DNA of 64,000 bases. Source: a virus. Taxonomy: Duplodnaviria > Heunggongvirae > Uroviricota > Caudoviricetes. Of this stretch, positions 1 to 64,000 are shown piece by piece. The position numbers and the translations under genes were made by a program. Within the stretch, counting starts at the first letter, position 1, and each line of letters opens with the position of its first letter. Under the pieces are notes generated by a model, which was not told the origin of the DNA, searched no databases, and saw only the letters and a list, made by a program, of their open reading frames with translations. The stretch lies in the IMG/VR virus record IMGVR_UViG_3300028895_001083; one strand, given 5' to 3'.

Positions 1-81
1 TAGTGCAGCGTGTGGCGAAGGTGTCTAGCCGCGGCCGGGCAATAGTCAGGTGCACCTGGCAGGTCGAACAACGAGCGCCGA

Positions 82-147
82 GGTATCGGTTGGCGCCCGA
101 AAGGGCCACGACCAGGCCTGTTGGGGTTCGATTCCCCTTCGATACCG
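82..147 (+). tRNA. Degenerate tRNA-like element (possible pseudo-tRNA)
   Basis: Acceptor GGTATCG pairs with CGATACC. It has a canonical T-arm (GGGG-TTCGATT-CCCC) and a 5-bp stem with a 7-nt loop (ACGACCA). At 66 nt the D-arm is nearly absent and loop positions 33 and 37 are atypical. Confidence 0.3.
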
Positions 148-271
148 ACGCGCTTTTGATACAGAAACGCGTTTCCCCACGTGGGAACTCAAGGGATTGT
201 GCCCCCTTGAGAAAACTGGTAGCCCCGACCGGCAGTACCGACTGCTCAACCGGACTGACCGGTTCGGCGGA

Positions 272-598
272 CTACCTATAACCATGCTCGTAGTGTACGA
301 TTCGGTGACAGTTGGCGCACAGGACAATGCATTTGTCAATCTCTACTTGGATCCTCGCGATAGAGAATGAGCGATTGATCATCTCACTAACCTCGTGCGT
401 TTTTACAGCTGGATCCTCGTGGTGGAAGCATAAGCACCGAAAGTCGTCGCAGCCGCAATGTAGGCATACGCTACGTTTTTTGACCTCCTCGACAAACTCG
501 CGGTTGCGCTGTCGTGCGCGTGCGCAGCGCGCCTTATACTGCGCCTTGTTTGCTTGATAGTGTTTTGAGGCGTATTTCTTGGGATCTTTAGCTGGCAT
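272..598 (-). CDS. HNH homing-type endonuclease
   Basis: Translation contains CLHCGC...HHEDP...LCANCHR, the HNH zinc-finger nuclease motifs. A GGAGGG SD sits 5 nt upstream of the internal Met chosen as start. Confidence 0.8.
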   Translation of the reverse strand: MPAKDPKKYASKHYQANKAQYKARCARARQRNREFVEEVKKRSVCLHCGCDDFRCLCFHHEDPAVKTHEVSEMINRSFSIARIQVEIDKCIVLCANCHRIVHYEHGYR

Positions 599-679
599 TG
601 GTCCCTCCATGGTTAGAATACACAGTGCAGTTTCTAACCTAATTATGCCGGTAGCTGTCGTAACGTACAATAGGAATAA

Positions 680-753
680 CGCGGAGTGGTGCAGAGGCCT
701 AGCACGCGAGCCTCATAAGCTCGAAGTCGCGGGTTCGAATCCCGCCTCCGCAA
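680..753 (+). tRNA. tRNA-Met (anticodon CAT)
   Basis: Full cloverleaf: D-stem GTGC/GCAC, anticodon stem CGAGC/GCTCG with loop CTCATAA, T-arm GCGGG-TTCGAAT-CCCGC. Position 1:72 is a C:A mismatch. Confidence 0.75.
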
Positions 754-961
754 ATTGGTCGGTATATCAAGGATCATGCGAGCGAAAGCTGCAGTCAGCA
801 TAGTGCAACGGTATGGGCCCGCATGTAGCGGGTACCGCCTGCGCACTGAAGCGGGCCGGCCCGGGAGCAGACCCGGAATCCGGATGGACCCGTGCTGATC
901 GCCGTAAAGACTGATGCGGGAGCGAGATGTCCCGTACCGACCATGAAATAACGGCGCCGCG

Positions 962-1876
962 GTGGCGCCACATTGTTGTGCCATAGGAGAAAGACTCTTG
1001 GCAAAAGCTCGACGAAAAGTCGACCCCGTGGCGGCACTGGCCGCCGTCTCAGAAGCCGACGTCAAGCAGACGCTTGATCAGATCGGTGATTTACAAGCCA
1101 GCATGCAAGGTACGCTGGCAGGTCTTGGTGCCACGATGGTGTCCAAGATTGAGGAGCTCGGACAACTCAACACTGCCATCGACGTGCAGAAAGATGCGTT
1201 GAAAGAGCTCCACGATATCGAAGTACAAGCGGAAACGCTGGCCGAGCTCGAGGAGCGCGAACAGGAGCGCCTCACGGCTCACGAAAAGGCTGCGGAAGCG
1301 AGGGCACTCGAGTGGGCCGAACAGGACGCCGCACGATTGCAGTTGCTGACCCGCGAATCCGAACAGGCACAGTACCAGCGCGAGCAACGCGAGAAGCGTG
1401 CGCTTGAGGAATTCAACGCCAGCGTCACCGAACGTCAGCGCCAAGAACGCTTTCGGATGGAAGACGTGAACCGGCAGATGTCGGACAAGATCGAGGCTGT
1501 CGAAGCGCGTGAGGCTGCGGTGTCGGAGAAGGAGGAAGAGATTGCCGCCTTCCCGGCTAAGCTGGAGGCTGCTGTCGCTGCTGCGACGGAGGCAGCCGAG
1601 ACGAAAGCTCAACAGGCGTTCGGCCATGAGCGGACGATCCTCAAGAAGGACGCCGAGGGCAAACTGGCGCTGGCGCACCAGCAGATCCAGGCGCTCGAAG
1701 CGACGATCCGCAGCCTGCAGGATCAACTGGAAGCTGCCGAGAACGCCGCACGCGACGCACAGACGGACGCGAAAGAGATTTCGCAGAAGGCCGTCGAGGC
1801 GAGTGCGGATCGTCAGGCGCTCACGACGCTGCAAAAGGCGATGGAGGTTCAGGCCTCTGCGCCGCAGAAGCGATAG
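962..1876 (+). CDS. Coiled-coil protein (A/E/Q/R-rich), unknown function
   Basis: Long ORF with heptad-like charged composition. The antisense ORF is R/L-rich junk typical of a shadow frame. GTG start at 962; an alternative TTG at 998 has an AGGAG SD. Confidence 0.55.
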   Translation: MAPHCCAIGERLLAKARRKVDPVAALAAVSEADVKQTLDQIGDLQASMQGTLAGLGATMVSKIEELGQLNTAIDVQKDALKELHDIEVQAETLAELEEREQERLTAHEKAAEARALEWAEQDAARLQLLTRESEQAQYQREQREKRALEEFNASVTERQRQERFRMEDVNRQMSDKIEAVEAREAAVSEKEEEIAAFPAKLEAAVAAATEAAETKAQQAFGHERTILKKDAEGKLALAHQQIQALEATIRSLQDQLEAAENAARDAQTDAKEISQKAVEASADRQALTTLQKAMEVQASAPQKR

Positions 1877-2071
1877 GAAGCACAAGCGGCGGTTGGGAAG
1901 TCTGCGGGAGCCCGTTTATGCGCTTAGCGGCGCAGGGCGATGAGCAAGGACTGTGCAATCCATCTGTCGTTGTCGCTCAGATGACGTGCGCTGCGAGGCA
2001 AAGTCAGGTCTGAGGACTAAAATGGAGGTATAGGATGGCGCGCGCTAGGCCTAATCACTTACCTCCTAAAT

Positions 2072-2144
2072 GGCCCGTTGGTCTATCGGTTATGACACCG
2101 GACTTTCGATCCGGTAAGGGTGGGTTCGATTCCCCCACGGGTCA
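2072..2144 (+). tRNA. tRNA-Glu (anticodon TTC)
   Basis: Acceptor GGCCCGT/ACGGGTC, anticodon stem CCGGA/TCCGG with loop CTTTCGA, T-loop TTCGATT. Confidence 0.8.
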
Positions 2145-2583
2145 CTTGCGCAGCTTGTTCACCGTCTGTTTAGATGCGATCGCGCATCGCACCAGGCCTC
2201 TCGGCGCGCATTGGGAGAGGATGGCAGATGAACGAGTTATTGACTCCGGCAAGAACGCTTGCCCAACGCTGGGAGCAATAGAGGTGGGTGTTAAAGCCGT
2301 GGCAACGGGTTGATACCACCTAAGCGCACAAATCACATGCGTACGGGCTATGTAGGTACGGGAGAGCCGGCCGTTCTTCGGGAGCGGTTGCCGCCCTAGG
2401 TAGGTGAAACCAATTCCGCGAGGAGTCGGGATTAGCTGGACGGGTCCGTCAAGAGCGCCGCGGTGCATAGGTTGCGGGAGTAGCCAGCGGGATTGAATTG
2501 CGTCGTCGCTGGTCCGCCAACAGTGACCACCATACCACGGCTATGTGTCGCAACGGTCGGGGTGGTCCATGGTACGCATGATT

Positions 2584-2599
2584 TTATTCACGTCAATAA
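2584..2599 (+). promoter_or_regulatory. Palindrome-family site 1 (TTATTCacgtCAATAA, one mismatch)
   Basis: Lies 3 nt upstream of the SD of gene 2612. Confidence 0.45.
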
Positions 2600-2611
2600 G
2601 ATTGGAGACCG

Positions 2612-2866
2612 ATGGATTTCGAGGAAGCTCTGCGCCAGTGGTGCGCACGCAACCTGCAGGTCACGCTGAGCCACTTCGATCGTGACAACGGCTTGCTTGA
2701 CTTGGTTCTCGACCTTTACGTGAATGGCGTCGTCGTTTCGACGGCGACCACGATGGTCGATCTTAACGAGCTGCTCCGGAAACCCGAACCGGAGCCGGAT
2801 CCGCCGTCCGACGAGCGGAATCCACGAGGCGTGCGGCTCGATCGCACGGAAAGCCCTGTGGTGTAA
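2612..2866 (+). CDS. Hypothetical protein
   Basis: ATG with a GGAGAC SD. Preceded by palindrome site 1 (2584-2599). The 3' end overlaps the predicted tRNA-Gln by 15 nt. Confidence 0.5.
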   Translation: MDFEEALRQWCARNLQVTLSHFDRDNGLLDLVLDLYVNGVVVSTATTMVDLNELLRKPEPEPDPPSDERNPRGVRLDRTESPVV

Positions 2867-2924
2867 TCGGTAACACACGGGATTTTGGTTCCCGTATTGC
2901 TAGGTTCGAGTCCTGCCGGGGCTT
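2852..2924 (+). tRNA. tRNA-Gln (anticodon TTG)
   Basis: Acceptor AGCCCTG/CGGGGCT, D-stem GTGT/ACAC, anticodon stem CGGGA/TCCCG with loop TTTTGGT, T-loop TTCGAGT. Confidence 0.7.
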
Positions 2925-2926
2925 CT

Positions 2927-3637
2927 ATGGCAATGATTGCTGAGGCTTTGCCAATCATCCAGTATCGCAACGATACAGTCGGCAACAGCCACCACGTGTC
3001 GCTACCAAGAGCTAAAACATGCCCGGGGCGGTCGCATCTTTGCGATGAGTTGTGCTACGGGAAAAAGGGGTGCTGCGCGCAGCCGCATTCCGTGGCGTCA
3101 TATGAACGCTTCTACAAGGCAACACTGCGCGAAGACTTCGCCGATTGCATGATCGCGCAGTTGGCACGCAAGCGTGCCGGCATCTTTCGCATCCATGCCG
3201 TGGGTGACTTCTACAGCGCGGCTTACATCAACAAATGGCGTAAGATCGTGCAGGCGTCGCCGCACATTAAGTTCTGGACGTATACTCGCTCCTGGCGGAT
3301 TCCGTGGCTGTACAGACACCTGCGACAGCTAGCTGCGCTGCCAAACATGAGCATGTTCTGGTCCACAGACGCCGAAACGCATGCACGTAATGGTGCGCCG
3401 CCGCACGTACCGTATGTACGCGTAGCGCACCTCCGGTCGTCCGACGACGAGACCATCCCGTGGTACGCCGATGTTGTTTGGTGCGACCACCGTGGTGTAG
3501 TCTGGCCAGAGCCGTATCTACGATCCTGCCCGCAGGGTTTGGTCGAAGGATGTAACTGCCGCGATTGTCAGTGGTGCGTTCAAAAATCGATGTCACGCCG
3601 TGATCGCTTGGCGCTGGGAACCGTACCAGCCACGTGA
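2927..3637 (+). CDS. Cys-rich hypothetical protein
   Basis: ORF begins immediately after tRNA-Gln. It carries Cys clusters CPGRSHLCDELCYGKKGCC and CNCRDCQWC, suggesting metal binding. Confidence 0.55.
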   Translation: MAMIAEALPIIQYRNDTVGNSHHVSLPRAKTCPGRSHLCDELCYGKKGCCAQPHSVASYERFYKATLREDFADCMIAQLARKRAGIFRIHAVGDFYSAAYINKWRKIVQASPHIKFWTYTRSWRIPWLYRHLRQLAALPNMSMFWSTDAETHARNGAPPHVPYVRVAHLRSSDDETIPWYADVVWCDHRGVVWPEPYLRSCPQGLVEGCNCRDCQWCVQKSMSRRDRLALGTVPAT

Positions 3638-3644
3638 GGAAAAC

Positions 3645-3914
3645 ATGTCTACACGCGATATTGAAGAACTTGAGGATGCGTTCGACGCACAGGTCGGACG
3701 TTGTGAGCCGAACAAAGTTGTCGGCATACAGTTTCAGGGTGAATGGTTAAAGCTTGGCAGTAAGAGCGCATGGCACGGCACCGGGCCGGCTAAGAACGCG
3801 CTGCGCCAGCGTCTACGATACATCACCCGCTGGGATCGTGAGGACGCGTCGCGTCTGTATGATCACCTCATCAACAACGGACTGATTGAGTTCGTTCCAC
3901 TCATGCCCGAATAG
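3645..3914 (+). CDS. Hypothetical protein
   Basis: ATG with a GAGGAA SD; coding-like composition. Confidence 0.55.
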   Translation: MSTRDIEELEDAFDAQVGRCEPNKVVGIQFQGEWLKLGSKSAWHGTGPAKNALRQRLRYITRWDREDASRLYDHLINNGLIEFVPLMPE

Positions 3915-3923
3915 GAGTGCCCT

Positions 3924-4067
3924 ATGTCTGAGGAATCGGGTGATCGTAGCTTGGTACACATCGACGATGGCGGCTGCCTCGGTTGCGGCTGCTTCATCTT
4001 CTTGGTGTTGCTGGGCTTGGCGGCGCTATCGCTTGCGACGTCTTTCGGGCGATGGCTGTGCAGCTAA
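3924..4067 (+). CDS. Small membrane protein (48 aa, one TM helix)
   Basis: AGGAG SD. Hydrophobic stretch CFIFLVLLGLAALSLA. Too short for the ORF track. Confidence 0.4.
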   Translation: MSEESGDRSLVHIDDGGCLGCGCFIFLVLLGLAALSLATSFGRWLCS

Positions 4068-4195
4068 ACGATGTATATTCCGAAGTGGGACGACGCATGT
4101 TCTGCAGGTAATTCTCCGTTTACGCTGCTAGTCTACGTTTTCGGCGACTGGGCGTGCTTGTCACCCTGGCACAGGCCGAATATCTATCCGAGGGT

Positions 4196-4456
4196 ATGGT
4201 TGCCCGCGGGTTTACTTATCCAGCAGCACGGTGCGGCATCCGGATCACCGGCGGCCACGTGTTAATCTGGCTCAAAAATCGATTATTGGAGATGGGATAT
4301 CTCAAATGCGGTTCGACCTATCCCCCAGGGGTTAATACCGCCGACGAGGACGGTATGCAGTTAGATGGTCATGTAGCGCGTTCGAAGATAGCGTCCACTC
4401 CGTTGGTGATCCGCCCGATCGATCGGGTGGCTCATCGCGTATCCCGTGATCGTTAA
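4196..4456 (+). CDS. Hypothetical protein
   Basis: ATG with a GAGGG SD; moderate GC3. Confidence 0.4.
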   Translation: MVARGFTYPAARCGIRITGGHVLIWLKNRLLEMGYLKCGSTYPPGVNTADEDGMQLDGHVARSKIASTPLVIRPIDRVAHRVSRDR

Positions 4457-5837
4457 TGTTCACCCCAATAGGAGAAAAGAAACAGTGCCAAATGACGGAC
4501 TTGGTCCCCCACGTGTAGGGGACCGGTGCCGAGTCATCAAAGCCAGCATGTGGGCTCGTGCGGAAGATCGTGCCGGCAACTTAGTAGTCGGCGACACGTT
4601 CACCGTTGTCAGAGTCCGCGGAGTGCGTGCTGACGGCGGACCCGGAGTTGAATTCCGGACGTACGAGGGCAACCTTCACACCTTTCCGATCGGCGATGTC
4701 GAAGTCATCGCACGTGCGAGCGGTGAGGACGCCCCACAGGAATTCAGATCCGGTGATTTGGTACACGTCGTATCGAAACCGATTTCTGCGCACAACCCGC
4801 ATCACGCCGGGTATCTGCAGCGCGGACATGTTATCCAGGTATCACACGCTGAGGACCGGTGGATTCATTACGATCTGCCGGGCGGCGGCACACAGTCGAT
4901 ACATGCGACTGATTGCCGCTTGCTCTGGCGTTCCGACGATGCAGAGATTATACCTGGGTGCACTGTGACTGTGCTACGTAACAACGTCTCAGCGCGGAAG
5001 CAACACATCGGCGCTTTGCTGGAGGTAGGCGACCACCTGAGGGTGTTACGCACGGACGGTAAATCGGTTTGGTACAAACGTGTAAATGATGGCTACGGTC
5101 AAGAACACAATATCCCATATAAGGACGTCCGCCGTGACGGGTGTGATGATGTGTTCAAAGACTGCCGCGCAAGAGACGTGGTAGTTGTCAAAAATCCGCA
5201 CGGTTGCATGCACCCAGATGGGCATCGGCAGCTGCGCAAGGGTGACATGGTCACTGTCAGCAATCGCGATAGCTGCGGCATCGCGTATAAATACATCAAT
5301 GCGGAGGGCAAGCTGGCTTTGGCCTGGTTGGACCACCGCGATATTGTGCTGTACAGACGACCGGTCGCCGGAGGTGCTGGGCCTCGACGCAAGAAGCCCA
5401 AGAAATCAAGCCGGTACCCTATGAAAGCCATGAGTACCGGTCGAACCAAAACTGTTTCTGAAACCAAAGAAGGAGCTTGTGACGCTATGCAGTCATTCAA
5501 CGCCAATCGAGAAGAGTATATCAAGTTGCTGGAGGCCCACTTCACCAAGTGCGAGGCCGCCAAGAAAGAAGCCGATGCCAGCATCGCCGCGGCGCTCAAG
5601 GAAGGCTCGGCGAAGATCACCGAACGCGTGGAGAAAGCCCCGACGAGCCACGTCAGCGCGGACGTCAAGGTCGCCACGTATTCGGGGCCGAACATCGCCA
5701 ACCTCGCGGCGCATATCGCGACGTTGAAGCGTTGCTGCGACGAGGTCGTTGAAGTCGACGCCCGCGAAGATCAGCAATACTTCGCCGAGCCGTCGGTCAA
5801 CATGGACCGTCACGCGCAGGTTACGCTCAGCATGTAG
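4446..5837 (+). CDS. Hypothetical protein (463 aa) with C-terminal K/E-rich helical segment
   Basis: Long ORF. GTG start at 4446; an alternative GTG at 4485 has an AGGAG SD. Confidence 0.6.
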   Translation: MIVNVHPNRRKETVPNDGLGPPRVGDRCRVIKASMWARAEDRAGNLVVGDTFTVVRVRGVRADGGPGVEFRTYEGNLHTFPIGDVEVIARASGEDAPQEFRSGDLVHVVSKPISAHNPHHAGYLQRGHVIQVSHAEDRWIHYDLPGGGTQSIHATDCRLLWRSDDAEIIPGCTVTVLRNNVSARKQHIGALLEVGDHLRVLRTDGKSVWYKRVNDGYGQEHNIPYKDVRRDGCDDVFKDCRARDVVVVKNPHGCMHPDGHRQLRKGDMVTVSNRDSCGIAYKYINAEGKLALAWLDHRDIVLYRRPVAGGAGPRRKKPKKSSRYPMKAMSTGRTKTVSETKEGACDAMQSFNANREEYIKLLEAHFTKCEAAKKEADASIAAALKEGSAKITERVEKAPTSHVSADVKVATYSGPNIANLAAHIATLKRCCDEVVEVDAREDQQYFAEPSVNMDRHAQVTLSM

Positions 5838-5944
5838 CAAACCATCAGAGTGTCTTTCTCAAGAAAGGCAACAGGGGCGGCGGTTGACCGCTTCCGCCGC
5901 CCCTACTTTTACTTTCAAGCATACAACTACCGGGAGGGTTCACA

Positions 5945-6454
5945 ATGAACAGACGAGACATGCTGAAGACATCGGCCGCTGCCGTTGCGGCCACCGGGAT
6001 GCTCCCGCGCGCGGAAGCCAAACCCACACCGACGGGCGACAAACAGATCATCGAACATTACGCCGCGACGATCTATGCGATCCCAGTCGTGGCCGCCCGG
6101 CGTGTTCTGGGCCTCTACCGCGGTGACTACAGCCTGTCCGTGTTGAAGGACGGCCAGCTGCTCGGCAATGCCAGGATAGTCGTTGCAACCGAAGAGGACA
6201 TCGACCGGTTCTTCAAGCCCGTGGCCGTCGGAGACGGTTTTACTCCGCGGATGGTAGCGAAGATACCGTCGGTGCGCTTCGGTGACGATCTCACTCTTAG
6301 AGACTTCTGGGTCTATACCGATCCGCCGGAGCCGGCCGACGGCTTCGTGAACCGTGAGGGTGCTGGCAAACTGATCGGCCTGCCGTACGCAACCTACGGC
6401 GGACGCCTCTGGAGAATGAAAGGACGTAAGCTCTATGAAATTCGGGACTCTTAG
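5945..6454 (+). CDS. Tat-signal secreted protein
   Basis: N-terminus MNRRDMLKTSAAAVAATGMLPRAEA is a twin-arginine signal peptide with an AxA cleavage site. GGGAGGG SD. Confidence 0.65.
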   Translation: MNRRDMLKTSAAAVAATGMLPRAEAKPTPTGDKQIIEHYAATIYAIPVVAARRVLGLYRGDYSLSVLKDGQLLGNARIVVATEEDIDRFFKPVAVGDGFTPRMVAKIPSVRFGDDLTLRDFWVYTDPPEPADGFVNREGAGKLIGLPYATYGGRLWRMKGRKLYEIRDS

Positions 6455-7325
6455 CGTCGTTTGCGGCACGTCCGCATGCAACGCCGGCTGCCCGTTCTGC
6501 GTGAGCAAGATGACCACGCAGGCAGAAACCGTAAAGAGGCCAAACTGGAGGCGATGTGAGGTCGCCTGCGAATTGGCAAAGCGCAGCGGCGTGACCACTG
6601 CGCTGATTACCGGTAAAGGCGAGCCCACACTCGTCCCCAAAGAGATTTCCGCCTACGTCCGCCGCCTCGCCGTGCACTTCCCGTTGATCGAACTGCAGAC
6701 CAACGGGATTATGCTGGCACACGAGAAGGACGACAGATGGATAAACGAGTGGGCGTGCTCCGGCATGACGCTCATCTGTGTCTCGGTGGTACATCACGAG
6801 AAACTGATCAACAGCGACATGATGGGCTACAAAGGCAAGGAGTTCGAGCTGTCGACGCTGATCGAGCGCATCCACAAAGCCGGTATGTCCGTGCGGATCA
6901 ACTGCACGGCCATGAAAGGCGGCGTTGAGACGTCCGACCACATCCACGACATGATCGACTTCTGCGCCTGCTTCGATGTCGAGCAGTTCACTATCCGCGA
7001 GGTCACTGCGCCGGACGCTGACGAACGCGTCGCACATCCCGGCGTCGCCAAATGGGTCCACGAGCATCAGCTCAACCAAAAGGACAGTGACGGCGCTAAG
7101 ATCGCCGGCGATCTGGCCATCCAGCGCGCAGTCGAGGAGCTGGGTGGGCAGAAACTGCTGGCACTTCCACATGGCGCAATGGTCTACGATGTCGGAGGCC
7201 AGAACGTCTGCACGAACAATTGCTTGACGGATACGCTCAATCCAGAAGAGATCCGCCAGCTCATTTACTTCCGGGACGGCCATTTGAGGTACGACTGGAA
7301 GTATCCCGGTGCTATCATCATCTAG
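6435..7325 (+). CDS. Radical SAM enzyme (family not resolved; QueE-like or activase-like)
   Basis: CNAGCPFC is a CX3CX2C 4Fe-4S/SAM motif at the N-terminus. A glycine-rich ITGKGEPTL SAM-binding motif follows. Confidence 0.8.
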   Translation: MKFGTLSVVCGTSACNAGCPFCVSKMTTQAETVKRPNWRRCEVACELAKRSGVTTALITGKGEPTLVPKEISAYVRRLAVHFPLIELQTNGIMLAHEKDDRWINEWACSGMTLICVSVVHHEKLINSDMMGYKGKEFELSTLIERIHKAGMSVRINCTAMKGGVETSDHIHDMIDFCACFDVEQFTIREVTAPDADERVAHPGVAKWVHEHQLNQKDSDGAKIAGDLAIQRAVEELGGQKLLALPHGAMVYDVGGQNVCTNNCLTDTLNPEEIRQLIYFRDGHLRYDWKYPGAIII

Positions 7326-7334
7326 GAGACTAAG

Positions 7335-7436
7335 ATGAAGGAACACCACCAGCTTGCGGCAGTATTAATAGGCACGCTGCTTATCCCGGCGCTGCTGGTA
7401 CTGACGTATGCTATCCTTTATGCCTATGGGGATTGA
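7335..7436 (+). CDS. Small membrane protein (33 aa)
   Basis: AGGAGA SD. Single TM helix LAAVLIGTLLIPALLVLTYAILYAY. Confidence 0.4.
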   Translation: MKEHHQLAAVLIGTLLIPALLVLTYAILYAYGD

Positions 7437-7666
7437 CCATGGGAAACCGACGACGCAAAACCGGCGGCAAACGCCGGAAAAGTGTACGTTGCACCCTGTG
7501 CACCGACGTTCGGTGGCTGGGCAACGCCTCGGGTAGATTCAAACGCAAAGACGAACTCGAGATGCGCGACCGAGGGCGCTTGGAGGAGTTCGAGAAGGAG
7601 AAAGACGATGGCCAAACTACTGGGCCAGGGGGTGAACACCCTCAAGAAGATGAAGAACGACTGTGA
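7433..7666 (+). CDS. Small basic protein (CxxC-containing)
   Basis: ATG overlaps the upstream stop (TGAccATG). R/K-rich with CTLCTD. It overlaps the next gene by about 58 nt. Confidence 0.35.
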   Translation: MTMGNRRRKTGGKRRKSVRCTLCTDVRWLGNASGRFKRKDELEMRDRGRLEEFEKEKDDGQTTGPGGEHPQEDEERL

Positions 7667-8393
7667 AAAAGTCGTGACCAAGCAGTACCAGTTGCTGCAG
7701 GTCTCGCAGTCCTTCGGTGGGTATGACAAGTCGTACACGCCGCTGGACGAAGACGGTCGTCAGCTGCCCAGCGAGGGGCAGACGATCAAGCAGGACCCGC
7801 GCGATCTCGTCGCCCGCGTCGAGAAAGAGTGGACCGCACTTTTCGACATGATGGCGGGCTGCGACAAGACGAACTGCACGGCCGCAGCGGACATCGTGGT
7901 CCGCGACGAAGCCGGCGACCCGTTCGTCATCGCCGAGCGCGTGCCCGTCACGACGCTGATGCCGCTGCAGAAGAAAGCAGACGACATCCTCACACTCATC
8001 CGCCACATCCCGACGCTCTCGATGAGCCGTACGTGGACGTGGGACGACAACGCAAACTGCTACGTGTCGGATGAGGAGTTCACGGACAAGACCGAAAAGG
8101 TGCACCGCCACCAGATCGTCGTCGAGCCCACCGAATTCCACCCGGCGCAGACGCATACGTACACCGAGGACCGCCCGATCGGTACCTGGCGAACGGTTTG
8201 GACCACGTCCTGCCGTCCGGCAGCCGAAGTGGCGGCCATGGAGGCGCGCGCCATTGCATTCAAATACGCAATCGGCGAAGCTGTGCAGAAGGCCAACACG
8301 GCCGAAATGCAAGAGAGAAAGATCGCCAAGCCGATCTTTGATTGGATCCTTCGGGGAGTGAAGCCTGCAGCCCAACAGCCCAGCGAGGCATAG
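7608..8393 (+). CDS. Hypothetical protein
   Basis: ATG with a GGAGAA SD; 262 aa. The antisense ORF was rejected. Confidence 0.6.
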   Translation: MAKLLGQGVNTLKKMKNDCEKVVTKQYQLLQVSQSFGGYDKSYTPLDEDGRQLPSEGQTIKQDPRDLVARVEKEWTALFDMMAGCDKTNCTAAADIVVRDEAGDPFVIAERVPVTTLMPLQKKADDILTLIRHIPTLSMSRTWTWDDNANCYVSDEEFTDKTEKVHRHQIVVEPTEFHPAQTHTYTEDRPIGTWRTVWTTSCRPAAEVAAMEARAIAFKYAIGEAVQKANTAEMQERKIAKPIFDWILRGVKPAAQQPSEA

Positions 8394-8447
8394 GCGCAGG
8401 CATAACAGAGCTTTAGAGTCAGGTTTAGATTTATGTTAGAGGGACCC

Positions 8448-8469
8448 GTGCGCTCTGCGCACTTTTAGG
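8448..8469 (+). terminator. Rho-independent terminator
   Basis: GTGCGC-tct-GCGCAC hairpin followed by TTTTAGG, directly after the stop at 8393. Confidence 0.5.
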
Positions 8470-8908
8470 TTCGAGTCCTGACGCGGGCACTTTTTCGACT
8501 GTCCGTGTGGCGAAATTGGAAAACGCAGGTCCCCTCCCAGCAGACTTCGACAGCTTACTCCTAGGCTCACATAGGTTTGTCATGATGTGCAATCAATCGC
8601 TACGAGAAACCCATTTTGAATATACGGGTTAGATTCCCGTCCCGGCCTCCTTATTGTCCACACGCTACCCATAAGGGCCGGGTCGTATAATGTTAATACG
8701 TTCAACATACTCAGACTAACCTCGTGGCTTAAACGGTGGACAGTGCATATCTGCGTTTACGCTAAACCGAACCCAGGGCCCCCCCTGTCAGGACAATATG
8801 GGTTAGGGGCCCGCCAGTGCCGAGTCAATAGTCGACAGCCGTGGCTTCACAGCCTTGCGGTAGCCCGGTGCGATCCCGGGTCGGCGCTCTCATAGAAAGG
8901 AGGACGAC

Positions 8909-9262
8909 ATGTCCGAAGAACTCGATACCAGTACCGACATCTCGCCGTCCGACGACGGATCGGAACTGAACGTACACATCGACCTCACGCCGAAAAACGA
9001 CAAGTCGGAGACGTTGGTGTGCAACTGGTGTGCTGAGCCGCACGCCGTCGACGCTGATTACAAGGAAGCGATGCTCGAACGTGGCGAAGAGCAGCTTATG
9101 GTGCTCCGCCAGCAGTATCCCGACAAAGCCGAGGTGCACGAGCTCGAGCCCGACCAGACATGGACATGCGGCAGGTGCTTGCTATTCCTGTGCGGGCATT
9201 CGCCCGATTCCATGCGAACCGACTGCCACGATCACGCAGTCCCAGAAGAGAGACAAACGTGA
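8909..9262 (+). CDS. Acidic Cys-containing hypothetical protein
   Basis: Perfect AAAGGAGG SD. CNWC...CGRC...C..H spacing suggests a zinc ribbon. Confidence 0.6.
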   Translation: MSEELDTSTDISPSDDGSELNVHIDLTPKNDKSETLVCNWCAEPHAVDADYKEAMLERGEEQLMVLRQQYPDKAEVHELEPDQTWTCGRCLLFLCGHSPDSMRTDCHDHAVPEERQT

Positions 9263-9480
9263 TGAGCGTCGAGTATATCGACACTGACTTGTGGACGAAA
9301 CGGTGCGGCAGCGACTACAGCCGCAACCGCTTCTCGCTCGGCCTGGCGCTCAGCCGCGTCGACTGCTTGGACTTCATCCTTGTGAGTGTGTACATCGGCC
9401 CCTGGAAACTCTGGTGGCGTACACGCACCAAGGCGGAACGCATCAAAAAGGCCGAGGCCGCTTGGCCTTGGTGGTACTAA
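9262..9480 (+). CDS. Hypothetical protein (W-rich)
   Basis: ATG overlaps the upstream TGA (TGATG), consistent with translational coupling. Confidence 0.55.
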   Translation: MSVEYIDTDLWTKRCGSDYSRNRFSLGLALSRVDCLDFILVSVYIGPWKLWWRTRTKAERIKKAEAAWPWWY

Positions 9481-9492
9481 AAGGAGGATACG

Positions 9493-9744
9493 ATGTCATG
9501 GAGAAAATTCTGGCGCGATTTGCGATGTTTTGCGGCCGGAGAACCCAGTCCCCGCAACGTAACTCTCGGCGAGGCTCACATCAAACATTTGGCCGGCGGA
9601 GGCAACATTGTTTTGCCCCGCAACACCGTCAAGATCACGTTTGCCGACCTCGGCCTCGAAGGCATGCTCGCAGCCATCTCGTCAGGACATCTTACTATTG
9701 ACGCCGTCGGCGATGACTTCGTCTACAGAAAGGAAGACGCTTGA
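9493..9744 (+). CDS. Hypothetical protein
   Basis: AAAGGAGG SD with 6-nt spacing. Confidence 0.6.
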   Translation: MSWRKFWRDLRCFAAGEPSPRNVTLGEAHIKHLAGGGNIVLPRNTVKITFADLGLEGMLAAISSGHLTIDAVGDDFVYRKEDA

Positions 9745-10337
9745 AATCGATTGTGCACGAGGACTTTTTCAAGAGCCTCAAGCGCCTGTGCCGCTCCAAG
9801 TGGCACCCATCAAACCTCTGGTACCGGTTCAAATGTTGGGCCTGGAAGAGGTATACCACGATCAAGCCACGCAATCTCGACCATACGTGGTGCGATCGCT
9901 GTGAACTACTCCCGCACATGATGTTCGAGATCTTGGGCGAGTTCATCGAGAAGGAGTGCTCGCCCGGCCATGTCGAGTGGTACGGCGAGCACGGCCACAA
10001 GATCGAAGTCGATGGCGAGGAAGTCTACGTCATGGACGAGATGAAAGCCCTGTGGGAGTGGTTCACTGAGAAGTACATGAAGGCCTACCCGGAAGCCGAG
10101 GAGATGATCTACGATCGCATCCGCGCGATCGACGAGCAGCATCTGAAAGCGCACTTCGTTCCGTACGGAGACAGCGACGACCTCGTCGAGTGGGACCCGC
10201 AGTACGACGATGCTTCTAAGAAAGAGTTTGTCTCGAAGCTGTACTCGGAGTGCAGCGAACGCGAGCAGCTCGTTGAAGAAGAGAAGGCGGAGATGATGCA
10301 CCGCCTCGTCAACATTCACCGGTATATGTGGACTTGA
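9741..10337 (+). CDS. Hypothetical protein
   Basis: TTG start overlaps the upstream stop. An alternative ATG-ATG start lies near 9918. Confidence 0.5.
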   Translation: MKSIVHEDFFKSLKRLCRSKWHPSNLWYRFKCWAWKRYTTIKPRNLDHTWCDRCELLPHMMFEILGEFIEKECSPGHVEWYGEHGHKIEVDGEEVYVMDEMKALWEWFTEKYMKAYPEAEEMIYDRIRAIDEQHLKAHFVPYGDSDDLVEWDPQYDDASKKEFVSKLYSECSEREQLVEEEKAEMMHRLVNIHRYMWT

Positions 10338-10340
10338 ATT

Positions 10341-10634
10341 ATGGATGTAGAGACGTATTTGCGGGAGCATTCTGTACTTGACGGCCACGGCAATCTGGAC
10401 GGGGAGTTTGTGCCCCTACCGATAGCATGGTTAGCTGTGCAGATGCATTCCGAAGGTAAACTCGAACTCTTACCGCGGTCGTGGGTGCGGGACGATCACG
10501 TAGGCAGTCTCAGTGTCATAGCGGCTGGTGTGGATCCCAACCACCAGACCGACCACTGCGACCACTGCGGATATGTCTTCGCAGAGAAAGATGACGAGAT
10601 TATCCCGACATGCACACACACACTGAGCATGTGA
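10341..10634 (+). CDS. Hypothetical protein (C-terminal CDHCG motif)
   Basis: ORF with coding-like composition; no clear SD. Confidence 0.45.
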   Translation: MDVETYLREHSVLDGHGNLDGEFVPLPIAWLAVQMHSEGKLELLPRSWVRDDHVGSLSVIAAGVDPNHQTDHCDHCGYVFAEKDDEIIPTCTHTLSM

Positions 10635-10681
10635 CCCTATGCCGGACCTGCTACAACAAGGCCGGAACGAATGTACGTTAG

Positions 10682-12565
10682 TTACTCGAGCAGCTCGTCA
10701 TCCCACTCACCATCCGTAAGCGGCACCGATGCCCGCAGTTGTTCGTCGGTGATCGCGTAGGAGGCGAGCTCGTCGAGTCGTGGCCACCGCTTGGTGCGGT
10801 ACCACACCGCCACGCAGCCCAAATTGACAGCCTGGGCGAAGTCGTCAGTGAATCCTTCCTGCCGGGTGATCCGGTAGATCTCACCGGCGGCCATCGTGGT
10901 GATTTTGTCTTCGGTCAAGGCCAGAAAGTCCCGGATCAGGCCCGGATCCTCTTGGGAGTTGTAGTCCTTGTCGAAGAAACGGAGCTTCTGGCACTTGATC
11001 ATCGCACACGTCAGCAAGAGCGTTCGGCTCTTGTCGACACGGTAGTGGCTACGCGGATGCTGCATCGTAGGAGCAACGTGGTAGCAGGGCTGCTGGTTAG
11101 CGGAGCGGACGTACTGACAGGGCATCACTTTGCGAGTCGGAATGCCCGCTTGAATCAGGAACGTCTCCCGCAGAGAGCCGGCACCAGTGTAGTCGTGTGC
11201 GAGAATCTCGGGCTTGAAGATATCCCAGTAGTGTTTGACCTCTTTGGCTTCGCGCAGGTGGTCGTGGGGTGTAAGGAGCCGCTTGCCCCACAGTACGTCG
11301 ATCGAGCCATCGTGCTTCACACCAAGGAGAGCGATCGTCGTAAAGCTGATCTTCTTTTCACCGCCCCCTCCCCAGTCAACGCCCAGCACGCGAAATTTGT
11401 ATTGCCCGCAGCGACCACGGGCACGTGCAACTGTGTTGGGCCCGAGGTCAGACACCCGGTCAATTTCAGTCAGCGTAACGAGTTTGGCGGCCGTGTCGTA
11501 AGACTCGCCGAGAACCTCGTTCCAAAACACGTTCGCAGGCGTGTTGCCTTTGCCCGCCATCTTGGCGAGGAGTTCAGCCCACTTGTCAGGCTTGGCATAG
11601 TGCAAAGGCATGATCACCTGTGGAACATGGTATCCCGCCTGTAGCCATACCCGGTCGGGATGCCGGTGTACCCAGCGCCCCAGTCGGGGACTAATCGGCT
11701 TGCCGCAATGATAACAAATCGTCGCCGGGCACTTCTCGCTGATGTCGGTGTGATACTCGCCGATCATCTTCTCGAGATGGAACTCCATGGACGGTATGTT
11801 CCAGCGCGGCTTGCCGTTCTGGGTACAATGAAAACAGGGAATAAACCACTCGGCCTGGCTGGACTCGGTCCACAGGGCCTCTAGAGTGTTGTCCAACGTC
11901 TTCGGCGTGCCGGTGAACTGCCGGATCGCCCAGTCGGATGCCGACATCGTTTCGCGGATGATCGGGATATGTTCATGGTTCATATCCTGGACCTCGTCGA
12001 TGGCCACTTTGTCCGCGGAAATACCCCGGACACGGTCAGCGTTGAGGAATGCGAACGAAAAGAGCATTTTGGAGTCGTTACGGAAGGAGCGGTGCAGCAC
12101 GCTGTTCACGGTGGTCGTGTCCGACCACAAGAACTTCACCGGACTTTGGTCGATGAAGGGCTGGACGAACATCGTGCTGAAGCGCCGAACCTGCTCGAAC
12201 AGCGGCATCACGTAGAGTGTGCTGAAGTTCGGGATGGAGGTGGATGTGATTACCCCGTGGGCAGCGAGCGATGTGCTCTTGCTCACCTGCCGCCCCGTCT
12301 TGTAGACTATGGCGGACGGCATACGGAATCTGAAGATCTCTTCAAAGGGGAAGTGGTTCGCCAAGGTGTACGGCTTACCCTTGAGATTGAGGAGCAGCAT
12401 GAGCCCGTTGGCAAGTGAGTCCAACCGGCCCGACTGCAACAGCTGCGTGAAGAGCCTGACTCTTTCGTTAGCTGACAACTCCTCGATATTCTGGGGACTG
12501 AATGCGGCCCTCATCCGCATCTGCAGTCGTGCCAGTGCTTCAGGTTCTTGAAAGGGTACATCCAT
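10682..12565 (-). CDS. Terminase large subunit (GpA-like)
   Basis: 627 aa. Walker B-like AIDEVQD. Central CFHC...CYHCGKP zinc-finger pair and a C-terminal nuclease-sized domain match the lambda gpA-type terminase architecture. Confidence 0.8.
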   Translation of the reverse strand: MDVPFQEPEALARLQMRMRAAFSPQNIEELSANERVRLFTQLLQSGRLDSLANGLMLLLNLKGKPYTLANHFPFEEIFRFRMPSAIVYKTGRQVSKSTSLAAHGVITSTSIPNFSTLYVMPLFEQVRRFSTMFVQPFIDQSPVKFLWSDTTTVNSVLHRSFRNDSKMLFSFAFLNADRVRGISADKVAIDEVQDMNHEHIPIIRETMSASDWAIRQFTGTPKTLDNTLEALWTESSQAEWFIPCFHCTQNGKPRWNIPSMEFHLEKMIGEYHTDISEKCPATICYHCGKPISPRLGRWVHRHPDRVWLQAGYHVPQVIMPLHYAKPDKWAELLAKMAGKGNTPANVFWNEVLGESYDTAAKLVTLTEIDRVSDLGPNTVARARGRCGQYKFRVLGVDWGGGGEKKISFTTIALLGVKHDGSIDVLWGKRLLTPHDHLREAKEVKHYWDIFKPEILAHDYTGAGSLRETFLIQAGIPTRKVMPCQYVRSANQQPCYHVAPTMQHPRSHYRVDKSRTLLLTCAMIKCQKLRFFDKDYNSQEDPGLIRDFLALTEDKITTMAAGEIYRITRQEGFTDDFAQAVNLGCVAVWYRTKRWPRLDELASYAITDEQLRASVPLTDGEWDDELLE

Positions 12566-12982
12566 GGATAGAACTCCGTTTGAGGTAGAGAGGTATCGTC
12601 AGCGCGAGCTTGCAAAGTTCGATGCTGCTGGTCACTTCTGTGGCGAGGTCGCTCGACGAACCCGCCCGTTCTGGGTCACTGTTTTGATCGCTTGGGTGAT
12701 CATAATGGTGGTCTGCTATCTGTGACATGATAGCACAGACATGCTAAAACGCGAAGTCTGATACACTCCAGCCTGGGAGGAGCTGCTAATGGCAGTAACA
12801 ATGAATGCGAGGTTGTTTCTTGAGCGTGCGGGTCTCCGGCCAACATTCAGGCGACCGGTCCCGACCACAGTCCCGGAGGATAATCCCATCTTCTCCCTCC
12901 CGTTGGATCCGCCACTACCACCGGCGGAATTGATACGGGACGGATGGCCTCCGCCGGACAGGTCTTCGACTCAGAATGACCC

Positions 12983-13192
12983 ATGGCATCTTGGATCTAC
13001 AGAGTAACCATGTTTGCAAGTTGGTTTCGCGTGGCCATATGGTTGATCGTGCTGGCCTTGCTTGGAGCCGTCATCTTCGACGGGCCTTTCAAGCTTGTAC
13101 CAGCCATCATTATTGGCTTCGTTCTTTACGGATTTTTCCATGTAGCAAGAGGCTTCGCAAGTGCGAAGGGCTGCGGAGAGTGGGAAGAATGA
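12983..13192 (+). CDS. Small two-TM membrane protein (holin-like size class)
   Basis: 69 aa with two hydrophobic helices. The stop overlaps the next start (ATGA). Confidence 0.45.
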   Translation: MASWIYRVTMFASWFRVAIWLIVLALLGAVIFDGPFKLVPAIIIGFVLYGFFHVARGFASAKGCGEWEE

Positions 13193-13584
13193 CTTTAATC
13201 GATCTTTTGGTGCTCGCTATGGCGGCACATACCCTCGTCAGCGTGTGGTTGCAAGACGGCGGGCTATTCGAAAGCTGGCGCGATTGGCTTCGTGCCTGGG
13301 CAACGCCCACGATGCGCCAGCACAGCTCGTACGAAATGCCCACCCGTTGGTCAATGGTTCGTATGAAGATCGCATACTTGGCAGAATGTCGTTTCTGCCT
13401 AACCTGCCAGGCCTGCTTTTGGCTTCTGGTACTCTTCTGGCTCCCCGGCTATTGGCTTCCAGCCATCTGGGGTGAAATCCTCTACGTGCCGGTGTACGCA
13501 CTGGCTGCTGCATGCATTGCTAGTGCCGCGACGTATCTGATGGATGCGCTCGAGGCGAAAGCAGAATCTTATTCACGAGAATAA
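13189..13584 (+). CDS. Integral membrane protein
   Basis: GGGAAG SD and multiple TM helices. The stop TAA lies inside palindrome site 2. Confidence 0.5.
   Translation: MTLIDLLVLAMAAHTLVSVWLQDGGLFESWRDWLRAWATPTMRQHSSYEMPTRWSMVRMKIAYLAECRFCLTCQACFWLLVLFWLPGYWLPAIWGEILYVPVYALAAACIASAATYLMDALEAKAESYSRE
13569..13584 (+). promoter_or_regulatory. Palindrome-family site 2 (TTATTCacgaGAATAA)
   Basis: Perfect TTATTC-N4-GAATAA ending 1 nt before the ATG of gene 13586. Confidence 0.55.
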
Positions 13585-13585
13585 T

Positions 13586-14008
13586 ATGTCCGAACGCAAA
13601 GTACCGTTCAATGAGCAGCTTCAGGCTGCTGTTGACGCATGCGAGGAGACTCTAAGGGACATTCCGGAGGTCGAAGGCGTGGCATTCACGTTTATCTACG
13701 CCGACGGCCTTACGGAGTCCGAGCCCTCGAACGTGCTTATCGGGCCTGACGACCCGATCTTTCTCGCTAAGGCTGGTAAGCAACTCACAAAGCTCCAGCG
13801 CACTGTGACCGCAGCGTTGCAGGAAAAGTTCACCGTGGCCGAGACCGTTCTATCGAACCTCAAGGCGCAAATTGACGAACACATCGCAAAAGCCAAAGAC
13901 CAGGAAGGGAACCAAGCGGAAGAAACCCCAGATCAAGGGGATAGCGACGCTGGACGACCTCCTGAAACACCTGCACATCCAGACGTGGGACACCCTGATA
14001 GTGGGTGA
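13586..14008 (+). CDS. Hypothetical protein
   Basis: ATG 1 nt after palindrome site 2, with no SD. GC3 is high until about 13880, then drops where the RNase H frame takes over. Confidence 0.5.
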   Translation: MSERKVPFNEQLQAAVDACEETLRDIPEVEGVAFTFIYADGLTESEPSNVLIGPDDPIFLAKAGKQLTKLQRTVTAALQEKFTVAETVLSNLKAQIDEHIAKAKDQEGNQAEETPDQGDSDAGRPPETPAHPDVGHPDSG

Positions 14009-14516
14009 CGGGTCTGGGACCGGGTGGAAACAAGGGGCCGGCTGGGCCTCCGTACTCATCGACCAGTCCTCAGGCGCCCGCAAACTCTTCTATGGCGCCA
14101 TGAACACTGGGACCGTCACTCTTGGCGAGATGTTCCCGTATCTGCATGCCCTATCGTGGTACGCCGGCCGAGACGGGCCAGGGCGTAACCGCCGACAAGA
14201 GGTCCAGCAACTGGGCCGTGACATGCAGGTGCACATCGTTACCGATTCCCAAACCGTCGCAACGTGCGGAAACAACCCCGCATCCCGGCGCTCGCATCGC
14301 GAGCTCTGGAAAGCGTTCGACGAGTACCGCAGCAACGGCTTTGCCTTGCAGTTCCACTTCGTTGCCCGGGACGTGATCAACTTGAACGTCCTGGTCGACG
14401 AGATTTCGCGTCAAGCACGCAAAGACATGGAGGAGACATACAGTACCGCCATGGAAACGCTGTGCAAACGATACCCAGGCCTCCCGGAGGATGCCACCAT
14501 CTATGACTTCAACTGA
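13872..14516 (+). CDS. RNase H-like ribonuclease with basic N-terminal extension
   Basis: LIVGDGSG, TDSQ and D..N..DLW-type spacing match the RNase HI fold. N-terminal tail KPKTRKGTKRKKPQIKG. Only a TTG is available as start. Confidence 0.7.
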   Translation: MTNTSQKPKTRKGTKRKKPQIKGIATLDDLLKHLHIQTWDTLIVGDGSGTGWKQGAGWASVLIDQSSGARKLFYGAMNTGTVTLGEMFPYLHALSWYAGRDGPGRNRRQEVQQLGRDMQVHIVTDSQTVATCGNNPASRRSHRELWKAFDEYRSNGFALQFHFVARDVINLNVLVDEISRQARKDMEETYSTAMETLCKRYPGLPEDATIYDFN

Positions 14517-14958
14517 TCCCACGCTGGCGACGTATCACAAAGACCTCTACGAGGACGATACGCCGCTTGCCATCATCAAGTTCTTCGAAGCCCAGCTCAA
14601 CCGGACGCCCGACAGCGACCGCGACTGGCACGAGAACGTCCGCTACCGTGTCCATTACGGTAACACCATCACAGGGCGTTGCTGGGGCGAGTACGACGAA
14701 GGCACTGTGGCACTCAACAACGAGGAGCCACAGGGCCTGATGATGCTCGCGACGCCGTCTACGAAGGAGGGGCCGCTGGTCCTGACTGGGTCGATCGTAC
14801 GGATCGATAAGCTTGCTGGCCGCTCGGTCGAGCAGGTGTACAGACATCCCACATATCACACCCACGAGGAGGAAGCGCGCGTTGCAAAAGCGGAAGTGCA
14901 GCCTGAACGGCGGCCGCGACGCATCGTGCTCAGAGGAAATGCCGACGGAGACACGTAG
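14503..14958 (+). CDS. Hypothetical protein
   Basis: ATG overlaps the RNase H 3' end by 14 nt. Confidence 0.5.
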   Translation: MTSTDPTLATYHKDLYEDDTPLAIIKFFEAQLNRTPDSDRDWHENVRYRVHYGNTITGRCWGEYDEGTVALNNEEPQGLMMLATPSTKEGPLVLTGSIVRIDKLAGRSVEQVYRHPTYHTHEEEARVAKAEVQPERRPRRIVLRGNADGDT

Positions 14959-16759
14959 TTTCAAGATGGACCAGAGTTTGCTGGTCAGCGTGATCAAGAA
15001 GCAGGCAGGCAGCCTGTGGAAAGCCGTTGTGGAAGGCGGGCAGAACGTCATCGACGCTGCCGCCCGCAAGTGCGAGATCGATTGCACGCCACAGATGGTG
15101 CAGATTCGCGATAACGGAAAGGGGTTCCGGTCCAAGGCGGACATTGAGAACTTCTTCGAAGTCTTCGGCAAACCGCACGAAGAAAGAGAGCAGAAAGTCT
15201 TTGGACAGTACCGCATGGGCCGCGGCCAGCTGTTCGCCTTCGGGCGTAACGTCTGGCGGTCCGGCGAGTTCGAGATGATCGTCGATATTGAGGAGAACGG
15301 CCTGGATTATGAGCTACGATCTGGCCTCGAGTATCACAACGGCTGCATCGTGACAGTGGAGCTTTATCGGCCGCTGTCGCATGTCCAGCACAACGAGATC
15401 CTCGACGAGATCAAGAAGAACATCAAGTTCGTCCAGATCCCGTTCCATCTGAATGGCGACGAGAAGCAGTTCAACAAGAAGCCCGACAAGATCGCCTGGG
15501 ACCTCTCGACGGCCGAGGCGGACTTCAAGTGGCGTGACAACGGGAACCTGGAGCTGTTCAACCAGGGCATCCGTGTCTGCTCTTACCCGCGCTACCGGTA
15601 CGGCACCGGCGGCGACATCGTGTCCAAAAAGCAGCTGGACGTGAACTTCGCCCGAAACGACGTCATGGACAGCTGTGAGACGTGGCAGGCGATCAGAAAG
15701 ACCGTGCGCGACCACGTCAACGCACGGACGTTGGCCCAGCAAGAAACGGCCGGCCGGCAACGGAATACCCCGACGCGCACACGTGCCCGGGCAACCAATC
15801 GGCGGCGTCCGACGCTGACCGAGCAGGACCGCTGCCGCGTCGTGCGCGAGATGAAAGACGGGTCGTTGAACAAGCGCCAGATGAAGGCCGCCAAGGTCTT
15901 CACGATGTGGCGTAAGGAAACGCACTCGACGATCTCCGCCGTATACAAGATCGCCAAGGGGAACGTCACGTTCCTCCCAGACGAGACACCGGCGTACTCG
16001 AGCCTACCCAAATCGCTGGCGGATCACCGCCTGGCGGTCGTGCTCGATCCCGTCATGTTCAACCGCTGGGGATGGAAACCGGAGTTCCCGGAAAAGCTAG
16101 TCGAGAACATCAACGCCACGTTCGACGAGCAGTTCGGCAAGTACGCAAACGACGTCCGGCTGAAGTACGTCGATGCGGACAAGATCGTGAAGACGATGCA
16201 AGGATCGAACACGGTCATCGACGCGAACAAGATGACACGCCTCGAACGCATCGCCACGGCGACTATGAGCGCCAATATCAGCAACATCCACTGGGCAGCC
16301 TGCCGTGTCAATGTCCAGCAGAACCGCAACGCGCAGCGGCGCATTGTGGTCGGCATCGGTCCGTTCGATTCGTGGACCGACGGCCGTACGTTCATTGCGA
16401 TCAACCGCCGGGTGATTGCTGCTGTCAAGGTCGGGCCTTCCAGCTGGTGGCGCTACGCTACGCTGCTCCTGCACGAGTATCTGCACACAGATGCGACGCA
16501 GGACGCGCATATGCACAAGAAGGACTTCTACGAGGCGTACCACAATCTCGTGCAACAGCACTTCATGGGCGTCTTCTGCTGGAACTGCATGATGCGGCTG
16601 CCCGCCAATGCGCGCAGCGTGCGTCGTCGCCTGACCAGCAAGGAGTTGGCGACTGTCGATGCGGCCGAAGAGCAGCAAATCTACGCACAGAACTGGGACG
16701 ACCTGGGTGTCATGTCACACCCGGATTTGGCGCCCACTTCGCGAGAGGCAGAGGAATGA
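14939..16759 (+). CDS. GHKL-family ATPase (MutL/MORC-like Bergerat fold) with C-terminal HExxH-containing domain
   Basis: N-box EGGQNVIDAA, G1-box IRDNGKGF and G2-box FGQYRMGRGQLFAFG. A basic linker is followed by a HEYLH motif in the C-terminal third. Confidence 0.7.
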   Translation: MPTETRSFKMDQSLLVSVIKKQAGSLWKAVVEGGQNVIDAAARKCEIDCTPQMVQIRDNGKGFRSKADIENFFEVFGKPHEEREQKVFGQYRMGRGQLFAFGRNVWRSGEFEMIVDIEENGLDYELRSGLEYHNGCIVTVELYRPLSHVQHNEILDEIKKNIKFVQIPFHLNGDEKQFNKKPDKIAWDLSTAEADFKWRDNGNLELFNQGIRVCSYPRYRYGTGGDIVSKKQLDVNFARNDVMDSCETWQAIRKTVRDHVNARTLAQQETAGRQRNTPTRTRARATNRRRPTLTEQDRCRVVREMKDGSLNKRQMKAAKVFTMWRKETHSTISAVYKIAKGNVTFLPDETPAYSSLPKSLADHRLAVVLDPVMFNRWGWKPEFPEKLVENINATFDEQFGKYANDVRLKYVDADKIVKTMQGSNTVIDANKMTRLERIATATMSANISNIHWAACRVNVQQNRNAQRRIVVGIGPFDSWTDGRTFIAINRRVIAAVKVGPSSWWRYATLLLHEYLHTDATQDAHMHKKDFYEAYHNLVQQHFMGVFCWNCMMRLPANARSVRRRLTSKELATVDAAEEQQIYAQNWDDLGVMSHPDLAPTSREAEE

Positions 16760-17004
16760 ACGGGCTACCTTGGGACATCCAGGTAGCCCTTGACCTCCGC
16801 ATCTCACACGGGGCCGAGAAGGTGGAGGAGTACTGGGACACGAACATGCACGCCAAGAAGCGGACAGCCGCTATCCGGTGGATCATGTTCAACCGCCCGG
16901 ATCTCCTCAACTTCTCCGGCGCCCCTGTTAAACGGTTCATGGCGCTGATCGAGGCGCTTTTCGAAGAATATAAGGAGGAGCGTCATGTCAAAGAAGGAGC
17001 TTAG
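16756..17004 (+). CDS. Hypothetical protein
   Basis: ATGA overlap with the GHKL gene stop; 82 aa. Confidence 0.5.
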   Translation: MNGLPWDIQVALDLRISHGAEKVEEYWDTNMHAKKRTAAIRWIMFNRPDLLNFSGAPVKRFMALIEALFEEYKEERHVKEGA

Positions 17005-17263
17005 GCAGTGCACACACAAGGACTGCCGACAGTGGACCACGGATTGGTACCCGATCACTGGAGGCGCTCGCCTTAAACACGTCCGCTGCGCCGAGTGCTT
17101 TGAGCGCGAGGTGCGTGCCGCTGTCCACGACGGGATCGTCCCGTTCGACAAGCTGCAGGAGCGGGAGAAGAAGGACACGTATAAGGAGCCACAAACTGTA
17201 CCGGATCAAGATTCAGATGCCGGTCCTAGTCCACCAGGAGAAGATCCATGTGGTGGAGACTGA
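16985..17263 (+). CDS. Zinc-finger-like small protein
   Basis: AAGGAGGAG SD. CTHKDC...CAEC four-Cys arrangement. Confidence 0.6.
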   Translation: MSKKELRQCTHKDCRQWTTDWYPITGGARLKHVRCAECFEREVRAAVHDGIVPFDKLQEREKKDTYKEPQTVPDQDSDAGPSPPGEDPCGGD

Positions 17264-17540
17264 ACTCGAGGTCCCCGACCAGTTCCAACTGGTTGCTGGG
17301 CACTACATATATCACAAGGTGACCAGCGGGCTGATGCCCATCGGCACCGTGATCTACGACGGAAAGCGTGACGTCCTGGTAGCGTGCCTGGACGGAGCGG
17401 CTTATGACAAGACCGTTACTATCGACGAATGGCTGGTGGAGCGTCCGCACTGGGTCGAAGCGACCGGCGAGGACGACGCACCGACGCCGTTCCTCGAGAT
17501 GCAACGGATCAAACTCGCGCCGCCGGATGACGGCGACTAA
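17217..17540 (+). CDS. Hypothetical protein
   Basis: ATG at 17217; an alternative GTG at 17250 has an AGGAG SD. Confidence 0.45.
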   Translation: MPVLVHQEKIHVVETELEVPDQFQLVAGHYIYHKVTSGLMPIGTVIYDGKRDVLVACLDGAAYDKTVTIDEWLVERPHWVEATGEDDAPTPFLEMQRIKLAPPDDGD

Positions 17541-17559
17541 CCCCTTCAGGAGGATGTAC

Positions 17560-19683
17560 ATGAACAAGAAAGCGGCTGCCGCCAGAATCGCTGAACTGTC
17601 AGCGGACGTGGATCGGCACAACATGTTGTACTATTGCTATGGTGAACCAGCGATCCCGGATAGGGTGTTCGACGAGCTCCTCAAGGAACTGGTTGCACTA
17701 GAGCAGGAATTCCCGGATCTGGCGCTGCCAGATAGCCCGACCCAACGTGTGGGCGGCGCTCCTGTTGAGGGCCTCGAGTCCATGGAGCACCCGTCGCTCA
17801 TGTTTTCTATCGACAACTGCTTCGACCTCGATGAGGTCAAGAAGTTTCATCAGCGTGTGGTGAAGAAGCTCGGCCACGAGCCGCTCTGGACGCCCGAATG
17901 GAAGATTGACGGTTGCGCTGTCAATCTGATCTATGAGGACGGCGTACTCACCCATGCCATAACCCGCGGCGACGGTGCAGTCGGCGACGACATCACGCAC
18001 GCTGCCAAGGCAATGCGCGGCGTCCCTCTCAAGCTGGACCGTCTCTACGACGAGGAAGGCAATGTGATGGGGAATCCCAAGCCGTTGCCGAAGCTCTTGG
18101 AGATCCGTGGCGAAGCGTTCATCACGCACGATGACTTCACGCAGGTCAACTGTGCGCGCAACAACGCTGGTGAGGAGACGTTCGCCAACTCCCGCAACGC
18201 CACGTCCGGCGCTATCCGTAGCGTCGATCCGGCCGACTGTCACGAGCGGCGTGTACGTTTTATGGCGCACGGCATCGGCAAGTGTGAGTACGAAGGCGAC
18301 GTCGATATCGAGTCGTACTTCGAGACGCTGTTTGCCTTTCATCTTTGCGGGATGCCGATCACAGATCACTATGGCCTGCCCGCCCCGATGGATAAGGCGC
18401 TGAAGACCGTCGCAGAGATGGTTGCCATGCTGCCAGAACTGAGCATTCCGGTCGACGGGATCGTCCTGAAGCTGGACAAGTTCAGCGATCGTGAAGCCAT
18501 GGGCCAAGAGTCCAAGAAGCACGTGAGCTGGGCGCTGGCCTACAAGTGGGAGAAGTACGAGGCCGTAACCGAGGTCGAGCGCTTCGACGTACAGGTAGGC
18601 AAGCAGGGCACGCTGACGCCGGTGGTTTACTGCAAACCGGTGGAGATCGCTGAGACGATGGTCGGCAAGGCGTCGCTGCACAACTGGCACGAAGTCTTGC
18701 GCCTGGGCATCGCCCACGGTGACTCGATCGTCATGGAAAAGGCCGGCAAGATCATTCCGCACGTCGTACGTGTGGTCAAGGAGAAGCGCACCGGACCGGT
18801 CGCGCCGTTCCTGCCGCCCGCTACCTGCCCGTCCTGCGGCAGCGACGCCATCGAGGATGGTCCGTTCCTGCGCTGCTCAGGTGATTCGTGCCCCGCACAG
18901 ATCGCCGCCCTGCTCCGATCGGCCGCTGACCGGTCCCGCCTAGATATAGATGGTTTGGGGGAGACCCTAGCCACCCAATTGGCGGAGGCAGAGCTGGTTG
19001 AGGACCTCTCGGACCTCTTCACGCTTGAGCATCGCAGAGACAGCGTTCTGAGGCTTGCACGCATGGGCGAGAAGAAAGCCGACAAGCTCTTCGAAGCCCT
19101 CGCAACGGCGCGTGAGCGGCCTTCCTGGCGATTATTGGCGTCTTTGAACATCAAGCACGTCGGAAGGACCATGTCGGAGGCCATCTGCAAGGCTGCTAGC
19201 GCTGCTGGCGCCGAGCTGAAGGAACCCGCCGACCCCTTCCAAGTGATGGTGTCCTTGTGGTCGATCGACGACTATACCCAGATTGAGGGGGTTGGCGAAG
19301 CCGCCGCTCGATCGATCTGGACGTGGATGCACAGCGAGAAAAACCTGAAGCTGCTGAAGCGCCTCCGGGACTACGGCGTCAACATGGGCGTCAACGACCC
19401 GGTGCCCGAAGTAGACGACGGATCTCCGAAGCCGCTCGCCGGTATGAAGATCTGTGCGACCGGGAAACTGGTCGGGTACTCTCGCGAAAGCATCAAGGAG
19501 ACGATCGTGCAACACGGCGGTACAGTCGCCAGCGCGGTCTCGGCGAAGACCGACATGCTCGTCGCCGGCGAAAAAGCCGGCAGCAAACTGAAGAAGGCCC
19601 AGGACCTGGGCGTTCGTGTCGTCAACGAAGCGGAGTTCAATGACCTCATATCGGTCGAGCAGCAAGAATCCGCCAGTAAGTAA
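17560..19683 (+). CDS. ligA: NAD-dependent DNA ligase
   Basis: AGGAGG SD. KIDG adenylation lysine motif (EWKIDGCAV), Zn finger CPSCGS...C..C, HhH region and a C-terminal BRCT-like domain. The N-terminus aligns with the LigA Ia domain (YYxxxxPxIxDxEYD). Confidence 0.9.
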   Translation: MNKKAAAARIAELSADVDRHNMLYYCYGEPAIPDRVFDELLKELVALEQEFPDLALPDSPTQRVGGAPVEGLESMEHPSLMFSIDNCFDLDEVKKFHQRVVKKLGHEPLWTPEWKIDGCAVNLIYEDGVLTHAITRGDGAVGDDITHAAKAMRGVPLKLDRLYDEEGNVMGNPKPLPKLLEIRGEAFITHDDFTQVNCARNNAGEETFANSRNATSGAIRSVDPADCHERRVRFMAHGIGKCEYEGDVDIESYFETLFAFHLCGMPITDHYGLPAPMDKALKTVAEMVAMLPELSIPVDGIVLKLDKFSDREAMGQESKKHVSWALAYKWEKYEAVTEVERFDVQVGKQGTLTPVVYCKPVEIAETMVGKASLHNWHEVLRLGIAHGDSIVMEKAGKIIPHVVRVVKEKRTGPVAPFLPPATCPSCGSDAIEDGPFLRCSGDSCPAQIAALLRSAADRSRLDIDGLGETLATQLAEAELVEDLSDLFTLEHRRDSVLRLARMGEKKADKLFEALATARERPSWRLLASLNIKHVGRTMSEAICKAASAAGAELKEPADPFQVMVSLWSIDDYTQIEGVGEAAARSIWTWMHSEKNLKLLKRLRDYGVNMGVNDPVPEVDDGSPKPLAGMKICATGKLVGYSRESIKETIVQHGGTVASAVSAKTDMLVAGEKAGSKLKKAQDLGVRVVNEAEFNDLISVEQQESASK

Positions 19684-19732
19684 CGTCGGGAAAAGTCGTA
19701 ACATCGACCCTCGGCGACTATTTGGTAACGGC

Positions 19733-19772
19733 GTGCCGGCACACCGGATTGAATCGTACCGGGTGCCGGCAC
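19733..19772 (+). promoter_or_regulatory. Paired 10-bp palindromes GTGCCGGCAC x2 (putative operator pair)
   Basis: Perfect palindrome at 19733-19742 and again at 19763-19772, with 30 bp centre-to-centre spacing, in the intergenic gap downstream of ligA. Confidence 0.4.
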
Positions 19773-19813
19773 CTGCCGGTATTTCGATCCCCTTTGGCAC
19801 CGTCCCGCGGGAT

Positions 19814-20314
19814 GTGTACATACAGGGGCCGCGTTACAAAGTCGAGTTTTACGCCTTCGAGACGCTTGGCGGGGTCATCGGCCACACCGGAGCGCTTGCG
19901 AGGGCTGATTTCAGTACAGGAGATACCTTGGGATTCAAGATCAATGTCACCGTCGAGGCGCTGCGGACCAAACTGCAGGCGAACCTGGCGCGGCACAAGG
20001 ACCTTTACCAAGAAGCCAGAGATGGCTACTGCGAGAAGGCGAAGGCGCAGCTGTGTGAAGCTGTTGATCGCCTGAAGGATGGCAAGCTCATCCGACTACG
20101 GTTCGACCTCGAGCCGCCTACCGATCACTCCGAGGACTACGAGCGGGTTTTGCGTATGCTTGACGCCTGCACGGACGAATCGATGGAAATCACAGAAGAA
20201 CAATTCGCCGCGTATTGGGACGACGACTGGTCGTGGATGTACAACTGGGTGTGCACGAACAGCAAGATGTCGTCCAAGACGCTGGCATACGGCCAATCAA
20301 AAGGATTACTGTAA
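19814..20314 (+). CDS. Hypothetical protein
   Basis: Frame has coding-like GC3. There is no in-frame ATG for about 180 codons; GTG at 19814 chosen as start and is uncertain. Confidence 0.45.
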   Translation: MYIQGPRYKVEFYAFETLGGVIGHTGALARADFSTGDTLGFKINVTVEALRTKLQANLARHKDLYQEARDGYCEKAKAQLCEAVDRLKDGKLIRLRFDLEPPTDHSEDYERVLRMLDACTDESMEITEEQFAAYWDDDWSWMYNWVCTNSKMSSKTLAYGQSKGLL

Positions 20315-20342
20315 TTTACGCTCGAAAAGCCAAGGGAGAGCG

Positions 20343-20418
20343 AACAGGCGGTGCGGCGGGTTCCTTTTGGGCCCTGTTTACAGGGTTTTATCCTGCTCGT
20401 CGTGCCGCCTGTTGTTTT
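20343..20418 (+). terminator. Compound hairpin terminator between convergent genes
   Basis: Outer stem AACAGGCGG/CCGCCTGTT followed by GTTTT. Inner CCCTG-ttta-CAGGG hairpin followed by TTTT. Confidence 0.45.
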
Positions 20419-20420
20419 AA

Positions 20421-20678
20421 CTACTCCTCCACGCCGGCGGCTTTGAGAAGCTCGCCGCGGAAGCAGCTGATCGAGCAGTTGAAGCTGAGATGCTCCTTCG
20501 CCCAATCGAACAGGTCCTTCATCGAGAGACCTTGGTATTTGCCGTCGGACCAGTTCTTGACGAACTCTTCCCACAGCTCGCGTTCCTCGCCTTGGAGGAC
20601 GCGCGGGGTGACCAGACGCGGTTTCGCAGCGAGAGCGGCGAGGGCGTCCTTGTTGTTTTTCTTGGTGGCTTTGGCCAT
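20421..20678 (-). CDS. Small Lys-rich N-terminus protein, unknown function
   Basis: AGAGGAAG SD on the minus strand; 85 aa. Confidence 0.55.
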   Translation of the reverse strand: MAKATKKNNKDALAALAAKPRLVTPRVLQGEERELWEEFVKNWSDGKYQGLSMKDLFDWAKEHLSFNCSISCFRGELLKAAGVEE

Positions 20679-20680
20679 GA

Positions 20681-21259
20681 CTATTCTTCCTCTTGTTCTT
20701 CAGCAGGATACTCGTGCAACGGCATGACGGCAGTTGAACCGATCACCCGGTGCATGTTCGTCAGGTGGAAGTCGGACATGAATGCGCGCTCCACGTTGAC
20801 GCCAAACGGTTCTAAATCCTCGCGGATCTTTTTGGTGAGCGAGTTGTTGATGCTCCGGAACTTCCGGATCAACGTCTCGACGTCTTTACCGATAACGGAT
20901 TCGACGACGCCCTCTTGTGCGCGATCACGGATCGTGACGTTGAAGTCGTACGTGTGGGCCAGCGCCTTGACGATGTCGTCGATTGTGAAAACCACTGTCA
21001 CTGATATTGTCAGTCCGATAGCTTCTTTGGTATCATGCGGCAGTGTTTGAGCTTCAAGATTGATCGTGTCACGGATAACGGGATGGACCACCGGTCGTTG
21101 GATGGGTGGCCAGTAGAGATGAAAGCCAGGGCCAATGGCCTTCACTCTGCCGAGCGTGAACATGACTCCCATCTGGGTCCTGTCGACGTGGAGCCCACGA
21201 GGGAAGATCCGAGATGCCCAACGCAGGAGGTCGCTCAGCCATCCAAGACCGATGTCCAT
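20681..21259 (-). CDS. SPFH/Band-7 domain protein
   Basis: Core GVMFTLGRVKAIGPGFHLYWPPIQ...IRDTINLEAQTLP matches the prohibitin/stomatin-like fold signature. Confidence 0.6.
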   Translation of the reverse strand: MDIGLGWLSDLLRWASRIFPRGLHVDRTQMGVMFTLGRVKAIGPGFHLYWPPIQRPVVHPVIRDTINLEAQTLPHDTKEAIGLTISVTVVFTIDDIVKALAHTYDFNVTIRDRAQEGVVESVIGKDVETLIRKFRSINNSLTKKIREDLEPFGVNVERAFMSDFHLTNMHRVIGSTAVMPLHEYPAEEQEEE

Positions 21260-21260
21260 A

Positions 21261-21752
21261 TTACCCGTTCCGTATGCCAAGAGACTTCGAGAGTCTTTCC
21301 AATTTCCCGTAGAACTCGTCGAGCGTCCCGTAGTTCGGGATGACGATGTCTGCAACGTCTAGATCCATCTCGAGCGACGGATCGTTGGGGACGGCACGGC
21401 TGACCCAGACGATCAGGTCAAGCATGTCCCGTTCTAGCAATGCTTGCAGTTCTCCCGCCCGTCGGATTCCGTTGAGAATATCGCTGTCCTTCAGCATATC
21501 CTCGTACAGCGTGATCCCAAAGGGCTGATTGTACTCCCAGATCGCGTTTGCCCACCGTACCCGGTGATTATGGCGATCTTCCCAGCATTCCCGGACGGTT
21601 TTGTACCCCAGGGTCTTGCCGAATCGCTCAAAAATCATGGGTGCGGCAGCTTCGCTAGTACTGCCAGCATCTGTCAGAATCGTGTTCTCGGTGAGCCATT
21701 GCATGGCGGTGTCTTTGCCGCAGCGCCCTGGCCCACAAATGGCGATTTTCAT
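21261..21752 (-). CDS. P-loop nucleotide kinase (dNMP kinase-like)
   Basis: N-terminal Walker A MKIAICGPGRCGKDT. 163 aa, the size class of phage deoxynucleotide monophosphate kinases. Confidence 0.55.
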   Translation of the reverse strand: MKIAICGPGRCGKDTAMQWLTENTILTDAGSTSEAAAPMIFERFGKTLGYKTVRECWEDRHNHRVRWANAIWEYNQPFGITLYEDMLKDSDILNGIRRAGELQALLERDMLDLIVWVSRAVPNDPSLEMDLDVADIVIPNYGTLDEFYGKLERLSKSLGIRNG

Positions 21753-22066
21753 GAGTCGTTGTAAACCTTCTTCCCAGTGGCATCGATACGAAACGTCCGC
21801 GGATGGGCGCCGTAGAGCAGCATGGCGCGGCAGGCGATCGCTGCAACCTTACGCAGCGCCCGCAACGTCTTCTCTTCGTCGGCACCGTGCACCCAGGCCT
21901 CCTCGGCCTTGCGCATGTAGACCCGCAACGTAGTAAGCTGTCCCACGACACCGTGGTCCAGGCCGTCGCTGCGGTCGGTATCAGCGAATGAGTTTTGGTA
22001 CTCAAGTTCGCTGTTGATAGCGTCGATCACGTCCTGCGAGAGCGCAGGATTCTCAATGGTCATCAT
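21749..22066 (-). CDS. Hypothetical protein (possible MazG-like NTP pyrophosphohydrolase; weak)
   Basis: 105 aa acidic helical protein with EE..E pattern; the assignment is tentative. Confidence 0.4.
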   Translation of the reverse strand: MMTIENPALSQDVIDAINSELEYQNSFADTDRSDGLDHGVVGQLTTLRVYMRKAEEAWVHGADEEKTLRALRKVAAIACRAMLLYGAHPRTFRIDATGKKVYNDS

Positions 22067-22632
22067 TCTTCGAGCAGTCCTTCGTATTGTTCAATCACAC
22101 AGTCCATCGGGTCGTCTCGACGTAGACGGAACCGATTCCAGCTTTTAGGGAAGACGATCTGCCGACCGCCACGCTCCCGGAACTTGGGTTCGTAGCCCTC
22201 GGAGTCATCGATGAGCAGGGCACCAGGGCGGGCCACGCTCTCCTTGCGTCCGGTGAAGATCACGTCGCTGTCGTCGATCTCCTGGCCGTAGACGCGTCGT
22301 AGCCATGTGAGCTTGCCTCGCACGGCGTAGCCAGAGTCAGCACCGCCGAACTCTGGTTTGCAGATATTCCGGGTCAGGAACGTCACTGGCCCGATCTGGC
22401 GGCAGAAATGAAACAACTCTACCGCCCACGGTAGTACCTCGAGTTCGTCCCAGAAGTAGTGCTTCTGATCCACGATCGGTGTCCAGATCTCCGAGTCGGT
22501 CTTGCCGAGTACCGCCACGTCGTGCGTCTCAAGCGTGCCGATCAGGTCTGAACGCCCGTGAAGGCGCAGCACTGCCGGTAGGAAGTCCGCGAGGACATCG
22601 TCAACATCTAGGTAGACTTCGTCGAAACGCAT
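22063..22632 (-). CDS. 5'(3')-deoxyribonucleotidase (HAD superfamily)
   Basis: LDVDDVLADF is the DxDxV phospho-aspartate motif of NT5C-type nucleotidases; 189 aa. Confidence 0.7.
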   Translation of the reverse strand: MRFDEVYLDVDDVLADFLPAVLRLHGRSDLIGTLETHDVAVLGKTDSEIWTPIVDQKHYFWDELEVLPWAVELFHFCRQIGPVTFLTRNICKPEFGGADSGYAVRGKLTWLRRVYGQEIDDSDVIFTGRKESVARPGALLIDDSEGYEPKFRERGGRQIVFPKSWNRFRLRRDDPMDCVIEQYEGLLEE

Positions 22633-23792
22633 CAGCTCTTCGTGGGCTTGTCATCACAGAAAATTGGCATGGACATCGTCATGCCGTGTTCGTAGTCTAT
22701 AACTATGAACGTCTGCGTGGGCGGCTGGGCTTTGAATCCGCCGCGTTTGGCGTACGGACTGATGCCGATCAGGCAGCCACACAGGACATAGTTCCAGTCA
22801 CAGCCGTACTGGTGGAAGTGCCCCATCACGTCGAGCTCAGCGGGCGTCGCCGGCGGCTCGTTCCACTGCGCGATCTTCCGGCGCAGAGGCACGTGGACAC
22901 CACCGATCCCGCCGCCGTACTTGATGGCGTGGCCGTGGTGGAATCGAACAGTGTGCCCTTGAACGGGCAAAATGTTGTGATACCCAGGCTCCAGTTTGCA
23001 CTGGACCTTGTCGTCGTCGCGGAAGAAATTGGCGACGTTGTTGTAGATCAACCACTCCCAAGAACTGCGGGGCTCAGTGGCGATGCGGCGATCCTTGGTG
23101 GAGCGCCCGTGATTGCCCAAGCTGGTCGTGAACAACACGTGGTCAGCTTTGGATTCCCGCTTAAGGAGGTCGATACCCTGGATCAGGTGGTTTTGCACTT
23201 CGATCGAGGCTTCGGCCGGGCCCTTACGGTTGCCCTCCATGAGCTCTTCATGGATGTAACCAGTGATCATGTCACCGCCGGCCCATAAGACGACTTCGTT
23301 GATATTCGCAATCGAGCGAGCGAAGTCGAGAAGGTAGAGCGACTTTTGCCAGGTAGTAGCAATGCGCCGATTAGCAACACGCTCGTTGAACTCGTTGACC
23401 CCGTTAACCATTTTCGGGTCGACGACCTCTTCAAGGTGCCAATCGTTGACACAGATGATGGCGGACGCTTTGCCGCGTCCCTTGCGTTTACGACTCCGCT
23501 CCAGCTTTCGGAGCGTCGCCTGGTCCTGCGAGGCCAGGAGCCTTTCGCAGTTGTCCTCGGAGACCTGCAAGTCCGCCTCGGCCTGCTTGTACTTCTTCTC
23601 CGCGTCCTTTTTGGCCGCGTTGGCAGAAGCGAGCTTCCGTTCGAGTTTGCGGATTTCGCGGATCTTCTCGTCCTCGCTCATGTCAGCGAGGGTTTGCAGC
23701 TGCGCAAGCTTTTCGCGTGCTTCAGCCGTCTTCGAGCTAGCCATTGATTGTCCTCGTGTTGAAGATGCATCTGTTACGACTTGCGATATCAT
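22632..23792 (-). CDS. Calcineurin-like metallophosphoesterase with N-terminal coiled coil
   Basis: Motifs VNDWH (DxH), GDMI (GD), GNHG and GHFHQ (GHxH); N-terminal K/E/A-rich coiled coil. Confidence 0.65.
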   Translation of the reverse strand: MISQVVTDASSTRGQSMASSKTAEAREKLAQLQTLADMSEDEKIREIRKLERKLASANAAKKDAEKKYKQAEADLQVSEDNCERLLASQDQATLRKLERSRKRKGRGKASAIICVNDWHLEEVVDPKMVNGVNEFNERVANRRIATTWQKSLYLLDFARSIANINEVVLWAGGDMITGYIHEELMEGNRKGPAEASIEVQNHLIQGIDLLKRESKADHVLFTTSLGNHGRSTKDRRIATEPRSSWEWLIYNNVANFFRDDDKVQCKLEPGYHNILPVQGHTVRFHHGHAIKYGGGIGGVHVPLRRKIAQWNEPPATPAELDVMGHFHQYGCDWNYVLCGCLIGISPYAKRGGFKAQPPTQTFIVIDYEHGMTMSMPIFCDDKPTKS

Positions 23793-23854
23793 GTGAGTCT
23801 ACCAGATCTGTCGATCGTGTGTCAAGTGTCTTACCTGAAAAAATCTGACAATTT

Positions 23855-23871
23855 TGCTTGCAATGCAAGCA
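23855..23871 (+). promoter_or_regulatory. Inverted repeat TGCTTGCA-a-TGCAAGCA in divergent promoter region
   Basis: Perfect 8-bp arms between the minus-strand block and the plus-strand gene at 23890. An adjacent TGACA is -35-like. Confidence 0.35.
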
Positions 23872-23889
23872 CCCCCAAGGAGAGCTACC

Positions 23890-24225
23890 ATGCACCATAT
23901 TCCAGTGGATCATTGTCCGGACGTGGAGTTGACGAAACTCCCGAACGAGAAGGTGGTCACATTCGACGGGCATGAGTTGAAGCTGGGGTCAGTCATCTAC
24001 TTTCGCTTCTGTCCGCGCGAGGCGGCGTCCGAATACGTCGTAGTCTCAGATCGCGCGATTCGTGGCAGAGGCACTACAAAAATAATGGTGGTAGGCAGCC
24101 GTGGCATCGCAGCGGCTATGGACGCCACCGAATTCGTTAGAGACAAAAAGATTTGGTGGGACTGGTACCAGCAGAGGTACAAGCCCGCCGGGAGACGAAC
24201 CAATGGCGAAACAGCCAGAGACTGA
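23890..24225 (+). CDS. Hypothetical protein
   Basis: AAGGAGAG SD. Confidence 0.55.
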   Translation: MHHIPVDHCPDVELTKLPNEKVVTFDGHELKLGSVIYFRFCPREAASEYVVVSDRAIRGRGTTKIMVVGSRGIAAAMDATEFVRDKKIWWDWYQQRYKPAGRRTNGETARD

Positions 24226-24838
24226 TCTCGTTCCCACTGACCTCGTCACTGTCACCATGGATATGGACAAGGACGACGTCGCGGCCATTTTGATGTCCCG
24301 CGCTGAAGAGCGCATCAAGCTGGCCATTAAAGCTTGTCAGGACCGTGAAAAGGTTCTGACGAAGGAGCACGACGAGCTGCGCGAAGCCTTCAACGACCTC
24401 TGCGAAGAGTTCGCAAAGGAGAAGATGGAGGACACCGTCGAGACCCTCACCGAAGCGGCCACTGCGCTGAAGTGCAAGAATATCAGCACGGAAGTGTACT
24501 CGGGCGGATTCACGCTCCACAACAACATGGTCGCGGCAAGCATGAGCCTCAACGCCCAAAAGCCGCGTGTGCGCTGGGAGGTGAGTACGTCCTTCAAGGC
24601 CACGGCTGCGCTGAAGAAGGCCTACCAGACCGGCGAGAAGAAGCGCAAGGAGATCGACGACAACAAGAAGCAGTGGATCGAATGGCGGCGCAAGCTGGCC
24701 GATCTGCCGTCGATGGAACGCCGTGCCAAGGCGGCCGTCGCCGAGTCCCGGCTCAAGTCCACGAAAGAGGGCCAAAAGCTGGTCGACATGCTCAACGGCG
24801 ATCTCGACAACTCCGTGAAGCTGCTCGGCATCTGTTGA
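24203..24838 (+). CDS. Hypothetical helical protein
   Basis: GGGAGA SD; overlaps the upstream gene by 23 nt. Confidence 0.5.
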   Translation: MAKQPETDLVPTDLVTVTMDMDKDDVAAILMSRAEERIKLAIKACQDREKVLTKEHDELREAFNDLCEEFAKEKMEDTVETLTEAATALKCKNISTEVYSGGFTLHNNMVAASMSLNAQKPRVRWEVSTSFKATAALKKAYQTGEKKRKEIDDNKKQWIEWRRKLADLPSMERRAKAAVAESRLKSTKEGQKLVDMLNGDLDNSVKLLGIC

Positions 24839-24845
24839 TATTGCA

Positions 24846-25991
24846 ATGCCTGCCAGTGGTGATCTAAAACTGCTTGGATTCTGGCGACAGCCGGACGCCA
24901 CGCGGTGGAAACCATTTTCTGAAGATCAAGAGAGCGTAACGCTCAACGCGCCGATCGATGACGTGGTGTTTGGCGAGACTCGGGAAGATTGTCTTGCCCA
25001 GATTCACGCCAAATACCCGGCATCGGATCCCAATATGTCGCTCGTGGAGTATCGCTGGCAAACGCATCCGCGTCACCAGTCAATCAGCGGCGACCCGTCT
25101 ACGAATTGGGATAAGGACGACTCCATCGACGTGAGCGAGACGGAGCGCTACTGCGGAGCCGATCCGTGGGAAGCTCTTGCGCTTGCTAAGAAACTCGGCA
25201 CGATTGAAACTCGCAATCTGACTACGGAAGGCTACTGCTACGACGGGCCGAAGTGGGAGGAGGAGGGTTGTATTGTGACGAGTGTCGGTTGGTACACCGG
25301 CATTAAGAAGATCAAGTATGATCCCAAAGGCCTGCTACGTGCGAAGAAAGCCGCAGCGACACGCCAAAAGACGGGGGCCGTCCTCGTTAGCGACGTGGCT
25401 TCGGCGATCTGGCAGCTTGCGATGCAACTCAACGATGTTGTACGCATCCGCGGCGTCGGCAGCGATTGGAATAGCCGCTACTCCTGCTGCATCTGCGCAT
25501 TAGAGACGATCAAGTGGTTCAACGCCGTCTTCGGCAAGAACGCACATCGTCGCAACAAGCACTTCCGCGAACTCAAAAAGAAGTGGAAGGAGCGTGCAGA
25601 GGCGTCGCGCAAAGCGTGGTATCGTGACGCGCAGGTCGAATACAATGACAACGATCCGCGGGCCGTCTTCGCCAACTTCATGGCCGAAGAGATCAAGGTC
25701 CGTAACTCGCCCGTACTGACCGAAAAGGAGTGGCGAAAACGCGGCGAACGTTGGAAGCCCCCGCCGGGCACGTTCAAGGCGTTCGGCCACAAAGCCTATG
25801 CCAAACAAAGGGCGCGCGACGAAAAAGCGCAAGCCAAAAAAGAAGCCGAAGCCAAAAAAGCCGCCGCCAAAAAGAAAGCCAAAGTCGGTGGCAAAAAAGG
25901 CAAAGGCAACGCCAAAGCCAAAAGGCCGACCAAAAAGAAAGCCCCCGCAAAGAAGCGGCCGTCCCGACGTAAGTCCAAAGCTGCGCGCTGA
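24846..25991 (+). CDS. Protein with histone H1-like Lys/Ala-rich C-terminal tail
   Basis: The C-terminal ~70 aa are AKKEAEAKKAAAKKKAKVGGKKGKGNAKAKRPTKKKAPAKKRPSRRKSKAAR. Confidence 0.55.
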   Translation: MPASGDLKLLGFWRQPDATRWKPFSEDQESVTLNAPIDDVVFGETREDCLAQIHAKYPASDPNMSLVEYRWQTHPRHQSISGDPSTNWDKDDSIDVSETERYCGADPWEALALAKKLGTIETRNLTTEGYCYDGPKWEEEGCIVTSVGWYTGIKKIKYDPKGLLRAKKAAATRQKTGAVLVSDVASAIWQLAMQLNDVVRIRGVGSDWNSRYSCCICALETIKWFNAVFGKNAHRRNKHFRELKKKWKERAEASRKAWYRDAQVEYNDNDPRAVFANFMAEEIKVRNSPVLTEKEWRKRGERWKPPPGTFKAFGHKAYAKQRARDEKAQAKKEAEAKKAAAKKKAKVGGKKGKGNAKAKRPTKKKAPAKKRPSRRKSKAAR

Positions 25992-26016
25992 GATCATTCG
26001 ACTCGGCACGCTGTTC

Positions 26017-26244
26017 ATGAAGGAGGCCAAAAACTTCAAGGCGGCATTCAAACGTCCCTTACACGACTTCTGGATCAACAATGTACGCGGCTTCGACATC
26101 CAGCGCTTCTGCGACGAGATGCTCGAGGCGTGCCACGGGAGTTTGGTCAAAGCCGTGCGTGCTGAATACGGGGACGAAAAGGCGGCATTAATCAAACGAC
26201 TGGTGCCTAGTGGTTCCAGCGTCATGTGGCCACAAGCCACATAA
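26017..26244 (+). CDS. Hypothetical protein (75 aa)
   Basis: First ATG after the upstream stop, in the frame that carries the coding-like C-terminal segment ...FDIQRFCDEMLEACHGSLVKAVRAEYG. Confidence 0.4.
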   Translation: MKEAKNFKAAFKRPLHDFWINNVRGFDIQRFCDEMLEACHGSLVKAVRAEYGDEKAALIKRLVPSGSSVMWPQAT

Positions 26245-27094
26245 CTTCTGAAGACCAGGCTGCTCCCAGGTGTGTGCGACACCACCGTCGCAGTGCGTCA
26301 CCGTCACGGCCCTCTGAGAACTTCCGATAGTACGCTATCGGGTCCATAAAGAGCTGACTGACGGGTTTTGCCTCGGCAAATAGTGTCATCATCCTGGACC
26401 AATTGAACGCGAAGGCATGGCGCAGCTGGGTGTCGTTGTAGGACACGCGGCCCGCCTGAATCTCTTGTTGTACATGACAGACAATCGCCAGTGCGTTGAT
26501 TGCTGACTCTGCTGTGAAAAGCAGGTCGCCAGCACCGTCGCCGATGGAACCACCATTCTTCGCCATCCACACGTTATGCGTCGCGCCGTTCAGGTAAGCG
26601 ACCCACTCGTCTAGGATGTAGAGGGGGATCTGATTCCATTGGCGAGTTCTGCCGATCATGTACTGCGCGTACATTCGCGATCTGAGTCCGGTTGGGACAT
26701 ACCGGGCAGCATCCCTGATAGTGCAGGGCCGCGGCTCTTCGATGAGCGCGGTCCTGCCGTTCAAACAATAGAGTGCGTTTTCCACACCCGTGCCGGCACC
26801 ATGCTCGTTCCTCATGAGCGAGTTCACACCATGGGTCGCTTCATGCGCCCACGTGCCCAGATCTGAGTCACGGTAAGTCGCGGAGCTTGTCAGGCCCGTT
26901 GCGGGCAGCCGCGAATCAATGTCCGCCAATACCTGCCCCAACCGTGTGTCGTCTACCGCTCTGACAACCGGCGCGTAGGTCCACAGCGGTTCACGGGCAG
27001 CCTCATTGGAGCGATCGTCGCCGGCAGCGTACATTGGTCCCGCCAGTACGCTGCCGGCTGACGCCGCTATGAATGCCCGTCGTGATAGTTTCAT
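26222..27094 (-). CDS. Tat-signal secreted protein with HExxH (HEATH) zincin-like motif
   Basis: MKLSRRAFIAASAGSVLAG is a twin-arginine signal. WAHEATHGVNSLMRNEH...VEN is compatible with a gluzincin HExxH+E arrangement. Confidence 0.55.
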   Translation of the reverse strand: MKLSRRAFIAASAGSVLAGPMYAAGDDRSNEAAREPLWTYAPVVRAVDDTRLGQVLADIDSRLPATGLTSSATYRDSDLGTWAHEATHGVNSLMRNEHGAGTGVENALYCLNGRTALIEEPRPCTIRDAARYVPTGLRSRMYAQYMIGRTRQWNQIPLYILDEWVAYLNGATHNVWMAKNGGSIGDGAGDLLFTAESAINALAIVCHVQQEIQAGRVSYNDTQLRHAFAFNWSRMMTLFAEAKPVSQLFMDPIAYYRKFSEGRDGDALRRWCRTHLGAAWSSEVMWLVAT

Positions 27095-27144
27095 GGCGTC
27101 AAATATACCGTTCTTTCGGGATCCGGGGAGGACCAATTTTGTTA

Positions 27145-27915
27145 ATGGAAACAAAATGTGCGCATGCGCAGCAGGACTGGGCGACAGCCTTACTGCAGCG
27201 ACACGGCAAACTGATGGAAGTCGAGGAGATGGAGGCCCTCATTAAGAGGGGTAAGGCAGGGGACGACGACGCGCGGAACCGCGGGATTGCTGGTTGCTAC
27301 AGGCTGGCCTTTCAACAGGCCTGGCGCGCAGCGTACAACGATCCCCACTTCTCCGTCGACGATCTCTTCCAGGAGGCCGTGATCGGCCTCATGAAGGCAG
27401 TCGAGCGCTGGCGACCAGAAACGGGCAACCGATTCGTAACCGCTGCTTGGTTCTCGATCCATGCCGCAATCTCATGGTACAAAAAGTGCCATAGGCGCCT
27501 CGTATACTACCCGCCCCGCTGGGACGAAAAGGGTGTCAAGCGGCCGGACTGGACTAAAGACTGTCCGGAGCTGTTTGCAGACTACGTGTCGTTGCATAAA
27601 CGCGTGGGCACGGGCAATAGGCGAAATCCCGGGATATTCGTGTACGAGATGATTGAAGACGAGACGCTGCGCGACTTCGTTGCCGACGTCGAGAGCGAGG
27701 ACCAAGCCGATATGGTCTACGAGGCGTTCGAGAAGTTGACGGAGCGTGAAGTCGACATACTGCGGCGTCGCTATCTCGGCGACAAGCTTTGGGAGATCGG
27801 TAAAGTTTACGGAATCACCCGCGAACGTGTTCGGCAGTTGATCATCAAAGCCGAAAATATCATCCACAATCACGTCTTGAAAGAGCAAATCGATGGAGAC
27901 GCTGGTACTGCTTAA
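27145..27915 (+). CDS. Sigma-70 family sigma factor (phage-encoded)
   Basis: Region 2-like FQEAVIGLMKAVERW...FVTAAWFSIHAAISWY. Region 4 HTH EVDILRRRYLGDKLWEIGKVYGITRERVRQLIIKAE. Confidence 0.75.
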   Translation: METKCAHAQQDWATALLQRHGKLMEVEEMEALIKRGKAGDDDARNRGIAGCYRLAFQQAWRAAYNDPHFSVDDLFQEAVIGLMKAVERWRPETGNRFVTAAWFSIHAAISWYKKCHRRLVYYPPRWDEKGVKRPDWTKDCPELFADYVSLHKRVGTGNRRNPGIFVYEMIEDETLRDFVADVESEDQADMVYEAFEKLTEREVDILRRRYLGDKLWEIGKVYGITRERVRQLIIKAENIIHNHVLKEQIDGDAGTA

Positions 27916-28318
27916 ACCCGATACGCTCAAACGGGGCCTGGTGGGGCGCGTCCTCACCAGGCTCGAGGATCGGGGCATCCGCTTCCTGCGGGTGAAAGAG
28001 TTGATCATGCTCCCCCGCCACTGCGAGGAGTTGTACGCAAAATTCAAGGGCGAGCCCTACCTGCCTCGCATCCAAGAATTTATGACCAGCGGCCCGATCG
28101 AGGCCCGTGTGGCGCACGCGCCGCACGCGCCCGACGACACGATCACGATCGTACGGTCTGCTGTTGGCAGCTTCACGGCACCCGCTGCAGGCACCATCCG
28201 TGGTGACTTCGGCGCTGTCCGCGAAAAGAACCTGATACACGCCAGCGACTCGCCAAGTGCGGCCAAAGTCGAAATCGAGATATTCTTCCCGGGGTTCCCT
28301 GGAGATGTCGGCGACTAG
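27893..28318 (+). CDS. ndk: Nucleoside diphosphate kinase
   Basis: LVLLKPD, RGLVG, EFMTSGPIEARV, GTIRGDFG and NLIHASDS match the NDK signature including the active-site His region. ATGA coupling to the sigma gene. Confidence 0.85.
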   Translation: METLVLLKPDTLKRGLVGRVLTRLEDRGIRFLRVKELIMLPRHCEELYAKFKGEPYLPRIQEFMTSGPIEARVAHAPHAPDDTITIVRSAVGSFTAPAAGTIRGDFGAVREKNLIHASDSPSAAKVEIEIFFPGFPGDVGD

Positions 28319-28685
28319 GGCCTGGCGAATGCTGCGCGACCGCGACGGACTCCCTGCAACGCTGTTCCACGGCGTACGGGGAAGCCGGCTTCTGCACCTC
28401 GACCTTTGGTACAGGGCGGAAGAGAAGATTGCGTGGGACGGTGACAAACGGAAAGCGACGCACTACACGTCGGGATTCCACGTCATGCCCACCTACGAGG
28501 ACATACTGCGCTTCTCGAACCGGTTCCGAAACATCGATGACCTTGTGATCTGCGAGGTTGATGTAAAAGGGAAGCTTCGGAAGAAGAAGCACAGTCCTTC
28601 TAACATACTGCTCGCTCCCTGGATGCGTATCCTGGATGATCAGTGGGCAAACCGATTACTACTACCTGAAGTGAGGGCAAACTGA
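28305..28685 (+). CDS. Hypothetical protein
   Basis: ATG overlaps the ndk end by 14 nt; basic protein. Confidence 0.45.
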   Translation: MSATRAWRMLRDRDGLPATLFHGVRGSRLLHLDLWYRAEEKIAWDGDKRKATHYTSGFHVMPTYEDILRFSNRFRNIDDLVICEVDVKGKLRKKKHSPSNILLAPWMRILDDQWANRLLLPEVRAN

Positions 28686-29081
28686 ATGGCAATTTTTGGG
28701 TACATCCTCATCGGCTTCGTCGTCGGCATTTCTATGGGCTGGATGGGCGGCTTCGCCTTCGGCCAGATTAGCGAGAATGAGAAGCTCCAACGGCTTGCCG
28801 TGAAGCTGAAGCTCGCACGATGGGAGACCAACCACACTACCGGGAAGCCGTACTTCGTGTGGTACACCATCCACGGCATCATGACGATGCAGCAGGCAGC
28901 GCAGTCGAAGAGCACCTTCGCATACCCGCAGTTTTCGTGGGGGCTGCCTGCGGCTGTGTTTGGCGACGTGCCTGATCATGACGAATCGACGTATACCGGT
29001 GATTTGATCGACGGCGACGAACCCTTCGACCCGATGGAAGACGAGGAGGAGTTAGAGGATGAAACCGCAGACACGACGTGA
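28686..29081 (+). CDS. Membrane-anchored protein with acidic C-terminus
   Basis: N-terminal TM helix IFGYILIGFVVGISMGWMGGFAF; D/E-rich tail. Confidence 0.55.
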   Translation: MAIFGYILIGFVVGISMGWMGGFAFGQISENEKLQRLAVKLKLARWETNHTTGKPYFVWYTIHGIMTMQQAAQSKSTFAYPQFSWGLPAAVFGDVPDHDESTYTGDLIDGDEPFDPMEDEEELEDETADTT

Positions 29082-29568
29082 CTTGCTCACCGTGCTGATC
29101 TTCGCACTCATGCTTGCCGGCGTGATACTGGTCCTTGGAGCAGTCATGTGCACGCAATCGGACGGCGCTGAGCCGACCAGCAAAGCGAGCGCTATCATGC
29201 TTGAGCCTGAAGTGTGGTTCTCGGACGTACTGCTGCCCGAGGAATACAAAATTTCGCCTGGCCACTATGACGGCCAGGAGAAGCGATACCTGACGTGGGC
29301 CGAGGCGATGCGAAAGCGCGCGGCCGATCGACAGGCCTTTCTGAACTTCATACCCAGCGAGCAGCATCGCTATCGCCTGAACCTGTTCAAGATGGTCGAG
29401 GCGTACGAGCAGCTGCCCGATGGGGCGGACAAGGAACGCATGTTCCGCATCTGCCTACTTGAGTTCATGTTCGTAACCAACCGACTCGATCTCGATCGAG
29501 TGGAGCTTTACCCCAAAGATATGCCTGGAACCGCACGCCGGGCACTGCGCGACTTCCAACCGAAGTGA
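29059..29568 (+). CDS. Membrane-anchored protein
   Basis: N-terminal signal-anchor LLTVLIFALMLAGVILVLGAV. Confidence 0.55.
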   Translation: MKPQTRRDLLTVLIFALMLAGVILVLGAVMCTQSDGAEPTSKASAIMLEPEVWFSDVLLPEEYKISPGHYDGQEKRYLTWAEAMRKRAADRQAFLNFIPSEQHRYRLNLFKMVEAYEQLPDGADKERMFRICLLEFMFVTNRLDLDRVELYPKDMPGTARRALRDFQPK

Positions 29569-29664
29569 CAGCACTTCGCGGGGTCGAAGTTGCGTCAGCC
29601 AGCCACCGAGTGTGGCCTGTGCCAAAAGCCCACTCGGTAGGCTGGTCTTATACAAGGAGCCGCC

Positions 29665-30003
29665 ATGGACCGCATGATGACGATCAGCGAGGAGGAACGG
29701 GCGATCATCGAAGCGTGTATCGCCGACTGCATCGATGCAGTGACAAAACAACGTATGCTCTGCATGCGTGAAGACCGCTTGGCTCGTAAAGAACAGCTGC
29801 AGCTGAATGAGGAGTATCGTAAGCTGTCTCCTGCGGACCGTCGACAGACGGGAAGCGAACTGTTGCAGTTGGAGGTCCGAATGGAGGAACTCATAACTCG
29901 GTTCGACCCAGATGACTGGGAACCGACACCTGACATTGAGGAACTCTGTTTGGATGGACCACGTGACACCTCGTCGACCGAAACGAAATTTTCTTCCGGA
30001 TGA
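29665..30003 (+). CDS. Hypothetical protein
   Basis: AAGGAG SD. Confidence 0.6.
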   Translation: MDRMMTISEEERAIIEACIADCIDAVTKQRMLCMREDRLARKEQLQLNEEYRKLSPADRRQTGSELLQLEVRMEELITRFDPDDWEPTPDIEELCLDGPRDTSSTETKFSSG

Positions 30004-30069
30004 AGGAGTTAGTTCCTTCCGAAGGAAGGTACTGACTCCATTGCATTGCCTTCCGTAAGGAAGGTAATG

Positions 30070-30123
30070 TAATAAACGACTAAAGTTGGTCCAGAGGGCC
30101 AAAGGCACTTTAGTCGTTTATTA
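30070..30123 (+). repeat. 17-bp perfect AT-rich inverted repeat with 20-nt spacer
   Basis: TAATAAACGACTAAAGT ... ACTTTAGTCGTTTATTA. It is flanked by further hairpins (CCTTCC-GGAAGG x2, TCCCTC/GAGGGA, GGGGGCGG/CCGCCCCC). Confidence 0.5.
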
Positions 30124-30171
30124 TAAGGCGGGGTATGGATGTGCTCCCTCTGCTGAGGGACCCGTCCAATT

Positions 30172-30187
30172 TTATTCACGTGAATAA
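30172..30187 (+). promoter_or_regulatory. Palindrome-family site 3 (TTATTCacgtGAATAA)
   Basis: Perfect copy inside the structured 30.0-30.25 kb hub, 70 nt upstream of gene 30257. Confidence 0.55.
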
Positions 30188-30256
30188 GAAGCGTTCCCAG
30201 GGGGCGGTATGTGGCCGCCCCCATAAGTGTTGTTCTTTCCCAGAAGGAGGCCTCAT

Positions 30257-30790
30257 ATGGCCAAAGGAAAGCGAAAGAAGAAGCGTGCTCCGATGATCAG
30301 CAAGACCGAGGAGCTTGGCCCGAACGACCGGACCCTCTTGATCCGGCGGTATCGGAAGAAGTTCCCCAAGACTGACCGTGTCATCAAGATGAGCAATGGC
30401 CGGAAGCGCCGAATCAAAGGCATGCCGGCCACCGTTCTGTTGAACGAGAAGATCCTGCGAGATTACCCCCACAGCGGGGTCACCGCGCAGAACATCTACA
30501 ACTTCGACTCGGACGTCAAGAACGGGAAGAAATCGAAGCCGGTGGGCAAGTCCAAGAAGACGCCGGCACGGGCAGAGGCACAGACGCCCGAGACCACGAC
30601 CCCGCAGAAGAGCGTGGACCTCAATGGCATGTCGCTGGAAAAGTCGCAGACCCTCTTCGAACAGATGAAGACTGCGAAACCCACCGCCATGCCGCGACTC
30701 TTCGGTCAGTTCATGGCCGAGATGACGACGCAGATGGACAAAGCGACGGAATGGGCATCGAAAACCACGGTGTCCGATCTGATCAGCTAA
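30257..30790 (+). CDS. Basic (K/R-rich) protein, possible nucleic-acid binding
   Basis: GAAGGAGG SD. N-terminus MAKGKRKKKRAP. Confidence 0.6.
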   Translation: MAKGKRKKKRAPMISKTEELGPNDRTLLIRRYRKKFPKTDRVIKMSNGRKRRIKGMPATVLLNEKILRDYPHSGVTAQNIYNFDSDVKNGKKSKPVGKSKKTPARAEAQTPETTTPQKSVDLNGMSLEKSQTLFEQMKTAKPTAMPRLFGQFMAEMTTQMDKATEWASKTTVSDLIS

Positions 30791-31061
30791 CCCGGGCGTT
30801 TGCCACTCTCTGTCCTACACTTGCCACAGAGAGCGTGCCGGTTACCCCCTCCTAACCCGAGGGAAGGTGATCAGGCTCCGCGGTTCGTCCTTCATTGGGC
30901 GGCCGCGGCCTCGACCTGGGGTTCGGTCGGTTTGTGACGAACGCTAGTTGAATTCCCCCCAATTTAACCAGTGGTACCGCCAAACCCCAGGTCACAAAGC
31001 ATCAAAATGCGCGCCTTCTTGATGCCCTCAGAGGCGCGTGGGAAGATGCGTTCATGTACAG

Positions 31062-31098
31062 CGCCGCCCCACATCGTCGTGGGGCGGCGTCATTTCTC
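31062..31098 (+). terminator. GC-rich 11-bp hairpin plus T-rich tail (terminator or attenuator)
   Basis: CGCCGCCCCAC-atcgtc-GTGGGGCGGCG followed by TCATTTCTC, just upstream of the SD of gene 31117. Confidence 0.4.
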
Positions 31099-31116
31099 AC
31101 ACATAGGAGAGGACAA

Positions 31117-31395
31117 GTGAACAAGGAAAAACTCGAGATGCTCAACGCTATGGGCGCCCTGCTGGACGACCCGGAGACCGTTGACGAGATCGACGAAGTG
31201 CTCGCCCGCGGCGTACAGCTGGTCGAACACGTGCTTGGCGCTATCGCCGACGCCCCGCGTGCGAAAGTGACGGCCGACCACATCGCGAAGCTGTGTCGGA
31301 TGCAGTATCAATCGTTTTTGGACGCTGGCTTCAGCGACGGGCAGGCGTTTACGCTGCTGGTCGGCATCCGCGCCGGTCTCACGAAAATCAGTTGA
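31117..31395 (+). CDS. Hypothetical protein
   Basis: GTG with a TAGGAGAGG SD. Confidence 0.5.
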   Translation: MNKEKLEMLNAMGALLDDPETVDEIDEVLARGVQLVEHVLGAIADAPRAKVTADHIAKLCRMQYQSFLDAGFSDGQAFTLLVGIRAGLTKIS

Positions 31396-31814
31396 TACAT
31401 GTGCGTGTGGGGCTGTGGGCTTAGAAGCAGCCATCAGCTAAGGAGTGGCGAGTGGAAGTGCTCTGGACCGGGTTAGCCGCCCGGCCACCACAAGATAACC
31501 GTGCAGCATGACCGTTGGCAACGGATCGGCGGCTTCGACTGGGCATGGTGTCACCACCGGGAAGCGACAGCGGATGCGACGCTACGACCGGCCACGTACT
31601 ACCGAAAGGCTTCGGTCGCCGTAGCGAATCAGAGTTCGTGAAGTCAGAGGGATGCAGTTTGCTACGGTAGTACCAGCGGAGTCCGTAGTTAAGGTTGAGA
31701 GACGACAATCGAAGTGTCGGGAAAACAATGCTCTTCCAATGCTGTATTCGTAGCCCGTGGAGCCTTTGGCGTGACAGCACACCCCACGCACATTTTTACA
31801 AAAGGAGAGGAGTT

Positions 31815-32048
31815 ATGATCGCGCGAGCGAAACCCGGCTTCGACCCGGAGATCATTCGGTGTTCCGTGTTCGCTCTTCAGGTCTGCGTGCCTGCCACGTG
31901 GACTGACGAGGAGATCGAAGAGTTCGCTGAACAAGAGCACCCGGCCGGTGCTTTCGATGGGTGGCACATCCAGCGCGACGGGCCGTATCCGGAGCGCGTT
32001 TCATGCAATGACCGCGAGGGGTTCATCCACGTGGTCGTGGAGGTATAG
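31815..32048 (+). CDS. Hypothetical protein
   Basis: AAAGGAGAGGAG SD. Confidence 0.55.
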   Translation: MIARAKPGFDPEIIRCSVFALQVCVPATWTDEEIEEFAEQEHPAGAFDGWHIQRDGPYPERVSCNDREGFIHVVVEV

Positions 32049-32279
32049 ATGGGTAAAAAAACAATCTGTGACCTGTGTGGAGCCGACATCGAAAAAGGTG
32101 AGTGCTTTACGATAAACCTGCTGCCGCCCCGTAGTTTTAACGGGCGTGGCAAACACATCCGCACATGGGACGTCTGTCGCGAGTGCTTGGACTTTCCAAT
32201 CAGCGGATCAAAAATGCGCAACGTGCTTCGGCGTCTCATCCCGGACTTCGTGCGCAGACTCTGGAAGAAGAGGATGTAG
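32049..32279 (+). CDS. Zinc-ribbon small protein
   Basis: CDLCG...CREC. GGTGGAGG SD. Confidence 0.55.
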   Translation: MGKKTICDLCGADIEKGECFTINLLPPRSFNGRGKHIRTWDVCRECLDFPISGSKMRNVLRRLIPDFVRRLWKKRM

Positions 32280-32684
32280 ATGGGAATGGACGTTTCTGGA
32301 AAGAACCCCGACGCCCCCGTCGGTGAGTACTTCCGTGCGAACGTGTGGAGCTGGCGACCAATCCACCAGCTGATGTGCAAGCTTTGCGGCGACCTGCTCT
32401 CTGAGGGGTTGCTGGAGCAGATGAGCTATAACGACGGCGCAGGCCCTGACGACCAGGAAACCTGCACGCAAATGGCCATCAGGTTCTCCCAGTGGTTGGA
32501 GAAGAACCACAATGGGCACGCTGTCGATCTGGGGTGCTATTGTGCAGAGGGTACCGGACGCTTCGTAGGCGATGAAGAGCTCGCCCGCGGCGATCCGGTT
32601 GAAACCGCACACCGTACAAGTGATGCCCATCTGAAAAGTTGGGTACAATTTCTCCTCCATTGCGGAGGATTCGCAGTCGACTAG
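32280..32684 (+). CDS. Hypothetical protein
   Basis: ATG adjacent to the upstream stop; coding-like composition. Confidence 0.55.
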   Translation: MGMDVSGKNPDAPVGEYFRANVWSWRPIHQLMCKLCGDLLSEGLLEQMSYNDGAGPDDQETCTQMAIRFSQWLEKNHNGHAVDLGCYCAEGTGRFVGDEELARGDPVETAHRTSDAHLKSWVQFLLHCGGFAVD

Positions 32685-32697
32685 AAAGGAGGCGGCA

Positions 32698-33252
32698 ATG
32701 TCAGGTTTCGTGACCGACGGTCAGCAGATCCGTGACGTCCTGCTCTTGCTCAAGAGCAGCATCGCACGCGCGACCGACACGTACCAGGTGAGTCTTAAGC
32801 AGTACGACGACGAGGATCTCGGCGATCCACTCGACCATCGGGGGACGCGCCGCGGACTGCAGTACGATTACGTCTTGATCATGGAGATGCAGCAAGCGTA
32901 CAACCGGATGGTGTCGATCACCGTCGGGGACAAAAGCATGCTACTGTCTACGGCGGTCAAGATGATCGGTATACTCGGAGAGGACAAGAACCTGCTGAGG
33001 AAGGCACTGAAGGCCGACGGGTCGGACAATTGGTACGGTCGCAACGAGCGGACGTCCGAGACGATCGTGAAGAAGGTCATGGTGCCACGACCGGTCGCTG
33101 AGAGTTTGATTGAGACGGCTGAGAAGGAGGTGACGCAGATGCGTCGCGCCATCGGTCGTGGCAATCAAGAGCAACGAGAACTTACAGCTGAGAACACTGG
33201 CCTCCCCCAGGAGGACTTTGATCGCGCTGTTAAAGTGTTGACTGAAATGTAG
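32698..33252 (+). CDS. Hypothetical protein
   Basis: AAAGGAGG SD. Confidence 0.6.
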   Translation: MSGFVTDGQQIRDVLLLLKSSIARATDTYQVSLKQYDDEDLGDPLDHRGTRRGLQYDYVLIMEMQQAYNRMVSITVGDKSMLLSTAVKMIGILGEDKNLLRKALKADGSDNWYGRNERTSETIVKKVMVPRPVAESLIETAEKEVTQMRRAIGRGNQEQRELTAENTGLPQEDFDRAVKVLTEM

Positions 33253-33498
33253 GCGGCTTCGGCCGCTTGCGGGTAGTGGGAAAGTACCTAATTACCGCGA
33301 GAGCGGTGATACGCATGTCCAAATGCGCGGAAACGCCTGTGTAAGCCCTGGTAAAACCTCGGCGGCTATATGACCTCGTCCCTCGCAAATCGTGCGTGAT
33401 TAAGGGGTCCATGGCATCGAGATTATATGAGGGGGCAGCTCAAGTAAGCCTACCAGCATCTCACTTTCCTACTACCTTTTTTCACAAGGTGGTGACTC

Positions 33499-34326
33499 AT
33501 GGTCAAAGACCTGATTCTCGGTACGCCGTCACGGTCCCCTGCGGCCATGGCGGCGTACCATGCCACCGTTATCCCAAATGGTGGTGTAGTCGAAGACTGG
33601 CGAACCTATCTCGTGCCGCGGATCGCCAATATCCGTCGCGCATGGGTCGCCCGTGTCATAGCGCTCTTTAATGCTGGCTGGTCTGTTTTGCAAAGCCCCA
33701 AGCTCGCCTATGCGCAAAACTGTCTGCCGTGCATCTGCACATCAGACCCGATAACACAGACGTGCAAACTGATACCGTGCCCTTTCTGCCACGCCAGGAA
33801 GGTTGCCGATATCTACATGCGCGCCCAAAAGCTGATCATCAAGCTCGGTAACGTCCGCGTAATCAGTTGGCGACGAAAACACGGTCGGGCTGCCGTCGAC
33901 ATGATCTACCTGAACGAACACGGCCGTGTAACGGGGTTGGGTGAAGTCTTTGCAGAGCATAACGGCCGCCGACGCGAGATCCGCAGAACGCAGCTGCAGG
34001 CTGCATACGGTGGTGCACAGATGGTCACGATCGCTCCGCATACATTCGACCACCCTTCGCCGGAGGGTGCCTGTGGCCGCTGGCTCGTACAGCAGAGCGT
34101 TCTTGCTGTTGTGCCGCGCTATTGGCGTCCACCCAGAGGTATTCGCAAGCGTGCAGTCGTACGCACAAATCCCGATCCCCACGACTTGGCATACCAGGTT
34201 GGGCGGGCGTTTCGGTATCCGCAACACTGGCTTACCAGCGATCCGTGCATCATGCGTGACCTGCTGGAGGCTATGAAAGGCAGACGATTCAAAGAAATTT
34301 TTGGAGACTTACGTGGGTCAGTATGA
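33499..34326 (+). CDS. Cys-cluster (putative zinc-binding) protein
   Basis: AAGGTGGTG SD. Cluster CLPCICTSDPITQTCKLIPCPFCH. Confidence 0.6.
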   Translation: MVKDLILGTPSRSPAAMAAYHATVIPNGGVVEDWRTYLVPRIANIRRAWVARVIALFNAGWSVLQSPKLAYAQNCLPCICTSDPITQTCKLIPCPFCHARKVADIYMRAQKLIIKLGNVRVISWRRKHGRAAVDMIYLNEHGRVTGLGEVFAEHNGRRREIRRTQLQAAYGGAQMVTIAPHTFDHPSPEGACGRWLVQQSVLAVVPRYWRPPRGIRKRAVVRTNPDPHDLAYQVGRAFRYPQHWLTSDPCIMRDLLEAMKGRRFKEIFGDLRGSV

Positions 34327-35038
34327 TCCTATCGAGCGATTAGCATCGCTCGAGTCCAGACATTCCCTGTCGGCTCAAGAGCAGTTCGACATTATCTCCA
34401 ACGCCGTCGACTTCGCGAAGAACTCGCCGTTGGCGTTCGTACAGTTCATCGACATCATGGACGAGGAGCTGCAGTCGCCGCAGATGGCGGTTGCAGAGGT
34501 CAAAGACATGCTGCAGAACCCTGTGGCTGACCTCGAGGCTTTCTTCGACCGCGACCTGTCGTTGGCGTCGCTGAACAACCTCACCGAACTTGAGAGCTCC
34601 GGTGACGTGCCAGAGATGCCGTCGACCGATCTCATCAAATCAGCGGTGCTAGCAATGACGCCGTTCGACTACGAGCAGATGCGCTCCCATCTCACCATGA
34701 CCGACTTCGACTCGGCCTACCACGAAGGCGCTATTGTCACCGGGTGTTACACCCGTTTTGATGACGGTTCTATCGCTGCTGTCGCTCTCGTCCACGCCAC
34801 CCCCGCTAACGGCGGGCCGTACCTTGATGCGTGGCTGTGCCTGCCCCCGGACAAGTTTCCGGATACGCTGAATCCGTCGTTGCCTGCCACAAGGGATATG
34901 GACCAGATCTTCGAGTTCCAGTATCCTGATGGCACGTATCGCGTAATCAAACTCGTATCCGCAGCTGGCCAACAGGAATGTCCAGGTACAACGACGACAG
35001 ACACTGTGAGAAGCCACGAAGGTGCCTCCGGTGCATGA
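34301..35038 (+). CDS. Acidic hypothetical protein
   Basis: TTG or GTG (34313) start overlapping the upstream 3' end. Confidence 0.5.
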   Translation: METYVGQYDPIERLASLESRHSLSAQEQFDIISNAVDFAKNSPLAFVQFIDIMDEELQSPQMAVAEVKDMLQNPVADLEAFFDRDLSLASLNNLTELESSGDVPEMPSTDLIKSAVLAMTPFDYEQMRSHLTMTDFDSAYHEGAIVTGCYTRFDDGSIAAVALVHATPANGGPYLDAWLCLPPDKFPDTLNPSLPATRDMDQIFEFQYPDGTYRVIKLVSAAGQQECPGTTTTDTVRSHEGASGA

Positions 35039-35164
35039 ACATGTTCCTTTCCAAACATGCGGGCAACCGCATATGCCCGGACTGCACCGCGCATCCGCCG
35101 AATGTGAGCGGACTGCGTCGGGTGCACTTCGACCTTGACACCTATATGAGTCAGAAAGAGAAGG

Positions 35165-36676
35165 ATGACAAATTCGACGGAAGAGCTGGCCTCTGACGAT
35201 TACGTCGTCGTCATTGGTCCCGTCATTGTCGATCGCTACTTCGTGGGCAAACCCAGACGACTTGACCGTACGGCGCCGGTGCCTCTAATCGGCGTCACGG
35301 GACAGTTCTGGGCGCCCGGTGGCGGCGGCAATGCCGCAAACTGCTTGGCCCATCTGGCCCTCCCAACGACGTTCGTCGGCATGGTCGGAGACGACGACGC
35401 CGGCGAAGAGTATCTCAAGGCACCGATGCCTCCCAACCTGCAGCTGAAGGTTGGCAAATACGCTAACTACAGCACCCCCGTAAAAACCCGCGTCTATGCC
35501 AACAATCGCCTTGTAGCACGGTTTGACGCGGACGATCCTTACACAGGGTCGTTCGAGTCTACGACTGCGTCCTTATTTTTTAGCGCTGTGGCAGAGAAGC
35601 CGCCTTTGGCGATACTTATCAGCGACTACAACAAGGGGGTGTGCACGCCCGACATCATCGGGTCCGTGCTGCTCTACGGCGAGGATCACAACGTCCCCGT
35701 GATCGTGGACCCTGATCCGGCGCACACAGAGAGCTATCAGGGCGCTACGCTACTCACGCCGAACGCCGACGAGGCAATGCGGATGGCAGCGGCCTGCGGG
35801 TATGCAGATCGCGCAACCGATCCGGTCGAAGCAGCTGACTTCCTGGCCAACAAGTTCGATTGTGACGTCCTCGTCACGCTCGGCAGCCACGGAATGGTGC
35901 TGGTTCCGCCCCACGGGCAGGAACGGTTCCCGCTGCAAGCGCTGCCCGCCGCTGCGATCGATACGTGCGGTTGCGGAGATGCTGTGGCGTCGGCGATGAC
36001 CTACGGGATTGCCACCGGAATGAACGCACGCACGGCTACGCGCTTTGCAAACGTGTCCGGTTCGCTATGCTGCGAGATCATTGGTGCTATGCCCATCCCG
36101 CTGCACCGCCTCAACCAACGCGTGACGCTGTCGCTCGGGCTCGATCGAAAGGTCGTGACCCTCGACGAGCTGCGTCTCCTGCGGCAATCCGTCGCCGTCG
36201 CCGGCGAAATCTTCGGGGTTGCCAACGGCGTGTTCGACGGCGTCCACGACGGGCACACCTCGCTGCTACGGCAGGCCAGGGAGCATTGTGACTTCCTGGC
36301 GGTGCTCGTGAACACTGACGAATCGGCGGAGCGCATCAAGCGCCGACCGCAACACAGTCAGATAGCCCGTTCGCTCAGCCTGGCGGCGCATCCGTTGGTG
36401 GATGCGGTGCTGCTGTTCGACGGCGATAACGCAGTACCAGAGTATCAGGCGTTGCAGCCCGATATCATGGTAAAAGGGCCGGACTACAAGGATAGGGAAG
36501 ACCTGCTACCGGAAGCTGCGGTGCTGCCTGAATGGGGCGGCGAGCTGCGGTTGGCCGAGCTAGAGGTCGACGTCAGTAGTACCCAACTGCGGGAAGAAGA
36601 TGAGGCCCTCAAAGAGAGCACTGCGCCAGGAGAGACTGAAGACAGCGCTGGAGGAGCTGGAGACGCTGCGGACTGA
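35165..36676 (+). CDS. Bifunctional sugar kinase / nucleotidyltransferase (HldE/RfaE-like)
   Basis: N-terminal ribokinase/pfkB motifs GGGGNAANCLAHLA and DTCGCGDAVASA. C-terminal cytidylyl/adenylyl-transferase motif GVFDGVHDGH (the (H/T)xGH family). Confidence 0.7.
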   Translation: MTNSTEELASDDYVVVIGPVIVDRYFVGKPRRLDRTAPVPLIGVTGQFWAPGGGGNAANCLAHLALPTTFVGMVGDDDAGEEYLKAPMPPNLQLKVGKYANYSTPVKTRVYANNRLVARFDADDPYTGSFESTTASLFFSAVAEKPPLAILISDYNKGVCTPDIIGSVLLYGEDHNVPVIVDPDPAHTESYQGATLLTPNADEAMRMAAACGYADRATDPVEAADFLANKFDCDVLVTLGSHGMVLVPPHGQERFPLQALPAAAIDTCGCGDAVASAMTYGIATGMNARTATRFANVSGSLCCEIIGAMPIPLHRLNQRVTLSLGLDRKVVTLDELRLLRQSVAVAGEIFGVANGVFDGVHDGHTSLLRQAREHCDFLAVLVNTDESAERIKRRPQHSQIARSLSLAAHPLVDAVLLFDGDNAVPEYQALQPDIMVKGPDYKDREDLLPEAAVLPEWGGELRLAELEVDVSSTQLREEDEALKESTAPGETEDSAGGAGDAAD

Positions 36677-36905
36677 ACTCGCCTTCGACGAGATCACCGT
36701 AACGCTCAGCGACTTCCAACGACACTGGCAGTTCAAATATGGCGACAAGCATTTGGCGGACTGGTGGCCAGCTTCTGCGAAGGGACAGCTCACAGGGTCA
36801 CAAGACTCCGTCGACTGTGTGAGCACGTCTCAAGCGCAGAAGCTGGCCATCGCCGCTAAGAAGAAGCTGTTTACCGAGATTCGGCAGGCGCTTCAGCAGA
36901 GGTGA
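36600..36905 (+). CDS. Hypothetical protein
   Basis: High GC3 in this frame where it overlaps the low-GC3 tail of the HldE-like ORF. Confidence 0.5.
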   Translation: MRPSKRALRQERLKTALEELETLRTELAFDEITVTLSDFQRHWQFKYGDKHLADWWPASAKGQLTGSQDSVDCVSTSQAQKLAIAAKKKLFTEIRQALQQR

Positions 36906-37044
36906 GCTCCTCTCGCAGGATTTGTACATCCGGCGGGGCGTCGACACCGAGGCGGATCCGATCACGACCAGTGCGGATGACCGTGACGGTGATGTCGTCG
37001 CCAATCTTGATCTGCTCACCTTCTTTGCGGGACAGGACCAACAT
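36871..37044 (-). CDS. csrA: Carbon storage regulator CsrA/RsmA homolog
   Basis: 57 aa, MLVLSRKEGEQIKIGDDITVTVIRTGRDRIRLGVDAPPDVQILREEL. This nearly co-linear alignment to CsrA ([48 protein letters not shown]) was done by eye. AAGGAGG SD. Confidence 0.8.
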   Translation of the reverse strand: MLVLSRKEGEQIKIGDDITVTVIRTGRDRIRLGVDAPPDVQILREELTSAEAPAESR

Positions 37045-37113
37045 GGTAGACCTCCTTGTGCTTGCAGTAACAATACGCCCAGTTTATCACCTTCGGACCC
37101 CCGGAGCAACCAA

Positions 37114-37488
37114 ATGGGACAATTTCACTTCATGCAGATGTACAACGACGCCGCGGCGCGCGACTGCGCTGCCATGCCGCAGGCGTTGCTGATGATCGGA
37201 GCCGTTACGGCGGCTGAAAAGGACGCACGCGGGATGGGATATTGGGATGACCTGACCATCGACGTGCTGTTCGAGAAGGCTCGCAGGCTTGTTGACCTGA
37301 GGGACTGTTTTTCGGAACGACTAAAGCTTATGCTATTGGATGGTGAAATCCTCGTCTTAGTCCGGGACCCTGTAGATGGACGCGTCCATCGGCTCCGAGA
37401 CACCGACGTGATCGATTTCGATGACCCGATAGTAGGCCCGGAGCAGTTCTTTACATTGGCTGAAAAGCTGATCGAGCACTCGGCCTGA
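37114..37488 (+). CDS. Hypothetical protein
   Basis: ATG with a GGAG SD. The upstream part of the long ORF is antisense to csrA and was discarded. Confidence 0.5.
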   Translation: MGQFHFMQMYNDAAARDCAAMPQALLMIGAVTAAEKDARGMGYWDDLTIDVLFEKARRLVDLRDCFSERLKLMLLDGEILVLVRDPVDGRVHRLRDTDVIDFDDPIVGPEQFFTLAEKLIEHSA

Positions 37489-37491
37489 ATC

Positions 37492-37507
37492 TTATTCAGG
37501 AGAATAA
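37492..37507 (+). promoter_or_regulatory. Palindrome-family site 4 (TTATTCaggaGAATAA)
   Basis: Perfect copy ending 1 nt before the ATG of the SbcD-like gene (37509). Confidence 0.55.
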
Positions 37508-37508
37508 A

Positions 37509-38726
37509 ATGGCAGCGAGACCGCTAGCACTGGTATCGGCTGACTGGCATCTTCGTAAGTACGACCGCGTGTGGTACCGACGTGACACGCTGCGCGGCGA
37601 CGCCGCGTGGGGCGTCCGACAGGTATGCGACATTGCGGCCGAGCAAATGCCTGATTGTCTGATCCTGCTGGGCGACCTGTTCGACCAGCGGCTGCAGCAG
37701 TCAGATTCTCTGATGCTCATGCGACGAGCTATGGCTGATTTCCAGGAGAACAATATCCAAGTGCAGTTCATTCAAGGACAGCACGAGCGGTCTTCACCGA
37801 CGCTGATGAAGTCGATCCACAGCTGGTCACAGCATATCGACGAGCGGATGGTGGAGTTGGACAACGGCAACCTGCTCATGTACGGCCTGGATTATCGCAA
37901 TCCGGTCGAGGTTGAGGAGGCGCTGCGTGCCGTGCCTACAAACGCTGACATTTTGGCGACTCATCAGGTTTGGAAGGATTACCTTGGCGAGGAGCGCGGC
38001 GATGCCTGGTTCCACTGGGCGCCGACGCAGTTCATTGCCACGGGAGATTTCCACAAAGCGAAATTCGAGACGCGTGGGACGCAGAAGATCCTGTCACCGG
38101 GACCGCTCTGCATGCAGAACATCGGCGAGGATCACGAGAAGTTCGTGTTCATGCTGAACTCTGATCTCACCGTCACGCCATACAAATTGCGATCGCGCGG
38201 CTACTATGAGGCACGCCTGTACGAGGAAGCGCAACTCGAGCAATTCCTCGACGAGTGGGACGCCTCCCCGGCGAAGATCCCGCAGGTTGGCGTGCCGCCC
38301 GCCGTCGCAACAAACATCATCCGCGTTTGGTACCGTTCGGATATTCCCGACGCCAAGCCGCGGTTGGAAGGTAGGATCGGCTCATCGGCCCACCTATTTA
38401 CAACGATGATCCCTGTCGAAGACCAGGCACAGACGGTCGACGCCGAGCGGCGTGTCCAGGCTGTACTTGGTGCGGGCATGGTCGGATGCATCAACGAGTT
38501 TTACGGAGATGACCCTCGCGCATGCGCAGATGCCGTGCGGCTCTACCGTAGCAAAGACATCCAAACCGAGCTACTTTCAATCTTCAAGGAGCAAGTTAGT
38601 GTCCCTAACGGTCACCGAGAAGGAACATTTCAAGACGAGACTCCAGGAGATCCACGATCGAGCGACTGCACAACTGACGGCCGACGCGCCAGCGTGGGAG
38701 CCACGGCTCCGCAACAAGGCAGCTAA
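37509..38726 (+). CDS. sbcD: SbcD/Mre11-family nuclease
   Basis: Phosphoesterase motifs SADWH, LLGDLFD, GQHE and ATHQ. Paired with the downstream SbcC-like ATPase. Confidence 0.8.
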   Translation: MAARPLALVSADWHLRKYDRVWYRRDTLRGDAAWGVRQVCDIAAEQMPDCLILLGDLFDQRLQQSDSLMLMRRAMADFQENNIQVQFIQGQHERSSPTLMKSIHSWSQHIDERMVELDNGNLLMYGLDYRNPVEVEEALRAVPTNADILATHQVWKDYLGEERGDAWFHWAPTQFIATGDFHKAKFETRGTQKILSPGPLCMQNIGEDHEKFVFMLNSDLTVTPYKLRSRGYYEARLYEEAQLEQFLDEWDASPAKIPQVGVPPAVATNIIRVWYRSDIPDAKPRLEGRIGSSAHLFTTMIPVEDQAQTVDAERRVQAVLGAGMVGCINEFYGDDPRACADAVRLYRSKDIQTELLSIFKEQVSVPNGHREGTFQDETPGDPRSSDCTTDGRRASVGATAPQQGS

Positions 38727-39213
38727 GGTCGTCGAACAGCAGTTCGGCGTCGCGGAACTTCTGAATAAACAAATGGAAATTCGGCGTCAGCGGCGCGAGC
38801 TAGGCAGACAACTAGAGCAGCTCGACACCGAGATCTATGAGAAAATCCACGGCCTGCTGTCAGATGACGCACCCTGGGTCGAGGACGATAGGCGTTACTA
38901 CAGCCGTAACCGCCATGAACGCCAGGAATTCGCACGCTACCCGGAGAACTGCCGACAGCCAATGCGCTGCCAGCTTCAATACGAGTTCGAAAAACTCCGG
39001 GCAGAGCATCCCATTGGACGCGCTCTTGCTGAACTCAAGGACCGCGTTGACCATTACCGAGATCGCATCATTGCGTGCGCATCGCACGCAAAGATGGAGA
39101 CATTATGGGAGGAGGTTGTCGAAGAGCTGGGCAACTTCGAGCCCAGTGATCCCGACGCCCGGACTCCTAGAAAGGTGGAGACCGCCCGTGTCACACACGA
39201 TAAGAAGAAGTGA
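38599..39213 (+). CDS. Hypothetical helical protein
   Basis: GTG with an AAGGAG SD; overlaps the sbcD tail (phase +1). Confidence 0.5.
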   Translation: MSLTVTEKEHFKTRLQEIHDRATAQLTADAPAWEPRLRNKAAKVVEQQFGVAELLNKQMEIRRQRRELGRQLEQLDTEIYEKIHGLLSDDAPWVEDDRRYYSRNRHERQEFARYPENCRQPMRCQLQYEFEKLRAEHPIGRALAELKDRVDHYRDRIIACASHAKMETLWEEVVEELGNFEPSDPDARTPRKVETARVTHDKKK

Positions 39214-39226
39214 GCTGCCGCCGATA

Positions 39227-39574
39227 GTGCTTCCGAACATTATCGAGCAGGCTGTGAAGGAAACCGAGGCTGCGATGCGGGAAGCTATGGAACGCATCAA
39301 GAACATGCCGACGACACTGCTTGCCGTGGATACCGAGTCGGGGGCTATAAAAGCCGTCGACGAGTTCTCTACGGAAGCAGTGGCAGCCCGCTGTAGCCAT
39401 GAATGTCCGTGCGTTATCGGTGAAACCCATTACCGCGCACCAAATTGCCCCAATAGGAGCCCCCATGGAACATTACCCAAGCCATCTGACCCCGGCGTTG
39501 CCGATTTTCTTGGACCGAATCCGGTCGGCTGCACAATCACTCCCGGTGCACATAAGCCATCCGCCCGCGACTGA
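39227..39574 (+). CDS. Hypothetical protein (weak)
   Basis: GTG start, no SD. GC3 drops in the part that overlaps the next gene. Confidence 0.3.
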   Translation: MLPNIIEQAVKETEAAMREAMERIKNMPTTLLAVDTESGAIKAVDEFSTEAVAARCSHECPCVIGETHYRAPNCPNRSPHGTLPKPSDPGVADFLGPNPVGCTITPGAHKPSARD

Positions 39575-39668
39575 ATCCGCTGATCGGTCGTACGGAATGA
39601 CCTGTGTGCAGGCGCTCCGGATGTATGCGCCGGACCTGATCGAAGAAGGGAGGGTGATCATAGAATGA
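39465..39668 (+). CDS. Hypothetical protein
   Basis: TAGGAG SD; high GC3. Confidence 0.45.
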   Translation: MEHYPSHLTPALPIFLDRIRSAAQSLPVHISHPPATESADRSYGMTCVQALRMYAPDLIEEGRVIIE

Positions 39669-40003
39669 GTGCGGACCTCACGTTGAAGTACGCAACCACT
39701 TTCACGAGTCTTGCTAACGCTATGCGACTTGTGAAGGCGTCGCTGCTGGCCCTCAAGGATGCCAGCGATAATCTCAACGACTGGTGGGACGACCAAGACC
39801 TCGAAGGTGTGGAGGACGAGGACGAGTTCCTCGCCAAGAAAGCCGCCGAGACTTTTGGCATCCCGGAGAGCTTCGCGCTCGCCCTTGTCGACTTTTCGTT
39901 GCTTCCAGAGATCAAAGGTATGAAGGCTGCGCCGCCTGACGCCATGACGCTCGCCGAAGCGCTATCACTACTGCACCCCCTAACAAGTGAGAGCTGGCCA
40001 TGA
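39665..40003 (+). CDS. Hypothetical acidic protein
   Basis: ATGA coupling on both sides. Confidence 0.55.
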   Translation: MSADLTLKYATTFTSLANAMRLVKASLLALKDASDNLNDWWDDQDLEGVEDEDEFLAKKAAETFGIPESFALALVDFSLLPEIKGMKAAPPDAMTLAEALSLLHPLTSESWP

Positions 40004-42144
40004 TAATCCAGAAGGTCAACCTTCGACATTTCTGCCAGCACATCCAGGAAGAATTCACGCTGTCGCCTGGGCTCAACATGATCGTTGGGCCCAACGGCAG
40101 CGGGAAGACCAACCTCCTGCGTGCTACGCAGTTTCTCGTCACGGGGGACTCGGGCGGCAATCGCCCCAAGGCGGACGACGTCTACCAAGGCGTGTTCGGC
40201 TCAAACGAGGAGTCCTTTGTGAGCGGCCAGCTGTTGCACGAGGGAACAGTCATTACCCTCAAGCGTGCGCTCCAGCCGGCGACAGCCAATCTCATGGAGA
40301 TCGGCGACGAGACCTGGACGTCTGTCAATGCCATCAACAGCGAGCTGTTCCGACGGCTGGGCACGACGAAGAAGCAGATCCACGACTACATCTTCGTCCG
40401 CCAACGCGGCATCGACGAGATGTTCGACCAAAAGCCCGCCGAGCGGGCCGCATCGCTGGCATCCCTCTTCGGCCTCGACAAGGCTGAGAAGATCTGGAAG
40501 CAGACCGGCGACTTCCTCAAAACGATCGAGGTGCCGACCACGACGTTGAGTCTGGATGAGCTGAACGCGCAGCACGCTGACATACAGGTGCAGATCACCG
40601 AGCTCAACAACCAGTTCGCGGCGCTCCATCTACCACTCGACGGCGACGCCAAGCTTGCGGAACATCAAACCGTGATCGACGGCTGTAAGCAGCGTGAGAT
40701 GCTGATGAACAAGCAGGCGGTCCTGGAGAAGACGCGTGAAGAGACGCTCGCTTCTGCCAAGGCTGCGATGTCGTACCGGCAACAGTTGCAGACAGAGGCT
40801 ACGCTGCTGGAGAACGCTATGGCCGCCGTCAGCGTCGAAGCCAATGACGCGCACGGCGAGCTGGCACGTTGGGACGCGTACGATAAGTCGCTGACAGCGC
40901 GCGAGCAGTTCGTCGCCGACGAGCTGGCTTTTCGTACCAAGTGGCCGAGTCATCCGAAGCAGCCGCGCGAGGTCGCACCGCTCGGTGAGGACCTTGTCGA
41001 GGCGTTGAAGGGCTATCGTGCAGTGCGTAACAGTCTCACCAACAGCATCAAAGGCCTGGAGGATGAGGACGACAACTGTCCGACGTGTGGCCAGCCACTG
41101 CCCGAGGCCGACCAGGCCACGGCACGCTTGCAGGAGCTGCACGATCAGCTGCGTGAGTGCGAGATGGAACGACAGCCGCTCGAGGAACAGCAACGTGCGT
41201 ACGATCAGTACTGCGCCGAGCTGTTACACTGGCAACGGCAGTGCGAGGAGATGGATAAAGAGCAGGAAGCCTTGGAGCAACGCAAAGAGGCCCTGCAGCT
41301 GGTTGAGCAACCACGCAGCGCGCGTGACGCTCTCCAGGCCGTCATCGACGAGCACACCGAGTTCTGTGCGGCGCATAAGGAGATCCAGGAGAAGCTTAAG
41401 GTGGCGCTTGCTACTGAGGCCAGCCTCGACGCGAAGCTGGACCAGCAAAACCAGACGCACTTTGAGCAGACCGCGGAGATCGACTCGCTGCATAAGTACA
41501 CGGCGGAGGCCGCTACCATTGCTCGCCAGGAGTTGCAGCAGCTGAAAGGCCGGCTGGCGCAGGCCACCGAGCTCGACAAGCAGATCGCTGTGCTGCGCGC
41601 CACGCTCGACGGCGTGGAGTCGAAGATCGACGACGTGCGGCGTGTGGAGCAAAAGAGCATCCGCACTCGGCAGGCTGTCGACCACCTGCAGCGTATCCGA
41701 GACATGTACCACCGCAACGAGGCCCCGCGCTTGGTGTCCTACACCTATATCGAGAACATGCTCGACGAGGTGAACCGAACACTGGAGCTATTCGAGGCGC
41801 CTTTCCGGGTGGAGATGGACGAGGATCTGGGCTTCATCTGCCGGTTTACCGATGGTATTCGGGTGCAGCCCGACAGTCGGCTCTCGGTCGGCGAGCGGAT
41901 CGTTCTTGCTATGGCGTTCCGCATTACAGTAAACTCTACGTTCGCAGGTCAGGTGGGTGTCCTCATTCTGGACGAGCCCACTGCCGGCCTTGACGAACAC
42001 AACCTCGGCTGTCTACCGCACGCCCTGGAACGTCTGCAGGTACTATCTGCAGAGCGTGGACTCCAGGTTTTGTTCGTCACGCACGAACCGCGGATTCAGC
42101 ACCTGTTTGACAACGTCATTACGTTACGAGCCCATGAAAACTGA
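40000..42144 (+). CDS. sbcC: SbcC/Rad50-family ATPase
   Basis: N-terminal Walker A GPNGSGKTN, long coiled coil with a central CPTCGQPL zinc hook, and a C-terminal signature/Walker B region (VLILDEPTAGLD). Confidence 0.85.
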   Translation: MIIQKVNLRHFCQHIQEEFTLSPGLNMIVGPNGSGKTNLLRATQFLVTGDSGGNRPKADDVYQGVFGSNEESFVSGQLLHEGTVITLKRALQPATANLMEIGDETWTSVNAINSELFRRLGTTKKQIHDYIFVRQRGIDEMFDQKPAERAASLASLFGLDKAEKIWKQTGDFLKTIEVPTTTLSLDELNAQHADIQVQITELNNQFAALHLPLDGDAKLAEHQTVIDGCKQREMLMNKQAVLEKTREETLASAKAAMSYRQQLQTEATLLENAMAAVSVEANDAHGELARWDAYDKSLTAREQFVADELAFRTKWPSHPKQPREVAPLGEDLVEALKGYRAVRNSLTNSIKGLEDEDDNCPTCGQPLPEADQATARLQELHDQLRECEMERQPLEEQQRAYDQYCAELLHWQRQCEEMDKEQEALEQRKEALQLVEQPRSARDALQAVIDEHTEFCAAHKEIQEKLKVALATEASLDAKLDQQNQTHFEQTAEIDSLHKYTAEAATIARQELQQLKGRLAQATELDKQIAVLRATLDGVESKIDDVRRVEQKSIRTRQAVDHLQRIRDMYHRNEAPRLVSYTYIENMLDEVNRTLELFEAPFRVEMDEDLGFICRFTDGIRVQPDSRLSVGERIVLAMAFRITVNSTFAGQVGVLILDEPTAGLDEHNLGCLPHALERLQVLSAERGLQVLFVTHEPRIQHLFDNVITLRAHEN

Positions 42145-43174
42145 TTCGCAGATCCTTAAGCTGCATGTTGCTCACAAGCAAGTGTGGTATTTGGATGGCA
42201 TGGATATAGCACGGACCGATGGCCACGCGATCGAGGACTTCCTCGATACAAGCCGGCTACAGTGCGCCGAGCGGGTCCGCCTGCTCGGTCTCCATGCCAA
42301 TGCGAGGCTCATTACGGCGTTGTACGACCGCAAGCTCAAAGGTCAGCCCTTGGAGATTGAAGTCGCATCGCCGTTGGCGTGCGCGTCTGTTGCGGAGCGT
42401 CATAACCCAGAGGCTGTGCTGTATCGCATGCGCCTCTTCGAACGCGCTCCGAGTGTCGGCGGCTTTCATACCGTCACTGAGAACGACTACCGTGCATATG
42501 CCCTCGCGGTCGAAACCATGCAGAGCGTCTTTAACAACATGCCAACAACCCAGCAGGCGTTACGACTTCTGCGTGCCCATCCAGCGTGGCGCGCAGTGTC
42601 GTTCATCCACAGCGTCAACCCCATGGCTGTCGCTGGCCTGCTCAGCTACATGCTCGATCCGCGGTGGTTCGTTGACCCGTGCTACCCGGACCGTTTGAGT
42701 AAGCTGTACATGAGTCTCGGGCTGCATCCAAAGACGCAGGCTGGGGTGACGTTGGGCGGTGCGCAGCACCGTAACCACAAACGCTGTGCGCTGGTACTGC
42801 GTTGCTGGAAAGACAGAACACGTGAGGGCGAGGTGCGCAGCAAGTTCGAAGTCACCGCGCCTGTCGCCGTGACAGGCAGCTCCGAACTCGGGCTCGCACC
42901 GTATGACTTCTCGTGGCGTCAGTGGGGATTGCACATGGGTATCGGCATGGACACCGACATCGAACCCAATCCTGTCAAGGCGGATCTGCGTGCGTCACAA
43001 CGCTTCGTGGCCTTCCTGAGGCATACGTGGCTGGATGCGCTTTATCGCGATTCGAGTGCCTTGCCAGGCGTCAATACCGAACTGTTCCGACCCGGCGATT
43101 TCTTCAAGCAACACAAGGAGATCATCGCTTACCAACAGCACGTGGAAGCGACCGAAGGAGACAGTTACTGCTGA
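42134..43174 (+). CDS. Hypothetical protein
   Basis: ATG overlaps the sbcC end by 11 nt; 346 aa. Confidence 0.55.
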   Translation: MKTDSQILKLHVAHKQVWYLDGMDIARTDGHAIEDFLDTSRLQCAERVRLLGLHANARLITALYDRKLKGQPLEIEVASPLACASVAERHNPEAVLYRMRLFERAPSVGGFHTVTENDYRAYALAVETMQSVFNNMPTTQQALRLLRAHPAWRAVSFIHSVNPMAVAGLLSYMLDPRWFVDPCYPDRLSKLYMSLGLHPKTQAGVTLGGAQHRNHKRCALVLRCWKDRTREGEVRSKFEVTAPVAVTGSSELGLAPYDFSWRQWGLHMGIGMDTDIEPNPVKADLRASQRFVAFLRHTWLDALYRDSSALPGVNTELFRPGDFFKQHKEIIAYQQHVEATEGDSYC

Positions 43175-43243
43175 CCGTATCTAGTGGTGTTGAAGTTTCT
43201 GACCACAAAATATGGGATTGTCAAAACTGCCGGTGTTTATCCG

Positions 43244-43272
43244 TTGACAGGCTCAACAACGGCAGGTAGTAT
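43244..43272 (+). promoter_or_regulatory. Sigma70-like promoter (TTGACA-N17-TAGTAT)
   Basis: Perfect -35 with 17-bp spacer. The -10 keeps the invariant A2/T6. Lies upstream of the AAAGGAAG SD and GTG at 43304. Confidence 0.5.
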
Positions 43273-43303
43273 GCATACTGCCAACGGGCAAAAGGAAGTT
43301 CCC

Positions 43304-43756
43304 GTGATCGAAGTAAGGATACAGCTGCGGTTCAATCAGCACTCACTCGGAGACCGCCGAACTAAGCAGCTCAACCAGATGCTGCGCGACCCTGACGGCC
43401 GTGTAATGTTCATGCCGACCTGGTGGAAGGCATTGATGCGTTATGCGGCTCAAGTTGTCAATAGACACCACGATGCTGTCAAAGACATCGACTGGGCGCC
43501 CGTCATCGAGGGAACTCCAAGGGAGTACAAACGATTCTACGCCCCGCAGAAGTTCACACTTCACGAGGCGTTCTTTCCAGGGGACGAGATCATCGTACAC
43601 GCAGTGCTGCCGACGGAACTTCCTATCGACGACTTCAAGGAGTTGCTTGAGGTGGCCGGCAAGTACAGAGGCATCAGTCCCTATCGCAAGGATCAGAAGT
43701 ACGGCACCTTTGATGTCATTGCTGTGACGCGGAGGATCAGGACAAAACCCAAGTAA
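43304..43756 (+). CDS. Hypothetical protein
   Basis: GTG with an AAAGGAAG SD, downstream of the promoter. Confidence 0.5.
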   Translation: MIEVRIQLRFNQHSLGDRRTKQLNQMLRDPDGRVMFMPTWWKALMRYAAQVVNRHHDAVKDIDWAPVIEGTPREYKRFYAPQKFTLHEAFFPGDEIIVHAVLPTELPIDDFKELLEVAGKYRGISPYRKDQKYGTFDVIAVTRRIRTKPK

Positions 43757-43763
43757 AAGAAAA

Positions 43764-43797
43764 GGCCCGCTGGTGGCACAGCGAGCCTTTTGTGTTT
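43764..43797 (+). terminator. Rho-independent terminator
   Basis: GGCCCGCTG-gtggca-CAGCGAGCC (9 bp, 1 mismatch) followed by TTTTGTGTTT. Confidence 0.6.
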
Positions 43798-43898
43798 CAC
43801 GACCTGCAGGGGCATGCGGTCATGGCGGTATGTTACTGCCAATGATAGCGGACCCTGCGCATGTGGTCAACCCCGTTGGGGGGACCAAAGGACGCAGA

Positions 43899-45440
43899 AT
43901 GTCAAAAGTGGCAATGATCCGCAAAAGCGGACCGTTCATTGCGGTCTCGCAGGACGGCGTAGCTTCGCTCACGCCGAACGAATACCGGATCCTTGAAAAC
44001 CAGCTCTGGTACACCAAGCTCACGTTTCACTACGGTGCAGCTGCCTATGACCCCCATACGGGGGATCGGCAGAGCATGTCCGGCGAGCGCCGAAAGCTCT
44101 ATCAGTACGACAATAACGGACATTTCATCTGCCAGCGCGGCTTCTACCCCCGGGTTAGGGGGTTACTTGAGGAAGCCGGGTATACCATCACCTTCGTCGA
44201 CACGGATCCGCCTGTGGATCCTGTCATCTACACGCCCGACTGGGATCGGATCTTCGAACGCTTCCAACTCCGTGCGAAGCAGGACGAGTGTCTCGCCCAG
44301 ATCGACATGCACGACGGTGGCTATATCGATGCGCCTCCAGCGTTCGGTAAGACGCACGTAATGGCCATGGTGAGTTCCATGTACCCGAGGGCCAAGATTG
44401 ACATCGTGGCCAAGAGAAAGGACGTGGTGGGCCGTATACGCGATCTCCTGACGCGTTGGGTCCCTAGCGTCGGTATGGTCGGCGGAGGCAAGAAGCAGAA
44501 GGGGCGAGTCACGGTCTACACCGCTGACAGCTTGCACCACTCTGACTTCGACGCGCATATCATGCTGGCCGACGAAGGGCACGAGTTGATGACAGATCGT
44601 CTAGCCAAGCTGCTGGGCAACTATCACTACTCTCGCAACTTCGCATTCTCTGCTACCCCGGACACGCGCCTCGACAATGCCCACTTCCGCATGGAGGGCA
44701 TCTTTGGGCCGTGCGTCTTCAAGATGTCTCAGCAAGAGGCAGAGCAGGCGGGACTCGTGTCGCCTGTCTTCGTACAGTGGATCGATGTTCGGCTGTCGCA
44801 CAACCCGATCGCCAACATCAAGACTCTCGTGGCGCAGAAGCGCAACGGGATCTGGAGGAATCAATACCGCAACCAGGTCATCGCTGAAACCGCTCGGGCG
44901 TTCCGAGAGGGCGACGATCAGGTGCTCATCCTCGTCGACACAGTGGACCATGCATTGCATCTGCGAAAGCTGTTGCCGGAGGCGGCGCTGTGTTACTCTG
45001 AAGGTGCTCTCACCGACGGATCGAAGCGGGCCATGTTCATACGGAACGGTTTGCTCGACGAGGACGAACAGATGACTACGGCGCTGCGCAACAGTCTGCG
45101 GCACCAGTTCGAGAACCGTGAAATCAAGCTGGTCATCGCTACAGGTGTCTGGTCCGTCGGCGTGTCTTTCGATTCGCTGAACGTCTTGATCCGCGCCGAT
45201 GCCGGCGCCAGCGAAACTACCAACATCCAACTGCCCGGCCGCGTGTGTCGAATCGACCCATCGAGCGGCAAGCAGTGTGGCATTCTCATCGACTTCAATG
45301 ACGTATGGGATACGAAGTTCAAAGGCCGAGCCGCAGACCGTCGACGCGATTATCACAAACGCGGATGGACGCAGCTGCTGGCTGACGGCAAATTGTGGAC
45401 CCCAGGCATGAGAGTGAACCGTGTCGGAACACAGAAATAG
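43899..45440 (+). CDS. Superfamily-2 DNA/RNA helicase (DEGH-box)
   Basis: Motif I PPAFGKTH, II LADEGHE, III SAT, VI QLPGRVCR. AAAGGA SD. Confidence 0.75.
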   Translation: MSKVAMIRKSGPFIAVSQDGVASLTPNEYRILENQLWYTKLTFHYGAAAYDPHTGDRQSMSGERRKLYQYDNNGHFICQRGFYPRVRGLLEEAGYTITFVDTDPPVDPVIYTPDWDRIFERFQLRAKQDECLAQIDMHDGGYIDAPPAFGKTHVMAMVSSMYPRAKIDIVAKRKDVVGRIRDLLTRWVPSVGMVGGGKKQKGRVTVYTADSLHHSDFDAHIMLADEGHELMTDRLAKLLGNYHYSRNFAFSATPDTRLDNAHFRMEGIFGPCVFKMSQQEAEQAGLVSPVFVQWIDVRLSHNPIANIKTLVAQKRNGIWRNQYRNQVIAETARAFREGDDQVLILVDTVDHALHLRKLLPEAALCYSEGALTDGSKRAMFIRNGLLDEDEQMTTALRNSLRHQFENREIKLVIATGVWSVGVSFDSLNVLIRADAGASETTNIQLPGRVCRIDPSSGKQCGILIDFNDVWDTKFKGRAADRRRDYHKRGWTQLLADGKLWTPGMRVNRVGTQK

Positions 45441-45450
45441 CTCGTTGCGT

Positions 45451-46134
45451 ATGCAGCGGCCGCCGCCGGAAGAATACGAGGCGCTGCCGGAACGCAACAT
45501 GTTCTCCACCAACCCCGCTGGTCACATGGCCAGGCGGCTCTACCAAGCGTACAAACGCGAGACATACTGGCGTGCTATGCGCGTGGAGAATGTCAAGCTA
45601 CCGAACTTCAACACGCGCGAGCTGGGTGACTGCTGGCCGCGGCTGGCACGCCTCATCATGCAGTCGGGCTGGTCGAATGCCGAGCGGTTCATCCACGTGC
45701 AGTTCAAGTACGGGCCGAGCAGCGAGAAGCTGCAGACGCTCGAGCACGGACCGCTGGTGAACATGCTCACGTCCGAAAAGGCGATGAAGCAGTACACGCA
45801 GTACATCGTCCGTGCCGACAGCATGCTGGTACAGCAGTTGGAGTCTGCCAAACTCGAGTTCAAGTGTGCTAGCGCTGAATGCGCGGGACAGTACCCGCAC
45901 CTGCCCACCAGGGAGCGCTGGGAACTTATTCTCATGAATAAAATGTTGGATCTCCCGCCGCTGTTCCGGTACTGCGTGGCCTCTTCCGAGGGGCTCGCCT
46001 GTGCCAAGGACTTGTGGGAAGAAGGCTTTCAGCAGTTCATGTCCGATCCGATCGGGTATACGCGTACGTGGGAAGCGACCATTCCTGCCGAAATGAAAGC
46101 CGAAGCCGAAGAACTACTGCAGCTCAAACTCTAG
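45451..46134 (+). CDS. Hypothetical protein (contains intragenic palindrome site 5)
   Basis: First ATG after the helicase stop. Confidence 0.45.
   Translation: MQRPPPEEYEALPERNMFSTNPAGHMARRLYQAYKRETYWRAMRVENVKLPNFNTRELGDCWPRLARLIMQSGWSNAERFIHVQFKYGPSSEKLQTLEHGPLVNMLTSEKAMKQYTQYIVRADSMLVQQLESAKLEFKCASAECAGQYPHLPTRERWELILMNKMLDLPPLFRYCVASSEGLACAKDLWEEGFQQFMSDPIGYTRTWEATIPAEMKAEAEELLQLKL
45926..45941 (+). promoter_or_regulatory. Palindrome-family site 5 (TTATTCtcatGAATAA), intragenic
   Basis: Perfect copy inside ORF 45451-46134. It embeds in-frame ATG AAT AAA ATG and lies about 200 nt upstream of the DnaB-like helicase gene. Confidence 0.45.
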
Positions 46135-46145
46135 AAAGGGGCATC

Positions 46146-47801
46146 ATGGAGAACCCTATGGTCAAAGTGGAAGCGCCGGTAGCTCCTGTCAACGAGCCCG
46201 GGCAACTCCAGGAAACCAAGAAGGACGATATCGATCCCAATCCGATCGACGACTTCTCGATCGAGTTCCTGTTGCTGCACGCTTCTCGTGACCGCGAAGT
46301 CTACTATGCTGTGCGTCAGCACCTGGAGCCTGAGCATCTCGGCTTCCCGCAAGAGCTGCCGTATCGGGTGTACCTGAAGGCGTTGTACGAGTATTTCGAC
46401 AAGTACAACCGCCTACCCAATCGGCAGAGCATCTGGATCCGAGTGATCGACGAGCTTAACGCCATGCCAAACCTGCACGCCGATGTGTTCAAGGTGGCAG
46501 AGGGCGTGATGGACTGGATCTTCGACGAGAACGTCAACCCAATCTCGTCGTTCGAGCCCGACGCCGCGCTGGACATCCTGCGGAAGGTCCTGGTTGACCG
46601 CGGCCCCGGCCGCAGGTTGAAGGACGCCGTCGCCAGAGCGGGCTACAGCCACATCAACGATCTCCCAAAGCTGGTGCTCGCAGCACAGAAGCAGATCGAG
46701 GTGATCGAAACTATCGGACGTGTCAACGAAGAGGAGACAATACCGATGGAATGGGACCAAGTAGCGCGGCCACGCTGGCCGACTGGCGTGTCGTTTATCG
46801 ATCGCGCGATGGAAGGCGGTTCCGAGCCGGGTGACGTCAACGTCATCATCGGAGCCACGGGCGGCGGCAAGACTACACTGTCCATGCAGATGGCGGTGTC
46901 GATCGCACGCATCCAGAACCAGATCGAGATGACCGGAGACGGTGAGCCCGGCCTGGTGGTCTTCATCAGCTACGAGGATAACCGTCGAATGCTACAGATC
47001 CGTGCTGCATCCTGTGCGGCGCAGGTCCCGAAGAACCAGCTGCGCTTCATGCAAGAGCCGCTGAGCACTACGGGCAATCTGAAGAGCTACGAGCAGACCA
47101 TGTATCGTGCAGCGCCCGCCACTGGTGAGCTGCTGGGCGAACGTGAGCGCCTGCAAGCTGCCCGTGGGTGGCTCAACAGGTACATGAAGTTCGTCGACTT
47201 CCACGACGGTAAGGAAGGCGGCGGAGGCGGCGTTATGGAGGCACGGCAACGGTTACTCGCCATCCAGGGCAAGTCCGACATACCCATCCGCACCGTGGTG
47301 CTGGACTGGGCGGGCCTGATGGTGCGGAAGCACCTGCTGGAGACGAACCGTCAGGTCGACGGCAGCAACATGGCTGTGATGCTGGGCGGCTTGGTCGCTG
47401 AGCTGAAAGAGCAAGTCGCTGCCGAGTTCAACTGCACTGTATGGCTGCCGCACCAGCTTCGCGGACAGGCGACAGGCAGGTCTCCATCGGTTGCCCCAAA
47501 CCACAATGAGGCCGAGTGGTGTGCCTCCTTCGCCAATATGGCGTGGTATGCGTTCTGCATAGGGACCAAGGACAAGCAGCATAATGTCTGCCAGCTGGTC
47601 GCTACGAAGACGCGCCACGGTGAAGGTATGCCTCCGGCGATCGTACGCGTAGACGGCGGGTTTTGCAAGCTGACCGACGTGTCGGACCAGTTTGAGCCGG
47701 ACCATGTCCGACGACAGATCGTGCCGCGTGACGATGTTGCGAACTACCACGACAACATCCAAAACGAATCTGACGACTACTGGGACGAGGTCACATCATG
47801 A
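46146..47801 (+). CDS. DnaB-like replicative helicase
   Basis: C-terminal RecA-fold with Walker A GATGGGKTT and SYED-type Walker B region. N-terminal helical domain. AAAGGGG SD. Confidence 0.8.
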   Translation: MENPMVKVEAPVAPVNEPGQLQETKKDDIDPNPIDDFSIEFLLLHASRDREVYYAVRQHLEPEHLGFPQELPYRVYLKALYEYFDKYNRLPNRQSIWIRVIDELNAMPNLHADVFKVAEGVMDWIFDENVNPISSFEPDAALDILRKVLVDRGPGRRLKDAVARAGYSHINDLPKLVLAAQKQIEVIETIGRVNEEETIPMEWDQVARPRWPTGVSFIDRAMEGGSEPGDVNVIIGATGGGKTTLSMQMAVSIARIQNQIEMTGDGEPGLVVFISYEDNRRMLQIRAASCAAQVPKNQLRFMQEPLSTTGNLKSYEQTMYRAAPATGELLGERERLQAARGWLNRYMKFVDFHDGKEGGGGGVMEARQRLLAIQGKSDIPIRTVVLDWAGLMVRKHLLETNRQVDGSNMAVMLGGLVAELKEQVAAEFNCTVWLPHQLRGQATGRSPSVAPNHNEAEWCASFANMAWYAFCIGTKDKQHNVCQLVATKTRHGEGMPPAIVRVDGGFCKLTDVSDQFEPDHVRRQIVPRDDVANYHDNIQNESDDYWDEVTS

Positions 47802-48919
47802 AATCGGTTACCGGCGTGACCCTGGGCAACGATGCCGCAGGCGCACACGTCATCAACCCGTTCCTTTACGAGAAGCTCCAGAAACGCTTCGGCGATGTTA
47901 TCATCGCCAAGCAAGGCGAGCCGATCTACGGGAACTACACGTATGACGGCAGCGGCTTCAAGTACGACACCCTCGGCGGAGAGTATTATCGCGTCTGCTG
48001 CCCGTTCTGCGAGCAGAAGCGCGCGGTGGATACCAAACACCGACTGTGGATCAGCCATCGCTGGGGCGTCGGCCTCGACGAGGATGACCCGCAGACCAAA
48101 CTGAAGCCGAACGATCGGTTTTGGTGGGCGTGGGTGTGCTACAACGAGCATTGCGAAGAGAACCCGGCGAACACCAAACAGTTGCAGACCTGGGTCTACG
48201 GCGGTATCGGCCGGGAGCTACACGCGCCCGCCGTCAAGCTGCAGTTCCACACTGTGCCGATGGCGTCGCTCGGACTCGTCGACTGGCCTGGCCGCTGCTT
48301 GCGGGTGGACCAGCTGCGACCGGAGCACCACGCATGGCAGTACCTGGCGACCCGCGGCTTTGACCCCGCGGCAGTTGGCCCACGCTACGGCGTGACGTAC
48401 TGCGAGAGTGGTTCGGCGCGCTTCCCGATGGCGTTCGGACGGTTGGTGATCCCGATCGTGATGAACGGCGATATGGTTGGCTGGCAAGCCCGCCCGCCAT
48501 ATGAAGCAGACTGGAAGACCACCGCCAAGTACTACAACTGTCCCGGCATCAACCGGCGACTCATGTTGTACGGCTTCGACATAGCCAGGGCGTATCCGTA
48601 CTGCGTCATAACCGAGGGCGTCACCGACGTGTGGGCTGTCGGCCAGGGGGCGATCTCGCTCCTCGGCAAGCACATATCCCCGCAGCAGGCAGAGCTGATC
48701 GCGCAGAACTGGAAAGCAGCCGTGATCGCTCTCGACCCTGACGCAATGGACCGAGTCGAGCGTATCCAGCAGCAGCTGGGCAGTATGCCGACGGTGGTCG
48801 TGAAACTCCCAGACGGTTGCGATCCAGCTGACATGGATCAGGATCGCTTCTGGGATCTTGTATGGCAAAGTTCCGTAAACCAGAATGTTGATCTGTTAGG
48901 ACTACAGAATGATTCCTGA
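47798..48919 (+). CDS. DnaG-like DNA primase
   Basis: Zn-binding CCPFC...CYNEHC. TOPRIM acidic motifs VITEGVTD and ALDPD. ATGA coupling to the helicase. Confidence 0.8.
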   Translation: MKSVTGVTLGNDAAGAHVINPFLYEKLQKRFGDVIIAKQGEPIYGNYTYDGSGFKYDTLGGEYYRVCCPFCEQKRAVDTKHRLWISHRWGVGLDEDDPQTKLKPNDRFWWAWVCYNEHCEENPANTKQLQTWVYGGIGRELHAPAVKLQFHTVPMASLGLVDWPGRCLRVDQLRPEHHAWQYLATRGFDPAAVGPRYGVTYCESGSARFPMAFGRLVIPIVMNGDMVGWQARPPYEADWKTTAKYYNCPGINRRLMLYGFDIARAYPYCVITEGVTDVWAVGQGAISLLGKHISPQQAELIAQNWKAAVIALDPDAMDRVERIQQQLGSMPTVVVKLPDGCDPADMDQDRFWDLVWQSSVNQNVDLLGLQNDS

Positions 48920-51900
48920 ACTAGGTCTCGACGACCTTCAAGCGATTTTCCGCAACGACGAGGACAACGAGTACAGTCGGCGCTTTCCGATGTACCCCCT
49001 CGTGTCTCCCGGCATGCCGCCGCCTGGCCCGGACTTCATCGCCCACGCGAAAGCGCTCGGCGATGCTAACCCCTACGTCGTAGAGGGTACGGGCAAGAAC
49101 AAGCGCGGCATCGAAGCCGGATTCAAGCTGCAGTGCCTGTATCTGAAGGCGCTGTACTCGAACGAACTCCACATGCCCATCAAGGTGAAAGGGCGTACCG
49201 AGACGGTGCGCATCCTGCCCGGGCATCTCTGGGGCGATCATGCCGAAGGTCCCAAGTACCTCGAGAACGAGGAGCTGCGGGGACGACCGCGTGTGATGGT
49301 TGTTGGAAAGCACCCTGGCCTCGAAGAGATAGGCGAGGGACGCAACTTCGTCGGCCCGTCTGGCCGGCAACTGAAGGACACGTTGACCGCGCTCGGTCTG
49401 AGTGATGCCGAGCTCAATGATTGGTACGTGTGTAACCTGGTGCGTTGGATGAACGTCAATCCGCAGAGCGGCGCGTTGCCGCAGGCGTGGATCAAGGACT
49501 GTCTTCCGCTGCTGCACCAGGAGATCCGGCTGTACCGGCCTGACTATATCCTGTGCCTCGGGGCCGAAGCGACCAAAGCGGTCATCCCGGGCAACACAGT
49601 GAATACCATGGTGGGCCGTTACGTCGAGCGCACTGAGATGCTGCAAGAGTATGGCGAGCCTGATGACCTGCATACCTCCAAGGTGATGGCCATCACGCAT
49701 CCGGCGGCTGTGCTGCGTACCACGGAGTTGTACCCGGCGTTCGAAGCCACCCTGCGGAACTTCATCCAGTTGATCCGTGGCGAGGAGTTTACGAGCGCAG
49801 AGAACGACAACATCACGATCCAATACATGTACAAGGAAAGGGAGTTGAAGGAGTACGTTGACTACGTCCTTTCTCGCCCTGGGTTGAAAAAGATAGCAGT
49901 TGACGGTGAGTGGCACGGCCAGCATCCCGGCGAGCCGGGGTCGTACCTCCGTACGATACAGGTAAGCCACACCGGCAAGTATGCCGCCGTCATCGTCCTG
50001 CGAGGGCAGGGCGGTGGTACTGCGTTTCGACCAGGCATTTCGCGCGCGATCGATCACCTTAACCGGCTGCTCGATCGTGACGACGTCCAGATTGGCGGCA
50101 GCTTCTTCGCTGCTGACCTTCCGTGGCTTGAACACAACGGCCTGAACATCGCCCACCGCTTCAAGGTACCGCCCACGGTCGACGAGATCCGCGGCGGTAA
50201 CTACGCAGGCGGCTTCGACATCGGCTTGGCCCACCACGCCTACAACGAGACCGGTGACTTCAAGCTGGAAGTCATGGCCTCTCGGTTGTGCGGTGCGCCT
50301 CGCTGGGACGTTGCGCTGGGCGAGTGGAAGAAGGCGTACCTCAAGGAGCGGAAGATGAAGGACGAGGAGCTCGAAGGGTACGGAGAGTGCCCCGACGAGG
50401 TCCTACTGCCCTACGGCGGCAAAGATGCTGCCTACACACGTCAGCTGATGGACAGGCATTGCAACCTGCTGAACGGCGATCGCTACGGCAACGACTGCTG
50501 GATCCCGTTCCATCTGTCCATGATGGCATTCCCGGCCTTCAACGAGATGGGCACGATCGGCGTCAAGATCGACCCCGAACGCATTGATGAGCTCACCGAC
50601 CAATTCATCGAAGTGAGCGCCCAGAAGCTGAAGAAGCTTCAGGAGGACATCAACTGGCCGGCGTTCAACCCTCGAAGTTCACAGCAGTGTGTGGAATTCC
50701 TGTTCGGCGAGCGCTACTCTACGCGCCGTGACAAGGACACAGGAGAGCGGCTCAGCGTGCGTCCAGCGGGCGCCATGACGCTCAACCTGGAGCCCATCAA
50801 GTCCACTGGCAAAGGTAAGCCGTGGGGCTGGGTGATGTCCAGAGGCGAACAGGAGAAGTACACGCCGAGTACAGATAAAGAGACATGTGGCATTTTGGGT
50901 TTACAACACCCAATGGCGTTACAGCTACGCGACGTGAGGCTGATCGACCAAGTGTTGAAGTCCGTATTCCGTCCGCCTAAGTACAAGGCAAAATCGACGG
51001 AGATCGAACTCGACAGCAATGGCCGACGGATCTACGGCGGTGGCATCGCTAAGTACATATGCCATGACCAGCGTGTGAGAAGTTCGTTCCAACAAGTGAA
51101 GGAAACTGGACGTGCGTCAAGTGCGAGGCCGCCATTACAGAATATCAGTAAGCGTCGCGAAGACGATTACTCGAGAATCCTGGGTGACCAATACCGCTGG
51201 CCAATCCGGTCATTTATCGTCAGCAACACCGACCCCGGCTATGCCGAACCTACCGTCCTTGTAGAGTCAGACTATAAGGGCGCGGAACTTATGGGGATGG
51301 CGGTGATGGCTCGCGATGCGCAAATGTTGGATCACTGCTTACGCGCAAACCTGCCCGATGGCGATCCGCAGCAATATGATATCCACTCAAATATCGCTGT
51401 GACTTCCTTTCAACTTGACTGCGAGGCTAGCAAAGCTGGACTCGCATCGATCAAGCAGAAGGGCAAGCGCGTTGCTGCGAAAAACATCATCTTCGGCGTA
51501 GGCTATGGACGCACCGCGGAGGCGTGCGCCAGGCAGTGCCAGGAAGAAAATGCTCCTATCACCGTTGCGGAAGCGCAAAGCATTATCGACACGATCTTCG
51601 AGCTCTATCCGGGTATTCCAGCGTTGCAAGAGGCACTCCGTGCCCGCGTCGCTAACCCGGGATGGCTTAGAAATTGTTTCGGTAGGTATCGTCGATTCAT
51701 CAGCACGTCTGATCGAGCGGCGATGGGCGAATTGGAGCGCCAGGCACTGAATTTTCCGTTTCAGAGTATGGTAGCCGATGCCGTTTCGACGGCGCTATAT
51801 TGGCTACACAACCATCCTCGTAAAGAGGAACTTGGGTACAAGATTGTCCTCCAGATCCACGATGCGATCGTGCTGGAGGTCCCATGTCGCAGCTTGGACG

Positions 51901-52094
51901 TGGTACACAACGAGATCCTGCCAGAGTGCATGGTCGACAAAGTGTCCTTCCAGGCATGTGACTTAGACGGAGCTCCGTATGCGGACAGTCCGATCTACCG
52001 ATTTGGGTTGGATCAGGACGTGTTCACGCGATGGGGCTTGAAGTTGACAGAAGAGGAGTGTGAGCGGTTGGGAATTAGTCCCGATTATATCTAG
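48909..52094 (+). CDS. Family A DNA polymerase with N-terminal UDG-like (family 4-type) domain
   Basis: Pol motif A DYKGAELM, B KRVAAKNIIFGVGYG, C QIHDAIVLEV. N-terminal GKHPGLEEIGEGRNFVGPSGRQL and ITHPA resemble the UDG family-4 motifs GE(A/G)PG...FVG.AG and HPS. Confidence 0.9.
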   Translation: MIPELGLDDLQAIFRNDEDNEYSRRFPMYPLVSPGMPPPGPDFIAHAKALGDANPYVVEGTGKNKRGIEAGFKLQCLYLKALYSNELHMPIKVKGRTETVRILPGHLWGDHAEGPKYLENEELRGRPRVMVVGKHPGLEEIGEGRNFVGPSGRQLKDTLTALGLSDAELNDWYVCNLVRWMNVNPQSGALPQAWIKDCLPLLHQEIRLYRPDYILCLGAEATKAVIPGNTVNTMVGRYVERTEMLQEYGEPDDLHTSKVMAITHPAAVLRTTELYPAFEATLRNFIQLIRGEEFTSAENDNITIQYMYKERELKEYVDYVLSRPGLKKIAVDGEWHGQHPGEPGSYLRTIQVSHTGKYAAVIVLRGQGGGTAFRPGISRAIDHLNRLLDRDDVQIGGSFFAADLPWLEHNGLNIAHRFKVPPTVDEIRGGNYAGGFDIGLAHHAYNETGDFKLEVMASRLCGAPRWDVALGEWKKAYLKERKMKDEELEGYGECPDEVLLPYGGKDAAYTRQLMDRHCNLLNGDRYGNDCWIPFHLSMMAFPAFNEMGTIGVKIDPERIDELTDQFIEVSAQKLKKLQEDINWPAFNPRSSQQCVEFLFGERYSTRRDKDTGERLSVRPAGAMTLNLEPIKSTGKGKPWGWVMSRGEQEKYTPSTDKETCGILGLQHPMALQLRDVRLIDQVLKSVFRPPKYKAKSTEIELDSNGRRIYGGGIAKYICHDQRVRSSFQQVKETGRASSARPPLQNISKRREDDYSRILGDQYRWPIRSFIVSNTDPGYAEPTVLVESDYKGAELMGMAVMARDAQMLDHCLRANLPDGDPQQYDIHSNIAVTSFQLDCEASKAGLASIKQKGKRVAAKNIIFGVGYGRTAEACARQCQEENAPITVAEAQSIIDTIFELYPGIPALQEALRARVANPGWLRNCFGRYRRFISTSDRAAMGELERQALNFPFQSMVADAVSTALYWLHNHPRKEELGYKIVLQIHDAIVLEVPCRSLDVVHNEILPECMVDKVSFQACDLDGAPYADSPIYRFGLDQDVFTRWGLKLTEEECERLGISPDYI

Positions 52095-52102
52095 CGGGGT
52101 GC

Positions 52103-52131
52103 TTGAAATGGCACCGCCCGTGTGGGATAAT
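52103..52131 (+). promoter_or_regulatory. Sigma70-like promoter (TTGAAA-N17-GATAAT)
   Basis: 5/6 matches in both hexamers with 17-bp spacing, upstream of gene 52219. Confidence 0.45.
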
Positions 52132-52146
52132 CAGGGTATCAACCGT

Positions 52147-52183
52147 TAAACCGATTGACTTGCAACTTCTAAACCGACTGACT
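52147..52183 (+). repeat. Direct repeats TAAACCGAYTGACT x2
   Basis: Two 14-bp copies 23 bp apart, each containing a TTGACT/CTGACT -35-like hexamer, between the promoter and the SD of gene 52219. Confidence 0.4.
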
Positions 52184-52218
52184 GTTTACTTGTAACCCGT
52201 TTTTGTAGGAGGTGACGA

Positions 52219-53586
52219 ATGTCACGCCAAGGTGCGGCCGCTGGCCGCTATCGTATGCGCAACGAGGGTCAAGCCTCGCAACGTGGAATTCAGGGTATGC
52301 ATATCCTGAACGACAACGCCGGTTGTCAAATCTACCGGCCAACCTGGAACGGCACCCGGACTATCTTCCGGCCGTTCCCGGGTAAGGATCCCGAGAACCT
52401 CGCAGCCTGGGACCCGTTCCGGCTGAGTGATGAAGATCGGGACTTCGGTGACTGGATCCGTCGATACGACATGGCATTCAGCATCGGTAACCCCGGGATT
52501 ACCTTCGTTATGAAGGATCCGCGGGACGGCACGCTGGACGACCAGCAGAACCCCGTCTGGATGCTGTATCGCAGCATTCAGCAAGCCGTGAAAGCCGGCA
52601 CCGGGCATCCCAGCTGGAATCCGCTTGTCTTCGGCGGCGCGGGTCGCGCCGCACCTCTGAGTTCTCCGAAGGATGGCTACATCATGCAAGGCATCCTGAT
52701 GGAACACAAATCGCAGCCGCAGAACCCGCCGCGCGGGTGCTTGCCCGACCATCAACCGGTCGTGCTGCTGATGAGCCAGTCCGCAGGCCAAGCCCTGATG
52801 GACAAGCTCGGCGAACGCGATGACCAAGGTAACTGGCGCTGGCCCGACCTTACCAGTCTTGACGCTGGCATGTTCGTCCAGTTCCACCAAGCCGGCACCC
52901 AAGCGCAACCCCAAGGCGGCGCACCCAGACAAATGGGCGCGACAACCGTCGGCGGAGGTGGCGTTGCCGAAAACCGCTACGAGGTGGAGTTCCTCGAACT
53001 CTACAGCGGTATCTCGCCCACGTTCGAAGGGATCCACGGCCTGGCCGAATCCCACGTTCGTCCCTGGGACGAGATCGTACGAATCCCCACCATTGAGGAC
53101 CAGGTCCGCATGTTGTGCGGCGCTGGCATTCCAGCGACGGCCATCGTCTACGCCCTCGGTGATGTGTACCAGGAGTTCATCCCGCAACACATCTTCGATC
53201 AGGCGCGTGCCCAAAACACGCAGACGACGGTTCCGTTCCAGAGCGTTGCCTCTGAGGGTGGTGGGACACCAAATCCAATGCAATCACAGGAAGCCCCGTC
53301 GCCGATGGGTGCTTCCCCCGCAGCTACGCAGCAGGATCCTGCCATGCCGGCGGCTACCACGCCGCCGCCTACGGCCGCTCCTGAGGCAGCTGGGAATCCC
53401 ATGGCTTCCGTGACGCAACCCGAGCAAACGCCTCCTCCAGAGGCTGCTCCTGCGCCACAGCAGACAATGACGAATGCAGAAGCAGCGCCGCAGGCGCAGC
53501 CGACGCACACTACGCCGGAGCGATCGGCGGCTACGCAGGATGCCCTCGCAAGGGCTCGTGCGCGTGCTGCTGACGCCGGCGGATAG
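52219..53586 (+). CDS. Hypothetical protein with P/A/T/Q-rich low-complexity C-terminal tail
   Basis: GTAGGAGGTGA SD. The last ~140 aa are proline/alanine-rich. Confidence 0.6.
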   Translation: MSRQGAAAGRYRMRNEGQASQRGIQGMHILNDNAGCQIYRPTWNGTRTIFRPFPGKDPENLAAWDPFRLSDEDRDFGDWIRRYDMAFSIGNPGITFVMKDPRDGTLDDQQNPVWMLYRSIQQAVKAGTGHPSWNPLVFGGAGRAAPLSSPKDGYIMQGILMEHKSQPQNPPRGCLPDHQPVVLLMSQSAGQALMDKLGERDDQGNWRWPDLTSLDAGMFVQFHQAGTQAQPQGGAPRQMGATTVGGGGVAENRYEVEFLELYSGISPTFEGIHGLAESHVRPWDEIVRIPTIEDQVRMLCGAGIPATAIVYALGDVYQEFIPQHIFDQARAQNTQTTVPFQSVASEGGGTPNPMQSQEAPSPMGASPAATQQDPAMPAATTPPPTAAPEAAGNPMASVTQPEQTPPPEAAPAPQQTMTNAEAAPQAQPTHTTPERSAATQDALARARARAADAGG

Positions 53587-53658
53587 ACGTTACTATTTCT
53601 GCACCTCAGCTCCGCCCGGTCCGTGGCCGGGCGGAGCGTTTCTTAGGACCAATATCCA

Positions 53659-55014
53659 ATGGCTAAGAAAAAGAAGCCCAATCCAGCTGAAGAGTTGCCT
53701 GTTGAGGACTTCTGCCCGAACGACGAACTGTTCGATTCAGTGGTAGAAACAGTCCAAACGAAGCTGCAGAAGGAGGGCATGCTTGTCGGTCACAATCCGG
53801 TGATGCAAGTGCTGCCCGTGCCTGCGTTCAGTATGAGGTATCTCATTCAGAACGAAGGCCTGCCGTTGAGTTGTATGTATCAAGCAGTAGGACCGGAGGC
53901 GTCCTACAAATCCACGTTCGCGATGGAAGTAGTTCGCTGGCACCGCCTGTGCGGTGGGCGTGGATTGTTGTGTGAGGCTGAGACGAAGCCGACATCTGAG
54001 TTACGCAACAGTGTCCTGAACTGGGACCTGAAAGCAGTCGATATCGAGGACTGCGAAACCTTTGAAGACTGGCAGCGCAAGCTGACTCGCTATACCGTCG
54101 GCTTGCAAAAGCGGATGGAGAAGGCGGGTACGCGGGACATCCCGTGGTGCGCTGTCGTCGACTCGCTGACCGGCAAGGCCAGTGAGCATACGCTGAAGAA
54201 CATCCAGAAGGTTGGTCATGCCAATCTGCACTTCCCCGTGGAAGCGCGACAGATGGCCGACTACATGCGTGCCTATCCGCAGATGCTTCTCGGGTGGCCG
54301 TTCACCTTCGTGGGTGTCAACCACATGAAGATCAACCGCAATCCTGACGGCACCGTCGACTACAACATCCCAGGTGGTTGGGCGCTGAAGTTCCAGTGCT
54401 CTGCTATCTTCGAGTTGGAGAAGATGGGCGGGATCAAGGAGTTCAACAACTACAAGGCGGCTACCATCCGCTTCTCCATGTTGAAGAACTCTTATGGAGC
54501 TGATGACTCCAAGATCAAGGTGCGGTTCAAGACGTGGCTGCAGGAGGACGCGCCTGATACGTTCAGGCTCCACTCTCGTTTTGAGTGGTGGGAAGCCTCC
54601 ATCCTCTTCATCGCCACTGGCAACGGGCTGTCGGCCGCTAAGGCCCAAAGGCTTGTGCCCAAGATGAAGGAAGCCTGCGACATCCACGAGAAGTCGGGCG
54701 GCAGCCGCGGGAAGCTATACTGGTCGAACGCGTTGGGCGTCCCCTCTTCGGAGGCGATGCCGCCGCACGATCTCGGCATGATCCTCGAGACGAAGCCTGA
54801 TGTGCTGAAGGACCTGTACAATGTTACCGGCATTCAGCGCCGTCAGTTCTTCCGACCCGGCGTCGATTTCCTGGCGCAGCAAGAGGCTCAGGCGCATGTG
54901 ATCGCGCAAGCCGATGCTTCGGATCTCAACCAGCAGCGTTTGCGAGAGATCCAGCAGAACATCATCGACCACGATGCCTACCCCAGCCAGGTGGAATGGC
55001 CATCCAATGAGTAA
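53659..55014 (+). CDS. Hypothetical protein (451 aa)
   Basis: Lys-rich N-terminus MAKKKKPNPAEE; no recognisable motif. Confidence 0.55.
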   Translation: MAKKKKPNPAEELPVEDFCPNDELFDSVVETVQTKLQKEGMLVGHNPVMQVLPVPAFSMRYLIQNEGLPLSCMYQAVGPEASYKSTFAMEVVRWHRLCGGRGLLCEAETKPTSELRNSVLNWDLKAVDIEDCETFEDWQRKLTRYTVGLQKRMEKAGTRDIPWCAVVDSLTGKASEHTLKNIQKVGHANLHFPVEARQMADYMRAYPQMLLGWPFTFVGVNHMKINRNPDGTVDYNIPGGWALKFQCSAIFELEKMGGIKEFNNYKAATIRFSMLKNSYGADDSKIKVRFKTWLQEDAPDTFRLHSRFEWWEASILFIATGNGLSAAKAQRLVPKMKEACDIHEKSGGSRGKLYWSNALGVPSSEAMPPHDLGMILETKPDVLKDLYNVTGIQRRQFFRPGVDFLAQQEAQAHVIAQADASDLNQQRLREIQQNIIDHDAYPSQVEWPSNE

Positions 55015-55522
55015 TCCCATCAATCCAATGGACTTTTGGGACAAAACAGATCACGAGGCGGAGGGCAACAAGCTCGCGCAGTATGAGCACGGCGCCGTGG
55101 ACAGAATTGTCAAACGAGCAAAGGTCGGCACTGCCGAGCGCGCGCTCCTCGTCTCAGATGGCGATCTAATGACGTTTGAGGCGTTGCATGAGCATGCACA
55201 TTTTCCGCTGCTCTTGCACGCCATCAAAATCCGCTCACCGGCGGACATCGAAAAAACCTTGGAGCAGCGTCCACTACGCACGCCGATGTTCATGCAGTTC
55301 TTGGACATCACTGACGGCACGCCGAAGGGCGAGTGCACATACCAGGGCGTCGTGTTCAACTGGCTGAACCACGGCCGCTGGTACGTCCTGCACGACTTCT
55401 CCATGCATACCGATCTAGGCACGTCGTTGCGCTACTGGCGCATCAACGGAAGATGTTACTATCTGGAAACCCTGGACAATCTGGTGGAACGCTTCGGCCC
55501 AGCCGAGGAGTGGTGCGCCTGA
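55007..55522 (+). CDS. Hypothetical protein
   Basis: ATGA coupling to the upstream gene. Confidence 0.5.
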   Translation: MSNPINPMDFWDKTDHEAEGNKLAQYEHGAVDRIVKRAKVGTAERALLVSDGDLMTFEALHEHAHFPLLLHAIKIRSPADIEKTLEQRPLRTPMFMQFLDITDGTPKGECTYQGVVFNWLNHGRWYVLHDFSMHTDLGTSLRYWRINGRCYYLETLDNLVERFGPAEEWCA

Positions 55523-55532
55523 TTTTGTTTCC

Positions 55533-56633
55533 ATGAATAAATTCCTAGTCAAACCAAAAGCCGAGGTGTACGCGCCGGACCAGTTCGACGGGTTCCTCGA
55601 AGCGCTGAACACAGCCGATCAGTACACCGTCCAGGTGCCGATCAACCATCCGGAAGACCTGCTCCTGGACGATGCCGGCTGTCTCGTAGAGAGTGGCTTT
55701 CGCCTCTCTCCGCTTGCTTTCAAGCAAATCTGCATGTTTGTGGCCAAGGGACTTTGGCCGCTGATCATGGATATCGGTGGTGTCACGCGTGGTTCGAGAT
55801 CCTTCGATGGAGTGATCTCGCCAGCGTTGGCAGCACGCATCTTCAATGACTGCGTGCAGCTCCGATTCCGTGTAAAAGATGGGATCTGCGGACGACTGTT
55901 GATCCAGAACCACAATACGAAGGTCATCGACGGTGTCGTCGGTGTCCGCTATCAGTACCTCGCCAATCACCTGCTGCTCGACGGCGCCTCTGACCTCCTG
56001 GCCACACACTCTGTGCCGATGGAGTTCTGGGGCGGAACGTTGACCGGCCGCCGCATGAGCGTTACCTTCCTGGCCCCCGAGGCCCTGGCTACCACGCCAG
56101 CCGGACAGGATCTCTACGGTGGCTGCTACGTGACGAACAGCGAAGCAGGTGAGTGCGGCGTACGCAGCTCATTGCTGCTCCAGTACGACGATACACCCCT
56201 CCGATGCATATCCAAGCTACACAGCATAACCCATGTGGGAAAGAGCTTCATGAAACGGCTCCAGCGCATGGTGATGAAGGTATTGCACGACTGGGACGGT
56301 ATCGTCGATGTGGTTAACGACATCGAGCATCTGGCGACCACGCTGGATGTCCTCGACGACACGGGTAAGATCAAGCGCACATGGCAGCGACGAGTGGCAA
56401 CCAGGTTGTCCAACTATGTCGACAAGGGCCTTGCTGACGCTATGATACGCCAAGCCATTTACACAGACGTGCGTGACGATCCGTTGAAAGAACGGATGCG
56501 GCGCGTGGCAGAGCGTACGGTCGAAGACTTCTTCGTGGTAATCATGGAGCATGCCGACGGCCAATATCCCGAAGTTCGCGAAAGTCTTGAGCGAGCGGCG
56601 TACGACGTCCTCGCCAAGCGCATCCCACTGTAG
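55533..56633 (+). CDS. Hypothetical protein (366 aa)
   Basis: Start ATGAATAAA carries the GAATAA half-site of the palindrome family. Confidence 0.55.
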   Translation: MNKFLVKPKAEVYAPDQFDGFLEALNTADQYTVQVPINHPEDLLLDDAGCLVESGFRLSPLAFKQICMFVAKGLWPLIMDIGGVTRGSRSFDGVISPALAARIFNDCVQLRFRVKDGICGRLLIQNHNTKVIDGVVGVRYQYLANHLLLDGASDLLATHSVPMEFWGGTLTGRRMSVTFLAPEALATTPAGQDLYGGCYVTNSEAGECGVRSSLLLQYDDTPLRCISKLHSITHVGKSFMKRLQRMVMKVLHDWDGIVDVVNDIEHLATTLDVLDDTGKIKRTWQRRVATRLSNYVDKGLADAMIRQAIYTDVRDDPLKERMRRVAERTVEDFFVVIMEHADGQYPEVRESLERAAYDVLAKRIPL

Positions 56634-56648
56634 GAGCTATTTTCAGTA

Positions 56649-57776
56649 ATGGCAAAAACCACTCTACCCGCCAAGGTCGAAGAGTACACCGCTCTTCAAG
56701 CACAATCCACCTTCACGAAGGCCGAAGAGAAGGCCTTCAAGGAGTTAAACGAATATATCACCAAGCGCGCCAAGGACGACATCTGGTGGTATTGGGAGCT
56801 CGGTCAAAAGGTCAAGAAGATCTATGAAGACGCCAAAGACCGTGAGGACATCTACGGCAAGCGCGTGTTGCTGCGCATGGCCAAGGCTCTCGGCTACAAG
56901 ACAGACCAACAGCTCCGCAACACCATGACTGTTGTGGAGACTTTCAAGACGAAGAAGGAGTTCAACAAGCTCGTCCGGCTGAAGGGCGAAGCGCAGAACA
57001 CGTTGAACTGGTCGCACCTCGTGTACCTCGCCCAGATTGGCGACGACAAGCTGCGGAACCAGCTGGCCGCCTCCACGCTCGAACAGAGCTGGAACGCCAA
57101 GGACCTCTGGGACCGTGTCAAGGAGCTGGCCAACCGCAAGAAACGCGGTTCCGGCGCCAAGGTGAAGACCAAGATCCCGGCATCGCCGGTCGGCATGTTC
57201 AGCCATGTACGTTCGCAGGCCAACAAGTTCGTCCAGAACTTCGAGGAGGCGTGGACGGGCGACGTCTACGACATCTGCGGCGAGGTGGCCAGCATCCCGG
57301 CCGACAAGCTGAACGACAAGCTCGTCCAGGCCGTCGCCGACACGCGTGCGAAGCTCGTGTCCATGCAGGAGTGCGCCGCCTCCCTCGAAGAGCAGCTCAT
57401 GCAAGTTGAGGAGGACATCGAGGCCCGTCGTAAGGCCCAGGCGGAGGCTGAGGAAGAAGCCGCGGCTGCCGAAGCTGCCGAAGAGGACTACGAAGACGAT
57501 ATCGACGAGGGGGAGGACGACGATGACGACTTCGATCCGAACGACGACGTCTACGCTGAAGACGAAGCGGAAGACGCGGAGGAGGAAGAGGACGACGAGG
57601 TTGAGGAAGATTCCGCCCAAGACGAAGAGGACTGGGAAGAGGAAGAGACTGTCAACCTTGGCAAACAACGAAACGCTCAACGGCGAGCCAAGTCTGCCGC
57701 AGAGCGGGAAAAGAAAAAGAAACGTGAAGCTCGCGCTGCAGCTCGCCGCAAGGGGCGAGTGGGAGTAAGCAAGTGA
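56649..57776 (+). CDS. Protein with ~110-aa poly-acidic (D/E) region and basic C-terminal tail
   Basis: AEEEAAAAEAAEEDYEDDIDEGEDDDDDFDPNDDVYAEDEAEDAEEEEDDEVEEDSAQDEEDWEEEE followed by KSAAEREKKKKREARAAARRKGR. Confidence 0.6.
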   Translation: MAKTTLPAKVEEYTALQAQSTFTKAEEKAFKELNEYITKRAKDDIWWYWELGQKVKKIYEDAKDREDIYGKRVLLRMAKALGYKTDQQLRNTMTVVETFKTKKEFNKLVRLKGEAQNTLNWSHLVYLAQIGDDKLRNQLAASTLEQSWNAKDLWDRVKELANRKKRGSGAKVKTKIPASPVGMFSHVRSQANKFVQNFEEAWTGDVYDICGEVASIPADKLNDKLVQAVADTRAKLVSMQECAASLEEQLMQVEEDIEARRKAQAEAEEEAAAAEAAEEDYEDDIDEGEDDDDDFDPNDDVYAEDEAEDAEEEEDDEVEEDSAQDEEDWEEEETVNLGKQRNAQRRAKSAAEREKKKKREARAAARRKGRVGVSK

Positions 57777-58636
57777 AAACGCCCATAACACCGCAGTTTA
57801 CGGTGTGCGTTTTACTCTACGGGAACTATCCGGAGTTGCTCAATAGGTGTCTCGACTCGTTGAGCAACCCGGAGTGGTACCCGTGGTTTAATCTCCGTAT
57901 CGGCTGGCAGGGCCTTGGCGCGCAGTCGGAGACGGACTTACTGAGCCACGTCGCTAAATGGCAGACGGCTAAGCTGCGTGGCACGTGCCGCGATCCGTTG
58001 GAGATGTGTCTGAAAGGGCATTCCCCCTTCTTCAAGTATCCGACGATGCGCCGGATGTTCTACGAGATGCCGATCAAGACGCCCTACATCATGTGGTTCG
58101 ATGACGACTCGTTCATCAACACCTGTGCCAACGGTTTCTTCCGGGGCATTCAGGACTTCATGGAGTATGGTGCGCGTAAGCGAAAGCCCGACGGCACGCT
58201 TACGCCGGCAGACACTGCCGACATGATCGGCGCCAAGTACGTGATGGCCCTGCGGGGCAATCAACGACAGTACATCGAAGACCAACCGTGGTACGCGGGC
58301 AAACCAATAGCCCGGCGCCCCGGGTTCATTACCGGTGGCTGGTGGACAATCCGTACCCCGATTATCCAACAATGGAACTGGCCGTCAGAGGACTTACAGC
58401 ACAACGGCGGAGATTTGCTACTCGGGGAGTTGTGTCATCAGCAGGGATATCGTATAAAGCACTTTACGAAGGGACTGGGCATCAACTGCGATGCAAGCGG
58501 CAGATGCTCGACAGCGCCACGGCGCGGACACTCCCAGGACCCTTGCGGTACCAACTACGTGCGGCCAGCTAATCACCGTTCGCCGAACGACGAGTGGCAG
58601 CTCTCACGAAGCCGTTACCGCCGGAGGCGAGAATGA
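57773..58636 (+). CDS. Family-2 (GT-A fold) glycosyltransferase
   Basis: N-terminal FTVCVLLYGNYPELLNRCLDSL is a GT2 Rossmann start. DxD motif MWFDDDS. GTG start with a GGGAG SD. Confidence 0.6.
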   Translation: MKTPITPQFTVCVLLYGNYPELLNRCLDSLSNPEWYPWFNLRIGWQGLGAQSETDLLSHVAKWQTAKLRGTCRDPLEMCLKGHSPFFKYPTMRRMFYEMPIKTPYIMWFDDDSFINTCANGFFRGIQDFMEYGARKRKPDGTLTPADTADMIGAKYVMALRGNQRQYIEDQPWYAGKPIARRPGFITGGWWTIRTPIIQQWNWPSEDLQHNGGDLLLGELCHQQGYRIKHFTKGLGINCDASGRCSTAPRRGHSQDPCGTNYVRPANHRSPNDEWQLSRSRYRRRRE

Positions 58637-59031
58637 GTAGAAAGCATACTGCAGAGATCTTTCCTATCCAGGAATTCCTGGATGCCGGCGTTAAGCCTCA
58701 ACGGCCACTGCGGCTGCGAGAGGGCGACGCCTGGATAGTTCGCAAAGAACCATTAAACCTCGACCAGCCAGGCGCAGAAGATCCGCTGGATTGGGCGATC
58801 GTCGAATCGGGACAGCTGGTCAACATCCCGCTGATCCCGTACCGCAGTCGCCTCGATCTTATGCACATGTTGCTCGGGGCAATGGATGTGATCCAGAGGT
58901 ACGTTGAGCGGCAGCCGCATGCTGAGCGTACCCATATCATCTTAGGTGATCCAATCGAGCGGCTCGACGCCGAAGGCGTGTACCGCTACTGGATCGGTTT
59001 TGCAGTGCAGACTCAAGAGGCCCAAGGCTAA
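58633..59031 (+). CDS. Hypothetical protein
   Basis: GGAGG SD; ATGA coupling. Confidence 0.55.
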   Translation: MSRKHTAEIFPIQEFLDAGVKPQRPLRLREGDAWIVRKEPLNLDQPGAEDPLDWAIVESGQLVNIPLIPYRSRLDLMHMLLGAMDVIQRYVERQPHAERTHIILGDPIERLDAEGVYRYWIGFAVQTQEAQG

Positions 59032-59534
59032 TGAGCGAGAACCCAATGGCGCCGCAGCCGCCACAACAATTCATGCAGCTGCCGGCGCAGGTGGAGCAGC
59101 CTCCCCAACAGGAGGCGCCCCAGCCGCAAACCCCCGCTGAGCCGCCACAGCAGCGACAGCGGAGCTTGCAAGAGTATGCGTCTGGATACGCACAGCTCGC
59201 ACGCGAGCTGACGCGTCAGAACGATGCGTACGGACACTTTCGGAACGTGGTGACCAGGATCGACGAGCTGATCAAGAACCCAGGGCAAGCGCCCAACGGG
59301 TTACCGTTCGTCACGTTTACGTTTCCCGTAACGGACGGCACGGTGCCGGGCGAGCTCAAGCTCGATCTCAACACCATGCCGACTTCCGTACTTGCGGCCA
59401 TCAGGCCACTCTTCGACCAACTGCAGCAAACCTGCGGCGCTGACTTCATCGCTGCCATGAAAGGTTTCTACCAGCTGGATGCGGAGACACGGCCCGTTGT
59501 GGAAGCAATGGAGGCAGCGACCAGTGGCGGATGA
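59031..59534 (+). CDS. Q/P-rich N-terminus hypothetical protein
   Basis: AGAGG SD. N-terminal PQPPQQ...QQEAPQPQTPAEPPQQ low complexity. Confidence 0.55.
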   Translation: MSENPMAPQPPQQFMQLPAQVEQPPQQEAPQPQTPAEPPQQRQRSLQEYASGYAQLARELTRQNDAYGHFRNVVTRIDELIKNPGQAPNGLPFVTFTFPVTDGTVPGELKLDLNTMPTSVLAAIRPLFDQLQQTCGADFIAAMKGFYQLDAETRPVVEAMEAATSGG

Positions 59535-60075
59535 TGGCGACATCAACGCCTCCGAATTGATTGATCCAATGTACCGGCTACCATTCGACGGTTATCGCAT
59601 GCACGTCGAATGGGCACCGGCCGGTGCGCGCCTGGGGACGAACTTCGCCCATGTCAGGCGGCTGGATCGTGGCCAATCAATCGCTGAGTATCCTGCGATG
59701 CTCGTGTTTGGAAATACGCCCGAGGAGCGCACGTCGCTAACACGCGATTCGCTGCTTCTCGCGGCCATGCTGGACTACATCAACTCCGGAGGCGATCCGG
59801 AGGTAGTCTGTGAGATTGCGGACCAAGTCCGACAGCTGGAGCCGGTGAAAACGCCTGGCTTCGAGCTGATCCTTGCCTACGAACAGGTCGATCGAGTCCT
59901 CTACTACGAATCCAAAGACGGTAAGTACGTGGAGGTCGTGGTTGACCACTGGGCGGACGAAGCGGAGGTATCAGGGCTGCCCGACGTGTCGGATTGTACC
60001 GACATGGTTGCACGGCACCCAGAACCCGTACACTTAGGGGAGGAGGAAGATGACTCAGTCGACCCGCACCTCTGA
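59479..60075 (+). CDS. Hypothetical protein
   Basis: Start uncertain (ATG 59479 or 59569). Confidence 0.4.
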   Translation: MRRHGPLWKQWRQRPVADDGDINASELIDPMYRLPFDGYRMHVEWAPAGARLGTNFAHVRRLDRGQSIAEYPAMLVFGNTPEERTSLTRDSLLLAAMLDYINSGGDPEVVCEIADQVRQLEPVKTPGFELILAYEQVDRVLYYESKDGKYVEVVVDHWADEAEVSGLPDVSDCTDMVARHPEPVHLGEEEDDSVDPHL

Positions 60076-60883
60076 TGTCAAGATTGCCATTCCGCGGTAC
60101 AACCTGGGGCGCATCATCCAACTGCGCGACAAGCTGTGCACGGACTCGATGACCGAGTGGTTTGGTTTTACTGCCATCGGAGAGCACTTCGACCAATTCG
60201 TCGACCAACTCACCGAAGCGATACCTCGAGCCAAACGCCAAGCGGTGTACGACAGCTGTACCTGTCTCGCTGGGGAGTACCTCACCGAGGCAAGGCTGCG
60301 TACGCTGTTTTGGCGACTGGCCGGGAACACCGACAGCCTGCGGCGCGGTGTTGCTGTGCCCCCGTGGCACGTACAGTCAGAGCGAGAGTGGATGCCGGTG
60401 CAGGTCACCGGCTGGGAATTCTCGCAGAACAAGTGGGGCAAGCCCGGCGGTCTGTTTGCCATGCGCATCCTGGCCGGATCGGCGTGCCCCATGCGAATCA
60501 TAACCTTCTGGACAAGGGGATTTAGCAATCTCATTGCAAGAGGTGCGGGATATACTTCTTACCGACATGATTATCCGTTTGGGCATCCCTCCGAGCTTGT
60601 TGGTCTCCGACTCTGGGCGCTCATCGACCCAGCTTACTGCCAACAGGGACGCCCGGGTTTTCGAGAGGTGTCTTGTACGCAGACTCTACGGAACTGGAAT
60701 CGGGGGATCATCCGCAAACGATTCCGACACGGCTGGGAATGTCCACGAGGCTACGAGAGACACTGTTACAAGTGCCACGTTGGGTACGACCAGTGCCCGG
60801 CGGCGACGCACAGAACCACAAAGGAGTGCGAAGATGCCCCTGAGTCACAAACAAATACAGAAGCTGGAGAAGCGCACACATGA
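60050..60883 (+). CDS. Cys/His-rich hypothetical protein
   Basis: GGGGAGGAGGAAG SD. C-terminal WECPRGYERHCYKCHVGYDQCP cluster. Confidence 0.6.
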   Translation: MTQSTRTSDVKIAIPRYNLGRIIQLRDKLCTDSMTEWFGFTAIGEHFDQFVDQLTEAIPRAKRQAVYDSCTCLAGEYLTEARLRTLFWRLAGNTDSLRRGVAVPPWHVQSEREWMPVQVTGWEFSQNKWGKPGGLFAMRILAGSACPMRIITFWTRGFSNLIARGAGYTSYRHDYPFGHPSELVGLRLWALIDPAYCQQGRPGFREVSCTQTLRNWNRGIIRKRFRHGWECPRGYERHCYKCHVGYDQCPAATHRTTKECEDAPESQTNTEAGEAHT

Positions 60884-61295
60884 GCTCGGTGAGGAGCTCG
60901 GTGATATAGAGCAACGGCGGAAGTCGCGGCTGAGAATGCACGACTTTATGAACGCAATCAACGAGGACGAGCGTGTTGAGCTCACCTGCACAGAGGGTGA
61001 CATCTGGCTAAACGTCCGCATCAGCGAAGGTAATAACCGCTCCGTAGAGAAAGACACCATGTATCAGAGTGATTTCATGGCGCGGTTGCATACTGCCTTT
61101 CCTCTCATGCTTAAAGCACTCGTTGCTGAGTGCTGCAGTGACGCCGACGCCGACTACGAACGTCGGCTTCTTGCGGTTGTCCCGTTAGAAGAAGAACCCG
61201 AAGAAGAGGACAGACGGCGTCCGCGTGGATTGCGTCTGCCCGGAGCTACCGATGGAGACGAAAAGACTGAAGCAGTTGGAGAGCAAGCGGAATAA
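60834..61295 (+). CDS. Hypothetical protein
   Basis: AAAGGAG SD; overlaps the upstream gene by 50 nt. Confidence 0.5.
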   Translation: MPLSHKQIQKLEKRTHELGEELGDIEQRRKSRLRMHDFMNAINEDERVELTCTEGDIWLNVRISEGNNRSVEKDTMYQSDFMARLHTAFPLMLKALVAECCSDADADYERRLLAVVPLEEEPEEEDRRRPRGLRLPGATDGDEKTEAVGEQAE

Positions 61296-61998
61296 CGCAG
61301 AACGGGTGCTGCAGCTGCTCACAAACCGCGAAGACATCAACCGGTTTCTCGATATGATCCTCGGAGCGCTGCGTGACGGGGAACCGCTACACATCCAGCT
61401 CGACTCCCGTGACTACTTGGAGCTCGGGCGCAGCAGCCAAACGGTATACAGTGGCCCGCCCTCGGCGCTTTCTGAGTGGCTGGCAGTGCGGCACGAGCTT
61501 CGTGTCGGCATCTTGGACGTGGTACAGACAACGCTGCAGAAGTGGCGTGATAAGTACCAGCAAGACTACGAGGACTATCTATGCGATCTGGCTAACGAAG
61601 ACCGTGAGCACAGTGCAGGCATAGGTGACCGCACGCCCCGTGGTGTGCGTCTACGTAATACCGAGGAAGAAGGCGAGGAGGAGGAAGCAGAGATGGATGC
61701 GGCTACGGGTTGGGTGGACGGGCCAGTGCCTGTAAGCCCATCGCCGTCGGAAACACGCGAAACCTTTGACGACTTCTCCACCGAGGAACTGCGCGACACG
61801 CTCAATCGTATCCACGGCAGCGGTATGTTAAATACGCTGGATGAGGAGCAGATGCGGGCAGTAGTGGCCGCGCAGGCCGAACTCACTCGCCGCACGCAGG
61901 AGGCATCAGATGCCACCAACAGCGACAGCGCCCAAGTCTCGCCGCCAGAAGAAACGCGGCCGAGCATCGAAGATTCGGAATTCTGGGACCGTTACTAA
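61252..61998 (+). CDS. Hypothetical acidic protein
   Basis: GGAG SD. Confidence 0.55.
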   Translation: METKRLKQLESKRNNAERVLQLLTNREDINRFLDMILGALRDGEPLHIQLDSRDYLELGRSSQTVYSGPPSALSEWLAVRHELRVGILDVVQTTLQKWRDKYQQDYEDYLCDLANEDREHSAGIGDRTPRGVRLRNTEEEGEEEEAEMDAATGWVDGPVPVSPSPSETRETFDDFSTEELRDTLNRIHGSGMLNTLDEEQMRAVVAAQAELTRRTQEASDATNSDSAQVSPPEETRPSIEDSEFWDRY

Positions 61999-62023
61999 GG
62001 AAGGCCGAGACGCCGTAGAGCAG

Positions 62024-62695
62024 ATGCTATGTGATATCGATATCCAGCAAGCTGCCGAGTATCTCGACTACTGGGAAAGCATAAGACCCACCACCGACGA
62101 CGCACGTTGGCGTAGGTGGGTTTTCGCTTTCCTGTCTATCCAGCGCAACTGGCGCGCCAACTATGAAGCGTACGAATGCGTTATGGAGCTCCCTTGGACA
62201 TCCCAGTCTGAGTTGGAGGATGTGCTGCGGGGCTGCAAAGCCGGACTGCACAACCGCCACGCTGACTATATCTGGAGGTTCACCGAGCTGTGTACGTCTG
62301 CGCCGCGCGTTCTGCGCGGCCCAAAAGAAGTGGGCTTCAAGACCTGGTCCGGGTGGCGTAACCGCCTGATCGATATGGAGGACATCAAGGGCATCGGCAT
62401 CGCCAAGATCGCGTTTGCCCAAGAGATGTGCTATCCGGCCGAGTGCGGCGTCACCTGCTTCGACAGGCATGGCGCACGGCTCTACGGCGTGGACCCTGAC
62501 AACGTCACCCCTCTGCAGTATGGGGAGATGGAGAATCACTGGCAGTACGTCTGCCATCAAATCGGCATTTCGCCGGCCATGGCCCGCCACATTGTGTGGG
62601 ATCGCCTCCAGGGTGCGGATAGCACGCGCTACTGGTCGCATGTGTTCGAAGAAGAGGATACCCGGCTACTTGTATCGCTGGACGATTTCCGCTAA
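62024..62695 (+). CDS. HhH-GPD superfamily DNA glycosylase-like protein
   Basis: IKGIGIAKIAFAQEMCYPAECGVTCFDRHGARLYGV matches the helix-hairpin-helix plus Gly/Pro-Asp signature (L.GIG..A....D.H..R) of EndoIII/AlkA/Ogg-type glycosylases. Confidence 0.55.
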   Translation: MLCDIDIQQAAEYLDYWESIRPTTDDARWRRWVFAFLSIQRNWRANYEAYECVMELPWTSQSELEDVLRGCKAGLHNRHADYIWRFTELCTSAPRVLRGPKEVGFKTWSGWRNRLIDMEDIKGIGIAKIAFAQEMCYPAECGVTCFDRHGARLYGVDPDNVTPLQYGEMENHWQYVCHQIGISPAMARHIVWDRLQGADSTRYWSHVFEEEDTRLLVSLDDFR

Positions 62696-62704
62696 GATCA
62701 CACC

Positions 62705-63232
62705 ATGGCTAAACGTAGAATGTTTCAACTTCGACGTAAGGAAGCGCGGGCGGGTGCTCGCGATCCCTTTTACAATCCCGAACGGGACATCGCTCACCTG
62801 GGGCCAAACTTGCTCCGGGGCGCGATGGTCTCGTGCGAGGAGACGTACTGGGAGCCCTGGCTCAAGCAGTTCATGCTGGAGCAAGGCATCAGCTACCAGA
62901 CGATTGTGGATACGAATGCTCCTGTCATCCTGGCACGGGCGTTCAACCGCATTGTCAAGGCAGAGAATCCCAAGGTGGCGCTGGAGGCCGAAGGCTTCCA
63001 CGAGCTGCCGTCGGCGATTCAAATGCTTTTCTATACCCGCATCGGGCAGGTCTGCTTGGCCATGATCTGGGCGGGTGTGAAGGATGTGTCCAAGCCTGAC
63101 GACGCACCGCCAGCGACGGTTGTAAGCCTGCTGACGGACGTCGAGGACGGTTTCAAAACGTTCCTGGAAGGGAGCGACGAGGACGAAGATGCCGCGGACG
63201 GGAGCACCCCTGATCCAAGCCAATCCCAATAA
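62705..63232 (+). CDS. Hypothetical protein
   Basis: ORF with coding-like composition; acidic C-terminus. Confidence 0.55.
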   Translation: MAKRRMFQLRRKEARAGARDPFYNPERDIAHLGPNLLRGAMVSCEETYWEPWLKQFMLEQGISYQTIVDTNAPVILARAFNRIVKAENPKVALEAEGFHELPSAIQMLFYTRIGQVCLAMIWAGVKDVSKPDDAPPATVVSLLTDVEDGFKTFLEGSDEDEDAADGSTPDPSQSQ

Positions 63233-63293
63233 CTTACGAAGTGCGATGACCCGCGTTATCGCGCTGAGCCGACAGCTACAGTTGGTTGCTAAA

Positions 63294-64000
63294 ATGTCAG
63301 AACGATGGTTTCAAGAGTTCGCCGACCGTTACGGCTTTCCCGCAAATTACACCTGCGTGGACTGCGAGACGAACGGCGTGGACGTAGAACGCAGTCTCAT
63401 CTGCTCTATCGGGCACACGATCGTACGTGATGGCGTGCCTATTGAAACCCGGGAGGTCTACCTGAACTGGCCGGACTTCCCTGACATTGACCACGAAGAC
63501 TTCCAGCGAAAGCTGTACCAGACTCAGCAGGCGATGCAGTCGCGCGGCAAGGGCTTCCACCACACGTGGGAGCGGCTGCGCAACGAGGGTGAAGACCCCA
63601 TCGCCACCCTCGAACAATATCTCACGATGTTCGAGGACATGGAGGAGCGTCGAGAGGTCGTCGTTGCCCACAACGGGTGGCGGTTCGACATCGAGCTCTT
63701 CCAAGCGCACTTCCACAACTTCCTGCGCATCCCGTTCGTCTTCGAGCCTGAGCTCGTCTACGACTCCGGGATCGTCGAGAAGGCCAGTCAGCTTGACGAC
63801 TACGACGACCCGCTGCCTCTGCCTGGCGAGACCATGCAGCAGTGGGCGTGGCGCATCGGCGAACTCCGTCGGCGCGGCGTCATGTGGTCCCTCGAGGGCC
63901 ACTGCGATGACAAGTACCGCATCTTTGAGAAGGCGGGCGTCGGCAAGGAAGAGGCACACGCCGCGGGCGTGGACAGCCTCGTCCTGCACTATTTGGTTGA
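63294..64000 (+). CDS. DnaQ-like 3'-5' exonuclease (DEDDh), partial at window end
   Basis: Exo I CVDCETNG (DxE), Exo II VVAHNGWRFDIELF, Exo III HAAGVDSLVLHY (H...D). The ORF runs off the window and is absent from the ORF track. Confidence 0.7.
   Translation, partial: MSERWFQEFADRYGFPANYTCVDCETNGVDVERSLICSIGHTIVRDGVPIETREVYLNWPDFPDIDHEDFQRKLYQTQQAMQSRGKGFHHTWERLRNEGEDPIATLEQYLTMFEDMEERREVVVAHNGWRFDIELFQAHFHNFLRIPFVFEPELVYDSGIVEKASQLDDYDDPLPLPGETMQQWAWRIGELRRRGVMWSLEGHCDDKYRIFEKAGVGKEEAHAAGVDSLVLHYLV

Follow-up and report, generated by a model that had tools for sequence, protein, structure and literature searches.

The window analysed here is a stretch of 64,000 nucleotides (64 kb) from an uncultured phage (IMG/VR record IMGVR_UViG_3300028895_001083), in which a polymerase gene sits in a replisome/recombination cluster together with helicase, primase, UvsX-like, SbcCD-like and ligase genes. 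The relevant features are:

46014..47801, + strand, DnaB-like replicative helicase, an upstream replisome gene (PHROG 19, E=6e-26; Pfam AAA_25 and DnaB_C)
47798..48919, + strand, DNA primase, running into the start of the polymerase gene (PHROG 47, E=2.5e-35)
48909..52094, + strand, complete gene of a UDG-like/3'-5' exo/PolA fusion polymerase (ORF listing, three Pfam domains, PHROG 17)
48909..49283, + strand, clade-specific N-terminal extension, residues 1-125 (conserved segments, no family match)
49284..49778, + strand, family-4-type UDG-fold domain, residues 126-290 (Pfam PF03167)
49305..49319, + strand, UDG motif A, G133-K134-H135-P136-G137 (K134 codon 49308-49310; canonical GE[A/G]PG)
49698..49718, + strand, UDG motif B, H264-P-A-A-V-L-R270 (canonical HPSxxxR; aligns with HPSSLLR of UdgX)
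49821..50468, + strand, DEDDy-type 3'-5' proofreading exonuclease domain intrinsic to the polymerase, residues 305-520 (D332/E334 in Exo I, D403 in Exo II, Y502/D506 in Exo III)
50469..52091, + strand, thumb, palm and fingers of the family A polymerase, residues 521-1061 (D788 in motif A, R854/K858/F862/Y866 in motif B, H984-D985-A986 in motif C)
63189..64000, + strand, gene of a DEDDh exonuclease resembling DnaQ/RNase T, truncated at the window end (309 aa in locus L011)

The polymerase ORF (48909-52094, + strand) is a real ORF of 1061 aa. It shares 11 nt with the upstream primase gene, between its own ATG and the primase stop, and its product matches PHROG 17 'DNA polymerase' with E=8e-79. 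The identical protein is found on at least 23 metagenome contigs. It consists of four parts, an N-terminal extension (1-125), a UDG fold (126-290), an exonuclease domain (305-520) and a PolA part (521-1061), and we assign it to an uncultured jumbo phage, with contigs of up to ~220-230 kb, as its replicative DNA polymerase of family A. The UDG-PolA architecture is already published and hence not new (PMC10201439; bioRxiv 10.1101/2025.03.26.645540); the polymerase with its altered UDG is a fresh variant of this enzyme kind. Its relatives, known from metagenomes only, comprise at least 246 clusters at 50% identity and lie mostly on contigs of ~180-230 kb. By sequence they appear to form a large uncharacterised clade apart from the N4-like, SPO1-like and SP15-like enzymes (best ~23% identity). 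Counts within the clade are drawn from sets of 120 homologs, 151 representatives and 260 members.

The polymerase part is matched by Pfam DNA_pol_A (PF00476) at residues 711-1011 with 144.9 bits (E=4e-42, cutoff 34.3), and the family profile finds Bst Pol I and Klenow in the PDB at E~1e-44. The residues D788, R854, K858, F862, Y866, H984 and D985 are conserved, including the R-x3-K-x3-F-x3-Y and H-D signatures of family A. The preliminary description, made from the sequence alone, had called polymerase motifs A, B and C intact; the catalytic residues are indeed present, though motif C reads HDA instead of the canonical HDE. HDA also occurs in N4, Almagne and MaInes, and HDS in LysYB1 and MW202455.

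The exonuclease domain had been overlooked in that description. Pfam DNA_pol_A_exo1 (PF01612) matches residues 307-515 with 24.4 bits (cutoff 23.6), and the five catalytic residues D332, E334, D403, Y502 and D506, which are invariant in 120/120 homologs, line up with Exo I-III in the reference UDG-PolAs; the Exo II Asn of the reference enzymes is not conserved. In addition, the exo+pol core superposes on the Klenow fragment with a target-normalised TM of 0.85-0.87 over 756 columns. The Klenow-type domain is predicted to be active and to proofread in cis.

The exonuclease was instead proposed to be supplied in trans by a separate DnaQ-like gene at 63294. Such a gene does exist, as an ORF starting at 63189/63294 and running off the window end. 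Its translation contains VDCETNG, HNGWRFD and HAAGVD and matches Pfam RNase_T (24.2 bits, cutoff 24) as well as PHROG 192 'DNA polymerase exonuclease subunit' (E=2.5e-8), and the next gene encodes a RuvC-like resolvase. A polymerase without its own proofreader, served by this gene at ~63.3 kb and carrying a UDG-like domain that binds a modified genome base, would agree with the presence of a DEDDh exonuclease gene and with its PHROG label, and some T7-like phages do split their exo and pol genes (PMC10201439). However, the Klenow-like exo domain of the polymerase is complete and none of its catalytic residues varies, the DnaQ-like gene is at a distance of 11 kb, next to the resolvase gene, and base-modification genes were not found in the sequence examined. 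The combined model is barely credible, and the DnaQ-like gene was rejected as proofreader of this polymerase, since the complete exo domain with invariant residues is already there.

The N-terminal extension gave no match when residues 1-125 were searched against Pfam, PHROG and NCBIfam. It holds conserved FPxYPLxSPGMPxPG, LYxRALY and PGHLWG...GP segments, it is well ordered in the AF2 model (block pLDDT ~79-95), and the family profile spans it in most of the 150 representatives listed. In a comparison with the polymerases of SPO1, LysYB1, MaInes, Almagne and N4 it was missing from all five.

For residues 126-274 the Pfam UDG family (PF03167) is found with 77.7 bits (E=1.2e-21, cutoff 24.3), and residues 126-290 show the alpha/beta fold of the UDG superfamily. 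The likeness to family-4 UDG suggested earlier thus held, and a standard Pol I 5'-3' exonuclease, which was checked for at the N-terminus, is not what the domain is. The family-4 motif A GE[A/G]PG is not present. As had been noticed before, it reads GKHPG, with Lys in place of the motif-A Glu; in the HMMER alignment it lines up residue by residue with GEQPG of UdgX and GEGPG of the T. maritima family-4 UDG, so that K134 takes the place of E52 in UdgX and of the Glu in TM0511. Motif B, HP[S/A]xxxR, keeps its catalytic-type His in H264-PAAVL-R270. Other family-4 hallmarks are missing: the NCBIfam family-4 model TIGR00758 scores 67.4 bits, under its cutoff of 125.3, 'VRW' stands in place of 'VKC' and the N-terminal CxxC is lacking. 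Within residues 1-300 only C198 and C216 are conserved, therefore the four Cys ligands of the family-4 4Fe-4S cluster are absent and there is no such site. The R-loop of UdgX (KRRIH) is absent as well, with a 6-residue gap opposite to it in the HMMER alignment, and together with the unmatched GEQPG this led us to reject an identity as UdgX.

The Lys is the most conserved residue of the pocket, above H264 and N176. It is present in 117/120 homologs, 139/151 representatives and 245/260 clade members overall, and just 2/260 members have E or D at position 134. H264 is kept in 97/120 homologs and 125/151 representatives (~81-83%), the rest having N, Q, S or D (~17-19%), and the equivalent His was lost repeatedly, even among relatives that are 64-71% identical. 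N176 is kept in ~81-83% of the clade and an aromatic residue at 147 in ~50%. The uracil-contact residues thus vary across the clade; this protein retains F147, N176, H264, E140 and R270. Across the clade, an intact pocket is more frequent where residue 135 is polar (56/82 vs 62/178). Mean pairwise identity is 43.5% for the UDG-like domain, 47.1% for the exo domain and 53.1% for palm/fingers, and the UDG-like and exo domains are under purifying selection of similar strength.

In those ORFs of the 64 kb window that were scanned, no thymidylate-synthase homolog, dUTPase, PolX or AP endonuclease was found, and the precomputed gene table of the next 10 kb gives zero Pfam families for any gene; the survey for ligase and PolX covers ~74 kb of a genome of roughly 220 kb. 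The TerL of this phage is distantly SPO1-like. An NAD-dependent ligase is encoded within the window; a base-excision-repair-coupled system would need such a ligase too, which counts against regarding the UDG as impaired.

Our preferred reading, to which we give a probability of about 0.6, is that the UDG-like domain is a catalytically impaired UDG retained as a template-strand/DNA-handling module, in a polymerase that proofreads in cis. Canonical family-4 glycosylase chemistry would be strongly impaired because a cationic Lys stands here in place of the Glu that arranges the catalytic water and the contacts to uracil O2, and because roughly one clade member in five does without the partner His. 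In Tth UDGa the exchange E41Q lowers k2/Km 888-fold and H155S ~2,500-fold (PMC5387724), and in UdgX the same Glu, E52, activates the water or nucleophile (PMC10359453). Since loss of this Glu costs ~10^3-fold in one enzyme and the residue has an activating role in the other, the earlier proposal that the domain binds rather than excises a modified or uracil-like base is reasonable as far as binding is concerned; of a modified or uracil-like genomic base there was no sign in the window ORFs scanned and the next 10 kb. In the UDG literature we found no tested case of Lys at the motif-A Glu position. The domain would be retained chiefly as a built-in part of the replicase that handles DNA. In the solved structures of phiLo and YerA41 the UDG domain lies ~5 nt in front of the polymerase site, on the 5' template strand (10.1101/2025.03.26.645540), and by analogy the domain here probably guides or grips the template in its single-stranded form. 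The conserved Lys would touch the backbone or fill the catalytic site; the location of K134 and that of the UDG domain with respect to the template path are assumptions based on homologous structures. With F147, N176, H264 and E140 all present, base-specific binding, that is dU sensing without efficient excision, is possible in this protein. The position equivalent to 135 holds the catalytic Asp in family-1 UNG and an Asn in families 2 and 3. Against an impaired UDG it can be said that H135 could provide alternative water activation, and the coincidence of a polar residue 135 with an intact pocket hints that the sub-group including this protein still uses the pocket.

The domain might also still be an active monofunctional glycosylase with rewired chemistry, in which H264 stabilises the leaving base and H135 or another residue positions the water. 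UDG families 2, 3 and 5 work without the family-4 Glu or the family-1 Asp. The five pocket residues named above, including R270, are retained, the His at 135 occupies the site of the catalytic Asp/Asn elsewhere and a polar residue there accompanies the intact pocket, and SPO1, LysYB1 and Almagne have an Asn at the equivalent position. dU or another base would be removed from the template ahead of the fork, for which the SP15-like phages are a precedent, and the NAD-ligase present in this phage would complete the repair. H155 dominates catalysis in Tth UDGa, where the Glu meets uracil O2 via its main chain, but all Glu substitutions tested (A, D, N, Q) caused large activity losses (PMC5387724). 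Next to an oxocarbenium-like transition state a cationic Lys should be unfavourable, and neither PolX nor AP endonuclease, dUTPase or thymidylate synthase turned up in the window ORFs scanned or, as Pfam families, in the table of the next 10 kb. Moreover, H264 and the aromatic residue at 147 are variable, therefore glycosylase activity is not the conserved function of the clade. We regard continued base excision as unlikely.

Distinctly doubtful, though worth stating, is the proposal that the near-invariant Lys is no relic and, together with the intact pocket of the sub-group (KHPG, F147, N176, H264), makes the UDG fold something other than a plain glycosylase. It might be a read-ahead sensor for uracil or damaged bases on the template, or a Lys- or His-based lyase or crosslinker, with the 125-residue extension and its PGH motif taking part. 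A sensor of this kind would do in a family A replicase what the uracil pocket does in archaeal family B polymerases. In a more specific version K134 itself would be the catalytic nucleophile attacking C1', giving either a Schiff base (bifunctional glycosylase/AP-lyase) or a stable DNA-protein crosslink, a UdgX-like function with the motif-A Lys taking the place of the R-loop His. Bifunctional glycosylases of other superfamilies do use a Lys nucleophile, but we know of no member of the UDG superfamily that does. The conservation of K134 would fit, and its site adjoins C1', where UdgX has its nucleophile-activating Glu (PMC10359453). This version is nevertheless very improbable: the R-loop is missing, it would be harmful to break or crosslink the template strand directly in front of a replicative polymerase, and the pocket is degenerate in much of the clade while the Lys stays, which suggests a role of the Lys independent of the base.

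Coupling of template uracil removal to replication by a UDG-PolA was shown only recently, in SP15-like phages, and the N4-like enzymes carry a gutted UDG. The clade described here is an intermediate state, with the pocket largely intact and the key Glu systematically Lys, and it offers a natural system in which to ask what use a replicase has for a UDG fold after the chemistry has changed. The fold could guide the template or add processivity, it could sense bases and cause stalling, or it could perform new chemistry; if dU is bound without cutting, the domain could act as a polymerase-linked uracil sensor. As a practical correction, the enzyme should be treated as proofreading in cis, and the label 'uracil-DNA glycosylase family 4' that public annotation pipelines frequently give to such proteins is probably misleading.

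Published UDG-PolA fusions include the N4-like enzymes with inactive UDG (PMC10201439) and the SP15-like enzymes with active UDG (cryo-EM 2025; 10.1101/2025.03.26.645540). The SPO1-like UDG-PolAs are also counted among the fusions with active UDG. With these (SPO1 gp31, LysYB1) our protein shares the domain order UDG, 3'-5' exo, PolA, a kept motif-B His and a motif C of HD[A/S], and they give the best end-to-end BLASTP alignment among cultured phages, over query residues 128-1001. A ligase is present and PolX not seen in both. However, identity to the LysYB1 polymerase is ~23%, the SPO1-like enzymes have an acidic motif-A residue (QENPF, ADNPT) where ours has Lys, and ours has ~100 more N-terminal residues. 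SPO1 carries the dUMP-hydroxymethylase gp29 beside its polymerase, whereas no such gene lies near this one. Judged by identity and motif A, the protein does not appear to group with SPO1/SP-10, and its set of conserved UDG catalytic residues is incomplete.

The SP15-like enzymes (phiLo, PDB 9qhs; YerA41) likewise carry a UDG fold N-terminal to an exo+PolA replicase of large phages. They are characterised by active UDG motifs, a ~80-aa C-terminal domain and inserts 1 and 2; phiLo uses E53, P55 and H178 for catalysis and scans the template with its UDG domain at a distance of 5 nt ahead (10.1101/2025.03.26.645540). phiLo and YerA41 have these residues and excise dU experimentally, whereas here the Glu is Lys: K134 falls where E53 is expected, as judged from query residues 128-227 against chain residues 14-111 with an assumed chain-numbering offset of 33 residues. 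Of phiLo (9qhs), phmmer and the family profile detect the UDG part alone, the polymerase domains being too diverged. PolX and ligase co-occur in SP15-like genomes; here the ligase is present and PolX was not found in ~74 kb of ~220 kb.

In the N4-like PolA (cluster 17, Czernecki et al. 2023, PMC10201439) a UDG-derived N-terminal domain that lost canonical catalysis likewise sits on a proofreading PolA, and for UDG-PolAs with inactive UDG the domain was proposed to serve structure or processivity (PMC10201439). N4 gp39 has neither motif A nor motif B, whereas this protein keeps motif B, a near-complete pocket and a specific conserved Lys; BLASTP gave no match between the two at E<=1e-3, and the protein is not N4-like. 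Family-4 UDGs (Tth UDGa 1UI0, T. maritima TM0511 1L9G) and UdgX (6AIL) have a GE[AG]PG-type motif A and are free repair enzymes, while here the GKHPG-bearing fold is a polymerase domain without the 4Fe-4S Cys or the R-loop. The poxvirus UDG (vaccinia D4 / mpox E4) is likewise part of a replicative polymerase holoenzyme, but as a subunit in trans and not fused, with a family B polymerase as partner, and it is family-1-like and catalytically competent.

The polymerase gene is located in a replication and recombination block of the window, where its start codon (ATG) and the stop codon of the primase gene overlap.

37509-38726, SbcD-like protein
40000-42144, SbcC-like protein
43773-45440, SF2 helicase
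46014-47801, DnaB-like helicase
47798-48919, primase
48909-52094, + strand, UDG-like/exonuclease/PolA polymerase, 1061 aa (from the ORF listing)
53659-55014, UvsX-like recombinase
56649-57776, DUF1016 nuclease-like protein

Pfam searches of the polymerase detected PF03167 (UDG) at residues 126-274 (E=1.2e-21), PF01612 (DNA_pol_A_exo1) at residues 307-515 (24.4 bits, cutoff 23.6) and PF00476 (DNA_pol_A) at residues 711-1011 (E=4e-42), and PHROG 17 ('DNA polymerase') covers residues 126-1012 (E=8e-79). The full-length AlphaFold2 model, built from a 50-sequence alignment, is confident (pLDDT 92.4, pTM 0.88). In Foldseek the Klenow fragment superposes on it over ~756 columns (TM 0.85-0.87, normalised to the target), and therefore the part from about residue 300 to the C-terminus is, in the predicted structure, a standard exonuclease and polymerase core. 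The UDG-like nature of the N-terminal domain, proposed from the sequence in the preliminary description, is borne out by the PF03167 match; a 5'-3' exonuclease in this place was rejected, and Foldseek concurs. The motif C change from HDE to HDA was considered as a polymerase defect and dropped, because the polymerases of N4, Almagne and MaInes also carry HDA and those of LysYB1 and MW202455 HDS, so that HDA or HDS is common to the compared UDG-PolAs.

In the preliminary description the 3'-5' exonuclease was thought to be supplied in trans by a DnaQ-like gene, and the built-in exonuclease domain matched by PF01612 was overlooked. In the alignment of the 120 best homologs D332 and E334 (Exo I), D403 (Exo II), and Y502 and D506 (Exo III) are invariant (120/120), and they line up with the Exo I-III motifs of the N4, LysYB1, Almagne, MaInes and MW202455 polymerases. 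Therefore the claim of proofreading in trans is not supported, and a model that depends on it is contradicted by the intrinsic domain to the point of being practically untenable. The four-part architecture of the polymerase and its proofreading in cis are secure.

The DnaQ-like gene itself is real. It lies 11 kb downstream of the polymerase gene and directly before a resolvase gene, the latter placed on L011, a second locus that holds the complete DnaQ-like gene.

63189-64000, + strand, DnaQ/RNase T-like DEDDh exonuclease (start 63189/63294; 309 aa in L011; Pfam, PHROG and motifs)
L011 12049-12675, RuvC-like Holliday junction resolvase (PHROG 159, E=1.7e-21)

The DnaQ-like assignment is based on a threshold-level Pfam match (RNase_T, 24.2 bits, cutoff 24), on PHROG 192 (E=2.5e-8) and on the motifs VDCETNG, HNGWRFD and HAAGVD, recognised by eye; a phmmer search of the complete protein against the PDB gave nothing significant. 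A nuclease of its own for repair or recombination is the simpler reading of this gene, and its adjacency to the RuvC-like gene suggests a recombination/repair pairing and not a polymerase subunit.

The altered motif A reported for the UDG-like domain was confirmed. In HMMER alignments to solved structures GKHPG (residues 133-137, nt 49305-49319) stands opposite GEQPG in UdgX and GEGPG in the family-4 UDG from T. maritima, and HPAAVLR (264-270) opposite HPSSLLR. For Tth UDGa the pocket was mapped by mutagenesis to E41, G42, E47, F54, N80 and H155, with losses in k2/Km of 888-fold for E41Q, ~2,500-fold for H155S, ~120-fold for E47A, ~40-fold for N80A and ~17-fold for F54A (PMC5387724). The equivalent Glu in UdgX, E52, serves to activate the water or the nucleophile (PMC10359453), and E53, P55 and H178 are given as catalytic residues of the phiLo polymerase (10.1101/2025.03.26.645540). 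The counterparts of the six Tth UDGa residues in our polymerase are K134, H135, E140, F147, N176 and H264; the pocket change is a replacement of the 'EG' doublet by 'KH', with the remaining positions kept. Position 135 is the one where family-1 UNG has its catalytic Asp and families 2 and 3 have Asn. The four cysteines of the Fe-S site are missing, because only C198 and C216 are conserved, and the match to the NCBIfam family-4 model, at 67.4 bits, stays below the cutoff of 125.3. Together with the GKHPG motif, this led us to reject a canonical Fe-S family-4 UDG. A crosslinker of the UdgX type acting via the R-loop was rejected as well, as the alignment to UdgX showed that this loop is absent.

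The homolog search yielded 309 metagenomic relatives with the same three Pfam domains (40-74% identity), many of them on 180-230 kb contigs. When 1.84 billion representative proteins were searched with a profile of residues 1-300, at least 246 clusters matched at E<=1e-30, and in most clusters among the matches listed the N-terminal extension was covered, too. This extension (residues 1-125; 48909-49283, + strand) matched no family in Pfam, PHROGs or NCBIfam. It is predicted to be ordered in the model, where ~118 of the first 300 residues fall outside the UDG superposition. Near-invariant motifs specific to the clade are FPxYPLxSPGMPxPG, LYxRALY and PGH(106)LWG...GP, with H106 kept in 118/120 and 125/151 sequences. 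Compared with the polymerase studied here, many members of the clade have 300-900 additional residues, and many listed representatives reach 1400-1950 aa. The inserts include LAGLIDADG (PF03161) and intein/homing-endonuclease domains (PF14528, PF14890), for example in P0047, P0066, P0077, P0098, P0107 and P0117, so that, on sequence evidence, mobile inteins frequently target the polymerase gene. The copy in the window carries no such insert.

Position 134 is a Lys in 117/120 and 139/151 sequences and in 245/260 overall, and Glu or Asp in only two. The position of E140 is acidic in 149/151. H264 and N176 are each retained in 81-83% of the clade, position 147 is aromatic in about half, and even relatives that share 64-71% identity with the query can have N, S, D or Q in place of H264. 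The UDG-like domain has a mean pairwise identity (43.5%) near that of the exonuclease domain (47.1%). It is under purifying selection, with the Lys and the scaffold more constrained than the classical catalytic His. An intact pocket is commoner where position 135 is polar (H, N or Q) (56/82 against 62/178; odds ratio 4.0, Fisher p=6e-7, uncorrected for phylogeny), suggesting two functional states in the clade. The query belongs to the intact-pocket sub-group.

We consider the UDG-like domain to be probably derived from family 4, with its canonical glycosylase chemistry strongly impaired, and to persist as a built-in part of the replicase that handles DNA (probability about 0.6). The earlier proposal that it binds and does not excise is sensible in view of the altered motif, as far as activity can be judged from sequence. 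The retained pocket residues would also fit a glycosylase that is still active through rewired chemistry; the exchange of the motif A Glu and the drift of H264 fit it less well, and we regard it as unlikely. The near-invariant K134 might bring to mind a Lys-nucleophile enzyme, which we hold to be very improbable. For an impaired, DNA-handling domain, the conserved Lys might contact DNA or fill the catalytic site. By analogy with phiLo and YerA41 the domain would probably sit on the incoming template strand, and in the query it may still recognise uracil.

Further genes are encoded elsewhere in the window.

6435-7325, + strand, radical SAM protein (auxiliary gene)
7482-8393, + strand, DUF7873 protein (auxiliary gene)
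10682-12565, - strand, TerL
17404-19683, + strand, NAD-dependent DNA ligase of the LigA type, full-length (OB, zinc-finger, HhH and BRCT domains)
22063-22632, - strand, NT5C-like deoxyribonucleotidase (nucleotide-metabolism gene)
27893-28318, + strand, nucleoside diphosphate kinase (nucleotide-metabolism gene)
35165-36676, + strand, bifunctional HldE-like heptose-7-phosphate kinase/heptose-1-phosphate adenylyltransferase (Pfam PfkB and CTP_transf_like)

The ligase has a ~120-residue N-terminal extension before its LigA domains, the radical SAM protein is weakly MoaA- or viperin-like, and a sigma-70-like factor is also encoded. TerL shares 23-32% identity with the terminases of SPO1-like Herelleviridae and of some large phages that infect Vibrio and Salmonella. 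The HldE-like protein scores 243 bits with the NCBIfam HldE model, below the cutoff of 521, and may supply a nucleotide sugar for glycosylating DNA or another target; in SPO1 a heptose-pathway gene, gp30.2 (phosphoheptose isomerase, 15566-15970 of the SPO1 record L006), adjoins the dUMP hydroxymethylase and UDG-PolA genes. A 455-aa ORF (52219-53586, + strand) separates the polymerase gene from that of the UvsX-like recombinase, and its synteny is conserved on two other contigs, L007 and L008. No family of Pfam, PHROGs or NCBIfam matched its product, in which P, A, Q and T are abundant over the C-terminal third and which is a candidate SSB or accessory protein of the replisome. No thymidylate-synthase homolog, dUTPase, dCTP deaminase, PolX or AP endonuclease was found among the window ORFs of at least ~150 aa and a few shorter ones, nor in the next 10 kb downstream, where no gene has a Pfam family assigned in the precomputed gene table and six genes were scanned with PHROGs. 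This absence of partner genes for dU, thymidine modification or base-excision repair is weak evidence, because about one third of a ~220 kb genome is covered and many small ORFs lay outside the scan.

Fusions of a UDG with PolA have already been described, so their novelty was overestimated in the preliminary description. Czernecki et al. 2023 reported that the UDG of N4-like polymerases is inactive and that the UDG residues are conserved in the polymerases of SPO1, SP-10 and SP-15 (PMC10201439). By cryo-EM and assays, Missoury et al. 2025 found that the SP15-like polymerases of YerA41 and phiLo excise template dU 5 nt ahead of the polymerase site and bypass the AP site, and that they co-occur with PolX and ligase (10.1101/2025.03.26.645540). 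Reference polymerases were taken from GenBank phage records, and the SP15-like group entered the direct sequence comparison as PDB 9qhs only. An SP-15 match to the UDG region was rejected as the SP-15 polymerase, since it is the stand-alone UDG SP15_100.

In contrast to GKHPG of the query, motif A reads GESPG in MaInes, GEAPG in MW202455, QENPF in SPO1, ADNPT in LysYB1 and GDNPN in Almagne. All five keep an acidic residue where the clade has its Lys; the exception is the N4 polymerase, which has neither motif A nor motif B. The annotated start of the Almagne polymerase (V...GDNPN; OM982619.1, L001 2974-3079) looks truncated: the frame is open upstream, with a Cys-rich stretch (CKACDKCEL...) and a beta-strand before motif A, and overlaps the end of the annotated dCMP deaminase gene.

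In BLASTP the query aligns end to end with the LysYB1, MaInes and Almagne polymerases at ~23% identity and has no match to N4 gp39; together with the motifs missing from N4, this led us to reject membership in the N4-like group. None of 50,697 phage records was matched in a megablast search with window positions 40-64 kb, and the best tblastn matches of the polymerase to phage records are only 22-26% identical. Among solved structures, the family profile puts the polymerase core closest to bacterial Pol I, with phiLo missing from the top 60 matches. Taken together, the motif, BLASTP and profile comparisons place the query, as judged from sequence, among the UDG-PolAs but outside the N4-like and SPO1-like groups and probably outside the SP15-like one. 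Its clade appears as a distinct, large and uncharacterised one, marked by the N-terminal extension and the motif G-K-x-P-G.
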